A DNA stretch of 64,000 nt from a virus (taxonomy: Duplodnaviria; Caudoviricetes), in IMG/VR virus record IMGVR_UViG_2654587505_000001, positions 64,001 to 128,000 of that record, one strand, 5' to 3'. Positions 1-64,000 of this stretch are shown here, piece after piece (position 1 is the stretch's first letter; the number at the start of each line of letters is the position of its first letter). The notes below the pieces were generated by a model. The model saw only the letters and a program-made list of their open reading frames with translations. It searched no databases and was not told where the DNA came from. The position numbers and the translations under genes are program-made.

Positions 1-2030
1 ACTATGCCAAATGTATAGAATATGTTAACAGGTATCATACTCAAACTATGCCTGAAGGTATGAAATTTGATGAATGGCAAAAAGTCAGACTAACCAAAGA
101 AAAAGTTTTATCTTATCTTAAACGCATTATCAAGAATCAACATAACAGCGAACGTGACGAGATACGGCTAGTTAAAACAAATTATGGTTTACGACTAAAA
201 GGTTATTCACAAAAAGATAAGATATATTTGTCAAAGTATACTGGTGTTAAAGAAATGTCATTCACTGATATGATACTAAGTAACAGTTACCCATTTGATG
301 ATCAGACTTATAAAAAGTTGTATAACAGAAAGGTTAAAAAATCATGTCAGCAATCCGAATCATTTAAAAAAATAGGTAACAATCCACTTATAACAGAATG
401 GTTAGAAAATTTTAGATTATATAATAATGAGACTAACCAGACAATACAATTAAAGGATTTTCAAAAAGAAGATCTAGGCAAAATTCTGCAAAAAGATAAA
501 GCATTGTTAGCTTGGAATGTCGGATTAGGTAAAACAGAAGCAGGAATAACATGGATGAAATACATGAATCAACATAAGCACATTAGAAACACTTTTATTG
601 TATCGTCTAGTATTTCAATTAAAATGACATGGACTAAACGGTTAGACCAATATGGAATCAAATATAAAAAAATTGAATCATTGTCAGATGTACTAAATTT
701 AAAACAAGGTGATACTGTTTTATTCTCGTTTAATATGCTTGTTAAGTATCAAAAACATATTAAACATTATATTCGTCTACAGTCGCGTAAAATTGCCTTA
801 ATATTAGACGAATCACATCGTTGTATATATCCAAGCACAAAAACGACAAAAGCCGTTACAAGTGTGTTTCAGCGTGTTCCATATAAACTATTGGCAAGTG
901 GGACACCGACAAAAAATAATGCTAATGAATTGTATCCTCAATTTATGATTTTGTATGGTAGCAGCAATAACTTTATCTGCGAATGTCCAACGATCCAACA
1001 GGAGGATAAAAAAACAGGAGAGTTAAAAGAGAATGAAAATAAATATTACATGAAGCCATTTCCTGCATATAATCAATCATTGTTTTCTGCTTGTTTTTCT
1101 CCTAAGAAAGCAACAGTTTTTGGAGTAGAAAAAGCAAATCAAGATATATATCATTCGGATAAATTGATCAAACTAATTGAAAAAACAATTATAGTTAGAA
1201 GTATGTTCGAAGTGTTAAATAAAGATATGGTCGAATTTGTCACTCATCGGATCAACCAAAATGAAAACGAAAAAGAAGTATATAGACAAATCATGGAAGA
1301 GTTTCACACTATGGTTAGATCATACTACGGAACAACAGGCAATTACCGTAAAGATGCCATGTTACGGATTATTCAACAAATTCAATTGTTACAAAAAGCC
1401 GTTTCCATTCCTCATAAATTAAAGGAATATAATGGATATAAAGAACCAAACAAATATAAAAAAATTAAACACATTATCAAAAATGCTGATAATCAAAAGG
1501 TTGCAATTGGAACAACTTTTATAGATGCATCTACTTATTATTTTCACAAGTTAAGAGACGAGTTTTCAGATCGAAAAGTATTCCTTATACTTGGTGAAAC
1601 GTCATTCAAAAAGCGTACAGAGATTATTGAAGAATTTGAAGCAACAGAGAATGGAATACTGGTATCAACTCAAATGAGCCTATCTGAGAGCGTTAATATC
1701 CCTTCCTGTGACGTTGCAATATGTGAGGGTCTACAATATAACATTGCAAATATGATGCAGTATATTGGACGTTTTACACGCTTAAACAGCAAGAATAAAA
1801 CGACAATACATTTTATAACGTACACGAATACGCTGGAGCAAAATATCCTAGCTTTATTAATGGCAAAGCAGCGGATCAATGAGTTTGTGAAACAGTGTGA
1901 GTACAAAGAAGATGCAGATATATTTGATGAGTTTGGAATCAGTTTAGACATATTCAATAGTATCATTACTAAAGAGTATGACGAAAACGGATCAGTAAAA
2001 TTGAGTTGGGGAAGGCAAAATGTAATATAA
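1..2030 (+). CDS. SNF2/SF2 helicase, 5'-truncated by the window edge
   Basis: Walker A-like NVGLGKT, DESH box, ASGTP motif III and a C-terminal helicase motif (QYIGRFTR). The frame is open back to base 3. Confidence 0.8.
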   Translation, partial: YAKCIEYVNRYHTQTMPEGMKFDEWQKVRLTKEKVLSYLKRIIKNQHNSERDEIRLVKTNYGLRLKGYSQKDKIYLSKYTGVKEMSFTDMILSNSYPFDDQTYKKLYNRKVKKSCQQSESFKKIGNNPLITEWLENFRLYNNETNQTIQLKDFQKEDLGKILQKDKALLAWNVGLGKTEAGITWMKYMNQHKHIRNTFIVSSSISIKMTWTKRLDQYGIKYKKIESLSDVLNLKQGDTVLFSFNMLVKYQKHIKHYIRLQSRKIALILDESHRCIYPSTKTTKAVTSVFQRVPYKLLASGTPTKNNANELYPQFMILYGSSNNFICECPTIQQEDKKTGELKENENKYYMKPFPAYNQSLFSACFSPKKATVFGVEKANQDIYHSDKLIKLIEKTIIVRSMFEVLNKDMVEFVTHRINQNENEKEVYRQIMEEFHTMVRSYYGTTGNYRKDAMLRIIQQIQLLQKAVSIPHKLKEYNGYKEPNKYKKIKHIIKNADNQKVAIGTTFIDASTYYFHKLRDEFSDRKVFLILGETSFKKRTEIIEEFEATENGILVSTQMSLSESVNIPSCDVAICEGLQYNIANMMQYIGRFTRLNSKNKTTIHFITYTNTLEQNILALLMAKQRINEFVKQCEYKEDADIFDEFGISLDIFNSIITKEYDENGSVKLSWGRQNVI

Positions 2031-2061
2031 GGAGAGGATAATTCCTCTCTAGTTTTACTAA

Positions 2062-2105
2062 TTGAACCACCCATGACTTTAGTTATGGGTGGTCTCGCCA
2101 AAGTT
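2062..2105 (-). mobile_element. IS200/IS605-derived palindromic mini-element (PATE/REP-like)
   Basis: Hairpin accacccat-gactttagtt-atgggtggt ends in TTCAA on the - strand, like the right end at 25161. It is preceded on the - strand by TTTAT. Confidence 0.6.
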
Positions 2106-2236
2106 ATAAAAAATATCTTTTATTTCGATACTTGAAAATAAATTATGTTAAAAACAAAAAAAACTTTACATATATAAACAATGATGATACAATAATAAAT
2201 ATAAAGAATATACAAATACATAGGAGAAGATAACAA

Positions 2237-2823
2237 ATGGACAATCAAAATATTTATCAAGAAAATGGATATACAAACAGAAGGGAATACCTTGAATCAC
2301 TTGCAGAAGATTATGGTGTGTCACTTGAAACTGTGCTTGCAATTGCAGATATGTACGGCGAGTCTGAAGATTTTGACGGTCTACTCTCAGCGTTAGAGGA
2401 CGCACAAGACATGGAATTATAAAAGATTATTAATATCGACTAGATAGAAAACTTGCAGATTTTCTATCTAGTCAAAAGGTATTAAAACGTATCTTTTATG
2501 ATAACAGAAAGGATAAATAAATAATGAGCGATAAAGAATTTTATGACTTAATTCATTCGTTTATATGTAATAATAAATGTAGTCTAAACACATGGTACGA
2601 ATTTAAACTAAAAGATGACAAAAAGGGAGTAAATATTCACTGTGAGGTAACGATACCAAACATAGGAAACATAAGAATAAGAAAACCATTTAAAATTGCT
2701 GGAACAAATGGGTATGGTGAAACAGTCTACAATTATTATTTGTGTCGCTTTACGAATAACAGAGAGTTAAAACACGAGGGAATTATTGAAGGATTGCGGT
2801 CTGAGGTTAAGAAAATTGTATAA
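2237..2823 (+). CDS. Two small hypothetical phage proteins (2237-2422, 2524-2823)
   Basis: ORFs with RBS, separated by a hairpin and the junction site at 2482. Confidence 0.7.
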
Positions 2824-3090
2824 CAGTAGCCGTATTAAATCATTATGAAATTTGCATTTTATTTCTTGATAAATAAGTTATAAAAAAGTCATTATGCAAG
2901 TTAAATGCAAGTTAAAAAATCACGCAATAACAAGGTTTTTGGTTGATGGTTAAGTTGTAAATCAAGTTAGAATCAAGTTAAATACAAATGAAATATCTAT
3001 ATTCTTTACCCAAACAAAAAGATAAATTTATATTGACATTTCACGCTAGAGTGAATATTGTATAAATATAATAAAAATGGAGGAAATTAA

Positions 3091-3597
3091 ATGATTAAAG
3101 TGGTTTCTAGTGATCTTGTTGAAAAAGATAATGTCGGACTTATTGCAATTGATGATAATTTTTACTTGGTTGATACGGATATATGCACTAATAAGGCTGT
3201 TCTTCTTCACTCTTTTGATATCGAAACATTTGCAGAAATGTCTTTCCAGTCATACGATAAAGAAGAAGAAATGGAACAATATTTTAAAGCAATCATGACG
3301 CAGGAAAAACTTAGAGAAGTGTTTAATTGTGATAACCCAAAGAAAGAATTTGAGAATATCATTAAAGAAACTTTTAATATTGAAAATGAGCAACATAATA
3401 CAATCGATTTAAATGACCCAAGGATCATGTCATCTGCTGAAGCATGTGAACAATGGGGAATTGACGATTCAACGTTGAGAAAGGCACATAATCGGTTTCC
3501 TATTGGCTCTATTCGGAAATTTGGGCGCGATTGGGTGGTAACTGATTTTGGTATGAATCAAGTATTCGGAAGACGTAAAGAAGATAACGGTAAATGA
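3091..3597 (+). CDS. Protein with C-terminal helix-turn-helix (HTH_35-like)
   Basis: SSAEACEQWGIDDSTLRKA...RKFGRDWVVT. Upstream TTGACA promoter with a palindromic spacer (ttcac..gtgaa). Confidence 0.7.
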   Translation: MIKVVSSDLVEKDNVGLIAIDDNFYLVDTDICTNKAVLLHSFDIETFAEMSFQSYDKEEEMEQYFKAIMTQEKLREVFNCDNPKKEFENIIKETFNIENEQHNTIDLNDPRIMSSAEACEQWGIDDSTLRKAHNRFPIGSIRKFGRDWVVTDFGMNQVFGRRKEDNGK

Positions 3598-3688
3598 ATT
3601 GTTCATTTCCTAGTCTTATATTGTTCATGGTATAATAACAGCAATATAAAAATATTACTTTGCAATTATTAATTTACAATAAAAGGAG

Positions 3689-4118
3689 ATGTTTAAAATG
3701 TTGTTCAAAATTAATGAAACATATGTTGCAATGGTAGATGAAAATGTTGTTCATTTTAAAGTGTTGGATCAAGTGAATAATACTCAATTCTTGATTCAAT
3801 GGTTTGATGATAACGGCACGAAAAGAGAGAAGGAAGTCGCAGAAATCAATAACATGATTGAATGGATTAATGATTACAAAGCAAGCATTGAAGATGTTTC
3901 GATGAAATAATTGTTTTAAGGGGGCGCTTATGACTAGTCTAATCGATAAATCCTTCCGCTGGATCGTGCATTACAAAGACGGTACACAGCGTTACAGTAA
4001 CCTACAGACAAAGAATGACGTTTACTTTTGGGAAAAGAAAATCGGCAACATAGATAATATGGACGACATTATAGAGAATCTTCTGTATGAACCAATTCAG
4101 CAGCCTAAATGGGATTAG
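3689..4118 (+). CDS. Two small hypothetical proteins (3689-3910, 3930-4118)
   Basis: ORFs with RBS; junction site at 3902-3919. Confidence 0.65.
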
Positions 4119-4182
4119 TAAAATATATTGCTATTACCAATGTATAGGTGTAAAATTAAGACATAATTTCCATTAAAGGTGA

Positions 4183-5268
4183 GTGGACAATTTGGATAAC
4201 TTTCCTGAACTTATGCGTACGTTGTCGAAACGTGTTGAAAAAATTAAAGATTCAATCTCTACCGAAGAAGCCACTAAGACATCTATCATCATGCCATTCT
4301 TTCAAGCTTTGAATTATGACGTATTTAATCCGGAGGAATTCCTACCTGAATTTGTAGCCGATGTGGGAATTAAAAAAGGTGAGAAAGTTGATTTTGCAAT
4401 CATTCAAGATAATCAACCAATTATTTTGGTTGAAGCTAAGGCAATCAATGAAAAATTGCAAAAGCATGATTCTCAGCTTTTCAGATACTTTGGTACCACC
4501 AAGGCGAAGTTCGCTATACTTACAAACGGTGTTCATTATAAATTCTTCACTGACTTAGAAGAACAAAATAAGATGGATACCAATCCGTTTTTTGAGTTTA
4601 ATTTATTAGATATTAGAGACAATCAACTTACTGAGCTTTATAAATTCAGGAAAGAAAACTTTAATGTTGATAATATCTTTAACACAGCTTCTGATTTGAA
4701 GTATACAAATGAGATTAAGCAATTCCTTGCAAAACAATGGGAGAATCCATCAGACGAATTTATTTCCTTTATCCTAACTGATATTTATCAGGGAAAGAAA
4801 ACTAAACAAGTAATTGAGAAGTTTTCCGGTGTTGTAAAGAAATCGTTAAAACAGTTTGTTAATGACACTTTAAACGATACATTAAAGGCTGCTATTGCCA
4901 ACACAAATGCAGAAGCAGTTTCGGAAGCAGTGGCTACTGTAAGTTCAGTACAGACAGTAAATGATGAACCAGAAAAACCAGTCATTGTTACAACTGAGGA
5001 AGAGCTAGAAGGTTATGTGACAGTTAAATTATTGCTGTCCGAATTCATTGATTCTGCAAGAGTATTTTATAGAGACAATCAAAGTTACATGAACGTTTTA
5101 CTGGATGATAATATTAGAAAGTGGATTTGCCGTTTAGGTTTTAACTCCAGTAATAAATTTATTACCTTAAATGATGAAAATAGGACAACATTTAACATTG
5201 AACTTGTTTCGGACATTATTAGCTATAAGAATCAGATTATTGAAGTAGCAAAAAAATTTGATAAGTAG
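4183..5268 (+). CDS. HsdR N-terminal-like (type I REase N-domain) PD-(D/E)XK protein
   Basis: TEEATK..IMPF, EKVDFAI..VEAK, LTNG motifs; followed by its own terminator at 5277-5303. Confidence 0.8.
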   Translation: MDNLDNFPELMRTLSKRVEKIKDSISTEEATKTSIIMPFFQALNYDVFNPEEFLPEFVADVGIKKGEKVDFAIIQDNQPIILVEAKAINEKLQKHDSQLFRYFGTTKAKFAILTNGVHYKFFTDLEEQNKMDTNPFFEFNLLDIRDNQLTELYKFRKENFNVDNIFNTASDLKYTNEIKQFLAKQWENPSDEFISFILTDIYQGKKTKQVIEKFSGVVKKSLKQFVNDTLNDTLKAAIANTNAEAVSEAVATVSSVQTVNDEPEKPVIVTTEEELEGYVTVKLLLSEFIDSARVFYRDNQSYMNVLLDDNIRKWICRLGFNSSNKFITLNDENRTTFNIELVSDIISYKNQIIEVAKKFDK

Positions 5269-5473
5269 TTTTATTAAAAGGGTGGACGGATGTCTACCCT
5301 TTTAATCTTGAAATATTTTTTTATGATGCCCTTATCGCGGCTTTTATTTTCCTGATAAAAAGATGATTTTACTATAATAAATACTTAAAAATTAAGTAAA
5401 AACAATTGACATCTAAGTGAGAAAGGTATATATTGAATTCAAGAGGAAAAGAAAGGAAGGGGGTTAATCAAAT

Positions 5474-5908
5474 ATGCGACTTGGATTATATATAAAGGAT
5501 GTTATTAAGAAGCAAGGAAGAACATTGAAGTGGGTATCAGATCAACTTGAAATGAATGAACGTACATTTGCTGGAAAATTAAATAGGGACAGTATAACAG
5601 GGGAAGAATTACTGAGACTTAGCGATATACTTGGAATCGATCTTAAACAATTAAAAGAGGAGATGTTGAAAATGAATATTACCGAATACACAGTTCTTGA
5701 TTTTAAAGGAATGAAAGGTTCTGTGCCTTATCATTATAATGTTATTAAACTCGGTGAAAACATGTACTATAAAGGATATGACGAAGATAAAATTAAGGTT
5801 ACGTCTGATATTAAGTGGGCATCCCATATTGTCCCAAAGTTTGGTGAAGAGACTGTAGGGTTTATTAAAAAGTTTTATGATGAAGAAGGAAGACGGAAAG
5901 ATTCATAG
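5474..5908 (+). CDS. XRE-like HTH protein
   Basis: N-terminal HTH (TLKWVSDQLEMNERTFAGKLNR); TTGACA promoter at 5406. Confidence 0.65.
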   Translation: MRLGLYIKDVIKKQGRTLKWVSDQLEMNERTFAGKLNRDSITGEELLRLSDILGIDLKQLKEEMLKMNITEYTVLDFKGMKGSVPYHYNVIKLGENMYYKGYDEDKIKVTSDIKWASHIVPKFGEETVGFIKKFYDEEGRRKDS

Positions 5909-5923
5909 GGAATCCATAGGAGG

Positions 5924-6421
5924 TTGTTGAATATGGGGAGGTACGATAAATATGTTGCATGTGAGTTCGGATACATGGATGATAATGGTTTTCGTAGATT
6001 AATTTATACGGGATCAGAAAAACAAGAATATTCAGGACTGGAATGTAGTAGATGTGGAAAAGAATTAAAGGGATACATTGCACACACTTTTAATGATGAA
6101 GATGAGGCTGAATGGAGATTTGGTAGTGAGTGCGTTAAATACGTTTTTGGGGCAGGATTGGGGAAATGAAAGGGTTATTTCATCATCTAATGAGGAGCGA
6201 TAAATAAAATGGATAACAGTGTTCTGATTAATAGAATCCAAAAATATCAAGATAACACCAAAGAAGGAGTAAGATGTGGTCATTACTATACACATGGAAA
6301 AGTTGTTCCTATTATTCAAAAAGGCGAAGTAATTTTAAAATGCCAGCGGTGTAGTTGGAGCAGCCGATTCATCGCTCCTATTTTTTACAGAGACGATTTT
6401 GAGGAGGTATACAACAATTAA
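5924..6421 (+). CDS. Two small Cys-containing hypothetical proteins (5924-6169, 6209-6421)
   Basis: CxxC motifs; each is followed by a junction site (6166, 6426). Confidence 0.65.
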
Positions 6422-6587
6422 TCCGATGAAATGACTGTTTTAATGGACTAGACGGAATGGCTAGATTTTAAGTGGTTTATTTTATTATGAAATTGTGCAT
6501 AAACAATACTACAGATAGAAACTGCTTACGCTTAACAGTGTATACAGTTTTGTTTTTGTTTACTCATTACACAAAAAGAAACCACCT

Positions 6588-6857
6588 TCATTTAGAAGAT
6601 GGTTTTTGTGCCTTAAAATGAATCTCTAGTTTATCGATCTCCATGTAAATTTCGTGTAACCAATCCCAATCATTAGTCATACAAGCCATTGAAGAATAGT
6701 TGTATAATCGAGATAATTTAAATATAAATTCAGCGTTAACCTTTAGACACATTGCAATCTCATCCATTTCGCTTGTTGTTAATTCTCTTTGCTGTTGGAC
6801 AAAGTATAACTCTCCAAGCCGTTGATATATTGGATGCATGTAAACCACTCCAATCAT
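6588..6857 (-). CDS. Hypothetical phage protein
   Basis: Minus-strand ORF downstream of the XRE gene. Confidence 0.6.
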   Translation of the reverse strand: MIGVVYMHPIYQRLGELYFVQQQRELTTSEMDEIAMCLKVNAEFIFKLSRLYNYSSMACMTNDWDWLHEIYMEIDKLEIHFKAQKPSSK

Positions 6858-7072
6858 AATAATTTGTTTTTAATCCAGTAATACAATCAGTACATACTTG
6901 TTCTTGACGTTCGTATGCTGTTTTCAATTCATTCTTTTTACAATAGATGCATTTCATATTGTTCACCTCCAGAATAAAACCATGTAATTGATGCAATTTG
7001 TATTTGTTATATGTATATGCAGAGCTGAGTGAAAAATACATACTTTTGAGTATAAAATAAATAAAAAAAAGC

Positions 7073-7282
7073 CTAATTCTCATCAGGCTTATAAATAATA
7101 AAATCCTGTATTTGCTTCCCTGTTTTAAGTTGAATCTTGAAACACCATTCCAAACTTGGCTGACCTTTTTGGTTTTCCCATTTGTTGTAGAGGTTTTTAT
7201 TGACTCCTATAAAGTCAGCAAATTGAGTTTGATCCATTCGTAAGTCATGGCGTAGTTCTTTAAGTTTATTGTATATTGTCAT
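7073..7282 (-). CDS. XRE/Cro-like transcriptional regulator
   Basis: NKLKELR..MDQTQFADFIGV..YNKWE..QPSLE; RBS gaggtg. Confidence 0.85.
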   Translation of the reverse strand: MTIYNKLKELRHDLRMDQTQFADFIGVNKNLYNKWENQKGQPSLEWCFKIQLKTGKQIQDFIIYKPDEN

Positions 7283-7463
7283 TAAATCACCTCAAGGTTA
7301 TTGTACAATCTTATTGGTGAAATTTGTGTCGAAATGTGTAAAATAAAAAAAGCAGAAATATTTCATATTTTTTTATTGTTTTCACTTGCTAAATGCAAAA
7401 TATGGATATATAATATAAATAAATCAACGATAAATTTTAATGGTGATAGGAGATAGTACAATA

Positions 7464-7880
7464 ATGATTACAAATGAATATAAAAAATTTGATATTTGGA
7501 TGGCTGATCTTAGTGGAGTAGTTGGAAGTGAGCAAGGTGGGAGTTGTCGGCCTGTTTTAATTGTTAGTAACAATGTGGGGAATAAATTTAGTCCTGTAGT
7601 TACTATTGCAGTTTTAACTTCGAGACTAGACAAGACATCAATTCCCACACATGTTTTCTTAGATGCACAATTAAATGGATTAGATAGAGATTCCTTGATT
7701 ATGCTGGAGCAACTTAGAACTGTAGACAAAAATAGATTGTTTATGAAAGTATCCAGAGTACATCCAAGTTTAGAGAAAGAAATAAATAAAGCAATAAAAA
7801 TTAGTTTGGACACAGAAGATGAAATAACATATTTTGAACGTGGCTGTAGTCAAATAGTTAATAACCTTTGTTTCGCATAA
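7464..7880 (+). CDS. mazF: MazF/PemK-family endoribonuclease
   Basis: DIWMADL..VVGSEQGG..RPVLIVSN..GN..SP, PTHV, EQLRTVDK (NdoA/EndoA-like). Confidence 0.9.
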   Translation: MITNEYKKFDIWMADLSGVVGSEQGGSCRPVLIVSNNVGNKFSPVVTIAVLTSRLDKTSIPTHVFLDAQLNGLDRDSLIMLEQLRTVDKNRLFMKVSRVHPSLEKEINKAIKISLDTEDEITYFERGCSQIVNNLCFA

Positions 7881-7898
7881 AGAATATATGGAGGTTAA

Positions 7899-8063
7899 AT
7901 GATGAGTTATTTGTTTATAGGAAAAGGGATGTTTAGTGAAGAATCACTTAAAGAAAAGTTGCAACAAATGGGATTAAGAGATCCAGAAAGCATACTTAAA
8001 GAGGCAAAAGAAAGGAAGATAGCTATACGTGGCAGACATAAGATCATGGCAGTCATTGCTTAA
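7899..8063 (+). CDS. 54-aa ORF downstream of mazF (not in the supplied track)
   Basis: GGAGG RBS; MMSYLFIGKGMFSEESLKEKLQQMGLRDPE...; terminator hairpin at about 8072-8108. Confidence 0.7.
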   Translation: MMSYLFIGKGMFSEESLKEKLQQMGLRDPESILKEAKERKIAIRGRHKIMAVIA

Positions 8064-8156
8064 ACTGAAGGAGTCTGTGAGATTATTATATATCTCGTAG
8101 ACTCTTTTAATCTTTAAATTAATCTAAAATAATAAAGTAAAAAATACAAAAATATA

Positions 8157-8185
8157 TTGACTTTATATATGTAAAATGATATTCT
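8157..8185 (+). promoter_or_regulatory. SigA-type promoter heading a small-gene array
   Basis: TTGACT-17-TATTCT with extended -10 TG and an A-rich UP region. Confidence 0.7.
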
Positions 8186-8259
8186 ATAAACAAGAAGGAA
8201 ATGCCAATACATAAAAATAAAAGGTATTAAAACTATATTTTTATGGGAGATGATAAAAA

Positions 8260-11200
8260 ATGAAATTTGTATTCAGAAGTCGGCACAAGAATTATAAGGA
8301 TGAGACAGTAATTGTAGATTCTTTAAGAGAAGCAATTGAATGGATTGAGCAAAAGCATTACTTTAGAGAACCTTTTTGGGAAGAATCTGAGTTCGTAAAT
8401 AAATGCAGAGTTTGTTACACAAGTGAAGATGCTGAAGAGGTAGCATATGACGTATCTTGGTAAATAAAAAAGGGGGGGGTTAAGCCTCCCCAGATAGACT
8501 CAAAAAGGGAAATAAATCCTTTCATAAGGAATGATGATGTATGAGCAGACATGGGCGATATGGAAATCCAGACAAAAAAGGAACAGAAGCTTTGTTACAA
8601 TCAGTTTGCGGATATATAAATGATTTGATTAAAGAATCGGATAAAAGTAAAGAAAATAAAGAGTCTATATTGGGGGAAATTAATAGAGCAAGGGAAATAT
8701 TGTATGGAGATGGAAGGGTCTTATCTGATACACTTAAAGTAAGGTTTGAGTCAAGGTTAAATAATTTAGAAAAGAAGTTGATGAAATGAGGTTAATGAGC
8801 AATGTTAGTAAAAGTAATAAAAACACAAACGCTTGGTTTTGATAAAGGAAGTTATATAGTCGTTGAGCATTTGGACGGTAAAATTCAAAAAATTAATCTC
8901 AAAAAGGATAAGAAGCGACCTAATGACGGAAATCTTAAGAATCAATTTTATTTTCTTCAAGAAGGAAGCAGAGTTTATGTTAATGAAATAGTGGCAACGA
9001 GATAATTTTTTCATGGGAGACATTCAAGTATGAAACCAGAAAATATGATTGGTAAGCTTGTTGAAATAATAAGTGAAGAATCTGGATATAAAGGCCACTG
9101 GGGATTTATTAGAGAATGGGATGGAGAGGCATTTCATATTAGTGGAGGATCAATATCAAGTGAATATGGAGAAATAACGCCTATCTTTAATAGAGAGGAC
9201 TTCAGAGTGCCTAGAAATATCCAAGGATACATAAGAGCAGGATACTTGACGGTTGGTGTTAATATTACAGAAGATGGTCGAGAGATTCGAAAGAAAGTGA
9301 AATAATCCTTTTGATGGGGAGTTGAGATAGTGTGAGTCGAGCAACGATTAAAGAGTACAGAGCAGCGAAAGGTGGTGACTATGATTGTTACGTTCTATCT
9401 AATGGCGAAACATACTGGTTGTGGTTAAAGGCTCCTTTTAATGGAGGGGAATCGGCACTTGTACATATAATGACGGACGATCCGACAGTAGAAGTTGGCA
9501 TTGTGACAATCGAGAAGGATGTTAATAGTTGTAGGATGTCGCTGAATGGAAAGACTGTAGAAGTACCAATAACATTTAAGCAATATCTCAAACCCAACAA
9601 GAAGTATTTCTTTGATAAGGTAGTAAAAACATTTCTGATAAAATGAATATTTTAAATGGAGTGATTAAATATGAGCAAATTTAAAGTCGGAGATTATGTT
9701 TATTTTCATGATTGTCAAATGGCAGGAGAAGTTGAATCGATAAATAATGACGGTACATACGATATTATTTGGAACGAAGGAAATAACAGTGGCAGGTTGA
9801 CAGTATTAGAAAATGATATGCAATTAGGCGAAAAACCAGATTGGAGGTATATTCCTGAAATGAGTATTCAAGAGTTTGATGATAATGTCAAAATTATTCT
9901 TGAAGAAATGAGGGAACAATATAAGTCAATGACAATAGGAGATATTCAAACAGTGATGATGTTTGCAAAAATGTTTAAAGAAAAGTGCATGGAAGATAAA
10001 AGTTTCTTTTAGAAAGATGATAAAAGGATTCTTTCATTAGGTAAATCAAAAAAAGGAGAATGAAAAATATGACAGCAGAAGAACTTAAAAATAAAATTGT
10101 TTATGCTTTTCGCTACTTAGATAAAGGAGAACAATTAAGATTAACAAAGCAAGCAATAGTCGTCAAGGATTTTTTAAGAAATTCTTATGGGGAAGCAGAA
10201 TTAACATCTATGATGAATTTACCGTCTGAAACTTGGAAAGCAGCATGGAAATTGTTTGAAGAGTATCACGGGATTTTCACGCATGGTGATTATTTAGAAG
10301 CAACAAAATAGCAAATGAAAGAAAGTATTTCATTAAATAACGGAGGTTTTATTAAAATGTTCATAATAACAAGCGTCGTAAGTAAAGATGGAGATAATGA
10401 AAAGGTTTTATATGGCGAAAGAAATAAAGTAATGGAAAGAATAAAAAATGAATACACAGACTATATTGCAGGAACAAGTTTTTTTGAAACAAGACACGAA
10501 ATGAATGTTATTTTAAGATTATTGCCTAATAATATAAATTTTATTGATTGCCGATAAAATAGTCTTTCAATTGGTGAAAGGGGGATAACACGGTTTTGAA
10601 ATCGAGTATTAAACTAGATGTGAATCAGATGATTATTATCAATAATGCGCTAGATATTGCCATGAATGAACTTAAAACTATTTATCAAGATAAATGGTTA
10701 ACAGAACAAGTTGCAGTAATCAAAAACAAACTGAATAAAAGAATAGAATATTTAGAAAACAAATGAAATAAAAAAACGAGTAAATGGGGGTTGATATGAA
10801 ATGAATAAAGAACAAATGAAGGAATTGATTTACAATAATATTCCAGAAAACGATTATCAAGTATTGAATTGTAGTATTTATTATAAAGCAATGAAAGATG
10901 ATGAAAATACATTTAAACAGGCTTTAAATGAATTGATTCGTGAAAATAAAGTACATATGGATGCGGAGATAGAAGGAGTAAAACTATATAGGAAAAAATA
11001 TCCTTTAACGAAAAAATGCCAAGGAACATGCAACAATTACTTTGATAAAAAATGTAAAGGAGAAGTTTTGACTTACAGAATAATTTCTCCTGAAAATCAT
11101 AAATATCCGAATCGTGATTGGGGATTGAATAATTATTGTTTAACAGCAAAAGAAAATGACGAGCGAAATGGTTTTGTTGTTACAGAAATAGAAGATCAGT

Positions 11201-14103
11201 TAACAACAGTATAACAAACCAATGAAAAAGCAATTTTATCTGATAACAGAAGGAGTTAACAAAATGTATGGCGAATGGGTGATGGTTAATTTAATTAATG
11301 AAAAATGGCAAATAACAGACAATTAAAGTAATTTCATAGGGAGTCGATATAAAAATGCTTTACACAGGTGAGAAGGAAATTGAAGAACGTGCTGACGCAT
11401 TCCCGCGACTTTAGTCGTGTGAGGTTCACATGGGTGCTTGGTCTATCGAATTAGCAAATGAAAAGTGATTTCATCATATAACAGAAAAGGAGAAAAATCA
11501 CCATGGTTAAACGTAAAAGATATATGAATGGACTCTATATTGACGGAAAACTTGTAGTATTCACTGGAACTAAATGGGAAGAATTAAGAAAACTTGCAGC
11601 GGAGGAGATTAAAAATGTTTATTAATAGACGATTTATCGAACGAGAATATGTTTTTAATATTGAAAAGAAAAATAATCCATACATATCAGACGAGCAAAT
11701 TAATAACATGCTTGATTCAATGGATTTGGATTGGTGCGACCTCACATTTAAATTTTTTGAACGAAAGAACGGTTGGGATACTGTAATCATTGATAATAAC
11801 ACCAATAACAGAGTGGTAATCGACGAACTGAATGGATTTGCTTTTGATTTTTATATTCGCCAGATTAAGGAATTGTCTATAACACGAGCAAGAAAAGAGA
11901 TACGAGAAAAATTATTTGCAGGAGTTGGAGCATAACAATGAATGAGAATGAGAAAATGGCAAGATTCTTAGAAATGCAGAAACAGCAGCTAGAGACGTTA
12001 TTACAGAACAGCAAAGGGAAGTACGATCAGCGTAAAATTGACATGTTAGAGGTCGAGATTGAAGGTTTGACAGTAAGAATAAGAAGATGGAGAGGTGAGA
12101 TGTGATGAGTACTATTGAATTCGCTGAAAATAGATTGAATGTCAGGTTAACATACCACCAGAAGGAATTATTGACTTTATTGCAAACAAATCCTGATGGA
12201 TGGTATAACAGTTTGTGTATTGAAACTTTGGAAATGAAACAGGTGAGAGAAGTATTTAGCAAGTGGAGAGAAAGTGTGTTAATTGGAGCGTAAAGATTAA
12301 ATTGATGTGAGGTGGAGAAATGTGATTACAATCCCCCAAGGAGTTTCATCATGTTTATACAATGGAATTATGAACAAAATTGAGTGGATTCAAAAACAAA
12401 TTGAATATGATGTAAATAAAAAATATGAATTAAAAAATCATTTGGAGAGAATTTATAAAGATGTAGTCGAAGCCGTTGATTTTTACAATGAGCATTGTAT
12501 CTTATCGGGGAAATATTTAAAAGATGCGTTAGATGAATTGACTTTAAAATATAATGAATATTTAGGATAAAATCGGTAATTCATCGTGAAAAGGAGATAT
12601 TAAAAAATGAATGAGAATACTGTGGGTGCGTTAATCAACTTATTAAAACAATTTAATCCAGATGCAAATATTGTGATTGCTGTAAGGGCAGAAGACGATT
12701 ATCAACCAATCGTAGATGCACAATATAATGAAAATGGAGACGTTGAACTGATATTAGAATAATCCGATAAGATTTCGTATTTGATAAGGAGGATAACTTT
12801 AATGAATAGCGGCAGAATTGATATGTATTTTTGTGTAATTATTATTCAGTTAGCAGTGATAGCAATGATTTTGGCGAATAAATGACCAGTTGATCGGGGA
12901 GTTATGTTGGGATGGAATTGGAATTCGCACTTTATGTATTCATTGGACTAGTTACAATTATGGTCGCTTCAATGGTGTACACGGCAGTATGTTTCTATAG
13001 ATTAAGTAAGAGTATGAAAACAAAAAAATAATATAATTTAGTTTTTTATAGGAAAGGGTGAATTAGTTTTGGATCAGATATTAGAATATCGCATTGTAGT
13101 TGGAAATGACTTGGTGGTGGATTTTTGTTGTGAATGTCCAAGTAAAACGTTTCTAAATACACCTATTGCAGACATCATGAAGACACGCATCTATCTTTAC
13201 GGATATAATGATGACTACTTTTTCAATGTAGTAAACAAGGAATCAAGAGAATTTAAATGTGAATGCGGTAGATGTTATTCTGTGCAATGGACATATGATG
13301 GGGTCAAAGTAGAAAGGCTATGAAACTCGTTTTTTATCGGAAGTTTTATTAAAAGGAGATTGTTAAATATGAATTTCAAACACGGTATAAGCCAATATAG
13401 AATCAACCATGCACGAGATTATGCAAAGTATATTCTAGAGAGCGTTGCAAAAGTTGAATTATTGTTTCACTTATCTCAAGAAGGACATATAGATGAAGTT
13501 AAAGCTGATAACGGAATTAAAAGTATTACCAAAGAAATTGAGCGTAGCACGAAAGAATTGCTTGGTTATTTAGAGTTACGTGATGATATGCGCTAATTCA
13601 CAATTTAACATAATAAAATTAAAAGATAATAAAGCTCGTTTTTCTTCTGAATTGCAGAAAAAATGATAAAATGAGAGGGGTAATATATAAATGAATAAAT
13701 TTCCAAAACAAATTAATAAAGAAGGTGGATGGACGGTATCACCTAAATATCTATAACAAATAAGTAAAGTAATTGCGAAAGTTTAAAAATGATTTACCAT
13801 ACCATGAGCCATCATGAGAGCAAATTAAAATGGTACTACTTGCCATTGAGAGCATCAAGCGGGAGAAGAATCATTATGTTAAAAGAAACTGTTTTTATTG
13901 CTAGAATACAAGATGGTGAGGGCATTATATGGATAGGTGAATTGCAATTTATTGAAAACGGCATAGCAAGAGTTGGATTATTTATGGATAAAGAATCTTG
14001 TGGAATCGATATTTCTGAAAGTGAATTATATAAATATCAAAGAAATGCAATTGATTTTTTAAAGGAATCGGGAATTGACACAAATGAAATAAAGTTTATA
14101 TAA
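8260..14103 (+). other. Array of about 20 small hypothetical ORFs (e.g. 8260-8463, 8541-8789, 9030-9305, 9332-9646, 9671-10012, 10801-11214, 11594-11935, 13069-13323, 13360-13596)
   Basis: Co-oriented short ORFs with RBSs, mostly delimited by the junction site. Confidence 0.75.
11398..11428 (+). mobile_element. Degenerate IS200/IS605 right-end hairpin remnant
   Basis: tcccgcgactttagtcgtgtgaggttca is nearly identical to 25133-25160. Confidence 0.65.
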
Positions 14104-14257
14104 TCCAATAAATTTTGTGTTTCATAGTAGAGGATAAAAGTAACCAATTCTTTGTATAAATAAAGAATAGAGGGATAATCTATATGATTAGATCACCTTG
14201 TTGCTAATCAAGTTACATAAAAACTATTAAAAATAAAATTTAAAGGGAGATAAAGAA

Positions 14258-16300
14258 ATGGAATTCAAACAATTAAAAACGATGCTGCAAGAAAACTTTG
14301 CTCAAATGTCCAAGGATGCTACCCATTTATTTGAAGTCAACTTGGATAAAGATGAATTATGGAATTTGTATCTCGATAGTTTTCCTGAAGGGACAAACCC
14401 ATATTTCCGTGAACGTCGAGAATATGACTGCACCTGCTGTAAACAATTTATTAGAAATATCGGAAATGCGGTTGTAATTAGAAACAATAAAATTAAAACT
14501 GTTTGGGATTTTGAAACAGGTGATACAAAATATCAACCAGTCTTGAATGCTTTGTCTCAATTTGTAAAATCTCATGCTGTTTCCGATGTCTACATTAGCG
14601 AATTCAAAAAAATTGGTACAGACAAGAATTTTGAGCAAGCGGCTGAAAAAGTAAAAGAGTGGAATCACTTTTATCTGGAATTGCCAGATCGATTCGTAAA
14701 CAAAAGTAGTAAATCTGATGCTGAGGTCAAAGGTTCCTTTAGGGACACAAGAAATGTATTTAAACGTTCATTGGATGAGATTACAGAAGAAAGTTTGCTT
14801 ACTGTTTTGGAACTTATCTCTCAAAATTCTCTCTACAAGGGTGAAGAGTGGAAAGGCGCATTGACTGAGTTCCTGAAATACAAAAAAGAGTATAACAAGT
14901 TGAAAGACACAACAGAAAAAGAAAATTATACTTGGGAGCAATCTGTAGGGGTAGGTGGTGCTATCGGAAGAATTAGAAATCATAGCATTGGAACGCTACT
15001 TATCAATCTTAGTGAAGATATGGACTTGGACGAGGCGGTAAGAAAGTATGAAGTTATTGTTGCACCTACCAACTACAAGCGTCCCAAAGCGATTTACACG
15101 AAAAAGATGTTGGAGGATGCCAAGAAGACAATTGAAGAACTTGGATACATGGAATCGTTGAGTAGGAGACATGCAACACTTGACGATATCTCAGTAAATA
15201 ATATCTTGTTCTCAAATAAAGATTCCGCAAAAAGAATTCAGGATGCAGATGATGTTTTCTCTCAAATGAAAAAGGAGGTCGCAGTTAATCCTAAAAACTT
15301 CTCTAAGGTTGAGGAAGTTACAATTGAAACATTTATTTCCAATATTTTACCGACAGCAAAAGAAATTGAAGTTTTGCTTGAGAACAAACATTCAGTAAAC
15401 ATGGTTTCATTAATCGCGCCAGAGAACAAAGATAGTAAAACAATGTTCAAATGGAACAATGGTTTCAGTTGGGCTTATTCTGGAAACATCACGGATAGTT
15501 TCATGAAGGAAAATGTTAAGGCTGCTGGTGGCAAAGTTGATGGTGTGTTGCGCTTCTCTATCCAATGGAATGATAGCGAGTATGATGGTAATGATTTGGA
15601 TGCTCATTGCATCGAACCAAGTGGATATGAAATTTATTATAGTGATAAAATTTCTTATGCTACTGATGGGCGATTGGATGTTGATATTATTAATCCTGTA
15701 AGAAATAAGCCTGCTGTAGAAAACATCACTTGGGACAATAAAGATAAAATGCAAGAAGGAACCTATAAGTTTTTTGTTAATAATTTTAGCAATAGAGGGG
15801 GGAGAAGTGGATTTAGAGCAGAGATTGAGTTTGATGGTCAGATTTACTCTTTTGACTATAGCAAAGAGGTGAGACACAAAGAAAATATTGTTGTTGCAGA
15901 AGTAACACTTAAAAATAGAGAGTTTTCCATCAAAGAAAAACTTCCATATAATGTTTCTTCAAGAGAAGTGTGGAGTTTGAAGACAAATCAATTTGTTCCA
16001 GTTTCGGTTGTTTGTTATTCTCCGAATTATTGGGATGAGCAACAAGGTATTGGTCATCGTCATTACTTCTTCATGCTGAAGGATTGCGTCAATCCAGAAG
16101 CACCAAATGGTTTTTACAATGAATTTTTGAAAGAGGAATTGATGCAACATAAGCGAGTATTTGAAGCGTTAGGATCGAAAATGAAAGTTGCAGACAGTGA
16201 AGATCAGCTTTCTGGTCTTGGATTTAGTTCAACCAAAAGGAATGATTTACTTGTAAAGGTTAAGGGACAGACAGAACGAGTTATTAAAGTGAAGTTTTAA
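14258..16300 (+). CDS. Large phage protein with C-terminal YfaP/DUF2135-like beta domain
   Basis: YDCTCC N-terminal motif; [11 protein letters not shown]...LDVD...VENI. Confidence 0.6.
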
Positions 16301-16326
16301 AAAAATAAAGTATATAAAAAGGAGAA

Positions 16327-16713
16327 ATGAAAATGAACATTTTCGAATATGCCGTAAAAAATAAGATCCGTTTCCCGTTTAAGGGTATGATTACTACTGA
16401 AGATCTTTGGGATTTGACAGTAGAACATCTGGATTCGATTTTTAAAACTCTAAATTCCCAATCGAAACAAGCGAAAGAGGAAAGTTTGTTAAACACAAAG
16501 ACAAAAGAAGATAAAGAATTAGATATTAAAATTGAAATTGTGAAGTATATTGTTAATGAAAAATTGGAAGAGCAAAAAGCAAGACTTCAAGCTAAAGAAA
16601 AGAAAGAACAGAAACAAAAAATCATGGAGGTCTTGGCTGCTAAACAAAATGAAGCACTACAAAATAAATCTCCTGAAGAACTGATGAAGATGCTTAAGGA
16701 AATGGGAGAATAA
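16327..16713 (+). CDS. Coiled-coil hypothetical protein, apparent partner of the 680-aa gene
   Basis: RFPFKGMITTEDLWDL; strong RBS; no junction site between the two genes. Confidence 0.75.
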   Translation: MKMNIFEYAVKNKIRFPFKGMITTEDLWDLTVEHLDSIFKTLNSQSKQAKEESLLNTKTKEDKELDIKIEIVKYIVNEKLEEQKARLQAKEKKEQKQKIMEVLAAKQNEALQNKSPEELMKMLKEMGE

Positions 16714-16799
16714 TTTGATGTGGAGAGTTTATGGGGGATGGGAAGTGATTCCCGTTCCCCATGAAACTCGTCTTTCATCAGGAAGGAGTGATTTTGATA

Positions 16800-17669
16800 T
16801 TGACGAGAGAATTGACACCAAACTTAGAGTATCTTGAAAAACTTAGTAACATAATCCAGAAAGACGGATTAAGAGATCCTTGGATTATACAAGATAGATT
16901 AAAGCAATTAAACAGACAAGATGATACTGATGTGGTTGTGTTTGACTCTTATAACGAAAAAGGAAAATGTATTGTTTATTATGGCGTAAAGCCTGATTTG
17001 TCTGTAATTTACGCATATGAATTCAAACTTGGTAAAGTTTTGAAGGAATACAAAATAGAAAACATCTTAGAACTTGATAAATGGAAACAAAATTTTGATT
17101 CAGTTATTCGATATTCTATGATTACTCTAGATGACATTAAGAATGATGTTTTGCAATGGGTTGAGAAATATAAAACTAGGCAAAGTAGAGCATACAAGCA
17201 ATTTATTGACACATTAAAGGTTTATCGCCATTACACCGGACAAATCATTGTGTATTACAAAGAAATGAATGGTGAAAACAAAAAATTAAAACCCATTGTT
17301 CGTAAGTATAAAAGTATATCACTTGATGACTTAATTGAGTTTGGAAAAAAGAAAAGCAAAGAACTGTGGAACAGAGAATTTACATGTAAGGTTGTTTTCG
17401 TCAAGGCTTATTGGAATAGCCAATTAGGAGTGTATTATCCGCACAAAGAGACAATTGCTTTTAGTGAATATATGTGTGCAACAATGACCGAAGATCAAAT
17501 ATATGACACTATGTTGCATGAAATGGTTCATTGGCATTTACATACTTCAGGAAGAAACTATCATGATGAAGATTTTGAATTTATTGAAGAATGTCTAAAA
17601 GTGGGTTGTGGATTATCACAAAGTAACAGCGCAAGAAAGGCTTATATTCAGTATCAGAAAAGTGTATAA
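16800..17669 (+). CDS. SprT-like zinc metalloprotease domain protein
   Basis: C-terminal LGVY...TMLHEMVH...H; likely TTG start after AGGAG. Confidence 0.7.
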   Translation: MTRELTPNLEYLEKLSNIIQKDGLRDPWIIQDRLKQLNRQDDTDVVVFDSYNEKGKCIVYYGVKPDLSVIYAYEFKLGKVLKEYKIENILELDKWKQNFDSVIRYSMITLDDIKNDVLQWVEKYKTRQSRAYKQFIDTLKVYRHYTGQIIVYYKEMNGENKKLKPIVRKYKSISLDDLIEFGKKKSKELWNREFTCKVVFVKAYWNSQLGVYYPHKETIAFSEYMCATMTEDQIYDTMLHEMVHWHLHTSGRNYHDEDFEFIEECLKVGCGLSQSNSARKAYIQYQKSV

Positions 17670-18032
17670 AATTCGTAATTTATTAGGAAAGGGAATTTGT
17701 TATATGGACGTGGGGAAAGGTTGCGTTATTTCTGACAAGTGGATTCCAAAAGGTTTAGATACTAATTTGAGTGATATTAATGGCAATGCACTTAAAACGT
17801 CAGATAAGGTACATTTGAATGGTTGCACATCAAAATATGCTATTATTGGCAAGGGTATGAATGATAAATATATGCTGTACTTTGGTAGCGAACACGGTTC
17901 AGTTGGTTGGTATTTAACAGAAGAGACTATTATTAAACATAAGGTTAAATTAGTGTAGGGCAAATCCAATAAAATCCGCATTTTAATTTAATAACCCACC
18001 ACTCCAAAATTGGAGGGCGGGTTATTAATACA

Positions 18033-18266
18033 CTATATATCATTTTCACCAATAGTGTCAATCCAAGTTACATTTAGTTTTTTAACAACTATGGGTAAAA
18101 TTTCACCACTGGTTGTATGTATGTTTCCCTCAAGGAGATGAATTCTCTTGCTGTTTAATATGTCTGATGTTGTTTGGATTGCTTCTTCATGGTTTGTGCA
18201 TTGAGTTGGATGATAAATAAAGAACTCAACTTTACCCCAGACAGTTACGGTTCCTTCTGTTTTCAT
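18033..18266 (-). CDS. Hypothetical protein with putative SOS promoter; paralog of 29625-29840
   Basis: RBS ggag and terminator at about 17993-18023. Confidence 0.65.
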   Translation of the reverse strand: MKTEGTVTVWGKVEFFIYHPTQCTNHEEAIQTTSDILNSKRIHLLEGNIHTTSGEILPIVVKKLNVTWIDTIGENDI

Positions 18267-18348
18267 GCAATCATCTCCGATTCTTTAAAGTAAAATTTGT
18301 GAGTATTGTAATAACTGACTTTATTTTACCATATTCTCTCTAAAAAAG

Positions 18349-18362
18349 CAAACGCTTGTTCC
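18349..18362 (-). promoter_or_regulatory. Putative LexA (Cheo) box
   Basis: GGAACAAGCGTTTG resembles CGAAC-N4-GTTYG and overlaps a TTGCTT -35; TGGTAAAAT -10 lies downstream. Confidence 0.55.
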
Positions 18363-18402
18363 CTTATTTTTTCTCAAATTTTAAAAAATAATTAAATTTT
18401 TT

Positions 18403-18941
18403 GGCTATTCGTAAAATATAGTAGAATCTTAGATTATAACTTTAACAATTTTATTATAAAATCGTAAAATATAGTGTAATAATCTCCTTGAATTTGTTAT
18501 AATTAGTAGTTTGATAAGAATCATATTGTTCGTTAATTAAAGGATGGTGTATATTGATAAAACTATTATTAGCAACGGTAATAACAATTTTAGGATCAAT
18601 AGCAATTTTGACTTTTGTAAAGCCGTCTAAAAAAGAGTTGGAAGCAGAAGCATTTGAAAATTTTGAAAAAGCAAAAAAAGAATTGTTCGATGCAATTGTT
18701 AAAACGTTTAAATTAGATATTTTTGTCGAATGGTTAAGTGAAAAACTAAAATAATTTAGTTTCATAATTCGAAAGAAAAGATTCCAAAGGAATGAACAAC
18801 TATGTCACTACTACAATTACCAAGTTTTAAGGAAATAGAACTACTACAAGAAAATGATACAGATATGCTATTTAAGGTGGAGCTTAGTTCTCCACCTAAA
18901 CGCTGTAAAAATTGCGGATTTAACAATCTTTACGAATACCC
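18403..18941. mobile_element. Internally deleted ISL3-family element with passenger ORF 18554-18754 and a transposase N-terminal remnant from 18802
   Basis: IRs ggctattcgtaaa / tttacgaataccc; 8-bp TSD aatttttt (18395-18402, 18942-18949); remnant MSLLQLP...RCKNCG..LY. Confidence 0.75.
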
Positions 18942-19048
18942 AATTTTTTTAAAGCAATATAATGAAAATAAAATATAAAAAATCAATTATTATTATTGAC
19001 TTTATAGATATAAAGTAGTAAAATTAAGGTAATACAAAGGAGGAAAAA

Positions 19049-19279
19049 ATGATGTTTGATTTTATTGTTGATAATAAAAAAGATAGAATGCACTGGAAAT
19101 TCCGCAGAATGGCTTTAGGAATAACACAAACTGAAATTGCTAAACATCTTGGATACGAAAAATACAATATTATTTCAATGTATGAAAATAATAAGAAGCA
19201 CTCAATGTCGGAAGATAAAATTGAAAAATATAAGCAATATATTATCGAAAAAGAAAAGGAAAAGAATTGTACTGGATGA
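19049..19279 (+). CDS. XRE-family HTH regulator
   Basis: RRMALGITQTEIAKHLG...ISMYEN; TTGACT-17-TAAAAT promoter at 18996-19024. Confidence 0.8.
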   Translation: MMFDFIVDNKKDRMHWKFRRMALGITQTEIAKHLGYEKYNIISMYENNKKHSMSEDKIEKYKQYIIEKEKEKNCTG

Positions 19280-19420
19280 TCTTGAATGTGGTAAAATTAA
19301 TATAAAAATATTCAGGTTTACGTGAAAAGGAAATAGTTAGAGATTAGTCTGTATGTTGTTGAACAACTTAAGAACACATTGAAAACTAAATAAAATTTCG
19401 TATTTTATAAGGAGGATAAC

Positions 19421-22400
19421 GTGAAGATTGAAGTAGGGGATATAATTTACGCACATAATAAACGCTTATTGGTGGTTCATGATCCATTTGAAAGTGAAAC
19501 AAATGAATATCCGTTCTTGCTAATTGACTTGGATAAATTCGAAGTTAACAACGGATGGTCTACACTGGATTCGATGGGGAAATCATTTAAAATTGATCGA
19601 GTTCTAAATACTTATGAGGTTGTACTAGCCAAATAAAATTTGATTTTATAGGGAAGGAAGAGAAAAGAATGGAATTATGGATCAACTGTATCTATGTTCA
19701 TAAAAGTGAGGAAGGTAAGTGGGCAGCAACACTTATTTGGGACTCAATACAAAAAGTTGAATCCAGAAAAGAGCAAGGATATGTACGTGGGGATTTTAAA
19801 GGAGAAATCCAAACTCAGTATTTTGAAGATACATTAACAAAAGCAGTAGATATGGTTTTGGAAGTTGCAAAATACATGAATATAACAGAAGAAGTAATAT
19901 CTAAACCGAAAATTTATTATACAGAAGATGATGAATTGCTGAGTAATTTTCCTTGTTCAGATGATGATAAACGAGAAATCGAACAAGAAAATATTAAACG
20001 AGGTTGGATACGATAAAACACGGAATTTATTGGAAGATTTGAGGTGCGATATTCGTGAAACCGGAATCCATGATAGGGAAACTTGTTGAAATAACCGATG
20101 AAGATTCTGGATGGGCAGGAAATTGGGGATTTATCAGAGCTTGGGACGGTCAAGTATTTCATGTTTCTGGTGGATCAATTCCTGAATCACAACACCCAAT
20201 ATTCGATAGAGACCAATTTAAAGTCCCAAGAAAATTGGACGCATATTTTAAAAAGGGTTGGCTTAAACTCGATGTCAATATCACATCTGATGGACGAGAG
20301 ATAAGGAAGTAAAGGAGGGTTTTAATTGAGAATTGGATACGGAATGGATGAAGATGAAATTGTAGTACATACCAGAGAAAGATTCTTACATGAAGTGGCG
20401 AGGATAGTAAAGAAAAAAACTCTTGTAAATACAGTCAAAAAGAGTTGCGAGGCATATCAGAAGGGAATATGTTCAGAATGCATTGAAGATGTGGAAAAAG
20501 GCAAAGATGAATTATCTTATGGTTGTTTAGCGGCTTGGAAATTAACAATAGGTAAGGGTAGAAAAATCATTTGATTGATGAGGTGAAAAAGTGAAGGTTT
20601 ATATTGTAACGTACTGTTCTCCATATGCGGAATATAACAATCAGATTTCGATTAGAAAAGCATTTACATCTGAATCTGCTGCGAAACAATACATTGAAAA
20701 AGAAAAGGAATATGACATAAAGCAAGCCGGGAACAATTGGATTGGAAATTATGATATCGAAGAAATTGAACTGGAAGATGGCGAATAAAACACATTGAAG
20801 GTGAATTGTAAATTGGAATATACACTCACAAGAAATGGAAATAGGAATGTAATATTGATTAGACTTGGTAATGATGAAAAATTAGACGAATCTATTCAAG
20901 CAACATTAAATGAAATTAATGATAATACTGGAACTTATCGCATGTATGTTACAAAAAAAGTAAGAAACGAGGAAAGAAATTATAACTATAACGTGGCTTA
21001 TGGGTATTACAGAAGGGATGATTCTAAAAAAGGATGGACACATAAAAGTGGTAAAGAGATAACACTTGATGAATTTATTAAAATCAGAAATGAAAAGCAG
21101 ATAAAAAACTGATTTTGAGAGGAGAAGTGAATTATGCATGATTTGAAAGAGACTATTTCAAGATATGAATCAACACTCGTTCGAAAGAAGAATTTAGTAA
21201 AACCATTTCATTTTAGAAAGAGTAAAGGTGAAGATCTAGACATAAGTGAACATACAAGAATGCTGATACTGGAAGCTGAAATTCAACAGTTAGATGAGAT
21301 AATCGAAGATTTGAAATATATAGTAAGTCGATAAAAGGATTAATTTTATCGGAAGGGAAGGTGATTTGAAATGAAATTGTTTCAAGTACAAATTTGTTGC
21401 AGTTACGACGAAGATAGCGTGGATTCTAGACTAATCGTAGCAGAAGACAAAGAGTCAGCAGAAAATAAAATGAAAGAAATTTATGATGACTTTATGAGAT
21501 ATTTTCAGTGGGTAAACGCTGTAGAAATCAATGAAGTCGATGGTTGGAAGATTACAATAAGCCGATAAAAGAGTTGTTTGATCCTATTTAAGTGGGTGGA
21601 TAGAGTTGCACAAATTGAAAGATATCATTCAGATGAGCGAAGAAGAAATTATTGATTACCATGATAAACATATGATTAATTATTCTTATGGTGGAGATTT
21701 CTTCGTAAATGAGTTTTATCGAAGGCAGCAAGAAAAATCTACAAAAGCAATTGAAGATATGACGAAGAAAATGCTCGACTACACAAAAATTATGACGGTG
21801 CTTACAGTTGTTAATGTAATTTTGGTGGTAGTTACAATGTTTAAATAAAACCTGAATTTCATATGAAATGGAGGTTATTAAATGTTAAAGGATTTGGATA
21901 TTGAAGAAATTCAAGTTTTCTTTCGTGACTTGCTTTCAAAAGATACTGGAAAATTTCAATTAGCACAAATTTATGGAATGGCAAAAGCATGGCAAGAACA
22001 GAGAGAAAGAGAAGAATTAATAGAAAAACAGATCGAAAGAAGAACTCGTAGAATTATTAAAACAATAATAATTTCGGATGATTTAGCAATTGTTGAAGCA
22101 GAAGTTACAATCAATAATTCAAAAGAAATATCGTATTACCCTGTTGTTAATGGTAAATTTCATAGCGAATCAAGAATGACTTTTGACGAAGCATTACTTC
22201 TTGGTTTTTGTAGAAAATATAATAATGAACGTTTTGATTTGGCAATTTATAATATGCTGAGAATGGATTTGAAACAACGGGAGAATTTCAATAAAAACTG
22301 ACTTTTTACGGAAAATTAGAAGGAGGAAGAAGAGTGCTTAAAAAAGGTGATTGTGTGTGTTTAACTACAGATAATCCACATGGAGGACATCTCCTCAAAG

Positions 22401-23412
22401 GTGACAAAGGAATTGTCAGGGCGGTCATAATGAAGAGGTAGCAGTGGAATTTCCTTTTGAGTTTCATGATAGCCATGATTGCGATGGTTATGTTAAAAGC
22501 GACAATGGGTGGTACATAAATGTAAAACATCTTCACAAAATCGGATGAAAGTTCATTTTCATGGGAAGTTCGGGAGGGGGTTTGTCAATGAGACAGGTGG
22601 AATTGAATAAAGCAGCACGAAAGATTGCAAAAGCCAATACAGCGCTATGGGAAGCAATCGGATTAATTAACGAAGCACTTTCCGATGAAACGATTACAAA
22701 GGTACTGGAGGCGTCTAATGATGAAGACATGACATCAATCGAGAAGCTTGCTCTAGCATATGAAAAAATCAATAAAAAGTATGATGGATTTATCAATGCT
22801 AGTATGCATGGTCGCGATTTAGATGAATTTGACGAATTAACTAGCAGAATTTCAGAAATAATTGAAGGGTAATAAAGTTCACTTTCATTAGGAGAAGGAG
22901 GGGTTTTGAAATGAAGACATTTGAAATGAGATTAATTGATAAAAACACTGGTGAAGAAATAGCAAAACAGACGTTTACAAATTCAGAAGGTACAAATATT
23001 AAATCAGGTAACGAACAAAAACTTCCCATGATTTTTGAGATTCGCGGTGACTTTACCATTTACAAAGAGTTTAATGTGGGTAAACCTATTCGTTTTAAAG
23101 CAGATGGAATCGATGAAGAAGTAAAGTTGATTGATATGACAAATGAGATGATCACCATTGAGACATCTTTTGAGGTCGGTAAAAAATTACTTCAAAAGTA
23201 CATTTAAAATTAAAATAAAAAAATCCATTTCATAAGAAGAGGTGAAAAGTATGAATGACTTTAAACAGTATTATATTGATAGAATTATTAATTGCGCTAT
23301 TGAAAACAAGCTGTATGAATATACGATTGAAAAGCTAGAGTGGAAAACGGAGAATGAGTTGATTGCAATTTGGGATAACCTAAGATGGAATTATGGGGAT
23401 TTGACTAAGTTA
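19421..23412 (+). other. Array of about 14 small hypothetical ORFs (19421-19636, 19669-20016, 20055-20312, 20326-20574, 20591-20788, 20795-21112, 21134-21334, 21371-21568, 21606-21848, 21882-22301, 22561-22872, 22911-23207 and others)
   Basis: Co-oriented, with RBSs; junction sites lie between most of them. Confidence 0.75.
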
Positions 23413-23560
23413 AGATAAAAAGTTTCATTTTGATAATTTATTCGCCGCACACTCGTGACTTTAGTCATGAGTAAGGCGAATACATATGTTAAATACAATT
23501 AATCGTTAAACCCCTATAAATATTGACATATGTCAAATACATATATTACATTTATATTGG

Positions 23561-23967
23561 GTGAAAAACGTGGAAATAAAACATGGTAGGGGTTATGTTT
23601 ATTCATTGCAATATCATATTGTATGGTGTGTAAAATATCGAAGAAAAGTGATTGTCGATCAAATAGAAACAAGATTAAGGGAAATGCTAAAAGAAATTGC
23701 AGATTCAAATGGGTTTACGATTATTACTCAAGAGACTATGCCAGATCATATACATTTACTTATCGATTGTTCGCCCCAACATTATATACCAATATAATAA
23801 AAGCACTAAAAGGTAATACAGCAAGATTTTTATTTAAAGAATTCCCTTCCCTTAAATCCAAGTTATGGGGAGGACATTTATGGAACCCATCATATTTTGT
23901 TTCAAGTGTTAGTGATACCACTAAAGAAACAATTGAAAAATATATCAATTCGCAGAAAGAGAGGTGA
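23561..23967 (+). pseudogene. tnpA: HUH Y1 transposase TnpA, frameshifted near 23790
   Basis: YHIVWCVKYRR and PDHIHLL in one frame; KALKG..LWGGHLWNPSYF..YI in another. Confidence 0.85.
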
Positions 23968-23973
23968 GACATC

Positions 23974-25062
23974 TTGCAAAAGGCATATAAGTTTAGAATA
24001 TATCCAAATAAGAAACAAATACAACAAATAAACAAAACTTTTGGTTGTTCTCGTTTTGTATATAATTATTTTCTAGATAAACGAATTAAAATTTATGAAG
24101 AAAACAAAGAAACTTTGTCTTATGGCAAATGTTCATCTATCTTAACTATATTAAAGCAGGAAAAAGAATGGCTCAAAGAAGTGGATAAGTTTGCATTGCA
24201 GAATTCATTAAAAGATTTAGATCGGGCATATCAAAAATTCTTCAAAGAAAAAACTGGATTTCCTAAATTTAAATCTAAACATAATAATAGACAGTCTTAT
24301 CGAACTAATTACACGAATAATAATATTGAAATAAATGAAAATAAAATAAAACTACCTAAACTCGGATGGGTTAAATTTGCAAAATCCAGAGAAGTTGAGG
24401 GTAAAATATTAAATGTAACTATAAGTAAAAATCCAAGTGGAAAATATTTTGCATCTTTTTGTTGTGAAGTTGAAATTGTACAGTTACCAACTTCAGACAA
24501 TAAAATTGGACTAGATTTAGGTATTAAAGATTTTGTTATCAGTTCAAATGGAGACAAGATAGATAACCCAAAACATTTAATTAAATCTGAACAAAAATTA
24601 AAAAATTTACAACGGTCACTTTCACGAAAGAAAAAAGGAAGCAAAAATAGAAATAAAGTAAGAATCAAACTTGCAAAGCAGCATGAAAAAATTTCTAATC
24701 AACGATTGGATTTTCTTCACAAACTGTCAACCAAACTTATTAGCGAAAACCAAGTAATTTATTTGGAAGATTTGAAAGTGAAGAATATGCAACAGAATGA
24801 GCGCTTGGCTAAAAATATAGCAGACGCATCTTGGAGTAAGTTTAGGAACATACTTGAATATAAAGCAAAATGGTATGGAAGAGAAGTAAAGATACTTGAT
24901 CGATGGTTTCCATCCAGTAAAACGTGCTCTTGTTGTGGATTCAAAAATGAAAAATTAACATTGGATATTCGTGAATGGACATGTGAAAATTGTGGTGAAA
25001 ACCATGATCGAGATATTAATGCTGCGGTAAATATCCTTCAACAGGGATTAAAGTTAGCGTAA
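23974..25062 (+). CDS. tnpB: RNA-guided endonuclease TnpB
   Basis: KAYKFRIYP; RuvC motifs GLDLG / LEDL / DRDINAA intact; Zn finger. Confidence 0.95.
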   Translation: MQKAYKFRIYPNKKQIQQINKTFGCSRFVYNYFLDKRIKIYEENKETLSYGKCSSILTILKQEKEWLKEVDKFALQNSLKDLDRAYQKFFKEKTGFPKFKSKHNNRQSYRTNYTNNNIEINENKIKLPKLGWVKFAKSREVEGKILNVTISKNPSGKYFASFCCEVEIVQLPTSDNKIGLDLGIKDFVISSNGDKIDNPKHLIKSEQKLKNLQRSLSRKKKGSKNRNKVRIKLAKQHEKISNQRLDFLHKLSTKLISENQVIYLEDLKVKNMQQNERLAKNIADASWSKFRNILEYKAKWYGREVKILDRWFPSSKTCSCCGFKNEKLTLDIREWTCENCGENHDRDINAAVNILQQGLKLA

Positions 25063-25180
25063 CAAAATTAACCGTAGGAACTACGGGGATAGCTTGCTAA
25101 TTCTATTCTCATTAGAGAATATGGCGCAAGAATCCCGCGACTTTAGTCGTGGGAGGTTCAATGGAAGTGAGAGAATGCTT
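25021..25180 (+). ncRNA. TnpB omega/reRNA (right-end scaffold plus flanking guide)
   Basis: Lies at the IS right end; contains accgtaggaactacggggatagc and the terminal hairpin. The 5' end is approximate. Confidence 0.65.
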
Positions 25181-25647
25181 GAAAATATGATTAATCAATT
25201 AAGTGACGAAGATCTTGAAAAATGTTTTTTAGAAATCGTTGAATGGCGGGAAAGCGGAGTTCTTCAAATGTATAGCATTATTCGTAAACAATGGGAAGAA
25301 TTTAAACAAAAATCCGGAATTGATACATTCCCGATTCATATGATGAGTGAGCCAATTTTGTTTGAGATTGCAAAACGTAAATATAGGGAAGAAGGGATTA
25401 ATGTATGAGCAAACTAATTGGTCACTATAAGAGTAGAACAGGATTCTATCATGCAATTGATAATGGAAGCGATAAGACTTATTGTGGTCTTAGGGTCGCA
25501 GATAATCCTAAGAGAAATTATCCGTATAGTACAAGAGCATGGATTGATTGTGATAAGTGTAAGAAGAAAATACCTGACGATGATGAATAACGATAAAAAG
25601 ATTCTTTTATCTGGATAAAAAAGGAGGAGAAAAATAAAATAAAATAT

Positions 25648-26316
25648 ATGGAAGAAAAGAAAATTGAGTATAAAAAATGTATAAACAAAAATTGTTTAAA
25701 TCCTTGGTTACCGAATACAGAAGAATTTTTTTACGGACAATGGTTTACTTACGCTAAAGGAAGAAAAGTGTATAAATTAAATACAGAATGTAAAGAGTGT
25801 AGGAAAAAGAGATCATTAAAATGGAAACATGATAACCCAGAAAAGAGAAAAGCAAATGACAGGAGATTTGATTCAAAGCCTGAAAGAAAAGAGGTGATGA
25901 GGAAGGCTGCAAAAAAGCAAAGGTTAGAAGGAAAACAAAAGGAATGGAGACAAAACAATCCTGATCGAGTCAGTCTCCATAACGAAAAAAGAAGACTTCA
26001 TAAAAATCACAAAATAAAACAATCAGAGTGGGATGCTTGTAGATTATATTTTGATTATCGTTGTGCTTATTGTGGTATGAGTTATGAAGAACATTATGAA
26101 ATATACAAACAAGACCTTCATAAAGAACATGTTGACGATGATGGCGCTAATGATTTAAGCAACTGTATCCCATCTTGCAGAAGTTGTAACAGTCAAAAAT
26201 GGGAATTTGAATTTGAAGAATGGTATAATAAGAATAATCCAAATTATTCCGAGGAAAGATACAACAAAATAACGAAGTGGTTAGATGAGGACTGCAAAAA
26301 GTACATAATAAAGTAA
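25648..26316 (+). CDS. HNH endonuclease
   Basis: CAYCG...HKEHV...NDLSNCIPSCRSCNSQK. Confidence 0.85.
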   Translation: MEEKKIEYKKCINKNCLNPWLPNTEEFFYGQWFTYAKGRKVYKLNTECKECRKKRSLKWKHDNPEKRKANDRRFDSKPERKEVMRKAAKKQRLEGKQKEWRQNNPDRVSLHNEKRRLHKNHKIKQSEWDACRLYFDYRCAYCGMSYEEHYEIYKQDLHKEHVDDDGANDLSNCIPSCRSCNSQKWEFEFEEWYNKNNPNYSEERYNKITKWLDEDCKKYIIK

Positions 26317-27125
26317 AGTTCCAATAATATAACGGTTTTATCGGAGGTGAAGATGGTTGTATAAAGTGGTGATGTGGCGGTACGGATGCAGGTATATTGA
26401 AGAAGTTGATACGTTAAAAGATGCAGAATTTTTTGCTGAATATATGGATGAAGCTTTTGTTGAATACATCCTTGATGAACAAGATGTCATCGTGAATGAC
26501 TACAAAAAGCATGTAATTGGAGTTTGGGAGAACAGACAGGGTGAGAAGTATATATTTAAATAAAACGATGATTTTATAAGGAGGATTAAAGTTGGGATTT
26601 ACTGAAGATTACATGATGAAACTTAATAATTGTAATGTTATAACTGTTTTAATTGGAAGCGGAGAATTTCTAGATTATGATACAAACGAAGTTTATACAA
26701 TTCATAATATCAAACTACCATTTACTTCAAATGGCAAACATATTTCTGTCTATTCTCAGAAAGCTGGTTTCGAAGATGTACTTGAAAATAGAGAATACTT
26801 TGACGGTAAGATTTTAAATTTTACGTGTACTAAAGTAGAACATTGGTAAAACAAATAAAATGACGATTTTAAAGTAAATTTAATATTAAGTGAAAAATAT
26901 AGAAAACTATTGAAAATAAACTTATTACATGCTAATATATGACTAAGGAACAAATTAATTGCAGACTACATTTGATAAATAAAATAAATATTATATAAAA
27001 CATAGGTTTTCACAAAGAATATACATATTTTCGTGTCTTTTTGGCATGGAAAGATGTATATTTTTCTTTTATAATGGGTTATAATGTAATTGTAATCAAA
27101 TCAAAATATAGTTAATTTAGAAAGG

Positions 27126-28520
27126 GTGTATAACATGTCGGAAACAAAAGAATTAAATGTGGTTGAGTTTTTAACTAACTCCTTTGAAGAAATATCAAAA
27201 GATCGTAAAGCAATGACAGAGATTGATGACTTACTGTTTACTGTTTATAAATTTCCAATTGGATTTTTTCAAGAATTAGTTGTCAATCCTGAAAAATTAG
27301 ATGAATTAGAAGAAGTGGAGTTAATTGTTTTACTCATTGCAATTAACAAAGTAATTAATTTAGAAATGTACAGTCCATATAATTATTTTAGTGAAAATAA
27401 AGTTAAAAAGTCTCTGAAATATAGATATAGCAAGCAAGAAGAACCATTGAATTTTCCACTTATTTATGAAGATATAACTGCTGGAAGCGATGTTGACTGT
27501 ATAACATATTTATCATATCAAGAAATTAAGAGGCATGTGGAACAATTGTGGACTTACAATTTTGCCACACAAAGACTTCCAGTTGAAACTGTTAAGAAAA
27601 ATGGGGAAATAACAAAAAAACCAAAATTATTTAAGAACAGCGTTAAAGAAATTGCCCAATTAATATCTGAGGGAAGATTTAAACCAGATGCTCCAATTGT
27701 TATTAATGTGATGAGAAATGGAGAAGATGAATTCTATATTGATAAAGATAATCATAGACTAATTATTGAAAAAGCCACTGAACAAAATATTGTGGATGGA
27801 TTCCATAGAATCAGTGGTGTATTAGCGGCTTTGGAAAAAGACCCAGATTTAGAAGGATATTTATATGTTACGTTTAGAAACTACACATTAGAAGAAGCGA
27901 GTGAATTTTTAGGTCAGCACAACTCATTTAATGTTTATGATAGAACACATGTGAGGTTCTTAAAAGCTCTTGAACTACCTGATAAGATTGTAAAAGATAT
28001 AGAGTCTAAATCAGATCTTCGTGGTAGAATAGCATATAAAACAGCAGTTGAACGCAAGAAAAATAAAATTACGAATTTTGCTGTCTTATCAAATGCAATT
28101 AGAGATACTTTTAACCCACAAACAGGGAAAGATCGTATTGAAGTAACATATGTCTTAGCTAGATTTTTCGATTACTTGTTAGGTAGTTATCCTGAAGCAT
28201 TTATTGGGACTAAAAACGTAGAAGAAACTTGGAAAAAATCTTGGATCAATCACCATAACACTTTCGTTTTATATGTAACACTTGCTTATGGGTTGTATAA
28301 ACATTTTGGAAAAGATTTCCCGCTTGATGAAATTACTAAAATTGTTGATAGTATTGACTTTACTAAAGAAAATGGACATCAATTCAACGATTTATTAACT
28401 GATGGTGGTACTGCACAAGGTAAAATAAATTCAGATCAGACAAAGCGTAAAATCAGACAGTTCGGAGAGAAGATAATTGCTGATATGTATGGAGCAATAA
28501 AAGAAGAAAATGTTTCATAA
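27126..28520 (+). CDS. ParB/DndB-like protein (SPbeta YopQ-like)
   Basis: YNFATQR and IVDGFHR (DGQHR-type) motifs; directly upstream of the YopR-like gene. Confidence 0.7.
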   Translation: MYNMSETKELNVVEFLTNSFEEISKDRKAMTEIDDLLFTVYKFPIGFFQELVVNPEKLDELEEVELIVLLIAINKVINLEMYSPYNYFSENKVKKSLKYRYSKQEEPLNFPLIYEDITAGSDVDCITYLSYQEIKRHVEQLWTYNFATQRLPVETVKKNGEITKKPKLFKNSVKEIAQLISEGRFKPDAPIVINVMRNGEDEFYIDKDNHRLIIEKATEQNIVDGFHRISGVLAALEKDPDLEGYLYVTFRNYTLEEASEFLGQHNSFNVYDRTHVRFLKALELPDKIVKDIESKSDLRGRIAYKTAVERKKNKITNFAVLSNAIRDTFNPQTGKDRIEVTYVLARFFDYLLGSYPEAFIGTKNVEETWKKSWINHHNTFVLYVTLAYGLYKHFGKDFPLDEITKIVDSIDFTKENGHQFNDLLTDGGTAQGKINSDQTKRKIRQFGEKIIADMYGAIKEENVS

Positions 28521-28528
28521 TAAGAAAG

Positions 28529-29521
28529 GTGGATTTTACAATGTCTAATATGATATATGAAGACAAGATGTATAATGAAGAGATAAAAGAGGAATTTCTG
28601 AGTTATCTTGATAATGAAGGCTATCAAGATAACTACAGAAGATTTTTTAAAATAGCTTATCCCATAGAAAGTCAACTAAAAAAAGACTTATATGATTTTA
28701 CAAGAGATGAACTTAGAGGTTATTTTTATCGTATAATGCCCAAGACAGTTAAAGCAAGTAGAACAATCGTTTCTCATTTAAGTAACTACATTGATTGGGC
28801 GATTGAAAAAGGATATAAAAGAACTAATTTGAATCCATTGTTACTGACAGATAACGAATGGAGAGAGCAGTTCGCACAAAAGCAACTTAAATCATATTGG
28901 ACGGATGCTGAAATCAGAAAAATAGTTGAAAGTAGAGCAAATAATCAAGATGCGATTATTTTGCTTCTGCCATTCAACGGTGTTTATGGTAAGGGTGGTA
29001 GCGAGATATTAAATTTAACCTATAGAAATATTGATAAAAACAATAATCAATTAACACTACATGATTCGGATAGTGACAATTCTTGGAGAACAATAACAGT
29101 CGATGAAGATTTAATCAATGCTTGTCTTAAAGCTTATGAAGAAACGGATTATGAAGTAATGAATGGAAATCCAAGTCCTGATGCAGCAAGAAAAAGCATA
29201 GATTTGGTGGATAATGATTATATTGTTAGATTGGCTAGAACAAGAGTGAATGAAAATGCAAAAGCTGATCATAATATATTGCATAGAAGAATGAGAAAGA
29301 TAGCAGATGAAATTAACGAACCTAATTTTACGACCAAGAATATAGTGTACTCTGGTATGATTGCAATGGCAAAAAATCTTTATTTAGAAAGCGGTAAGTT
29401 AGAGCAAGAAGAGTATGAAAAAATAATGAAACAATTTAATTTTGATACCACAAAGTTGTATAGATATAAAAATGATTTTTTGAATTTAGAAACGATAAAA
29501 GAGTTATACAATTTAGCCTAG
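28529..29521 (+). CDS. Tyrosine-recombinase-fold repressor (SPbeta YopR/MrpR-like), apparently non-catalytic
   Basis: MYNEEIKEEFL, KDLYDF, YIDWA, GVYGKGGSEILNL and KNIVYSGMI; lacks the catalytic Arg and HxLR. Confidence 0.75.
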   Translation: MDFTMSNMIYEDKMYNEEIKEEFLSYLDNEGYQDNYRRFFKIAYPIESQLKKDLYDFTRDELRGYFYRIMPKTVKASRTIVSHLSNYIDWAIEKGYKRTNLNPLLLTDNEWREQFAQKQLKSYWTDAEIRKIVESRANNQDAIILLLPFNGVYGKGGSEILNLTYRNIDKNNNQLTLHDSDSDNSWRTITVDEDLINACLKAYEETDYEVMNGNPSPDAARKSIDLVDNDYIVRLARTRVNENAKADHNILHRRMRKIADEINEPNFTTKNIVYSGMIAMAKNLYLESGKLEQEEYEKIMKQFNFDTTKLYRYKNDFLNLETIKELYNLA

Positions 29522-29624
29522 AATAATCTAGGCTTTTTATATTTTTTAGTTATTGACTGTATAAAGTAAAATATGGTAATATGAAAATAGTTAAATGAAT
29601 AATACATATTAGGGAGATGGTTTT

Positions 29625-31894
29625 GTGAATTATGAAGTTTATGGTAGGCTTGAAGTTCATTTTAAACATTTTGTTGATGCTGATTCTCATAATGAAGCGA
29701 CTGAAAAAGTTGAAAAATTATTAAATGGTATCGCTAAATTGGATGGTGATTTATATATGAAAGATGGAAGAGAGCTACCTATAATTTCTGATCGAGTGAA
29801 AATTTTGTTGTATGATGTGACTAGGGAAGATGAATTATGATAGTTATGAATATAAATAAAAAATGTACATACTATAAAAAAATTAAAAGGAAATTATATT
29901 GATTTTTTAGGTAAAAAATTGTTATTATTGAATTAAGAAGAAAAACGTTGAATATGATGTTAAAATGGTTATTTTATAGGAGGAATTTTTGTATGGTGAA
30001 ATTTAGATTTAGTGTAAGCACTGGATATGTTGGAAGTGAGAAATCAGAAATCATTGAAATTGACGATGAGGATTTGGAAGGACGAAGTGATGAAGAAAGA
30101 GCAAAAGTGATTGACGAATATTTTAATGAATGGATTTGGGAACAACTTTATACTGGCATTGAAGAAATTGAAGAATAGGTAAGCGAAAATAATACATTTA
30201 TTGGGAGATGAGGAGTCATTAAGATGGTGCAGTGTGAAGCATTAGAAGATTTAATTTATCATGGTTGGGGTTATGATGAAGTGGTTATCGCCCAAGGTGG
30301 AATTTTTCAAGCTAAGTATTATGAAGGTGATCCGTATGTAATCGTGAATGCATCTGGTTTTAAAGATGGAGTCGAATTTGTAGGATTAGCAAAAGTAAGA
30401 ATTATTAATGAGGATTGACGACGCTTTGATAAAACACCTTTTATGGGGAGATGAAGAAGGTTAATGGACATATGGAAAGTAGAACAAATAAATCGAGAAG
30501 ATTGGTCGGGAAAAAATAACGCTGTATCAATTAAATTAGTTGATAATGAGTATAGAGATTCTGAAGCGTATATCAAATGGGATGGGTGTATAGATTTTAG
30601 ACAATACTCGAATGGATATTCTCCAGACTCCGAGCACTCTAAAGAAAAAGCGGATAATTGTGACTACATACACATATGTGATATCGACAAAATGATTGAA
30701 AAATTACAAGCAATTAAAAAAGTCGCAGAAGAATATTTTAGCAAAGAAGATTTTGAAGCATATTGGAACACCAAATAAAAAGAATAATTTTATGAGGTGA
30801 TGAAAGTGGCGAACCAACATGTTAAAGAGCGATTTACTCAAGTGCCCTTAGATAAATATAAGGAGTTTTTAAAAGTATTGGATGAGAAATATAATGGTTA
30901 TCGGTATGTTCCAAATGTGATGGCAGAAAGAACAGAAATTTACTATATGGACGATAAAATATATAACAACATGATTGCGGTCAGGTATATGCAAATGTAT
31001 GATGATCCTGAAACTTACTGGATAAAGAAAGAGTTAATCACAGAATAAAATAAATATTTATTAGGAGATGTTATCCAAATGTATAAAGTCTGTTTTGTCG
31101 TAAATGTTTTAGATGATATGGGAGACGTTATGAAAGGATATCTTAAGGTGTTGGAGTTGCCTTTTGTTCCAACAGTAGGAATGAAATTTAAGCAAGGAAT
31201 TAGTGCGTGGATGTGGGAAACAGAACTTGGAGAAGTCGATCCTCCTATTAAAGAAGTGGTTTATAATTTGGATGAAGAAATGTTTTTTTGTCTATTTCAT
31301 ATATACGGACTATCGCTAAGGTCGAGTTTCTGGAAAGAATATAATTTAGAACAAATTGATAGGAGTTTTGAATTCTCTCAGATTAAATTAAGACATTGAA
31401 ATAATACATTTATTGGAAATTGGGGTGAAGAAAGAGTGGGAATGTATTATAGTTTGAGATGCAAACTAAAATTAAAACAGGAGTTTATTCCACAAATCGA
31501 TTCATTACTAAATGATGCTGACGCTGAGTGGAGCAATATAACGGACATCGAATCAATTAAAGATTATAGCACAGATTCGCGCTCTTCTTTCATTCCATTT
31601 GGTGTGTTAGCCTATTCTCCAGACAATTGGGATGATGAGCCGTGGAGAAATGAAATTGAAGATGACATTTGGACGTTTCAATGTAGTGTGAAAACTTCAA
31701 GTACAATACGTTCGTTTTTTAAAAATGTAGTTCCAGTTATCTCCGAAAAATCATTACATATTGAATATTTTTATGAAGAAAATGATTTTGCTGATTTGTA
31801 TGAATTGAGAGATGGAGCGGTCGTTGCAACGGGAGAAAAAATAAAGTATGGATATAAAGATGAAGACCCTTGGCGACTAGTTCAAATAGAATAA
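29625..31894 (+). other. Array of small hypothetical ORFs (29625-29840, 29948-30178, 30224-30418, 30464-30778, 30797-31048, 31079-31399, 31436-31894)
   Basis: RBS-bearing ORFs; promoters at 29553 and 29899; junction sites between them. Confidence 0.75.
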
Positions 31895-31920
31895 AACATT
31901 TATTTGGAAAAGGTGAGATC

Positions 31921-32343
31921 ATGTCAACACTAACAAGAGCTATCATTATGGCTACTGAAGCGCATGAAGGCCAAGTTGATAAAGGTGGTAATCCATACAT
32001 ACTGCATCCATTACGGTTGTTAACTAAAGCAAGTGATGAGAATGCAAGGATTGTTGCTGTGCTGCATGATGTAATTGAAGATACAGATCTTACACTGGAG
32101 CATCTGCGGAAGGAAGGTTTTAACGAGATTATTATTGAAGCCTTGGATTGTTTGACAAGATGTAAAAATGAATCATATGATGAGTTTATTCAAAGGATCA
32201 AATCAAACGACTTAGCACGGTATGTGAAGTTATTGGACTTAGACGATAACAGTGATATTACGAGAATTCAGAATCCCACAGATAAGGATTATGAGCGTTT
32301 GAGGAAGTATAAAAAGGCAGTATCTGATTTATTGTCATTATAA
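31921..32343 (+). CDS. Small alarmone hydrolase-like HD protein (RelA/SpoT HD domain)
   Basis: AHEGQVDKGGNPYILHP...AVLHDVIEDT...VKLLDLDDN. Confidence 0.85.
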   Translation: MSTLTRAIIMATEAHEGQVDKGGNPYILHPLRLLTKASDENARIVAVLHDVIEDTDLTLEHLRKEGFNEIIIEALDCLTRCKNESYDEFIQRIKSNDLARYVKLLDLDDNSDITRIQNPTDKDYERLRKYKKAVSDLLSL

Positions 32344-32385
32344 AATAAGACAACGAAACGAGTCTTTTATTAGGAGATGATATAA

Positions 32386-32853
32386 ATGGGAATGTATACG
32401 AGTTTTCGTTGCAAACTGAAACTAAAAAGAGAGTTTGTTCCAGTTATCGAAGATATGATGTCTAAAGGTTTAGGTTGGAATGAATTGAACACTGACAATG
32501 CGGAAATAAAGGAATTTAGTCTATATAACAGAGCAGATTTTATTCCATATGGAGGTTTGGCTTATGCTCCTGATATGTGGGATCAAGAAAACAGTACCAC
32601 TTGGAAACGTCAGATTGAAAATGGCATTTGGACTTTTCAATGTAGTTGTAAAAATAGTGAAACTTTTAGAGAATTTATGAGAAAAGTAGTTCCTGTTATT
32701 GCAGAGGAATCTGTCCATCTTGAGTTGTTTTATGAGGAAGACATCTATTCTACAATGTACCGACTCATTGATGGAAAAGTTGAGGAAATTGAAGAAAAGA
32801 ATAAATATGGATACGATGACGATGATTATAAGAGTGGATGGTCGTCTCTATAA
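32386..32853 (+). CDS. Hypothetical protein, paralog of 31436-31894
   Basis: MGMYTSFRCKLKLK vs MGMYYSLRCKLKLK; shared FIP.G..AY.PD.WD and WTFQCS. Confidence 0.8.
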   Translation: MGMYTSFRCKLKLKREFVPVIEDMMSKGLGWNELNTDNAEIKEFSLYNRADFIPYGGLAYAPDMWDQENSTTWKRQIENGIWTFQCSCKNSETFREFMRKVVPVIAEESVHLELFYEEDIYSTMYRLIDGKVEEIEEKNKYGYDDDDYKSGWSSL

Positions 32854-33185
32854 CAATTTCTATAGCAAATAAGAGGTAATGAAATCGAAGTTTTATGATA
32901 AACAATTAAATAAAAAATACAAAAATAGTTGTTGTAAGTATTGACTTAGAAAATTGAAAAATGATATATTAACTATGCGAACGAGAGATATATTTATAAG
33001 CCAAATGAGTAAAAAATCATTTCATTAACAAAAAGAAAAGAGGAAATGATGTGACAAATTCACCATTAGTGATTTCAGTTGAGAAGATCATCAAGCAGCT
33101 AGGATTGAGTATAGATAAAGCTCTTGATGCAATTGGAATCAAGAATGGTTTGAAATAGTGATTACTTCATAAAAAATGTGAAAGG

Positions 33186-34148
33186 ATGTGTCGTAAAATG
33201 AACACTAATAAATCTCCACCAACACCGAATTACGGTTCATTTGAGGTAAGAGGGATTGTTACTGGAACATTAAATGAACAACGTTTTTACTCTGAAGGAG
33301 ACAAAAAAAATAATCCTTGGAGAAGAATACAATTTGGGGTGAAAGTAAATCATAATGCTTTCGTTTATGCTGAGTTACTTGGAATAAAAACTCCAAAAGT
33401 GAAATTAATATACCAAGATCCTTTTACTAAAAAAATAGATAAAAATCAACAGTTACTTGTTGATTTTGATGATAGATATAAAGTGAAAAATAATTATCGA
33501 ATACATATGCCAGTAAAATTAAATCTAACAGCAAATAAATTGGAAGATAAAGAATTAATCCCATATGATGCTATCGAGTACATCAAAAATAATCTCAAAG
33601 AAGGTGATTCGGTTTTAATAAGTGGATCGCTTCAGATAGTAGAATATCAAGGTAAGCCACAAGAAAAATACATAATAAACGGAATATATTTGACCGATAA
33701 GATTGATTTTGATTGCAAGAACTATGAACAACAAGCATATTTTAACCAAGAGATTGTATTTACAGGACTCAAATATGACGACTATAGTAAGAAACATAAA
33801 ATTTCATCAAATATAATATATAAAAAAGATAATCATTTAGATTATGTTCCATATGATTTTGCAATTAAAGATGAATATGTTGATGAATTAACTGATTATT
33901 TTAATCATGTCCCGTATGGATCAACAATAAAAATTCATGGACATGTTAATATAAGCGCACCAATGAAACAAATTGAAGGAAGATTTGTTGTTTGTGGAGC
34001 ACCAGTTAAAGAGTTGATAGTTACAGGTGGTAATGCTAGTTCACTTGTGAAATCAAGATATGAAGAAAATGATTTTATAATTATGAAACAAGGAAGTCCA
34101 TTTAAGGAAGCAGAGAAAGAATCTGTTGAAGAATTGCTACCATTTTAG
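33186..34148 (+). CDS. Putative OB-fold ssDNA-binding protein
   Basis: OB-like segments (GDSVLISGSL, GSTIKIHG) and an acidic tail ending EELLPF. Confidence 0.55.
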   Translation: MCRKMNTNKSPPTPNYGSFEVRGIVTGTLNEQRFYSEGDKKNNPWRRIQFGVKVNHNAFVYAELLGIKTPKVKLIYQDPFTKKIDKNQQLLVDFDDRYKVKNNYRIHMPVKLNLTANKLEDKELIPYDAIEYIKNNLKEGDSVLISGSLQIVEYQGKPQEKYIINGIYLTDKIDFDCKNYEQQAYFNQEIVFTGLKYDDYSKKHKISSNIIYKKDNHLDYVPYDFAIKDEYVDELTDYFNHVPYGSTIKIHGHVNISAPMKQIEGRFVVCGAPVKELIVTGGNASSLVKSRYEENDFIIMKQGSPFKEAEKESVEELLPF

Positions 34149-34274
34149 GAGGTGATAAAGCATCACTGACTCGCAGAGAAGTCCTCCAATTGTATAGTTT
34201 GAAGCTAAAATATGGATTTTGAAACATAAAATAAAAAATAAACTATACGATTAATTAGGAGAGATTATATACAT

Positions 34275-35195
34275 ATGACAACTGAAAAAACCATGCGTGA
34301 AGCGACTAATATTGCAGAAGTTGAAGGATTGGTAAAAGATATTCGAATTGAAAAGAAACTTGTTAGTGGTAAAGACGCTATTACAGGTGAGATTGATATT
34401 CAAGTTGAAGAAGGTTCCGTACATACATTCCGAGTGTTCTCTTATAAATTGAACAAAGAAGGAAATGAAAGTGGACTTTATAAAGGTATTGAAACTGTAA
34501 TGAATGAGTATAAGTCTATTGAGAAACATGGAATTGAAGATGCGGATAAAGTTCGCATTACTCAAGGTAAAATTGGTCTGAATGAATATTATGGTCAAGA
34601 TGATCAACTACGTTCTTTCCCACAATTGTCTACAAATTTTATTAATCGAGTTACAGACAACTTTGAACCTAAAGCAAAATTTGAGCTTGAAATGGTTGTA
34701 GCGAGTGTGAAAGAGGAAGTGAAAAACGAAGAAGAAACTGGCCGAGCAATTATTAAAGGTTACGTTCCTCTTTATGGTGGAAAAGTCATCCCTTTTGAAG
34801 TTGTTGTTGCAGAGAAAAAAGCCGTTGACTATGTATTGAATAATTATGAAAAAGGTAACACGGTAACGGTATTCGGAAACATTGTTAACAATACAATTGT
34901 CACAAAAAAAGAAATTGAAGTTGGATTTGGTCAACCCCAAGAGAAGATTACACGTACAACAGTTAGAGAGTATTTGGTTACAGGTGGCACTTCTCCGAAG
35001 GATGAAGATGACGAAGCTGCTTTTGATATGGAATTGATCAAAAAAGCGTTGAAAGAACGTGAGACATATTTGAAAGAATTGAAAGAAAAGAAGAAACAAC
35101 AAGAGGACAAAAAAGATAATGGTAATCCATTTGCTGAAGATAGGAAGAAAGGTAAAGTAACATTCGAGGATGACTCGGACAGCCTTCCATTTTAA
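34275..35195 (+). CDS. ssDNA-binding protein (SPbeta YorF-like)
   Basis: GNTVTVFGNI..GFGQ; tail DDSDSLPF; upstream of the Sak4-like ATPase. Confidence 0.7.
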   Translation: MTTEKTMREATNIAEVEGLVKDIRIEKKLVSGKDAITGEIDIQVEEGSVHTFRVFSYKLNKEGNESGLYKGIETVMNEYKSIEKHGIEDADKVRITQGKIGLNEYYGQDDQLRSFPQLSTNFINRVTDNFEPKAKFELEMVVASVKEEVKNEEETGRAIIKGYVPLYGGKVIPFEVVVAEKKAVDYVLNNYEKGNTVTVFGNIVNNTIVTKKEIEVGFGQPQEKITRTTVREYLVTGGTSPKDEDDEAAFDMELIKKALKERETYLKELKEKKKQQEDKKDNGNPFAEDRKKGKVTFEDDSDSLPF

Positions 35196-35215
35196 AATAG
35201 GAAGGATAATATAGA

Positions 35216-35980
35216 ATGAACAATATACATAATGAGATTGAGCAAGGATTGAAATTGGCGATGGCATCCCTGTCTATTGACAGGATGCCTACCGTTAAAG
35301 AGTTGAGAATGTTGGATATGAAAAAGTTAGAACAAATTATATCACGCAATGGCGGGTTCCTACATTGGGCTAGAAAACTCGATATTCCACAAAAGCAAAT
35401 AAAAAAGAAGTGGAACGATCAAATGGTCGAAGAAGAGATTTTTAACGTAATGAAAGCATTGCAAATTGATAGGATGCCAAGCAGAAGTGAAATTAAAAGC
35501 GTTAAACAAGATGGAGCGTTACATAACAAAATATGTAAAACACTAGGATATAGAGGATGGGCAGAAAAACTAGGGTTAGAAATAAAAGATAGTGAAACTA
35601 AACTTGGTCAAGACGCTGAAGAAATTGCTATCGATTTATTACAATCCAAAGGATTTTCTGTTGAAAGAATGACAGCCAAGCACCCATTTGATTTACTAGT
35701 TAATGACAATGTAAGAGTGGACGTAAAATCTGGCAGAGCATATGATCTACGTGGAAGTAGATGTCACACTTTCGGCATTAGTAAAAAACATGCTTCATGT
35801 GATATTTATCTGATATTTGCTTTATCTGAAGAAGGAGAATTGGAACGAACATTTGTGATTCCAAGTCATAAACTTAAAGTGGTCACACTGTCTATCGGTG
35901 CAAATTCAATGTACGATATTTACAAAGATAGATGGGATTACATTAATACATACGATAAATTTTATCAAAGTGTAATTTGA
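35216..35980 (+). CDS. Putative free-standing endonuclease (HTH repeats plus PD-(D/E)XK)
   Basis: Repeated IDRMP units; PFDLLVN..VDVK. Confidence 0.65.
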   Translation: MNNIHNEIEQGLKLAMASLSIDRMPTVKELRMLDMKKLEQIISRNGGFLHWARKLDIPQKQIKKKWNDQMVEEEIFNVMKALQIDRMPSRSEIKSVKQDGALHNKICKTLGYRGWAEKLGLEIKDSETKLGQDAEEIAIDLLQSKGFSVERMTAKHPFDLLVNDNVRVDVKSGRAYDLRGSRCHTFGISKKHASCDIYLIFALSEEGELERTFVIPSHKLKVVTLSIGANSMYDIYKDRWDYINTYDKFYQSVI

Positions 35981-36017
35981 AAAATAAAACACATAAAAAA
36001 GGAGAATAAATATATAT

Positions 36018-37022
36018 ATGACATTTGATATCTTTAACCCACAAATTTCTGTTGTTGCTAAAGGGCTTGAAGGGAAGGTGTTGCTTGTATATGGCAGTAA
36101 CAACTTGGGTAAGACCAAACAGGCAACACGCATGAAAAAACCATTTCATCTCGGATTTGAGCAAGGTCTTAATGCAATTGCAGGCGTACCTTTTCTTCCG
36201 ATTAATAGTTGGGCAGATTTCAAAAAAATTAATAAACAACTCACAAATCCAAAAACTCTTGATAAAGTAAAAGAACTATATAATACGATTATTTTTGATG
36301 AAGTTTATGCATCTAGTCTTTATTGCCAATATTATATTTGCACTAAATATGATGCTGAAACAATGGGTGATCGAGTAGAAGGCAAGAATTTATATCAAGA
36401 ATATGAACGAGAATATTTGCGTGAAATCGATAAATTGATTAAAGCAGGATTTACCGTTGTTTTCATTGGGCATGCTGAATTTGATAAAGATATGAAGCAA
36501 ATTCGACCCAAAGGAGATAAGCGCAGTATGGGAGTTATCATCGACAACTCTGATATTGTAGTGTATTTAAAAAGCAATGGTGTTGATGATAAAGGAAATG
36601 TAATTAAATCAAGTGCTTATCTTGCTGAAACTCCAGAATATTTTGCTCGTAGTCGTTTTGACTATATTGATACATATATTGAAGAATATACCGCCGAAAA
36701 TCTTGAAAATGTAATTATCAAAGCAATTGAAAAACAAGAAAAGAAAGATGGTATTAAAGCAGTATCGTTTGTTCAACAAAGGGAAACTAAAATCTCCGAG
36801 GAACTGGACTTTGAAACAGTATACAATGAAACTATTGCTACTTGCAAAGAACTTGCTTCAAAAGATAGTCTTGAAACAGTAACAGAGATCATTGAAGAAC
36901 ATCTTGGTAAAGGAAAAAAAGTATCGGATTGTACAAAATCTCAAGTTGGAATTTTAAGTCTGATTCTTGATGATTTGAGAGATAAACTTAAAGAGATTGA
37001 AGACAAAGAAATTGAAGATTAA
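36018..37022 (+). CDS. Sak4/AAA_24-type ATPase (SPbeta YorG-like annealase)
   Basis: YGSNNLGKT, FEQG, IIFDE, VFIGH and ARSRF. Confidence 0.8.
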   Translation: MTFDIFNPQISVVAKGLEGKVLLVYGSNNLGKTKQATRMKKPFHLGFEQGLNAIAGVPFLPINSWADFKKINKQLTNPKTLDKVKELYNTIIFDEVYASSLYCQYYICTKYDAETMGDRVEGKNLYQEYEREYLREIDKLIKAGFTVVFIGHAEFDKDMKQIRPKGDKRSMGVIIDNSDIVVYLKSNGVDDKGNVIKSSAYLAETPEYFARSRFDYIDTYIEEYTAENLENVIIKAIEKQEKKDGIKAVSFVQQRETKISEELDFETVYNETIATCKELASKDSLETVTEIIEEHLGKGKKVSDCTKSQVGILSLILDDLRDKLKEIEDKEIED

Positions 37023-37157
37023 TATCAGCTAATAAAAGATTTTTATTACCATTTTTAGCTGAAAAAAGCTAGTAAAATCAAGCAATTCCTAGAGTGAAAA
37101 AATGTAAAAATAGCATCAATCTCTAGGAATTGCACTATATCACACAAAGGAGATGCC

Positions 37158-37844
37158 ATGACGCAGATTACAAAGCAGTCTCTTGCTATTGTGCTATTGA
37201 GCAGCATTATGATTACATCGTGTACTCCAAAGGCAGGAGAAATGAAAACAGAGAACTTGAAACCCTTATATGAGTCGCATATTGCTGATGAAGGTTTGAG
37301 AAATTATATGAGACTTATTAGTAAAAATATTAGTGAACAAGAAGAACAAAATATCATGGAAGAAGAATCAAAACGTCCAGAAATCAATAATATACCTTTG
37401 TCATCTGAATTGTTAGATTATATATATGAATTATGCAATGAGTATGAAATTCCTTATACATTAGCATTAGCAATTATGGCTGTTGAAAGTGGTTTTAATC
37501 CAAAAGCTATATCACCAACATCAGATTATGGTATAGCTCAGATAAATAAATCAAATATACACAACTTTGCTAGAGCAACAGGAATTGAAAATGTTGATCC
37601 GTTAAACCCTAAACATAACATTCAGATGCAGGTATATTATTTATCATATTTGAAACAAAAATGGTCAGATCCTAAGTATAAATTTAGCGAAGAACAAAAA
37701 TATTTTATGACTGTACTAGCGTATAACAGAGGGGAAACTAAGGCGCTGGAATGGGTCAGAAATAATGGATGGAATAATGCATATGTTAGAAGCGTGACAA
37801 AAGTAAAGGGCATGATTGAAACAAATACATATAAGAATGAGTGA
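37158..37844 (+). CDS. SLT-domain lytic transglycosylase, lipoprotein-like
   Basis: AIMAVESGFNP, YGIAQIN and AYNRG; N-terminal signal with ITSC. Confidence 0.85.
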   Translation: MTQITKQSLAIVLLSSIMITSCTPKAGEMKTENLKPLYESHIADEGLRNYMRLISKNISEQEEQNIMEEESKRPEINNIPLSSELLDYIYELCNEYEIPYTLALAIMAVESGFNPKAISPTSDYGIAQINKSNIHNFARATGIENVDPLNPKHNIQMQVYYLSYLKQKWSDPKYKFSEEQKYFMTVLAYNRGETKALEWVRNNGWNNAYVRSVTKVKGMIETNTYKNE

Positions 37845-38111
37845 TACAATGAGTAAAAATACATATTGGTATCGTATTAGTGCTAATGAACTAATTGTAT
37901 ATACGGAGGATATTAAAACGGCAGAGAAGATACCTGTAAAACCCACAATGACATATATGGAACATAAGAATATGAGGGTAACAGGTTTTCAGTATCATGT
38001 GGAAAATAAGTCAGATGACTGGAGATTAGTCTTTGACGGACTCACGATTGGTAATTCAAACGAGAATAAAAAATATTCAGTAAAGTTAAACAGGAAAGGC
38101 GAGGTGATCGA

Positions 38112-38726
38112 TTGATTATTTTAGTCTTAGAAGGGTTGGATAAATGTGGTAAGCACAGTCAAACAAAATTACTTACTACTCGACTTAAGCAAAATGATTA
38201 TTTGACACTAAAAAGTGAGTTTCATGACTATTCATCTCCAACTGGAGAATTGATTATGAAGTGGCTTACAGGAAAATATAAAGCAGATCAAAAGGTAATA
38301 GAGTTTATCATGTCGGCAGATAAGCAAGCAAAACAATTATGGTTTGAGCAACTTGAAAAACAGTTAGATTATCTTGTTTTAGATAGATATACATTAAGCC
38401 AATATGTGTATGCAAAAGCAAATGGCATAGATCCTAATTGGACAGAGCAATTACAAAAGTACATGAGAAAGCCTGATTTAAATATCATTATCGACATTCC
38501 TGCTCAAGTTAGCATGAATAGAAAAGGAAAGCACAATGACGGTAATAATGACAAGTATGAATCTGACTATGAAATGCTTACTAGAGTTAGGGATAATTAT
38601 TTATCTTATGCCGATTCACATAAAAATGAATGCATCGTATTGAATGGCTTAAAAACGATTGAAGAAGTTCATGAAGATATTTGGAACAAACTTTTGGAAT
38701 TAGGAGTGGTTGAAAATCGAAAATAG
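38112..38726 (+). CDS. tmk: Thymidylate kinase
   Basis: LEGLDKCGKHSQ, LDRYTLSQ and PDL. Confidence 0.9.
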   Translation: MIILVLEGLDKCGKHSQTKLLTTRLKQNDYLTLKSEFHDYSSPTGELIMKWLTGKYKADQKVIEFIMSADKQAKQLWFEQLEKQLDYLVLDRYTLSQYVYAKANGIDPNWTEQLQKYMRKPDLNIIIDIPAQVSMNRKGKHNDGNNDKYESDYEMLTRVRDNYLSYADSHKNECIVLNGLKTIEEVHEDIWNKLLELGVVENRK

Positions 38727-39291
38727 AGTTGGAGATTGGATCGAGACATATACAGGTAAAAAACTATATCCTCTTGATCCACGCACAGAAGAGATTTGTA
38801 TTAAAGATATCGCACACGCTTTATCCTTAATGACTCGCTTTAATGGTCATGGAAGATATTTTTATTCAGTGGCACAACACAGTTTAAATGTGATGTTCGC
38901 CGCTGAGTCAGATGGACATTCCAAAGACATCCAGTTAAAATGTCTGCTTCATGATGCAAGTGAAGCATATATTGCCGATATCGTTTCACCTGCTAAAAGA
39001 TTTATGCCAGAATATAAGAAAATTGAAGAGCAGTTACAAAACACTATATGGAAAACATTTGGAATAGAAGTAACAGAAGAAGATGAAGAGATTATTAAAT
39101 TTTATGATTTAGCAATGTTAGGACTAGAAGCAAAAACAATGATGTATTGTAAGAATTGGGATATTACAAATACGTATTTAATTGAATTAAATGAGAAACA
39201 GCCTTTAGAAATCATTAATTTGAAACAGGAAGATATGGAAGTTATTGAAAGTCGATTTTTGAGTGCTTTTAATTATTTGATGCTGCGGTAA
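38710..39291 (+). CDS. HD-domain 5'-deoxynucleotidase (YfbR/YfdR-like); C-terminus altered by an insertion
   Basis: DIAHALS..RFNGH..YSVAQHS..LLHDASEAY..D. Confidence 0.85.
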   Translation: MKIENRVGDWIETYTGKKLYPLDPRTEEICIKDIAHALSLMTRFNGHGRYFYSVAQHSLNVMFAAESDGHSKDIQLKCLLHDASEAYIADIVSPAKRFMPEYKKIEEQLQNTIWKTFGIEVTEEDEEIIKFYDLAMLGLEAKTMMYCKNWDITNTYLIELNEKQPLEIINLKQEDMEVIESRFLSAFNYLMLR

Positions 39292-39422
39292 ATATCCTTC
39301 AACAGGGATTAAAGTTAGCGTAACAAAATTAACCGTAGGAACTACGGGGATAGCTTGCTAATTCTATTCTCATTAGAGAATATGGTGCAAGAATCCCGCG
39401 ACTTTAGTCGTGGGAGGTTCAA
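39282..39422 (+). mobile_element. 141-bp stand-alone copy of the IS200/IS605 right end/omegaRNA
   Basis: Matches 25021-25161 with one visible mismatch; inserted directly after TTGAT (39277-39281). Confidence 0.9.
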
Positions 39423-39524
39423 GAAGAAATGTTCTTTGAAATAATTAGGATTTATAAGAGTTTTTAAAGAAGATAAACATAATAAAATTTCGGTTTTATT
39501 AGGTATTGTGAGAGGAGAAATTAT

Positions 39525-40628
39525 TTGAACGGTAAGATTAATAAAGGCGACAATTTAAAGATTATGAAGAAAATTCAAGATAATTACGTTGACTCGTGCA
39601 TCAGTGATTTTCCATATTGGCTTGAGTTTATGGGAAAGTATTGGGACAAAGGAAGTCCTTATGAATGGACTTTACCAAGAGCAAAAGAGCTTTATAGAAT
39701 TATTAAACCCGGGGGATATGTTCTAATTTTTGGTCATCCGAAAACAAATCATCGTATGAAATGTGCGTTTGAAGATGTAGGATTTCAGATTGTTGACGAG
39801 ATTGATTGGTTATATATGACTGGATTTCCTAAGAATCAGGATATCGGAAAATTATTTGACAAACGAGCAGGAGTAGAAAGAGAAATAATTGGTTTTGTTC
39901 CAACTTCAAAAGGAATTCGTCCCGACAGTCATAATCTCATAGGTGATAAATGGGAACACAAAGGTCATCCAATAACAGTGCCAACAACCGAATTAGCAAA
40001 ACAATGGGACGGTTGGAAGACAGCGGGATTAAAGCCAGCAAAAGAACCTATTACAATTTTCCAAAAACCGCTTGAAGGCACATATTGCGACAATATTGAG
40101 AAGTATGGGTGTGGTGGGATGAACATTGATGCTTGCCGAATTCCGACTGACGATAAATTGGTTAGGCCGAGCATTCAAAGATTTGACAATGAAGTTTATG
40201 GAAAAGGACTTGGTGCAGGAATACAAGTGGAACCAGAAGGTAGATTTCCGATGAATATCATTACTTTAGACGAATCTATTTGGTTTAGCAAATATGCAAA
40301 TCCCTTTCCACAGTGGACGGATCAAGAGCTAAGTAAAAAGACGCAAACCAAAGAAAAGACACTAACAGACGGAACAAAAAACACTCATCCTACAGTTAAA
40401 CCTGTAGAACTGATTAAATGGTTGATTAAACTTGTTACACCTAAAGATGGGGTAACAATTGATATCGCGGCTGGAAGTTGTACTCATGGAGTAGCATGTG
40501 AAGAGTTAAACAAAGAAGGATATAGTCTGAAATGGTGCAATATCGAAATGGACGAAGATGAAAAAGGAAATAGTTTAGGATACATAGATATCGGTAAAAA
40601 GAGGTTAATGCAATTATTTAATACATAA
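39525..40628 (+). CDS. N4/N6 DNA methyltransferase (beta class)
   Basis: SDFPY, HPTVKP, DIAAGS. Confidence 0.85.
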   Translation: MNGKINKGDNLKIMKKIQDNYVDSCISDFPYWLEFMGKYWDKGSPYEWTLPRAKELYRIIKPGGYVLIFGHPKTNHRMKCAFEDVGFQIVDEIDWLYMTGFPKNQDIGKLFDKRAGVEREIIGFVPTSKGIRPDSHNLIGDKWEHKGHPITVPTTELAKQWDGWKTAGLKPAKEPITIFQKPLEGTYCDNIEKYGCGGMNIDACRIPTDDKLVRPSIQRFDNEVYGKGLGAGIQVEPEGRFPMNIITLDESIWFSKYANPFPQWTDQELSKKTQTKEKTLTDGTKNTHPTVKPVELIKWLIKLVTPKDGVTIDIAAGSCTHGVACEELNKEGYSLKWCNIEMDEDEKGNSLGYIDIGKKRLMQLFNT

Positions 40629-40673
40629 AAAATGTTAATTAAAGTAGATATTTATTGGGTGAGGTGATAGGTA

Positions 40674-41225
40674 ATTGCTAAAACGGAATTAACAACAAAA
40701 CTTGAAAAATCAATTTACAGTACAACAAATAAACAAGGAACGTTCGGCTGCTTTGAAGTTACAATTGGTTGGTTTGGTAACGAAAGAGTTGACTACATTA
40801 CATATGATACAAAGAGAATTTGGTGGTGCTATGAAATAAAAGTATCAAAAAGCGATTTCTATAGCAAATCAAAGAAAACCTTTGTTGGACATTTCAACTA
40901 CTTCGTGATGCCGAAGGAACTGTACGAAGAAGTCAAGAGTGATATTTCAGAGCATGTAGGCGTTTATGCAGAAGGCAGTTATTCAATCAAAAAGGCTAAG
41001 AAGGTTGAATTGGGCGTTGATGAGCAGATATTAAAGGACTCGATGATTCGATCTTTAGCAAGGGATGTAGAAAAGCTTTTTAGGAGTGAAAATCAATCAT
41101 ATGTAGACAGAATGAACCACAGGATTAGAGAATTAGAAAAGGATAGAGATAATTGGCGAGACAAGTATCAGAGATTGATGAATATTGGATATGAGAAATA
41201 TGGAAGTGGATGGTATAGAGAGTAA
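40674..41225 (+). CDS. PD-(D/E)XK nuclease-like protein (MmcB-like), probable ATT start
   Basis: Frame is open from ATT at 40674 after GAGGTG; ERVDY...YEIKVSKSDF...NYFVMP. Confidence 0.65.
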   Translation: MAKTELTTKLEKSIYSTTNKQGTFGCFEVTIGWFGNERVDYITYDTKRIWWCYEIKVSKSDFYSKSKKTFVGHFNYFVMPKELYEEVKSDISEHVGVYAEGSYSIKKAKKVELGVDEQILKDSMIRSLARDVEKLFRSENQSYVDRMNHRIRELEKDRDNWRDKYQRLMNIGYEKYGSGWYRE

Positions 41226-41469
41226 AATTGATTTTTACGGGGTGAAATATGGACAATGAAAAGTTTGCAGAAAAGGTAAAATCACTGAGAAAAAATCCAG
41301 ATGAATACATTAAATTTATAGAGGAAAATTTTGGATTTAAGTTGTTATATTATCAAAAACTTTTCTTAAAGTTACTGATGAATAAAAAAATAAAATTCTT
41401 ATGAAATAGAAGTTTTATTCATAAAAAAATAACCAGATAGAATCTGGTCAGATCAGTAAATAAGTAATT

Positions 41470-41616
41470 CTATTTTTTCTTACCAGATCTAGATTGAGCA
41501 AGAGCTGATCCTGCCAACGATTTAGTTAACGCACTTGTTGACTTGCTACTAAGTGCTTTTGATGCCTTTGTAGAAATAGGATCAGAAGTTACTTTACGAG
41601 TACTGCTTTTAGCCAT
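41470..41616 (-). CDS. 48-aa Ser/Lys-rich basic peptide (not in the supplied track)
   Basis: MAKSSTRKVTSDPISTKASKALSSKSTSALTKSLAGSALAQSRSGKKK; GAGGTG RBS, own promoter and terminator. Confidence 0.8.
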   Translation of the reverse strand: MAKSSTRKVTSDPISTKASKALSSKSTSALTKSLAGSALAQSRSGKKK

Positions 41617-41655
41617 TTATCATCACCTCAATTCATTCATGACGTTTATAGAAAT

Positions 41656-41722
41656 ATTTTACAACACAATATATAGTGTGTCAACCACTTTTGTTCTTAT
41701 TTGTTCCTACTATATGTGGTGA
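41656..41722 (-). promoter_or_regulatory. SigA promoter with two NrdR-box-like sites
   Basis: TTGACA-17-TAAAAT on the - strand; ACACAATATATAGTGT at 41664-41679 and CTACTATATGTGGTGA at 41707-41722. Confidence 0.7.
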
Positions 41723-41758
41723 TAAAATTACACTTTCATTAGGATCGGAGGTAATCTT

Positions 41759-44700
41759 TTGATTGATTCACTACCTTCAGTATATGCAAAAGATGTACTA
41801 TTTGATGGGGAAGTAGATGAATATACTCAAATACTAAATGCTTATCCAATCAGTCATCAAGATTCTATTGAGATTCTTAGATGGGTTGCCAGATTAAAAG
41901 GAAATGGATTATCAAATGATATGATTATTAACCGATTGATGAGAAGGGGGAAGTTTTTGATTTGAAAATTATCGCAGTAGACAATTTTGGTCGTGAAAGT
42001 GTTGCAGATAAATTGATTGCCGAAAATGTAAGTGAATATTGGGGTAAATATATTGTTGAGTTAATGAATGATAAACAGCATGACGATAGCTTACATTATT
42101 TTAAGCTAGTCAGTGATGATTATAGACTGTGGAGAGGTATGGAGGAGTTGGTTTGAGTATGTATCTATATGTTAAATTCACAGATACATTTGAAAGATAT
42201 ATAAACATGGTAAATGGAATTGATGGAGTTCCTGTTCATGAGCGTGTTGTAAGAGTTAAATTTACAGACGAACAAATTGAATTGTTGCATCCTAGAAAAG
42301 TTGGTGTTGATTGCGGCAAAGATGTCCTTGAATACAGGACATCGATTTAAACTCAAGAAGAATAGATTACTTTAAAATCGGATTTTTATTGGGAAGTGGA
42401 TGTAACATGAAGAAAGATAAAATTAAAGTTCATTTTTATTGTGGGATGTATCGCGGTGAACCAAAGTGGAGATATGGTTATGATTGGTATAAAGAACCTG
42501 AAGAATGTTATAACGAAGGTATCATTGAAGTAGATAAAATTGATTGGGAAGAAGAATCTGTTAGTTATATTTGCCCTGAGTGTAAAAATGAATTATATCA
42601 ATCTGATGGTCACTTTGAATTAGTAAGTGAGTAAGATTGAGAATTCTGATTGAGAGGATAACTTTGAAAAAAATGGATGGAGGATGATGTAAAAATGTTG
42701 CCTGAACACGAGATCAAATATCGAGTTTATTACAAAGACAAAACTAATAATGTTGCATGGTATTCAGACGATTCCGACTATGAATTAGCAGAAAAGAGAT
42801 ATGAATACAAAATAAATAATGATGAATATTATGATGTGAAACTTGTTAAAGAAACTATTAATAGAACTGTGTTGAGAGAACAATAAAATGGAAAATTTAT
42901 AGGAATTGAGGAGGATTTAAAAATGAGAGATATAATCATTGAGACTGCCAAGAAAAATACTGAAATAAATTCTGCTAATGCTGCTGACCTACACTTACTA
43001 AAATTGAAATCTATCAAGGATTTAGATTGTGTGAAAGATTTGATGTGTGAATGGGCAGCGGAGTCTTTAGATGATAAAGAAAATAGAAAATGGATTAGAC
43101 AAGATATTAAAGATGGTATCACATTTATCTTTTGGTACGATCAAGAAGGGAAATTGGAATATAGCCGTTGAGGTGGGATTAATGATGAATCCTGAAAATG
43201 ATAAATTTACTTTGGATGAGTTAATCGAATTGAAAATCCATATTGAAAATCGAATTCAGCAAATAAAGGACAATATTGCCACGAGTGTACTAAACGATGC
43301 TGAAGATCGAATTATTCAATATCATAGGAAAAGACTGTCCGAAGCAATGACCAATTTAAGAAGGTTAAAAAAGTTAGGATTTAGTGTAAATTCAGAATTC
43401 GACCAAGAAACAATTAATATGAGCCAATTAATTATAAATGAAAAATTTGTATAATTTATAAATGGTCTCATTCTCATAGGGAGTTGATGTTTTGTTTATT
43501 AGAAAGCGCAAAGTGTTAGATGAAATTGAGGCAATGCGGAACGAGTTATTGCAGCATATTGATACTTGGAGTAAATCAAATAGCGAAGATAAGTGGGAGA
43601 GGTTAGATAAGTTTAGGTTTGCTAGTGATGAACTAGCAGAGTTAGCATACTGGCTTAAACACAATGAACGATATAGACCACGATAAAAGGCTGATTTTAT
43701 TGGGAAAGGATAAATAAAAAAATGCCAATTGTAACAAAAGACAATACTAAGTATTTACAGTTTGGTTACGGAGACATTTTTGTGGGCGAAGCAAAAGATA
43801 GTGAAACAGGCATGACTTATGGAGTGGCATTTGTTCTGAGCGAACCAAGAGATATTGGTGCGGAATGGAATGAGGTTAAAGGGTTGACATTAGACCAATT
43901 AGATACTCATGTCATTATGCAGTTTGATAAAATAGAATCTCTTGATGTGGTAATTGAAACATTGCAGAATATTCGTAAGACAATGCAGATGCAAGATAAC
44001 GCATACTAATCAAATAAATGATGGATTTCATTGGGAAAGGAGATAATATGAAAAATCGGGAAACTGTAAAGATAGGTTCGTTTCGAGATTTTGATATTTA
44101 CAAACGAGACGATTTGAATATGTATATTAAGTTTCATGAAACAGGCGATGTATACACAATGGGATTTGAAGAAGGCACTTTGATCAAAATTTCCAATTTG
44201 CTTAAAGAAAAAATCGGTCTATAAAAGGTAGATTTTATATGGTTGGAGGAAAGTATGATTCATGAATTAAAAACTTGGTCTGAATATTTTCATAAACTTA
44301 AAACTGAAGAAAAAACCTTTGAGGTCAGAAAAAACGATAGAAACTTTAAAGTTGGAGACTTGTTGTTACTTAGAGAGTACAATCCAAATACCGGATATAC
44401 TAATGAAGTTTGTTGGCGAAAGATTACATATATTCTCGATGATCCTAATTTCGTCAAAGATGGTTTTGTAATACTTGGGATAAAGAATGCAGAAGTTTTC
44501 TTTTAGTAAATGAAATTCATTTTCATGGGGTGGGAAGTGGTTTATATTAAAACTATTTATATTAAAGCAACGTATAAATCTGGAAGAGTACATTATTTTA
44601 CAATTAATAATTTTGATAATTTTCGTTCAGCAATGAATCATATGCTTAAATGCAAATGGAATATATTCGATCATTTTGTAATTAATATTGATGAAGTTGA

Positions 44701-45034
44701 AACATTTGAAGAAACAACAGCCGATAAGCAAATCATTAGTTGAGCAAATCAAATTTCATATTTATAGGGAGGAAGTATGCAAATTCAATTAGGCAAAGGT
44801 GATGTAGCAATTATGCTTGCTACAAATGATGAAAATCGGAGTGCTAACGGAATTGCATTTGTTAGAAGAAATGCTGAATATCTGATTGCGGTTGATGTTG
44901 ACTGCGATGTGACGAATGAAGAAATCGAGAATGGAACTTTGGGGTATATATTCTTTAGTAATCCCAAATCGATTGATGCTGTAATTAATCAATTAAACAA
45001 ACTAAAAGAAAAATATGGACAATATATAAAATAA
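41759..45034 (+). other. Array of about 13 small ORFs, including an ASCH/DUF3850-like protein at 44243-44506
   Basis: HELKTWSEYF..KTFEVRKNDRNFKVGD in 44243; junction sites between most genes. Confidence 0.75.
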
Positions 45035-45092
45035 TAGTTGGTAAATGAAATAGTGTTTTATCTGGATTCATAAGCAGATATGGGAAAGCAGA

Positions 45093-45845
45093 TTAAAAAA
45101 GCAAGCGACTTACTTCTTTATTTTTGTAATGAAGATAAGATTTTTCTAACATTTCATAATCCCAAAACTGCACGCGGTTTTTTAAATTTCTATATACATT
45201 CCATTTAAGTGTTTCATAAAATAACTTCTCCTTCTTGCGAGGGGCGACAACTACCATCTCAACAGCAAAATTTCTAAGTTCGTTGAATTTATTTAAGGAT
45301 TTTGAGAAATCGGTGGTATTCTCAACTTCAAAAATCTTTCTAGGAAAGAGGGTGTCTGTATTTCCATTAAGCCATATTACATCAATGGTTTTAATTCTAT
45401 TTATAACTTCTTTGTAAGTAAATTCAGGCAATTTTGTAAAACTTGCCAAATTTTTTAACGGTATATCAATGTATTTTCGGTTTTGATCTTGAGCAGGAAC
45501 ATAGGTTTTATAACCTAACATATTCCCTGAAGTGATTAACATTCCTTGATTGTAAGAGTGTAAATTTAACTTAAAATCTTCATTTTGTTTATCATGTTCC
45601 ATAAGGTTAATTACATTATCTGGTAATTTATCTTTAAACTCATTTAAAGCCCAAAGTCCCGGCCTGATCTTAAAAAAATACCTTTGATCTTGAACTATTC
45701 TTCTAATGGTCGCATCAGGCGTTTTAGTTTTCCAGTTAACATGCTTTACCTGTAAAACTTCTCTGTATAAATCTAATAAAGTGGTATAACCACCTTTTTG
45801 TTTCATAACATCAATAACTACTTGAGTCTGAGTAATTTTCTTCAT
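45093..45845 (-). CDS. Winged-HTH (HARE-HTH-like) plus PD-(D/E)XK restriction-endonuclease-like protein
   Basis: WKTKTPDATIRRIVQ; IDVIW...FEVENTT. Confidence 0.7.
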   Translation of the reverse strand: MKKITQTQVVIDVMKQKGGYTTLLDLYREVLQVKHVNWKTKTPDATIRRIVQDQRYFFKIRPGLWALNEFKDKLPDNVINLMEHDKQNEDFKLNLHSYNQGMLITSGNMLGYKTYVPAQDQNRKYIDIPLKNLASFTKLPEFTYKEVINRIKTIDVIWLNGNTDTLFPRKIFEVENTTDFSKSLNKFNELRNFAVEMVVVAPRKKEKLFYETLKWNVYRNLKNRVQFWDYEMLEKSYLHYKNKEVSRLLF

Positions 45846-45934
45846 TGTTTTTGCTCCTACAGGAAGAATATGTATATGTAAAACAATATCAAAAAATTAA
45901 TAAAAATACTAGTCTATCAATGGAGAGTGTCTAT

Positions 45935-46786
45935 TTGAATAAAAAATATATAAAATCGCCTATGAATTATATTGGGGGAAAATATAAATTACTCCCACAA
46001 TTACTGCCGCTTTTTCCTGAAAATATTGGCACATTTGTTGATTTGTTTGCTGGTGGTTGTAATGTAGGAATTAACATTGAAGCCAAAAAAGTGATTTGTA
46101 ACGATAAGGAACAAGCTATTATAAATTTATACAATGAGTGCAAGAAACATTCAAGCGAAGTAATGCTAGAAATTTTAGATAAAACAATTAAAAAATATGA
46201 ACTTTCTAAAACAAATCAAGAAGGATATTTAAAATTAAGAAACGATTATAATAGTGGGAATAGATCGTGGTATATGTTTTACGCATTACTAACTCATTCC
46301 TTCAATAATCAATTTCGATTTAATTCTAAAGGCGAATTTAATATGTCTTTTGGGAAAAATAGAAGTAGTTTTAATCCTACTTTAAGACGACATTTTATAG
46401 CTTTTGTGAATATCTTAAAACAGAAAAATATTGTGTTTACAAATAAAGATTACAAGAAGTTAACTATTGGAAAACTAAAAGAAGGAGACTTTGTATATTG
46501 TGATCCGCCATATTTAATCACTACAGCAACATATAATGAACAAGGTGGATGGACAGAAAAAGATGAAAAAGAACTATTGTATATGCTTGATTATTTAGAT
46601 ATACATAAAGTTAAATTTGCTCTATCTAATGTTTTAATACATAAAGGAAAAGAAAATAAAATTTTACAGGAATGGTCAAATAAATATAAAGTGCATAAAA
46701 TGGATTATAATTATGCAAATTGTAATTATCAGTCAAAAATAAAAAATAAAGACAGTACAATTGAAGTTCTTATTACAAATTATTAA
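45935..46786 (+). CDS. Dam/D12-class N6-adenine methyltransferase
   Basis: YIGGKY, DLFAGG, FNSKGEFN and YCDPPY; likely TTG start. Confidence 0.9.
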   Translation: MNKKYIKSPMNYIGGKYKLLPQLLPLFPENIGTFVDLFAGGCNVGINIEAKKVICNDKEQAIINLYNECKKHSSEVMLEILDKTIKKYELSKTNQEGYLKLRNDYNSGNRSWYMFYALLTHSFNNQFRFNSKGEFNMSFGKNRSSFNPTLRRHFIAFVNILKQKNIVFTNKDYKKLTIGKLKEGDFVYCDPPYLITTATYNEQGGWTEKDEKELLYMLDYLDIHKVKFALSNVLIHKGKENKILQEWSNKYKVHKMDYNYANCNYQSKIKNKDSTIEVLITNY

Positions 46787-46844
46787 AGATAATAAAAATC
46801 TGATTTTTATCTGTTAAAAATAAAATAATTAAGGATGGTGTATT

Positions 46845-47567
46845 TTGAGTAAAAAATTATTGGGAAGCTTAGAGTTAAATAGAGTTTATCAACGAGACAC
46901 GCTTGAAGGTATGAAATTGATTCCAGATGAAAGTATTGATTTGACCGTCACCGATCCTCCTTATCTTATGAACTACCGAAGTAATCGGCGGGTTAAGCAA
47001 GAAAAATTCGACTATATCAAAAACGACAAAGATTCACATGAATTAATTTCTGAATACATAAAAGAATTATACAGAATACATAAAAATGATACGGCTGTTT
47101 ATATGTTTTGTTCTTGGCATCATATCGATTTTTTTAAACAAGAATTTGAAAAATATTTTACCTTAAAGAATTTAATTGTATGGAATAAGAACAATCACGG
47201 TTCAGGAGATTTAAAAGGATCATATGCTCCAAAACATGAATTGATTTTGTATGGTCATAAAGGAAGAAGTTTATTCCGTGATAAACGTATTCCCGATGTT
47301 ATTGATTTTGCAAAGATTCCAAGTGTCAAATTAACACATCCCACAGAAAAGCCAGTTGGACTTTTAGAAATTTTTATTAAAAATAATAGTGATGAAGGAA
47401 ATATTGTTTTTGATGGTTTTGGGGGAAGTGGTTCGACGTTCGTAGCAGCAAAGAATTTAAAACGAAATTATATTGGATTTGAAATTGAAAAACAGTACAT
47501 TGAAATGACAAATTTGCGTCTTGAATCAGAATATGATGAAGACACTGATTTTAAATTACTAAGCTAA
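46845..47567 (+). CDS. N4/N6 DNA methyltransferase
   Basis: TDPPY, HPTEKP, DGFGGSGST. Confidence 0.9.
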   Translation: MSKKLLGSLELNRVYQRDTLEGMKLIPDESIDLTVTDPPYLMNYRSNRRVKQEKFDYIKNDKDSHELISEYIKELYRIHKNDTAVYMFCSWHHIDFFKQEFEKYFTLKNLIVWNKNNHGSGDLKGSYAPKHELILYGHKGRSLFRDKRIPDVIDFAKIPSVKLTHPTEKPVGLLEIFIKNNSDEGNIVFDGFGGSGSTFVAAKNLKRNYIGFEIEKQYIEMTNLRLESEYDEDTDFKLLS

Positions 47568-48620
47568 TAAAGGCAAATTTCATTGGGAGACTTTAGAGAG
47601 GGTGATTACAGCAGCCCCATAAACAGTTTCCAACTAAACCTAAGCTTAAACCTTACAGTCCCAGATTTTGTTTTTTCATATACTATTTCCATATACTCAT
47701 CATCCTCCTACTATAAGAATCGTTTCTTCATTCTATATAGTTGCGAGAGAAGATAATATTACTCGATTTTGGTGTACTGTACTGTTTGTTAATAGAAACT
47801 TAATAAAAGAGCGATTTTAAGGGGGGTGAAAATTTGAATGAAGATCAAAAGTATAACTATTTCCGAGACAGTTATATTGATTTTATTACCGCTATGTTTA
47901 ACTGTGAAATTTCTGCAATGAACGCAGAAAACAAACAACGTGAAGTTCAAGGTGATAGCATGGCTTACATTGAAGAAGATTATTACAAAGTTTCTCGAAG
48001 ATATAAGATGATTGTTGATAAATATATTGAGAAAATGAATAAAGATATGAGAAAAATGAAAAGTCTATAAAACAATGCTTTCATGAGGAAGTGAGTTAAA
48101 ATTCTGAAATATCAAGAGATGTACGAAAGAGCATGTAACTACCGTAAAGCCGCTGGAATGAGAGAGTTAACATATACTGAACGGATGGAAGAAAAACTAT
48201 ATTTTCTTATTGATCTGAACAATCAATTGCTTGAACGACTTCAAGGAAAGACAAATGAATAAAATAATAAGATACATAAATGAGAATGAGATTGACGATA
48301 TGGTCACTGCAATTGTAAAGAGTGGTAAGGATTTAAAAAAGGTACTCTATGACATTCGTATGGCACGAGTTAAATTTCAAACAAAGTCACAACACTTACA
48401 ATGGGCATTGGAAAAATATTTACCTAAAGATGAGGAAGAATAGAATGTCAAAATCAATTGGATTATTTACAAAGGAAATGTTAGATAAAGCTAAGTTTGA
48501 TTGGTGTAACTTAAATGGAAAGTCGCTGCTAATCAGGGTTATAGAACAAGATGGTTGGAGATTCGTTTATGGTATGGAATCAAATAAGTTGTATCTTTTG
48601 GATCATAAGCTATTAAAATA

Positions 48621-48983
48621 GGGTATTCGGATTTTGTGGTGGAACAACTGGAAATAAAACGTCAATTGAGGTGATAAAATGAATCCAAAGTTTCAGACTA
48701 TAGTAGATGAATTTAAGAAGCATAACGTTATATTCGGTGACGATGAATTGATACATGATATTCTCGAAAAAAGTGATATTTCAATTGATGAGTTACCCGA
48801 ATTTGCTACGTTCTTAGCGGAGGAGTACGAAAGAACAAAAGACGACAAGGTAGAACAATTGCAATACGGAATTAATTTTATTTTTGAGACGAGAAGAGAA
48901 GGTTATAAAGTAAACTACAGATCTAAGTATATCAATTAATTGGAAACCATTAAGATTCATTCCACCACACAATCCGAAAAGCC
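48621..48983. mobile_element. Non-autonomous ISL3-like cassette carrying ORF 48679-48939
   Basis: 24-bp imperfect IRs gggtattcggattttgtggtggaa / ttccaccacacaatccgaaaagcc; 8-bp TSD ttaaaata (48613-48620, 48984-48991). Confidence 0.8.
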
Positions 48984-49433
48984 TTAAAATAGTGTTTTTA
49001 TTGGAAAGGAGCAAGGAACAATGTTTTGGATATTATTCTACTTAGTCACTGGAATCACAATATTGCTATTATTGAGGGGATATCAATATTTTTCACCACC
49101 TTCAAGACTGGTGCAGATTAATAAGGGTACATATCAATTCAAAGATTATATCGAGATGCCTGAATGGTTGTGGCGAATTATATTAACGATTTTTTGGCTA
49201 CCCTACATAATTGCACTATTTATAACAATTAGAAAACATCCACCATTTTAAATCCTACGAAATGGTGGTTTTATTGGAGGAAAATAAAAAATGAAAAGAG
49301 TAAGTAGAATGACACCAGAAGAATTTAGTGACAGAGCAGATTTATTTTTAAGAGGAGTTATTGTGGGTGCAATAATTGCGGGTTCTGTTTGGTTAATTGC
49401 ATCACATTATAATACATAAAATTATTCTTTCAT

Positions 49434-51820
49434 AGAGAGTGAATGTGGGCTTGAGGAAATAGGTACTCACACATTGCGAAAGACATTCGGCTATCACTTT
49501 TACCAGAAGACGAAGGATGTGGCGATGCTGCAGAACATATTCAACCATGCGTACCCGTCGCTCACGATGAGATATATTGGTATCAATCAAGACATGATTG
49601 ATAATGCAGTAAGCAAATTCACTCTTTAGGAGGGTATACATGAAAACGGTCATTAAACTCCCAAAGGATTGTACGTGCGGCGGCACTATATTTACAGATT
49701 CCATGTGCATGCCTTGTTTAAAACAAGCAGAGGAAAAGCTGCTTAATAAAATCGATGAACTTCAAGAACAGTTAGATGAGTACGAGTCTAGCTTGGACAT
49801 AATCCAATGGCATATCCGGAATCCAATCTGCCCCGGCGGGTGCGGTGAAAACACTGCACATTGCCAGTGTTGTGAAGAGGAAGACGAAGAGTAATGCAAA
49901 GGTTTGAATATCGAAGGACTTGGGGGGATAAGAGTGAAAATTGATCAAGTTGAATACGAAATTCTAAAGGTATGGGTTGAAATGTTGGAGTGTGATGAAA
50001 CTGCTGCAGTAATCGATGAAATGAAAGGTTTGATTGCAGCTTATGAACAATCGTGAATACGGAAATACATGAGGAGGGTTTGAACGTGATCGAATGGGTT
50101 GAATATGACAGGAACAGCAGAGCGATTGAAAGCCACGTTAATCACCTGATTACGGACGGCCGGAATGTTTGGATTGCCCAACATGCTAAATATAAATACC
50201 GTGATGGTTATGGCTGGCATGAAGATAGAGAACCACTAAGTCTGCCGGTTACGCATTGGGCGAAGATCAATTTACCTGAGGAAGAAATATGAGGAGATTG
50301 AGCAACATGGGCGGTGGTCGGTTCGAGTATCACCCAGAAGAATTAGATCGTAGGCGCGAAATTCGTGAAGATCGCTATGCAACAGCATTTTGCAACGTAT
50401 TAACCGCAATTGAATCTGAATTAGCCAAGTGTGACGGTGACATTGTAACGCGTGACAGTTTGGAAGATTGGCTTTATAAGAGATTGGTGCAGGAAAGATT
50501 GCGAAAGGACTAAGGTCAAATAAAGGCGGCAAGCCGCAAAATAGAAGGAGGGATAGATACATGGATAAACAGAAGTCAGCAAATTACACTTACAAACTCT
50601 TCTACGAAGATATAGAGGACGGTTTCAAGGAAAAAGAAGCTGCAACGCTCGAAAGCGAAAATCCACTGGACGAAAAGTATCTCGAATACAAATGCAGCAT
50701 GTACGCCGATATGTACGGACTTGGGTATGTCACTTGGCGCGAGGTGTAGATACATGGAACTGATTGATAAACAGAAACTGCAAGAAATCGAGCGGATCGC
50801 AGGCTCCAACGAGTTTTGGGCGCTTGGTTCGGGCGAGCATCTGAACATGATCGACACACTAATTGATTTTGTCCACTCCACCCAAGAGGAGATAGCCAAA
50901 GAATCGAAATTAAAGCACGAAGCATACAACAATCTAACTAGATGCCACGAACAGATGAGTGATTTTGCTGAGGAAATAGCCAAACTGAGACGGCAACGCG
51001 ACGAGGCTAGAGAAGGGGCCGAAGAGTCGCAAAACGATTACATCAATGCCAAATACAAAAACGATGCCCTTGAAGCAAGAGCAATACAGGCAGAACAGGA
51101 ACGGAATGCACTACTGGAAGGAATGAAGAAGATCGCAGAGTTCAAGAAAGGCGAGGCGCTTGTTTATGTGACGGAGATTAAAAACATCGCCCGTTCCTTC
51201 ATCGCCAAGATCGAAGGGAAATAACCATATACGGCTACCGCTGTCGCTGAGTATTTCGGTCGACTCGAAGGCGGCAAGCCGCAAAACATAAGGAGGAACA
51301 AAGATGCTATGTAAAGCTAGTGAAATTAAAGTGTACCTTGTAGTCGAATATGTTGGGAAAACGATAGAAGACGAGATAGAGGAATTCCTCGAAAATCACC
51401 CCAATAAAGTGATTATCGATATCAAATTTGCGATCATGCAAAACGGTGAAAAGGTGAACGAGGTTTACCGCGAAGCTCTCATCATCTACAAGGAGGTTCC
51501 ACATGGAACTGATTGATAAACAGAAACTCATGAAGAACGAATACGAGATTCGAGGTGAGATTACGGCTATCTTAATAGACAGTCCTAAGTATGGACGCAA
51601 AGAGGCTTTAATCAGCACATCGGATTTGGAGAAGGTATCAGCGCTCGCCGGAACATGGCACGTGCAATACAGGAAGTCTATCAACGATTTTTATTGTCAG
51701 ATGCATACCCCTTGGGTCAATGGAAAAAGAGACGTAATCCTGCTTCATCGCTTTATCTTGGACTCGCTCGACGGAATGCAAGTAGACCACATGAACAACC
51801 GCACTTTGGACAATGGTACA
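49434..51820 (+). other. Visibly higher-GC foreign phage segment with about 8 ORFs, ending in a truncated HNH gene (51503-51850)
   Basis: More CG-rich codons; no junction sites inside; LHRFI..VDHMNNRTLDN is cut off. Confidence 0.65.
49441..49629 (+). pseudogene. C-terminal fragment of a tyrosine recombinase
   Basis: ECGLEEIGTHTLRKTFGYHFY...IFNH..P..TMRYIG; no start codon, and an in-frame stop lies inside the junction site just upstream. Confidence 0.85.
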
Positions 51821-51964
51821 GGAAGGTATGGAGTGGAAATGAAGACATAATTCAAGCATTAAGAAGTAACCTAATGTTTTGGTCGTTATTTTGGTGCGAG
51901 TCGAGGTGTGGTGGGCATCACAAATTCGTATTATCAAATATAAAATAATAGGGAGTTAAAGTAA

Positions 51965-54134
51965 ATGTCGTTTAAACAAGATTGTGTTGAAGCATTTATT
52001 GAAAGATTAGAAGAACAAAAGTTGGATAGTTACAGTATTGAAATTGCTAAACAATCCTTTATGTCTGGTTTTGAATTTGGATCATTAAATGGAGCAAGTG
52101 ATGATATAAAGAAGGGAGTAGTAAATCAATTGAAACCAATTAAGGATAAAAAGGCAAAAGAAATAATTGAAAAGTTAAGACTCTTTAGATAATGAAACTT
52201 GGCTTCATGAGGAGGAAGAATGAAAAAATACTGGGTTGGATGTTTTCAATTAACTCCATTTTATAACGATAGGTTACAAGAAAGTATTTTTAAAAATATG
52301 GTCATTACTGATGAATATCTTGATGAACTTGGAGACCAATTTCAAAACACAGTAGCGAAACACGAACGAGGATGGACTTTTGATGAGTGGTGTGCTGAAA
52401 TGGTGGGTACATTTCTATGGGGAACTACCATCAAATAAAGAATTTATGAGGAGATGAAGATATGATAGATCATTTAAAGAAGCATTCACTACTATATGTG
52501 ATTGGCATTATAGTTGTGGTTTTCGGTGTACTTTTTCCAGACTTCAGTATCGAAATTTACGGAGGATTAGCTTGGTTGGCAGTAATCACAAGCAATGTAG
52601 TTGGTTTATTAATGGTTTACTGTGGGATTTTCGGAGGAACTATATCTTATACCTCAGAAGGCTTAATCCCAACTCTAAGACGGTGGCTTAAAAAATCCAA
52701 ATAAAAGCAGCAATTCATTAGAATTAATATAGGAGAAAATATAAATTGAATAAGAGTGTATTTCTGTATGTATATGGTGGAGATTTTTCTGCACAGGATT
52801 TTGAGCAGAAGTTCAATCCAGATGAATTTTATGAAGCAATGCTAATTGAAGATGTAAAATATAAAGTAATCGAAGATGATGAGTCTTACATTGAAGTGAA
52901 AATAAAAGAATATGATGGTGACATTAGCGATGAAGCTATTGAGTTCATCAAGAATTTGCTTTGTGATGATGATGACTTAAAACATAGTAATTTGTATAAG
53001 GTAAACTAGGATAAAGCTCAACTTTTATTAGGAAAAAGGAGAAATTAAATGGTTTATATTGTAACAGTTGACAATAAGGGATTTACAAGTAGAGAAGATG
53101 CTTTGAAATATCTTGAGGAGAATTTTTTGATTGAGCAATCAGATATGAATGAACCTGATGAGATTGTAGCAAAGATTAAAAATATTCTTCCTGATGGTAT
53201 TACAGTGAATCTATCGTATAATACAAATGGCTGGGGTAAATACAAAATTGAAGTAGGTAATGATGATTTTATTATTGATACATATCTGGAAACTGAAAAT
53301 AAAAATCCATACGGAGGATTATATACATCAATCGGTGAAGTAATTGGGTTTTATTCTTGGTCTATCCCTTGTGTACTCGAAATTCTAAATAAAGTAACAG
53401 AACGATACAAATTTAAACAATTCAAACTCGATAGGTATCATGATGATTACGGAAATGGACATTATTTTGAATTTCATTATGAAACTGTGGAAGGCAATTC
53501 ATACCAAATAACATATGAAGGTGGAAATATTGATGAATTCATTGCTCAATTTGAGTAGCATTTTTTAACTGAACTTGTTGGAGATTTCGTAGAAGCTCGT
53601 GATAATGGATACTTTGAAGATTATTGTATTAATAATATTCCAATTAGAGGTCTTTTGGAACGAGCAAGAAACATGGGTAAAAAAGTAAAACTAGAAATTG
53701 TAGATTGACCATAAAATCGTGATTTCATTTGGAAAAAGGAGAAGTGTAAGATGCAGGTTATCAGGGAGCAAACTGACTATATAGTAAAAATCTCTGCTGA
53801 AGATTTGAAGGATATGTGGTGGTTTTTCAATGATTATTTGATCGAAAACCCGTTTAGATATGAGGACAATGAAACAAAGTGGGATGTCGCTAAGAAATAC
53901 ACTGACTCTTTTAAGTTTGTGGTAAGTAAATAAAATTGTAAATTTATTTGGAAGGTGGATTAATATGGAGTGGATTTTAGCATTAAAAGTTTTATTTTTA
54001 TTCCTTGGTGTTTGGTGGACATTAGTTAATACAGGTAAGTTTTTCAAAAACAATGATATTCCAAGTTGGAATATATTTCTTCAAGCATTAGGCATCGTAG
54101 GTTTTATTGTTCTACAGTTTGATTTACTTCAGAT
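51965..54134 (+). other. Array of small hypothetical ORFs, two predicted membrane (52462-52704 and about 53965-54136)
   Basis: RBS-bearing ORFs separated by junction sites. Confidence 0.7.
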
Positions 54135-54172
54135 AAAATAGAGAATTTCATCCGAAAGGAGAGGTAAAAATA

Positions 54173-54637
54173 ATTGATCCAACTCAAGATGGAATAACTC
54201 ATGTAAACATTTATAGTCAAGGAAAAACTGAACTTGGTAAAATGCTTAGTAATTTTTATCGATTCGATATAGCAACCAAAGATGGGAATTTTAGTTCTGT
54301 TGAAGGTTATTGGTACTGGCTAGGCATTGAGGATTGTAAAGAGAAAGAGGTATTAAGAAACCTCAGTGGATATTCAGCGAAAAAGACTGGAACAGAATTA
54401 AAAAAGAAATACAAAGAAAGACATGATGAAGAGTTTCAAAATAAAATATTGAAAGCAATATGGTATAAGGTAAAAAGAAATGTAGGTATGTTTGATAGTA
54501 AAATTGCTGTGCTACCATTAGAGCATTACTATAATTTTGGTGGCAAAGTTGTGGACGTAAAAGGAAAATACATATGGATGTTTGAAGGAATAGAGAAAAT
54601 GAGAGATTATGTTTTAAAAAATACAATAAAAAGTTAG
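54173..54637 (+). CDS. Conserved-looking phage protein, possibly NADAR-like; probable ATT/ATA start
   Basis: DGITHVNIYSQGKTELGKMLSNF...FSSVEGYWYWL. Confidence 0.5.
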   Translation: MDPTQDGITHVNIYSQGKTELGKMLSNFYRFDIATKDGNFSSVEGYWYWLGIEDCKEKEVLRNLSGYSAKKTGTELKKKYKERHDEEFQNKILKAIWYKVKRNVGMFDSKIAVLPLEHYYNFGGKVVDVKGKYIWMFEGIEKMRDYVLKNTIKS

Positions 54638-54674
54638 CTTCACGGGGAAATTAAAAAAAGGAGAGAATAAAATA

Positions 54675-55190
54675 ATGCCAAATTTATATCAAGTAGCTGA
54701 ACAATATAGACAATTTTATAATTACATGGATGAAGTCTTATCTTCAGATGAAGATTTTACAGAAGAAGATTTGCAACTATACTTTGAAACTTTAGAATCT
54801 ATAGAAGATAATCTAGAACAAAAGCTTGAAAACACAATTAAATTCCTCCGTAATATTGAAGGTGACATTGAAGCATTTAAAAAAGAAAAGCAAAGACTTG
54901 AGCGTAAGCAACGATATCTTCAAAATACATATGATCGATTAAAACAATGGATGAAAGACTCTCTTGAGTTGAATGGAATCGATAAGATGAATGCAGGAAA
55001 TTTCAAAGTTCGATTGCAAAAGAATAATCCTTCTGTGGAAGTGTATGATGTTGAAAAAGTACCAAAGCAATATGTTACTAAAACAGAAATCCATGTTGAT
55101 AAGAAATTATTGCTTACAGAATTAAAAGAAGGTAAACAGATTGATGGAGTTCAGTTGGCTCCAGAAGGAAAACATATTCGGATTAGTTAA
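54675..55190 (+). CDS. Siphovirus Gp157-family protein
   Basis: LYQVAEQY...KLENT..coiled coil..KNNPSVEV...DKK. Confidence 0.85.
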   Translation: MPNLYQVAEQYRQFYNYMDEVLSSDEDFTEEDLQLYFETLESIEDNLEQKLENTIKFLRNIEGDIEAFKKEKQRLERKQRYLQNTYDRLKQWMKDSLELNGIDKMNAGNFKVRLQKNNPSVEVYDVEKVPKQYVTKTEIHVDKKLLLTELKEGKQIDGVQLAPEGKHIRIS

Positions 55191-55377
55191 TTAAATATAA
55201 AAATAAAATATACATAACTATTGATTTTAAAATGTAAAAAATGCTATACTCATCATGCAAGTGAAGGTGAAGAGTATAGCTTTAAAAAAGGAGAGTGAAA
55301 AACAATTCCTAAAAACATTGACAAATATACTCAAAAGTGATAAATTATACTCATAAGACATACGAAAGGGGTATCTT

Positions 55378-56028
55378 ATGAGTAATCACTATAAGCCACA
55401 AGAATTTGCTGAAATGATCGGGGTATCAGTCAAGACCCTTCAGCGTTGGGATAGAGAAAAAACGCTTATAGCTAATCGTCATCCTTCAGGGAGAAGATAT
55501 TATACTCATAAGCAATATGTGGATTATATAGGTGAAAGTCAACCAAAAGGTAAAGTCGTTATTTACACAAGGGTTTCCACTTCTAACCAGAAAGACGATC
55601 TAGCGAATCAAGTTGAATTTCTCAAACAGTATGCCAATTCAAAAGGAATTATCGTCGATGAGATATTCGAAGATATAGGAAGTGGGCTTAATTACAATCG
55701 AAAAAAGTGGAACAAACTTCTTGAAGATTGTATGTTGGGTCATGTCTCAAAAATCTTGGTATCTCATAAAGATAGATTTATCCGATTTGGTTATAGTTGG
55801 TTTGAGAAATTTCTTGAATCTAATGGTGTAGAATTAGTTGTTGTAAATAACGAAAAACTTTCTCCGCAAGAGGAATTAGTGCAAGATTTAATAAGCATAA
55901 TTCATGTATTCTCTTGTAAAATCTATGGTCTTAGAAAGTATAAGAAAAAAATTCTGGAGGATGAAGATATTGCTAAAATCGTACAAGACAGAGATCATAT
56001 TGAACGAGCAACAGAAGAAGATATTTAA
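55378..56028 (+). CDS. tnpA: IS607 serine transposase
   Basis: MerR-like HTH (GVSVKTLQRWD), YTRVST..Q and DRFIRFG. Confidence 0.95.
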   Translation: MSNHYKPQEFAEMIGVSVKTLQRWDREKTLIANRHPSGRRYYTHKQYVDYIGESQPKGKVVIYTRVSTSNQKDDLANQVEFLKQYANSKGIIVDEIFEDIGSGLNYNRKKWNKLLEDCMLGHVSKILVSHKDRFIRFGYSWFEKFLESNGVELVVVNNEKLSPQEELVQDLISIIHVFSCKIYGLRKYKKKILEDEDIAKIVQDRDHIERATEEDI

Positions 56029-57139
56029 GCAAACTATAGGCGTTTGTCGTTTTGCTTATAACTTCTTTATTGCACACAACCAAGAGAAATACAAAAAATC
56101 AAATAAATTCATTTCAGGAATGGATTTTTCCAAATGGCTGAATAACGATTTTATTCCAAATAATCCTGAATATTCTTGGATTAAAGATGTGTATGCTAAA
56201 GCAGTTAAGCAATCAATCATGAACGCCGATAAAGCATTTCGAAAATTTTTCAAGGGTGAAAGCAGATTTCCAAGATTCAAAAAGAAGAAAAACCAAGATG
56301 TAAAAATGTACTTTGTAAAAAATGATGCAAAGACGGTTATTCCATGTGAACGCCATAGAATTAAGATTCCTACTCTTGGATGGGTGAAGATAAAAGAGAA
56401 AGGATACCTGCCCACAAATGCTACTATTAAAAGTGGGACAGTTTCACAGAAAACAGATCGATACTATGTCTCTGTATTAGTAGAAGAAGATGCTGCGTCT
56501 GAGAGTACTGATAGTAATGATGGAATTGGAGTTGACCTTGGATTAAAAGAATTTGCAGTAATATCTAGTCAGGATAGGCCAGTTAAAAATATCAATAAAA
56601 CAGCAAGAGTAAGAAAAATAGAAAAATCTCTGAAGCGACAGCAAAGAAAACTTTCGAGGAAATACGAAAGCGCTAAGAAAAATAAAAACAAAAAGGAGGA
56701 AACTGCTACTAGGCAAAACATCCATAAACAAGTTCTAAAGGTACAGAAACTTCATTATCGCCTATCTAATATTCGAGAGAATCATATTAATCAGACAATC
56801 AATATGATTATAAAGCAAAAGCCACGTTTTATAACGATTGAGGATTTGAATGTTAGGGGAATGATGAAGAATCGGCATTTAGCAAAAGCAGTGGCACAAC
56901 AATGTTTCAATCAATTCAAAACTAAACTTGAAGTTAAGTGTAAAATTAATGGGATTGAATTGAGAATTGTTGATCGTTTCTATCCATCCAGTAAACTTTG
57001 TTCGTGCTGTGGACATAGAAAGGTAGATTTGAAACTATCAGATCGAATTTATGTTTGCGATAATTGTGGAAACACGATGGATAGAGATATGAATGCTGCT
57101 GTAAATTTGAAAAATGCTAAAATCTACAAAGTAGCATAA
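55961..57139 (+). CDS. tnpB: TnpB endonuclease
   Basis: GVDLG, IEDL, DRDMNAA and Zn finger. Confidence 0.95.
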   Translation: MKILLKSYKTEIILNEQQKKIFKQTIGVCRFAYNFFIAHNQEKYKKSNKFISGMDFSKWLNNDFIPNNPEYSWIKDVYAKAVKQSIMNADKAFRKFFKGESRFPRFKKKKNQDVKMYFVKNDAKTVIPCERHRIKIPTLGWVKIKEKGYLPTNATIKSGTVSQKTDRYYVSVLVEEDAASESTDSNDGIGVDLGLKEFAVISSQDRPVKNINKTARVRKIEKSLKRQQRKLSRKYESAKKNKNKKEETATRQNIHKQVLKVQKLHYRLSNIRENHINQTINMIIKQKPRFITIEDLNVRGMMKNRHLAKAVAQQCFNQFKTKLEVKCKINGIELRIVDRFYPSSKLCSCCGHRKVDLKLSDRIYVCDNCGNTMDRDMNAAVNLKNAKIYKVA

Positions 57140-57310
57140 TCAAAAGCTAGTGTAGATATGTACCGTGGGCTACACGGGAATTTACGCCTGTGGAGTGTTG
57201 ATGAACCTGTAGTAGCGAGTATTTGGCGAGGCAGAGCACGTTGAAACAGGAATAATCTCGATATGGGTATATTTGTCCATATTTTGAGTAGCAGAGTGAA
57301 AAATGTTAAT
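57140..57310 (+). ncRNA. Putative omegaRNA of the IS607 TnpB
   Basis: Structured non-coding right end (taccgtgggctacacgggaatttacgcctgtggag...). Confidence 0.55.
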
Positions 57311-57706
57311 AAACAATCAAATTGAACTACATCAAAAAAGTGTAGATTATGTTAAAGAAGTATTTTCAAAATACATTGAAGTGGAACAATTAGACTCAAT
57401 TGTAACAAATCCTATCATACATATTTATCCTAAAAAAGATACATATGAGCAAGATGGAAAATTGAATGGCTACATAGATGCATTGTTTTCTGAGTTTCAT
57501 GTTTATGATACTGAGAAGAAGACCGTTTGGAAAAGTAAAAGATTGCATGATGGTATTTGTCCTTATGAAGATTTATATGTTAATCAAATTAAAATTTTTA
57601 AAGATTTAAGCACAATGATTTCCTTAAAAGGAAAGTACATAGTAAGTGGATCGTATACGACTTTCGATATTTATAAATACCGTTAAAATTACGTTTTCAT
57701 TAGGAG

Positions 57707-59041
57707 GTGATAAATATGAACAAGTTAAAAATCGTAGAGTTATTTGCGGGCATTGGAGCATGGAGTAAAGCATTAGAGAGATTAAACATAGAACACGAAG
57801 TTGTTTATGTAGTAGAATTCGATAAAAAAACTATTGATTCGTATAATATTATACATAACACAAATTTTGAACCAATAGACATTACACAAATTAACCCTAA
57901 ATCAGTTCCAGATTGCGACATAATCTTTTACTCTCCTCCTTGTCAAGCATTTAGTATTGCAGGAAAACAAAATGGATTTGGTGATCCAAGAGGAACTTTA
58001 TTCTTCGATGCGTTCAAGATTATTCAAGAAAAGAAACCAAAATATGCAATTATGGAAAATGTTAAGGGACTCACGCAAAAGAAATTTCAGTTTGAGTTTG
58101 AAACCATGTTTCAACTTTTAGAACAAGAAGGATACAAAAATTATTGGAAAGTATTAAATGCAAAAGATTATGGAATTCCACAAAATCGGGAAAGAGTATT
58201 TATTATAAGTATTAGAAATGATATTGAACAAGAGTTTGAGTTTCCTAAGTCATTTGACAATGGGTTAAGATTAAGAGATTTACTGGAAGAAGAAGTTGAT
58301 GAGAAGTTTTATATAGGTGCAGATAAAGTTGAAAAATTAATAAGAGAATTAAAAGAAAAAGACTTTCTTAACGTCATTGCTGTGAAAGGTGATTTACTAA
58401 CAAGAAACAACCCTCAGAGACAATATGGTTTTAATGAAAAAATGTTTACAATTCGTTCTGCTGTTCAGCATGGGGTATTAATTATTGACGATACACAAGG
58501 ATTTGACGGAATTAGATATTATGAAGATATTGTTCCCTCATTAAGAAGTCAAAGAAGTGGACTTAAAACCTTAGAAGTTAGACCGTGTTTAACTCCAGAT
58601 AGAATTAATAAAAGACAAAATGGACGAAGATTTAAAGAAAATAATGATCCATCTTTTACCATAAACACGCAGGATAAACATGGAATATTACAAATTGGGT
58701 TGCTTGACATTAAAGGAAATGAACAAATTAGACGAGTATATAGCCCAGAAGGGATATCCCCTACTATTAGTACAATGCAGGGGGGAAATAGACAACCAAA
58801 AATTATACTAGTCAAAAAGAGTGACAAATATTATTTTGTGTCGATCAGGAAATTAACACCACTTGAGTGCATAAGGCTTATGGGGTTTGACGATGAAGAC
58901 TACATAAAACTAAAAAATAAGAAAATATCAAACAGTCAAATTTATAAAATGGCAGGGAATAGTATAGTAATTGATGTCGTTGAAGCAATTTTAAAACAAT
59001 TGTTTATACATAATAATGAAAAAGTAATAAATAAAAAATAA
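57707..59041 (+). CDS. C5-cytosine methyltransferase with a long variable region (possibly multispecific)
   Basis: ELFAGIG, SPPCQ, ENV, QNRER and AGNS. Confidence 0.92.
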   Translation: MINMNKLKIVELFAGIGAWSKALERLNIEHEVVYVVEFDKKTIDSYNIIHNTNFEPIDITQINPKSVPDCDIIFYSPPCQAFSIAGKQNGFGDPRGTLFFDAFKIIQEKKPKYAIMENVKGLTQKKFQFEFETMFQLLEQEGYKNYWKVLNAKDYGIPQNRERVFIISIRNDIEQEFEFPKSFDNGLRLRDLLEEEVDEKFYIGADKVEKLIRELKEKDFLNVIAVKGDLLTRNNPQRQYGFNEKMFTIRSAVQHGVLIIDDTQGFDGIRYYEDIVPSLRSQRSGLKTLEVRPCLTPDRINKRQNGRRFKENNDPSFTINTQDKHGILQIGLLDIKGNEQIRRVYSPEGISPTISTMQGGNRQPKIILVKKSDKYYFVSIRKLTPLECIRLMGFDDEDYIKLKNKKISNSQIYKMAGNSIVIDVVEAILKQLFIHNNEKVINKK

Positions 59042-59350
59042 AATCTATCTGTTTTAATGGATTAATTTATCTTTAATGAGGAAACAAATAATTAATTTTA
59101 GGAAGTGAAAATAAAATGGAAGTTCAAAAAGAACAGCATATTAAAAAAGTCGAATATAAATGTCCAAAATGTCTTAACGGGATGCTACTACCAACAGGAT
59201 TAATGTATATGACTTATCCTGCCAAGTATCCACATAAATGCACAGACGAAAAATGTAAATATCAAGAAGTGTTAAATGAGTTGTATCCGAAAATTGTATT
59301 TGAAGATAAATAAGATAAAACTTTGTTTTCATTAGGTTTGAGGTGGTAAA

Positions 59351-59911
59351 TTGGCTAGAGTAACAAAGTGTCGAAGCTGCTTAGTTAAAGATCAGTCAGA
59401 AAAAGTAAAAGTTGATAACATGTATTTTCATGATGGTGAATGTTTAGACAAGTATCGAAAGCATAAACAGTTTCTTGAAAAAGAAAAGCAACAAAAAGAC
59501 GAATTATTTTATAAACTTTTAAAAATACATAACATAGAAAAGACAATTGAAATCCCTCCACTTTTTTATATGAAAATTGAGGAAATTAGAAATGATTCGG
59601 GTTTACTTGGAAAAGTAGATAAAAGATATAAAGAGGGAGTTCCTTATAATGCAATAAGTTACACATATGATTACTGTAAAAAAAATATAGAGAATGTCTT
59701 ATTAAACATGAATTTTGAAAATAAGTTAGGTGAAATGTACTATTGTCTTGCTATTGTTAGGAATAATATTGTGGATGCTTATAATCACAAACTCAATCAA
59801 ATGAAACAAGAGAAGATACAAAAAGAAGTCGTAACACAAGACATGTCATTAGATTATGAAACACCAAAAAGAATAAGAAAAGATGAAATGGATATTTCGG
59901 ATATTCTATAG
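59351..59911 (+). CDS. Replication-associated protein (SPbeta YorH-like position)
   Basis: N-terminal CxxC..HxxC, acidic tail DISDIL; directly upstream of the helicase. Confidence 0.55.
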   Translation: MARVTKCRSCLVKDQSEKVKVDNMYFHDGECLDKYRKHKQFLEKEKQQKDELFYKLLKIHNIEKTIEIPPLFYMKIEEIRNDSGLLGKVDKRYKEGVPYNAISYTYDYCKKNIENVLLNMNFENKLGEMYYCLAIVRNNIVDAYNHKLNQMKQEKIQKEVVTQDMSLDYETPKRIRKDEMDISDIL

Positions 59912-59924
59912 GGAGTGATTTTCA

Positions 59925-61460
59925 ATTACTAATTACATAGATGCATTTGTTGTACCAAGTGAAATTCATGAATCAATGTTTGTAGGATATCTTTGGAATA
60001 AACCAGCTTTATATTCAAAATATAAATCACATAAAATTGAGAAAAGTACTTTCACGAAAAGCATATGGTACTTTTATTATTACATAGGGAAAGAAATGTA
60101 CGAAAACGGAATTAGATCTTTCGAAGACACTACAGTTTATTCTTTTTTAGTGTCCAGACCTCAAGAAGCAGGTAAAAAATCATTTTTAGACGCTTATAAT
60201 GAGTTTGGTGGATACGATACCATATTTACGCTAATGGAAGAATGTAATAAGGATCGAGAGAATGATGAGTATCATTTTAGCGAAATTCAAAAGTATGAAA
60301 GTCTTAGAAAACTTCAAGAACTCAATTTTTTAAACGTTCACAGTGAAGAATTTATAAATAAATTAGCTAAACTCTCATTAAAACAAGTAATGTCGTTCTG
60401 CCAACACAAGTTTAAAACAGCATTTTCTCAAATTAATTCGGGAGATGTTATAGAATATAATTTGACTGAAGATATCGAAGAAGTGGTTGATGAATTGGAT
60501 TTAGGTGAAGAAGTTGGACTACCGCTATTTGATTCTCCAAGACTGTCAAAAAAGATTAACGGACAAAAACTTGGGAATTTAATGTACTTGGTTTTATCTT
60601 CAGGTGTCGGTAAAAGTAGTATTGTTACAGAGAAATTTGTGCTATCGATATTTGAACATAATATTAAAGCGCTTGATCCTGAAAGTGGTTTGAATTTTGA
60701 AAAAGCATTAATTTTTGTGAACGAAGAAGGTAAAAAACGTTGGCAAGCTCGCTTATTAGCAACTGTCGCTTCCAGAATACTAAAAAAACCTATTGCGCGT
60801 GATGTTGTAAACAGAGGTGGTTACAGTAAAGAAAATAAAGAAACATTAAAAGAGGCAGCAAAATGGTTAAAACAAAATCAACCTGACTACATTAAACTCA
60901 TTGTTCTTAAAAAGTATCGAATTGAAGATGTAATCAGCAGAATTGAACTTTATCGACCTCTTGGATACAAACATATTTATTTCGACACATTTAAACCAGA
61001 GGTATCACAACAGGCTGACCGATGGTTAGCATTCTCTAATTCTGCTCAAGAATTATATGATTGTATAAAAGAAGAGGCGAATAATTGCTCTTGTTTAGCT
61101 ACAGTTCAAATGAAAATTGGTAAAGAGTTTAGATATATTGATTTAGATAGTATTGGTAAATCAATGGAGATTGTTGAGGTTGCTGCAATTGTTATGGCTG
61201 GACGACTCATTTACGCAGATGAATATGAAGGTGGTAAAAACCCTATATATGCCTACAACTATGAAAAAGATGCTTTTAGTTCGAAATGGGTGAGAAAGAC
61301 ATATAAGCTTGATCCCGAAAAGAAATATCTAATCCTATTCTTACCTAAAAATCGTGAGGGATCTGAAGATGAGCAAATTGTATTTGAGGTTCTTCAAGAT
61401 TTTAATATTTGGAGAGAAGTTGCCTACGCTCAAGTCAAAAACACGGGAATAAACAAATAA
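59925..61460 (+). CDS. DnaB-like replicative helicase (YorI-like), probable ATT start
   Basis: SSGVGKSS, FVNEE, YFDTFK, TVQ and KNREG. Confidence 0.85.
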   Translation: MTNYIDAFVVPSEIHESMFVGYLWNKPALYSKYKSHKIEKSTFTKSIWYFYYYIGKEMYENGIRSFEDTTVYSFLVSRPQEAGKKSFLDAYNEFGGYDTIFTLMEECNKDRENDEYHFSEIQKYESLRKLQELNFLNVHSEEFINKLAKLSLKQVMSFCQHKFKTAFSQINSGDVIEYNLTEDIEEVVDELDLGEEVGLPLFDSPRLSKKINGQKLGNLMYLVLSSGVGKSSIVTEKFVLSIFEHNIKALDPESGLNFEKALIFVNEEGKKRWQARLLATVASRILKKPIARDVVNRGGYSKENKETLKEAAKWLKQNQPDYIKLIVLKKYRIEDVISRIELYRPLGYKHIYFDTFKPEVSQQADRWLAFSNSAQELYDCIKEEANNCSCLATVQMKIGKEFRYIDLDSIGKSMEIVEVAAIVMAGRLIYADEYEGGKNPIYAYNYEKDAFSSKWVRKTYKLDPEKKYLILFLPKNREGSEDEQIVFEVLQDFNIWREVAYAQVKNTGINK

Positions 61461-61483
61461 GGCTTCTTAAGAGGAAGTGAAAA

Positions 61484-62572
61484 ATGGACAATGACTTCAA
61501 ACTAATAAAACAAAAAATACTAAATGAAAATAAAGTTGAAGAATTGTTATTACACATGGAATGTGAACATGTAACTCTTAAAGGAAATCGATTTGAAGCT
61601 CAATTACCATCAAAATTTAAAAGTGATAATAAACGATCAGTACAAGTTTATTTAAATGAAAGAATATCATGTAGAATTCGCTCAAGAGGATTTTCTGAAG
61701 GAGATATTTTCAAGCTTGTTTCATTTATTATTTTTGAATGTTTCACAGAAGAATCTCAGAATAAACATAAGTATAAATCTAAAAAATGGATATGTGAAAA
61801 ATTAGGATATTATGAATTCATAAACGGTAATTATTATTCACAGCAAAAACAGGAAGATCCCTTAAAGTGGCTTAAAGAAGTCAGGAAAAAAAGAGTAAAA
61901 AAGAATCTGAATAATACATATGAAAACAAAATTTTACCTGAAGAAGTATTAAATCAATTTGTAATGTTTCCGTATCTACCATACATTGAAGAAGGTATAA
62001 GTTATGAAACACAAATAGAATTTGAAATTGGTTTCGATATTCAATCTTCCAGAATTATATATCCAATACATAATCGGTTTGGAGACATTATTTCAATTAA
62101 GGGACGAACCATTGATCCAGATTATAAAAAAAAAGGCATTTACAAGTTCATCTATCTGTACAATTACAATAAAATAATTGAATGGTATAATTGGCATAGA
62201 GCATTATACTACATCCTTGAGAAAAAAGAAGTTATAATTTTTGAGGGAGAAAAATCTTGCTGGTTGGCAACACAATATGGTTATCGTAATTGTATTGCCA
62301 TTGGGGGGGATGATATAAGTGATTTTCAATCTCAAATGATTAAAAACTTAGGGATTGAAATCAAGATTATCATAGCACTAGACAAAGATAAATCAGTAGA
62401 TGATTTTAAAAAACAAGCAAAAAAGTTCGGAAACGCCAGACAGGTTTATGCTCTCTGGGATGGTGAAACAAATTTATTGTCAGAGGAGTTGAAACATAGT
62501 CCAGTCGATCTTGGAATAGATGTTTTTGAAAAACTTTATAAAAAATGCTTCTTTTATAGAATTATCGCATAA
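61484..62572 (+). CDS. DNA primase (TOPRIM; YorJ-like)
   Basis: RIIYPI..G..ISIKGR, FEGEKS, ALDKD. Confidence 0.85.
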   Translation: MDNDFKLIKQKILNENKVEELLLHMECEHVTLKGNRFEAQLPSKFKSDNKRSVQVYLNERISCRIRSRGFSEGDIFKLVSFIIFECFTEESQNKHKYKSKKWICEKLGYYEFINGNYYSQQKQEDPLKWLKEVRKKRVKKNLNNTYENKILPEEVLNQFVMFPYLPYIEEGISYETQIEFEIGFDIQSSRIIYPIHNRFGDIISIKGRTIDPDYKKKGIYKFIYLYNYNKIIEWYNWHRALYYILEKKEVIIFEGEKSCWLATQYGYRNCIAIGGDDISDFQSQMIKNLGIEIKIIIALDKDKSVDDFKKQAKKFGNARQVYALWDGETNLLSEELKHSPVDLGIDVFEKLYKKCFFYRIIA

Positions 62573-62871
62573 GAAAAAACCTTTGTTTATAAGGTTTTTT
62601 CATCTTAAAAACCTGATAAAATCCACCTTTTATTGTCTCACAAAAATAAAATCGAATTAAATATTAAACTAAAAAATACACAAACTTTATAAATGAAGTA
62701 TTGTGTATTTTTTATTCTTATGATATATTCTAACTATAAACAAATTATAGAAAACGAGGTGATAAAATATGTTGTGGGGGGTTCTTTGTGTAGGATGGTT
62801 ATTCGCAATATTGTTAATATGTAAGTTCTTTAGCGTAACTTCTGATAAAAAATAATACATAATAAAGGTGA

Positions 62872-63249
62872 TTGAATACAGTGTGTTTCAGCAGCATAGA
62901 TGAAATCATAGCACATTATACAAGTGAACTTCAAAATAAAAAAAGGAGAATGAATTTGAAAATTACACCAAAAGCATTGAAACAATTTCAAGAATTATGT
63001 CCGTTGAGTAGTAGTAAATGTAATAGTTATCATGAAATTGAGTATAAAATTCATCGTTGCATTCAGTTAGGTGAAATTGCTGCATTAAATAATGATGGAT
63101 CGAGACAAGTAAATTATTATCATCTCAAGTTTACAATTAAAGGTGATAAAGTAATTGATATTAGAAAAGATAAAGGAGGAAGGTATGTTCACGTAAGCGA
63201 AAAAGCAAAAAATGAATATGATATAATACATAGTAAGATTATGGTTTAA
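62872..63249 (+). CDS. Hypothetical phage protein
   Basis: ORF with RBSs at both 62872 and 62949. Confidence 0.65.
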   Translation: MNTVCFSSIDEIIAHYTSELQNKKRRMNLKITPKALKQFQELCPLSSSKCNSYHEIEYKIHRCIQLGEIAALNNDGSRQVNYYHLKFTIKGDKVIDIRKDKGGRYVHVSEKAKNEYDIIHSKIMV

Positions 63250-63270
63250 TAAAAAAGGAGGTTTAATTAA

Positions 63271-64000
63271 ATGAAGATTTATATGCTTGGAAAAGGTGTG
63301 TATAAGGATTATCGTGAGATTGTAAAAGGAAATAAGAATATCACAGTAGAATTAGCACAAAGAAAATTAACTAGAAATGTGCATTTGTCTCATCGAGTAA
63401 AAATTAGCAAAGATATTGAATTGTGTTTTTATGGAAAACTACATATTTATATAAAAAATGATAAAAAGATTATAAAAATATTCAATGCAGGTTATACATA
63501 TCCTTGGTTTAAGAGAGATAAAGAAAAATATAATCAATTAAACGAAGTATTAGGACTTATGAAAAAGAAATCTGAGACAACTAATAAGTTGGCGACAAAC
63601 GCACAAGAGTTAACCGAAGCTATGAAAGATTTAATTCCAAAGAATATTACCACAAATGATGTTCATTTTATATGTATAGGAACAGACAGATCGACTGGCG
63701 ATTCATTGTCTCCTATGATTGGTACAGAATTATCAAGGTTAGGGTACAAAGTTGATGGAAACTTGGAAACACCAGTACATGCCATGAACATTAATGAATA
63801 TGTTGAGAAATTACCGAAAGATAAAACAATTATCGCTATTGGTTCCGTTTTAGGGAAATTAGAGAATGTAGAAAAAATCCAATTTTCAAAAGGAGGTCAT
63901 AGAACAGGTGCAGGTGTGGGGAGGGAGGGATTACCAATAGTTGGTGATTATTCTATTGGTGGCATAGTTAATGTAAGTGGATATATGGAATATTTTGTGC
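63271..64000 (+). CDS. yyaC: Phage N-terminal domain fused to a YyaC-like spore protease domain; 3'-truncated by the window edge
   Basis: Continuous frame from ATG 63271; CIGTDRSTGDSL.P, PVHA, GAGVG..LP.VGD and GIVN. Confidence 0.85.
   Translation, partial: MKIYMLGKGVYKDYREIVKGNKNITVELAQRKLTRNVHLSHRVKISKDIELCFYGKLHIYIKNDKKIIKIFNAGYTYPWFKRDKEKYNQLNEVLGLMKKKSETTNKLATNAQELTEAMKDLIPKNITTNDVHFICIGTDRSTGDSLSPMIGTELSRLGYKVDGNLETPVHAMNINEYVEKLPKDKTIIAIGSVLGKLENVEKIQFSKGGHRTGAGVGREGLPIVGDYSIGGIVNVSGYMEYFV

Follow-up and report, generated by a model that had tools for sequence, protein, structure and literature searches.

The window, as the whole stretch of DNA analysed here is called, comprises 64,000 nt and corresponds to bases 64001–128000 of a 166,613-base IMG/VR record that is classed as a provirus and is 89% complete. 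A gene for an HD (YfbR-like) hydrolase is followed by a DNA methylase gene, and the 3′ end of the hydrolase gene runs into a 141-nt segment that duplicates the right end of an ISDra2-like IS200/IS605 element (Table 1). The hydrolase matched PF12917 with E = 4e-5, which is below the cut-off, and JGI names its homologues YfbR-like HD hydrolases. The protein has a single occurrence in the protein collection, on a contig of 5.2 Mb, and the record therefore represents a prophage within a bacterial chromosome. Megablast of positions 38100–40700 and 23200–25400 against GenBank phages gave zero matches, and a distant-mode search of the same phages gave matches limited to the methylase and thymidylate-kinase genes (70–73% identity), with no close relative. 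No relative of the HD protein was found in viral_contigs; among 5.8 billion proteins searched with it the top non-self match was 51% identical, and a search aimed at shorter, C-terminal fragments found none.

Table 1. Positions of the parent element, the solo right-end copy and related features. Coordinates are those of the window unless a handle precedes them.
Feature	Position	Strand	Remarks
TTGAT before parent	23430-23434		
Parent ISDra2-like IS200/IS605 element	23435..25161	+	right end terminates in TCAA at 25161
Parent left-end hairpin	23452-23471		
Parent tnpA	23561-23967		frameshifted
Parent tnpB	23974-25062		362 aa
TTAAT	25016..25020	+	inside tnpB (D-I-N codons); adjoins the 5′ side of the copied segment in the parent
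Parent right-end hairpin	25134-25153		
Parent's own predicted guide, TGGAAGTGAGAGAATG	25162..25177	+	
HD / YfbR-like hydrolase gene	38710..39291	+	last codons and stop (LR*) come from the copy
TTGAT before copy	39277..39281	+	directly 5′ of the copy; same pentamer before the full element; ISDra2 TAM and TnpA target
Solo right-end copy, 141 nt	39282..39422	+	final 14 tnpB codons and stop, non-coding right end, TCAA terminus
Complete conserved omegaRNA scaffold	39330..39422	+	stem A, nested stems B and C, terminal right-end hairpin 39395-39414
Predicted 16-nt guide, GAAGAAATGTTCTTTG	39423..39438	+	flank right after the right end; position rule from PMC8612924
Segment absent from X2	39284..39444	+	161 nt: all but the first 2 nt of the copy, and the 22-nt flank as far as the restored-reading stop
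Hairpin-only right-end fragment	11382..11429	+	28-nt core 11401-11428, 96% identical to parent; R1 28.1 bits, E 6.9e-5
Second tnpB-like gene in window	55904-57139		
Other tnpB-like locus	G000 129422-129631		
Other tnpB-like locus	G000 157249-157440		
Scaffold without tnpB and left-end hairpin	L045:400-509	-	viral
Scaffold without tnpB and left-end hairpin	L054:400-509	-	viral
Scaffold without tnpB and left-end hairpin	L095:511-628	+	Acidaminococcaceae MAG

The complete element, referred to below as the parent, has the organization of an IS200/IS605 element of the ISDra2 type: it contains genes for a Y1 (HUH) TnpA and a TnpB, has imperfect subterminal hairpins at both ends, and is inserted 3′ of TTGAT. 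The two hairpins have a TTTA loop and a G-T mismatch in common, and the flanks contain no direct repeat. The initial annotation of this DNA had described tnpA as frameshifted and tnpB as intact, and both descriptions hold. The Pfam Y1_Tnp match is split over two frames, with positions 2–64 in 23561–23797 and positions 66–121 in 23623–23967, two TAA stops fall within it, and a record-wide search located no other Y1 transposase match. The tnpB reading frame is open throughout, and OrfB_IS605, Cas12f1-like_TNB and HTH_OrfB_IS605 were all matched. Comparison of the parent TnpB with the ISDra2 TnpB structures 8bf8 and 8exa gave E = 5.7e-115, and alignment to 9yyg showed conservation of D, E, D and four cysteines, at D191, E278, D361, C331, C334 and C351, with the fourth cysteine placed at chain position 354 by hand count on the printed alignment. 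D191, E278 and D361 constitute the catalytic centre of ISDra2 TnpB (Nakagawa et al., PMC10097598). ISDra2 TnpB has 408 residues, compared with 362 here, and its C-terminal tail is absent from the present protein; most of the RNA scaffold described below is therefore located after the stop codon. ISDra2 inserts 3′ of TTGAT, which is also the TAM of its TnpB (PMC8612924, PMC10097598), and the TnpB guide of about 16 nt is derived from the flank of the element (PMC8612924), in agreement with the earlier statement that TnpB guides come from the right-end flank and target a TAM.

The prophage record contains four TnpB-like genes, every one with a TNB-domain match over the cut-off, and a single, broken tnpA. 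An Rfam match to RAGATH-18 (53.4 bits) at 57187–57252 begins 48 nt after the second in-window tnpB and may be the guide-RNA scaffold of that adjoining gene. The right ends of the other three tnpB-like genes have no duplicates within the record.

A repeat finder identified positions 25016–25161 and 39277–39422 as a direct repeat of 146 nt with two differences (blastn, 98.6% identity, E = 5.6e-60; genome search, E = 6.5e-69). Reading of the sequence, the repeat finder and blastn all confirmed that 39282–39422 copies 25021–25161 with one mismatch, as first annotated: 140 of the 141 bases are identical, the exception being C at 25125 and T at 39386. This difference recurs as T>C at 39386 in contigs of the sequencing runs described below. 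The second difference lies directly before the shared block, where the parent has TTAAT and the copy has TTGAT. The block begins within the tnpB reading frame (codons ...NAAVNILQQGLKLA*) and finishes with ...GGTTCAA at both locations, after which the flanks diverge into TGGAAGTG... next to the parent and GAAGAAATG... next to the copy. The pentamer reported to precede both the full element and the copy was found at 23430–23434 and 39277–39281. The + strand of the 166,613 bases contains TTGAT 479 times, so that a random junction would follow it in about 0.3% of cases, and its presence at both junctions is unlikely to be due to chance.

Searches of public sequencing runs identified four holders of the sequence, among which no RNA run is listed. 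One of them, X1, bears on whether the second copy was created by an assembler that placed the same repeat twice. Short-read graphs do collapse repeats, and X1 contains the repeat as a separate 143-nt contig. In X1, however, contigs join the repeat to four different flanking sequences (records 1, 3 and 4, record 1 at both of its ends); record 1 is 14,178 nt long, the exact distance from 25132 to 39309; and the two copies differ at one base. The repeat contig also has a depth of 213.6 against 120–129 for its neighbours, a figure that is not a copy number and that gives non-independent support for two copies, X1 being probably the source sample. An assembly artefact is scarcely credible in light of these data.

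To evaluate the copy as an RNA, related right ends were collected from 34 viral_contigs stretches that contain a 25-nt hairpin core and from 27 genome_contigs stretches that contain a 28-nt core, which yielded 30 distinct right ends in which the first stem was recognisable. The set that was folded (n = 14) consisted of the parent and 13 TnpB-linked right ends of equally short architecture; gene-less and solo right ends, long-insert types and near-duplicates were left out. RNAalifold returned 22 pairs in four helices, half of which (11/22) exhibit changes on both sides. The stems are paired in 98.4% of alignment cells, and the observed pairing or covariation score was reached by none of 500 column shuffles; sliding the partners by 1–3 columns lowered pairing to 33–46% (45.5% at most). 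Three stems make up the scaffold, and they covary strongly across relatives. All conserved pairs are located within 25066–25161, equivalent to 39327–39422 in the copy, and the lone mismatch falls outside them.

The covariance model R1, for which this alignment served as the basis, matched 25069–25161 and 39330–39422 over its full length (positions 1–93 of 93) with 104.7 bits each, and these were the only two full-length scaffolds in the 167,813 bases of the record that were searched. Such a score is expected for the copy as a near-twin of the parent, which was itself used for training; what is informative is the absence of further matches. The segment had been proposed to be a guide-RNA end without a gene or a left end, a view to which an incomplete 5′ scaffold would have been fatal, and covariation together with R1 located the whole scaffold, 5′ part included. 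No Rfam family covers it: RAGATH-18 is the only gathering-level match in the window and lies elsewhere, and a permissive scan gave chance-level matches only. Positions -231 to -117 of the ISDra2 omegaRNA are described as dispensable (PMC10097598), such that a 116-nt scaffold suffices there, compared with the 141 nt retained in the copy. The copy thus contains a complete, covariation-backed TnpB omegaRNA (reRNA) scaffold that ends in TCAA and is followed by a 16-nt flank.

Within the same collection of right ends, a TnpB C-terminus lies upstream in 20 of the 34 viral stretches (tblastn). Among the 14 others, three are cut by contig ends (L038, L039, L062) and L044 has a TNB domain; open frames in L040, L058 and L059 and in L064 and L067 were read by eye as divergent TnpB ends, an assignment that Pfam left unconfirmed. 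L037 and L042 are gene-less and resemble PATEs, with about 165 nt between their left-end and right-end hairpins. L045 and L054 consist of the scaffold only, preceded by unrelated upstream DNA, which in L054 is an Hsp20 gene. Of the genomic stretches, TnpB precedes the right end in seven, a contig end truncates 13, and another seven have 600 nt of upstream sequence without TnpB. One of the last seven, L095, has a full scaffold downstream of a dihydrouridine synthase gene, with its start at, or only a few bases away from, a TTGAT. Between L045 and L054 the first stem varies through compensating changes, a pattern suggestive of separate parents or of constraint that still acts. In L080 (603–630) and, on the - strand, in L088, TTGAACCT before the right-end hairpin is the reverse complement of AGGTTCAA after it; the result is a 36-nt near-perfect palindrome without a scaffold, located at the 3′ ends of Ada/metallo-beta-lactamase and Gp49-like genes, and possibly a minimal palindrome-only element.

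No left end accompanies the copy. When the hairpin core GACTTTAGTC was searched over the whole record with up to one mismatch, none was found just upstream of 39282, and R1 agreed. Within the window the core occurs at 2075, 11407, 23457, 25139 and 39400, with some further sites outside the window; an additional one-mismatch match at 32512 is unrelated. The site at 11407 belongs to a fragment that has none of the omegaRNA stems. This fragment lies inside a short open frame, to which it adds a stop codon; the stretch of 27 nt that starts with the hairpin and runs to ...GGTTCA keeps the frame, and without it two small frames would be joined. The hairpin at 2055–2092 is intergenic, shares the GACTTTAGT loop region (CCACCCATGACTTTAGTTATGGGTGG), gives weak R1 matches of about 16–17 bits, and may mark the terminus of another element of the IS200/IS605 type.

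TnpA is reported to choose its insertion site through a left-end DNA guide that pairs with the TAM (PMC10055086). Lacking the left-end hairpin and the DNA guide, the copy should be neither excised nor inserted by TnpA. Mobilisable non-autonomous derivatives, such as PATEs or mobilised omegaRNAs, are characterized by a left end together with a right end and by multiple copies, whereas a right end alone is present here, as one solo copy in the 166.6-kb record. The initial annotation had proposed that TnpA released 141 nt from the parent by cutting its right end and a cryptic TTAAT, and inserted this piece after TTGAT, generating an RNA-only parasite that spreads by TnpB-mediated homing. TTAAT is one position off TTGAT and lies directly before the segment in the parent, the copy adjoins TTGAT, and other omegaRNA copies without TnpB and a left end exist (L045, L054 and L095, the last starting at or near TTGAT). 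Both left-end cleavage and target choice nevertheless need the missing left-end hairpin and DNA guide (PMC10055086), and the resident tnpA, besides which the record has no Y1 transposase match, is frameshifted. L045 and L054 are not preceded by TTGAT, the copy has no other sites in the record and its lineage is absent from viral_contigs, and the indel found in a relative (see below) is not 141 nt long. We regard this route as highly improbable; the cryptic TTAAT cut would not provide TnpA with a means of choosing a target, and a single copy without a left end looks immobile rather than like a mobile RNA-only parasite.

Elements that supply guide RNA without a gene are nevertheless established. 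Stand-alone omegaRNAs that serve OMEGA effectors in trans have been described (Altae-Tran et al., 2021, as presented in PMC10691335), so the supply of a guide to TnpB in trans, which had also been suggested for this locus, has precedent in the literature. The copy resembles them in consisting of a scaffold and a guide without an adjoining effector or transposase, in having a compatible effector in the same genome, and in that it would add a target without duplication of the system. Stand-alone omegaRNAs are said in the same source to be "evidently mobilized", whereas the copy is single, has no left end and looks immobile. PATE-like gene-less IS200/IS605 elements of Geobacillus stearothermophilus often encode omegaRNAs that depend on a TnpB provided in trans (Meers et al., PMC10055086), but PATEs retain both ends and are movable by TnpA, and the copy has the right end only. 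ISDra2 itself is similar with respect to its close TnpB homologue, the TTGAT before element and copy, and the right-end scaffold followed by a flank-derived guide; it differs in that the RNA-coding end stands alone here, 14 kb from tnpB and without a left end. Homing between phages, including that by free-standing homing endonucleases, involves cutting of an insert-free allele and its repair from the insert-bearing genome (PMC13565253), and Table 1 of that paper lists "transposon non-restorative homing" between coinfecting phages as a type. For the present locus homing is a proposal only, with nuclease and insert unlinked (14 kb apart) and the sole relative allele a non-target. Trans-acting stand-alone omegaRNAs, PATEs and transposon homing are thus already in print as concepts, and the present case is a right-end-only, single-copy one.

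The predicted guide GAAGAAATGTTCTTTG is unique in the 166.6-kb record when up to one mismatch in 12 nt or three in 16 nt are allowed, save for unrelated coding matches. A near-match at 31274 was rejected as due to chance, being within an unrelated open reading frame. Removal of 39282–39422 restores an HD gene end reading ...YLMKKCSLK*, as the initial annotation had deduced; the corresponding allele was found in no relative. The vacant site (TTGAT followed by GAAGAAATG...) was likewise not found: the allele in run X2, described next, does not have this sequence, and scans of metagenome_contigs and viral_contigs gave 0 matches each for the 23-mer of the left flank of the copy and for the 22-mer of its right flank. 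A 21-mer specific to the lineage of the copy was also absent from viral_contigs. The flank and the upstream TTGAT expected of an omegaRNA with a 3′ guide are present at the locus, and a vacant site of that sequence was seen nowhere.

Run X2 contains a related phage, with 3–7% differences in the flanking contigs. A 707-nt X2 contig (record 9) bridges 39193–39283 and 39445–39847, skipping 161 nt with a joint ambiguity of 1. It reads ...TTGATGC joined to TTAGGATT..., which would encode an HD protein ending ...YLMLRIYKSF*, and its match to the window is perfect for 43 nt on the left side of the joint and for 39 nt on the right side. The copy is thus an insertion/deletion polymorphism that is absent from one relative. 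X2 has neither the copy nor GAAGAAATGTTCTTTGAAATAA, which comprises the predicted protospacer and the restored gene end; its TTGAT is followed by GCTTAGG..., and the X2 allele would not be cut. Relatives' uninterrupted HD alleles had been put forward as the targets of the second guide, with a search for such an empty allele as a check. That search yielded one relative, which differs by 161 nt rather than 141, and the only allele seen is without the 22-nt flank that holds the protospacer. Another run, X3, provides a single contig about 96% identical to the window, for which an RNA origin is a guess; it covers 38875–39250 and ends before the copy. It terminates at 39250 in 24 letters without a match here, which look like a library adaptor, and is uninformative on the copy.

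Three histories would fit the X2 allele. Loss of 161 nt from a copy-bearing allele would require one step and would account for the GC kept at the joint. A separately diverged empty allele would require two steps. In the remaining account, X2 (TTGATGCTTAGG) has the ancestral form and the window would have gained the 161 nt, consisting of the right end and 22 nt of foreign right flank (GAAGAAATGTTC...) from an element copy elsewhere, by microhomology-mediated recombination or template switching between the recipient TTGATGCT and the donor TTAATGCT, which share 7 of 8 positions. In that case the old site of the donor in another genome, and not the HD gene, would be the target of the guide. The size of the indel and the retention at the X2 joint of GC(T), the first bases of the copy, are as expected from such a gain; the identity of 43 nt and 39 nt on the two sides, compared with about 3–7% divergence farther out, points to a recent event, and the single change in 141 indicates that the copy arose after the two phages diverged. 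On the other hand, no donor is known, the 22-mer being absent from the rest of the 166.6-kb record, from viral_contigs and from metagenome_contigs; a one-step 161-nt deletion from a window-like allele gives the X2 joint equally well; and TTGAT at the junction becomes a coincidence. We consider a gain of this kind unlikely. An attempt to decide from homologues which end is ancestral (...MKKCSLK* or ...MLRIYKSF*) was abandoned because the C-termini are too variable: ten retrieved HD homologues of 181–208 residues have C-terminal tails that vary in both length and sequence.

The account that we prefer, with a probability of roughly 0.5, is that the copy is a solo right-end remnant, a by-product of transposition that is guide-competent in sequence and not an adapted weapon. 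A copy that still had its left end would have undergone normal TnpA integration 3′ of the TTGAT that lies at the HD gene end. The left 1,586 bp, comprising the left end, tnpA and most of tnpB, would then have been lost, with the right breakpoint of the loss falling after the TAM-like TTAAT inside tnpB. Several findings count against this origin. The predicted empty allele was absent everywhere searched. The left breakpoint of the deletion is the exact left boundary of the element, which needs TnpA chemistry or the likeness of TTGAT and TTAAT as an explanation. A perfect TTGAT about 125 nt farther upstream in tnpB was unused. Since X2 differs by 161 nt, the 22-nt flank included, it does not demonstrate a simple TnpA insertion into an X2-like allele, and this origin obliges one to regard X2 as a derivative that lost 161 nt or as an allele that diverged separately.

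With regard to function, transcription of the remnant by read-through is likely, given its position on the coding strand between the HD and DNA methylase genes and the finding of no + strand terminator-like site between the HD gene and the copy. A promoter scan gave no enrichment, with 10 promoter-like sites against 14.7 expected and none outstanding. TnpB produces omegaRNA by 5′ processing (PMC10278001), and the parent TnpB would itself trim the 5′ end of the transcript. An intact ISDra2-like TnpB is encoded 14 kb from the copy; because the scaffold of the copy is that of the parent save for one base outside the conserved stems, this protein could load the RNA of the copy and use it as a second guide, giving a second specificity of TTGAT followed by GAAGAAATGTTCTTTG. 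An reRNA supplied from a separate plasmid is reported to programme ISDra2 TnpB (PMC8612924).

The same remnant might instead be inert, read through as an mRNA tail or 3′ UTR that is never loaded, and persisting because it is recent and harmless. One change in 141, and the replacement of no more than a few terminal residues in a protein tail that is variable, agree with this view, as the variability of the HD homologue C-termini implies that the insertion should cost little. Decay of elements is ongoing in this record, in which the hairpin-only fragment at 11382–11429 is clearly dead and tnpA is frameshifted, and the sole relative allele seen, that of X2, is a non-target. Nothing in the sequence bars loading, however: the scaffold is complete, with one base different and that base outside the conserved stems, the cognate TnpB is intact in the record, and trans loading is documented in other systems (PMC10691335, PMC8612924). 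Inertness is a possibility that we place on the unlikely side. At the opposite extreme, the copy and its 22-nt flank would be a working, unlinked second guide cassette directed against rival phages or alleles, with X2 as an escape or counter-selected form, the whole constituting a natural two-guide OMEGA system that drives phage–phage homing or exclusion; this we judge to be decidedly unlikely.

If the RNA is not loaded, the copy is ordinary transposon debris. In either case it adds to the recurrence of right-end-only omegaRNA copies in other phage and bacterial contigs, and it offers a cheap test pair in which one TnpB can be combined with two guides and with a natural non-target allele. Should the RNA be produced and loaded, the decay of a transposon copy would have yielded a free guide able to redirect a nuclease whose gene lies elsewhere. 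This would represent the simplest way in nature for a one-nuclease, one-guide arrangement to move towards multi-guide systems, and possibly a tool for competition among related phages.
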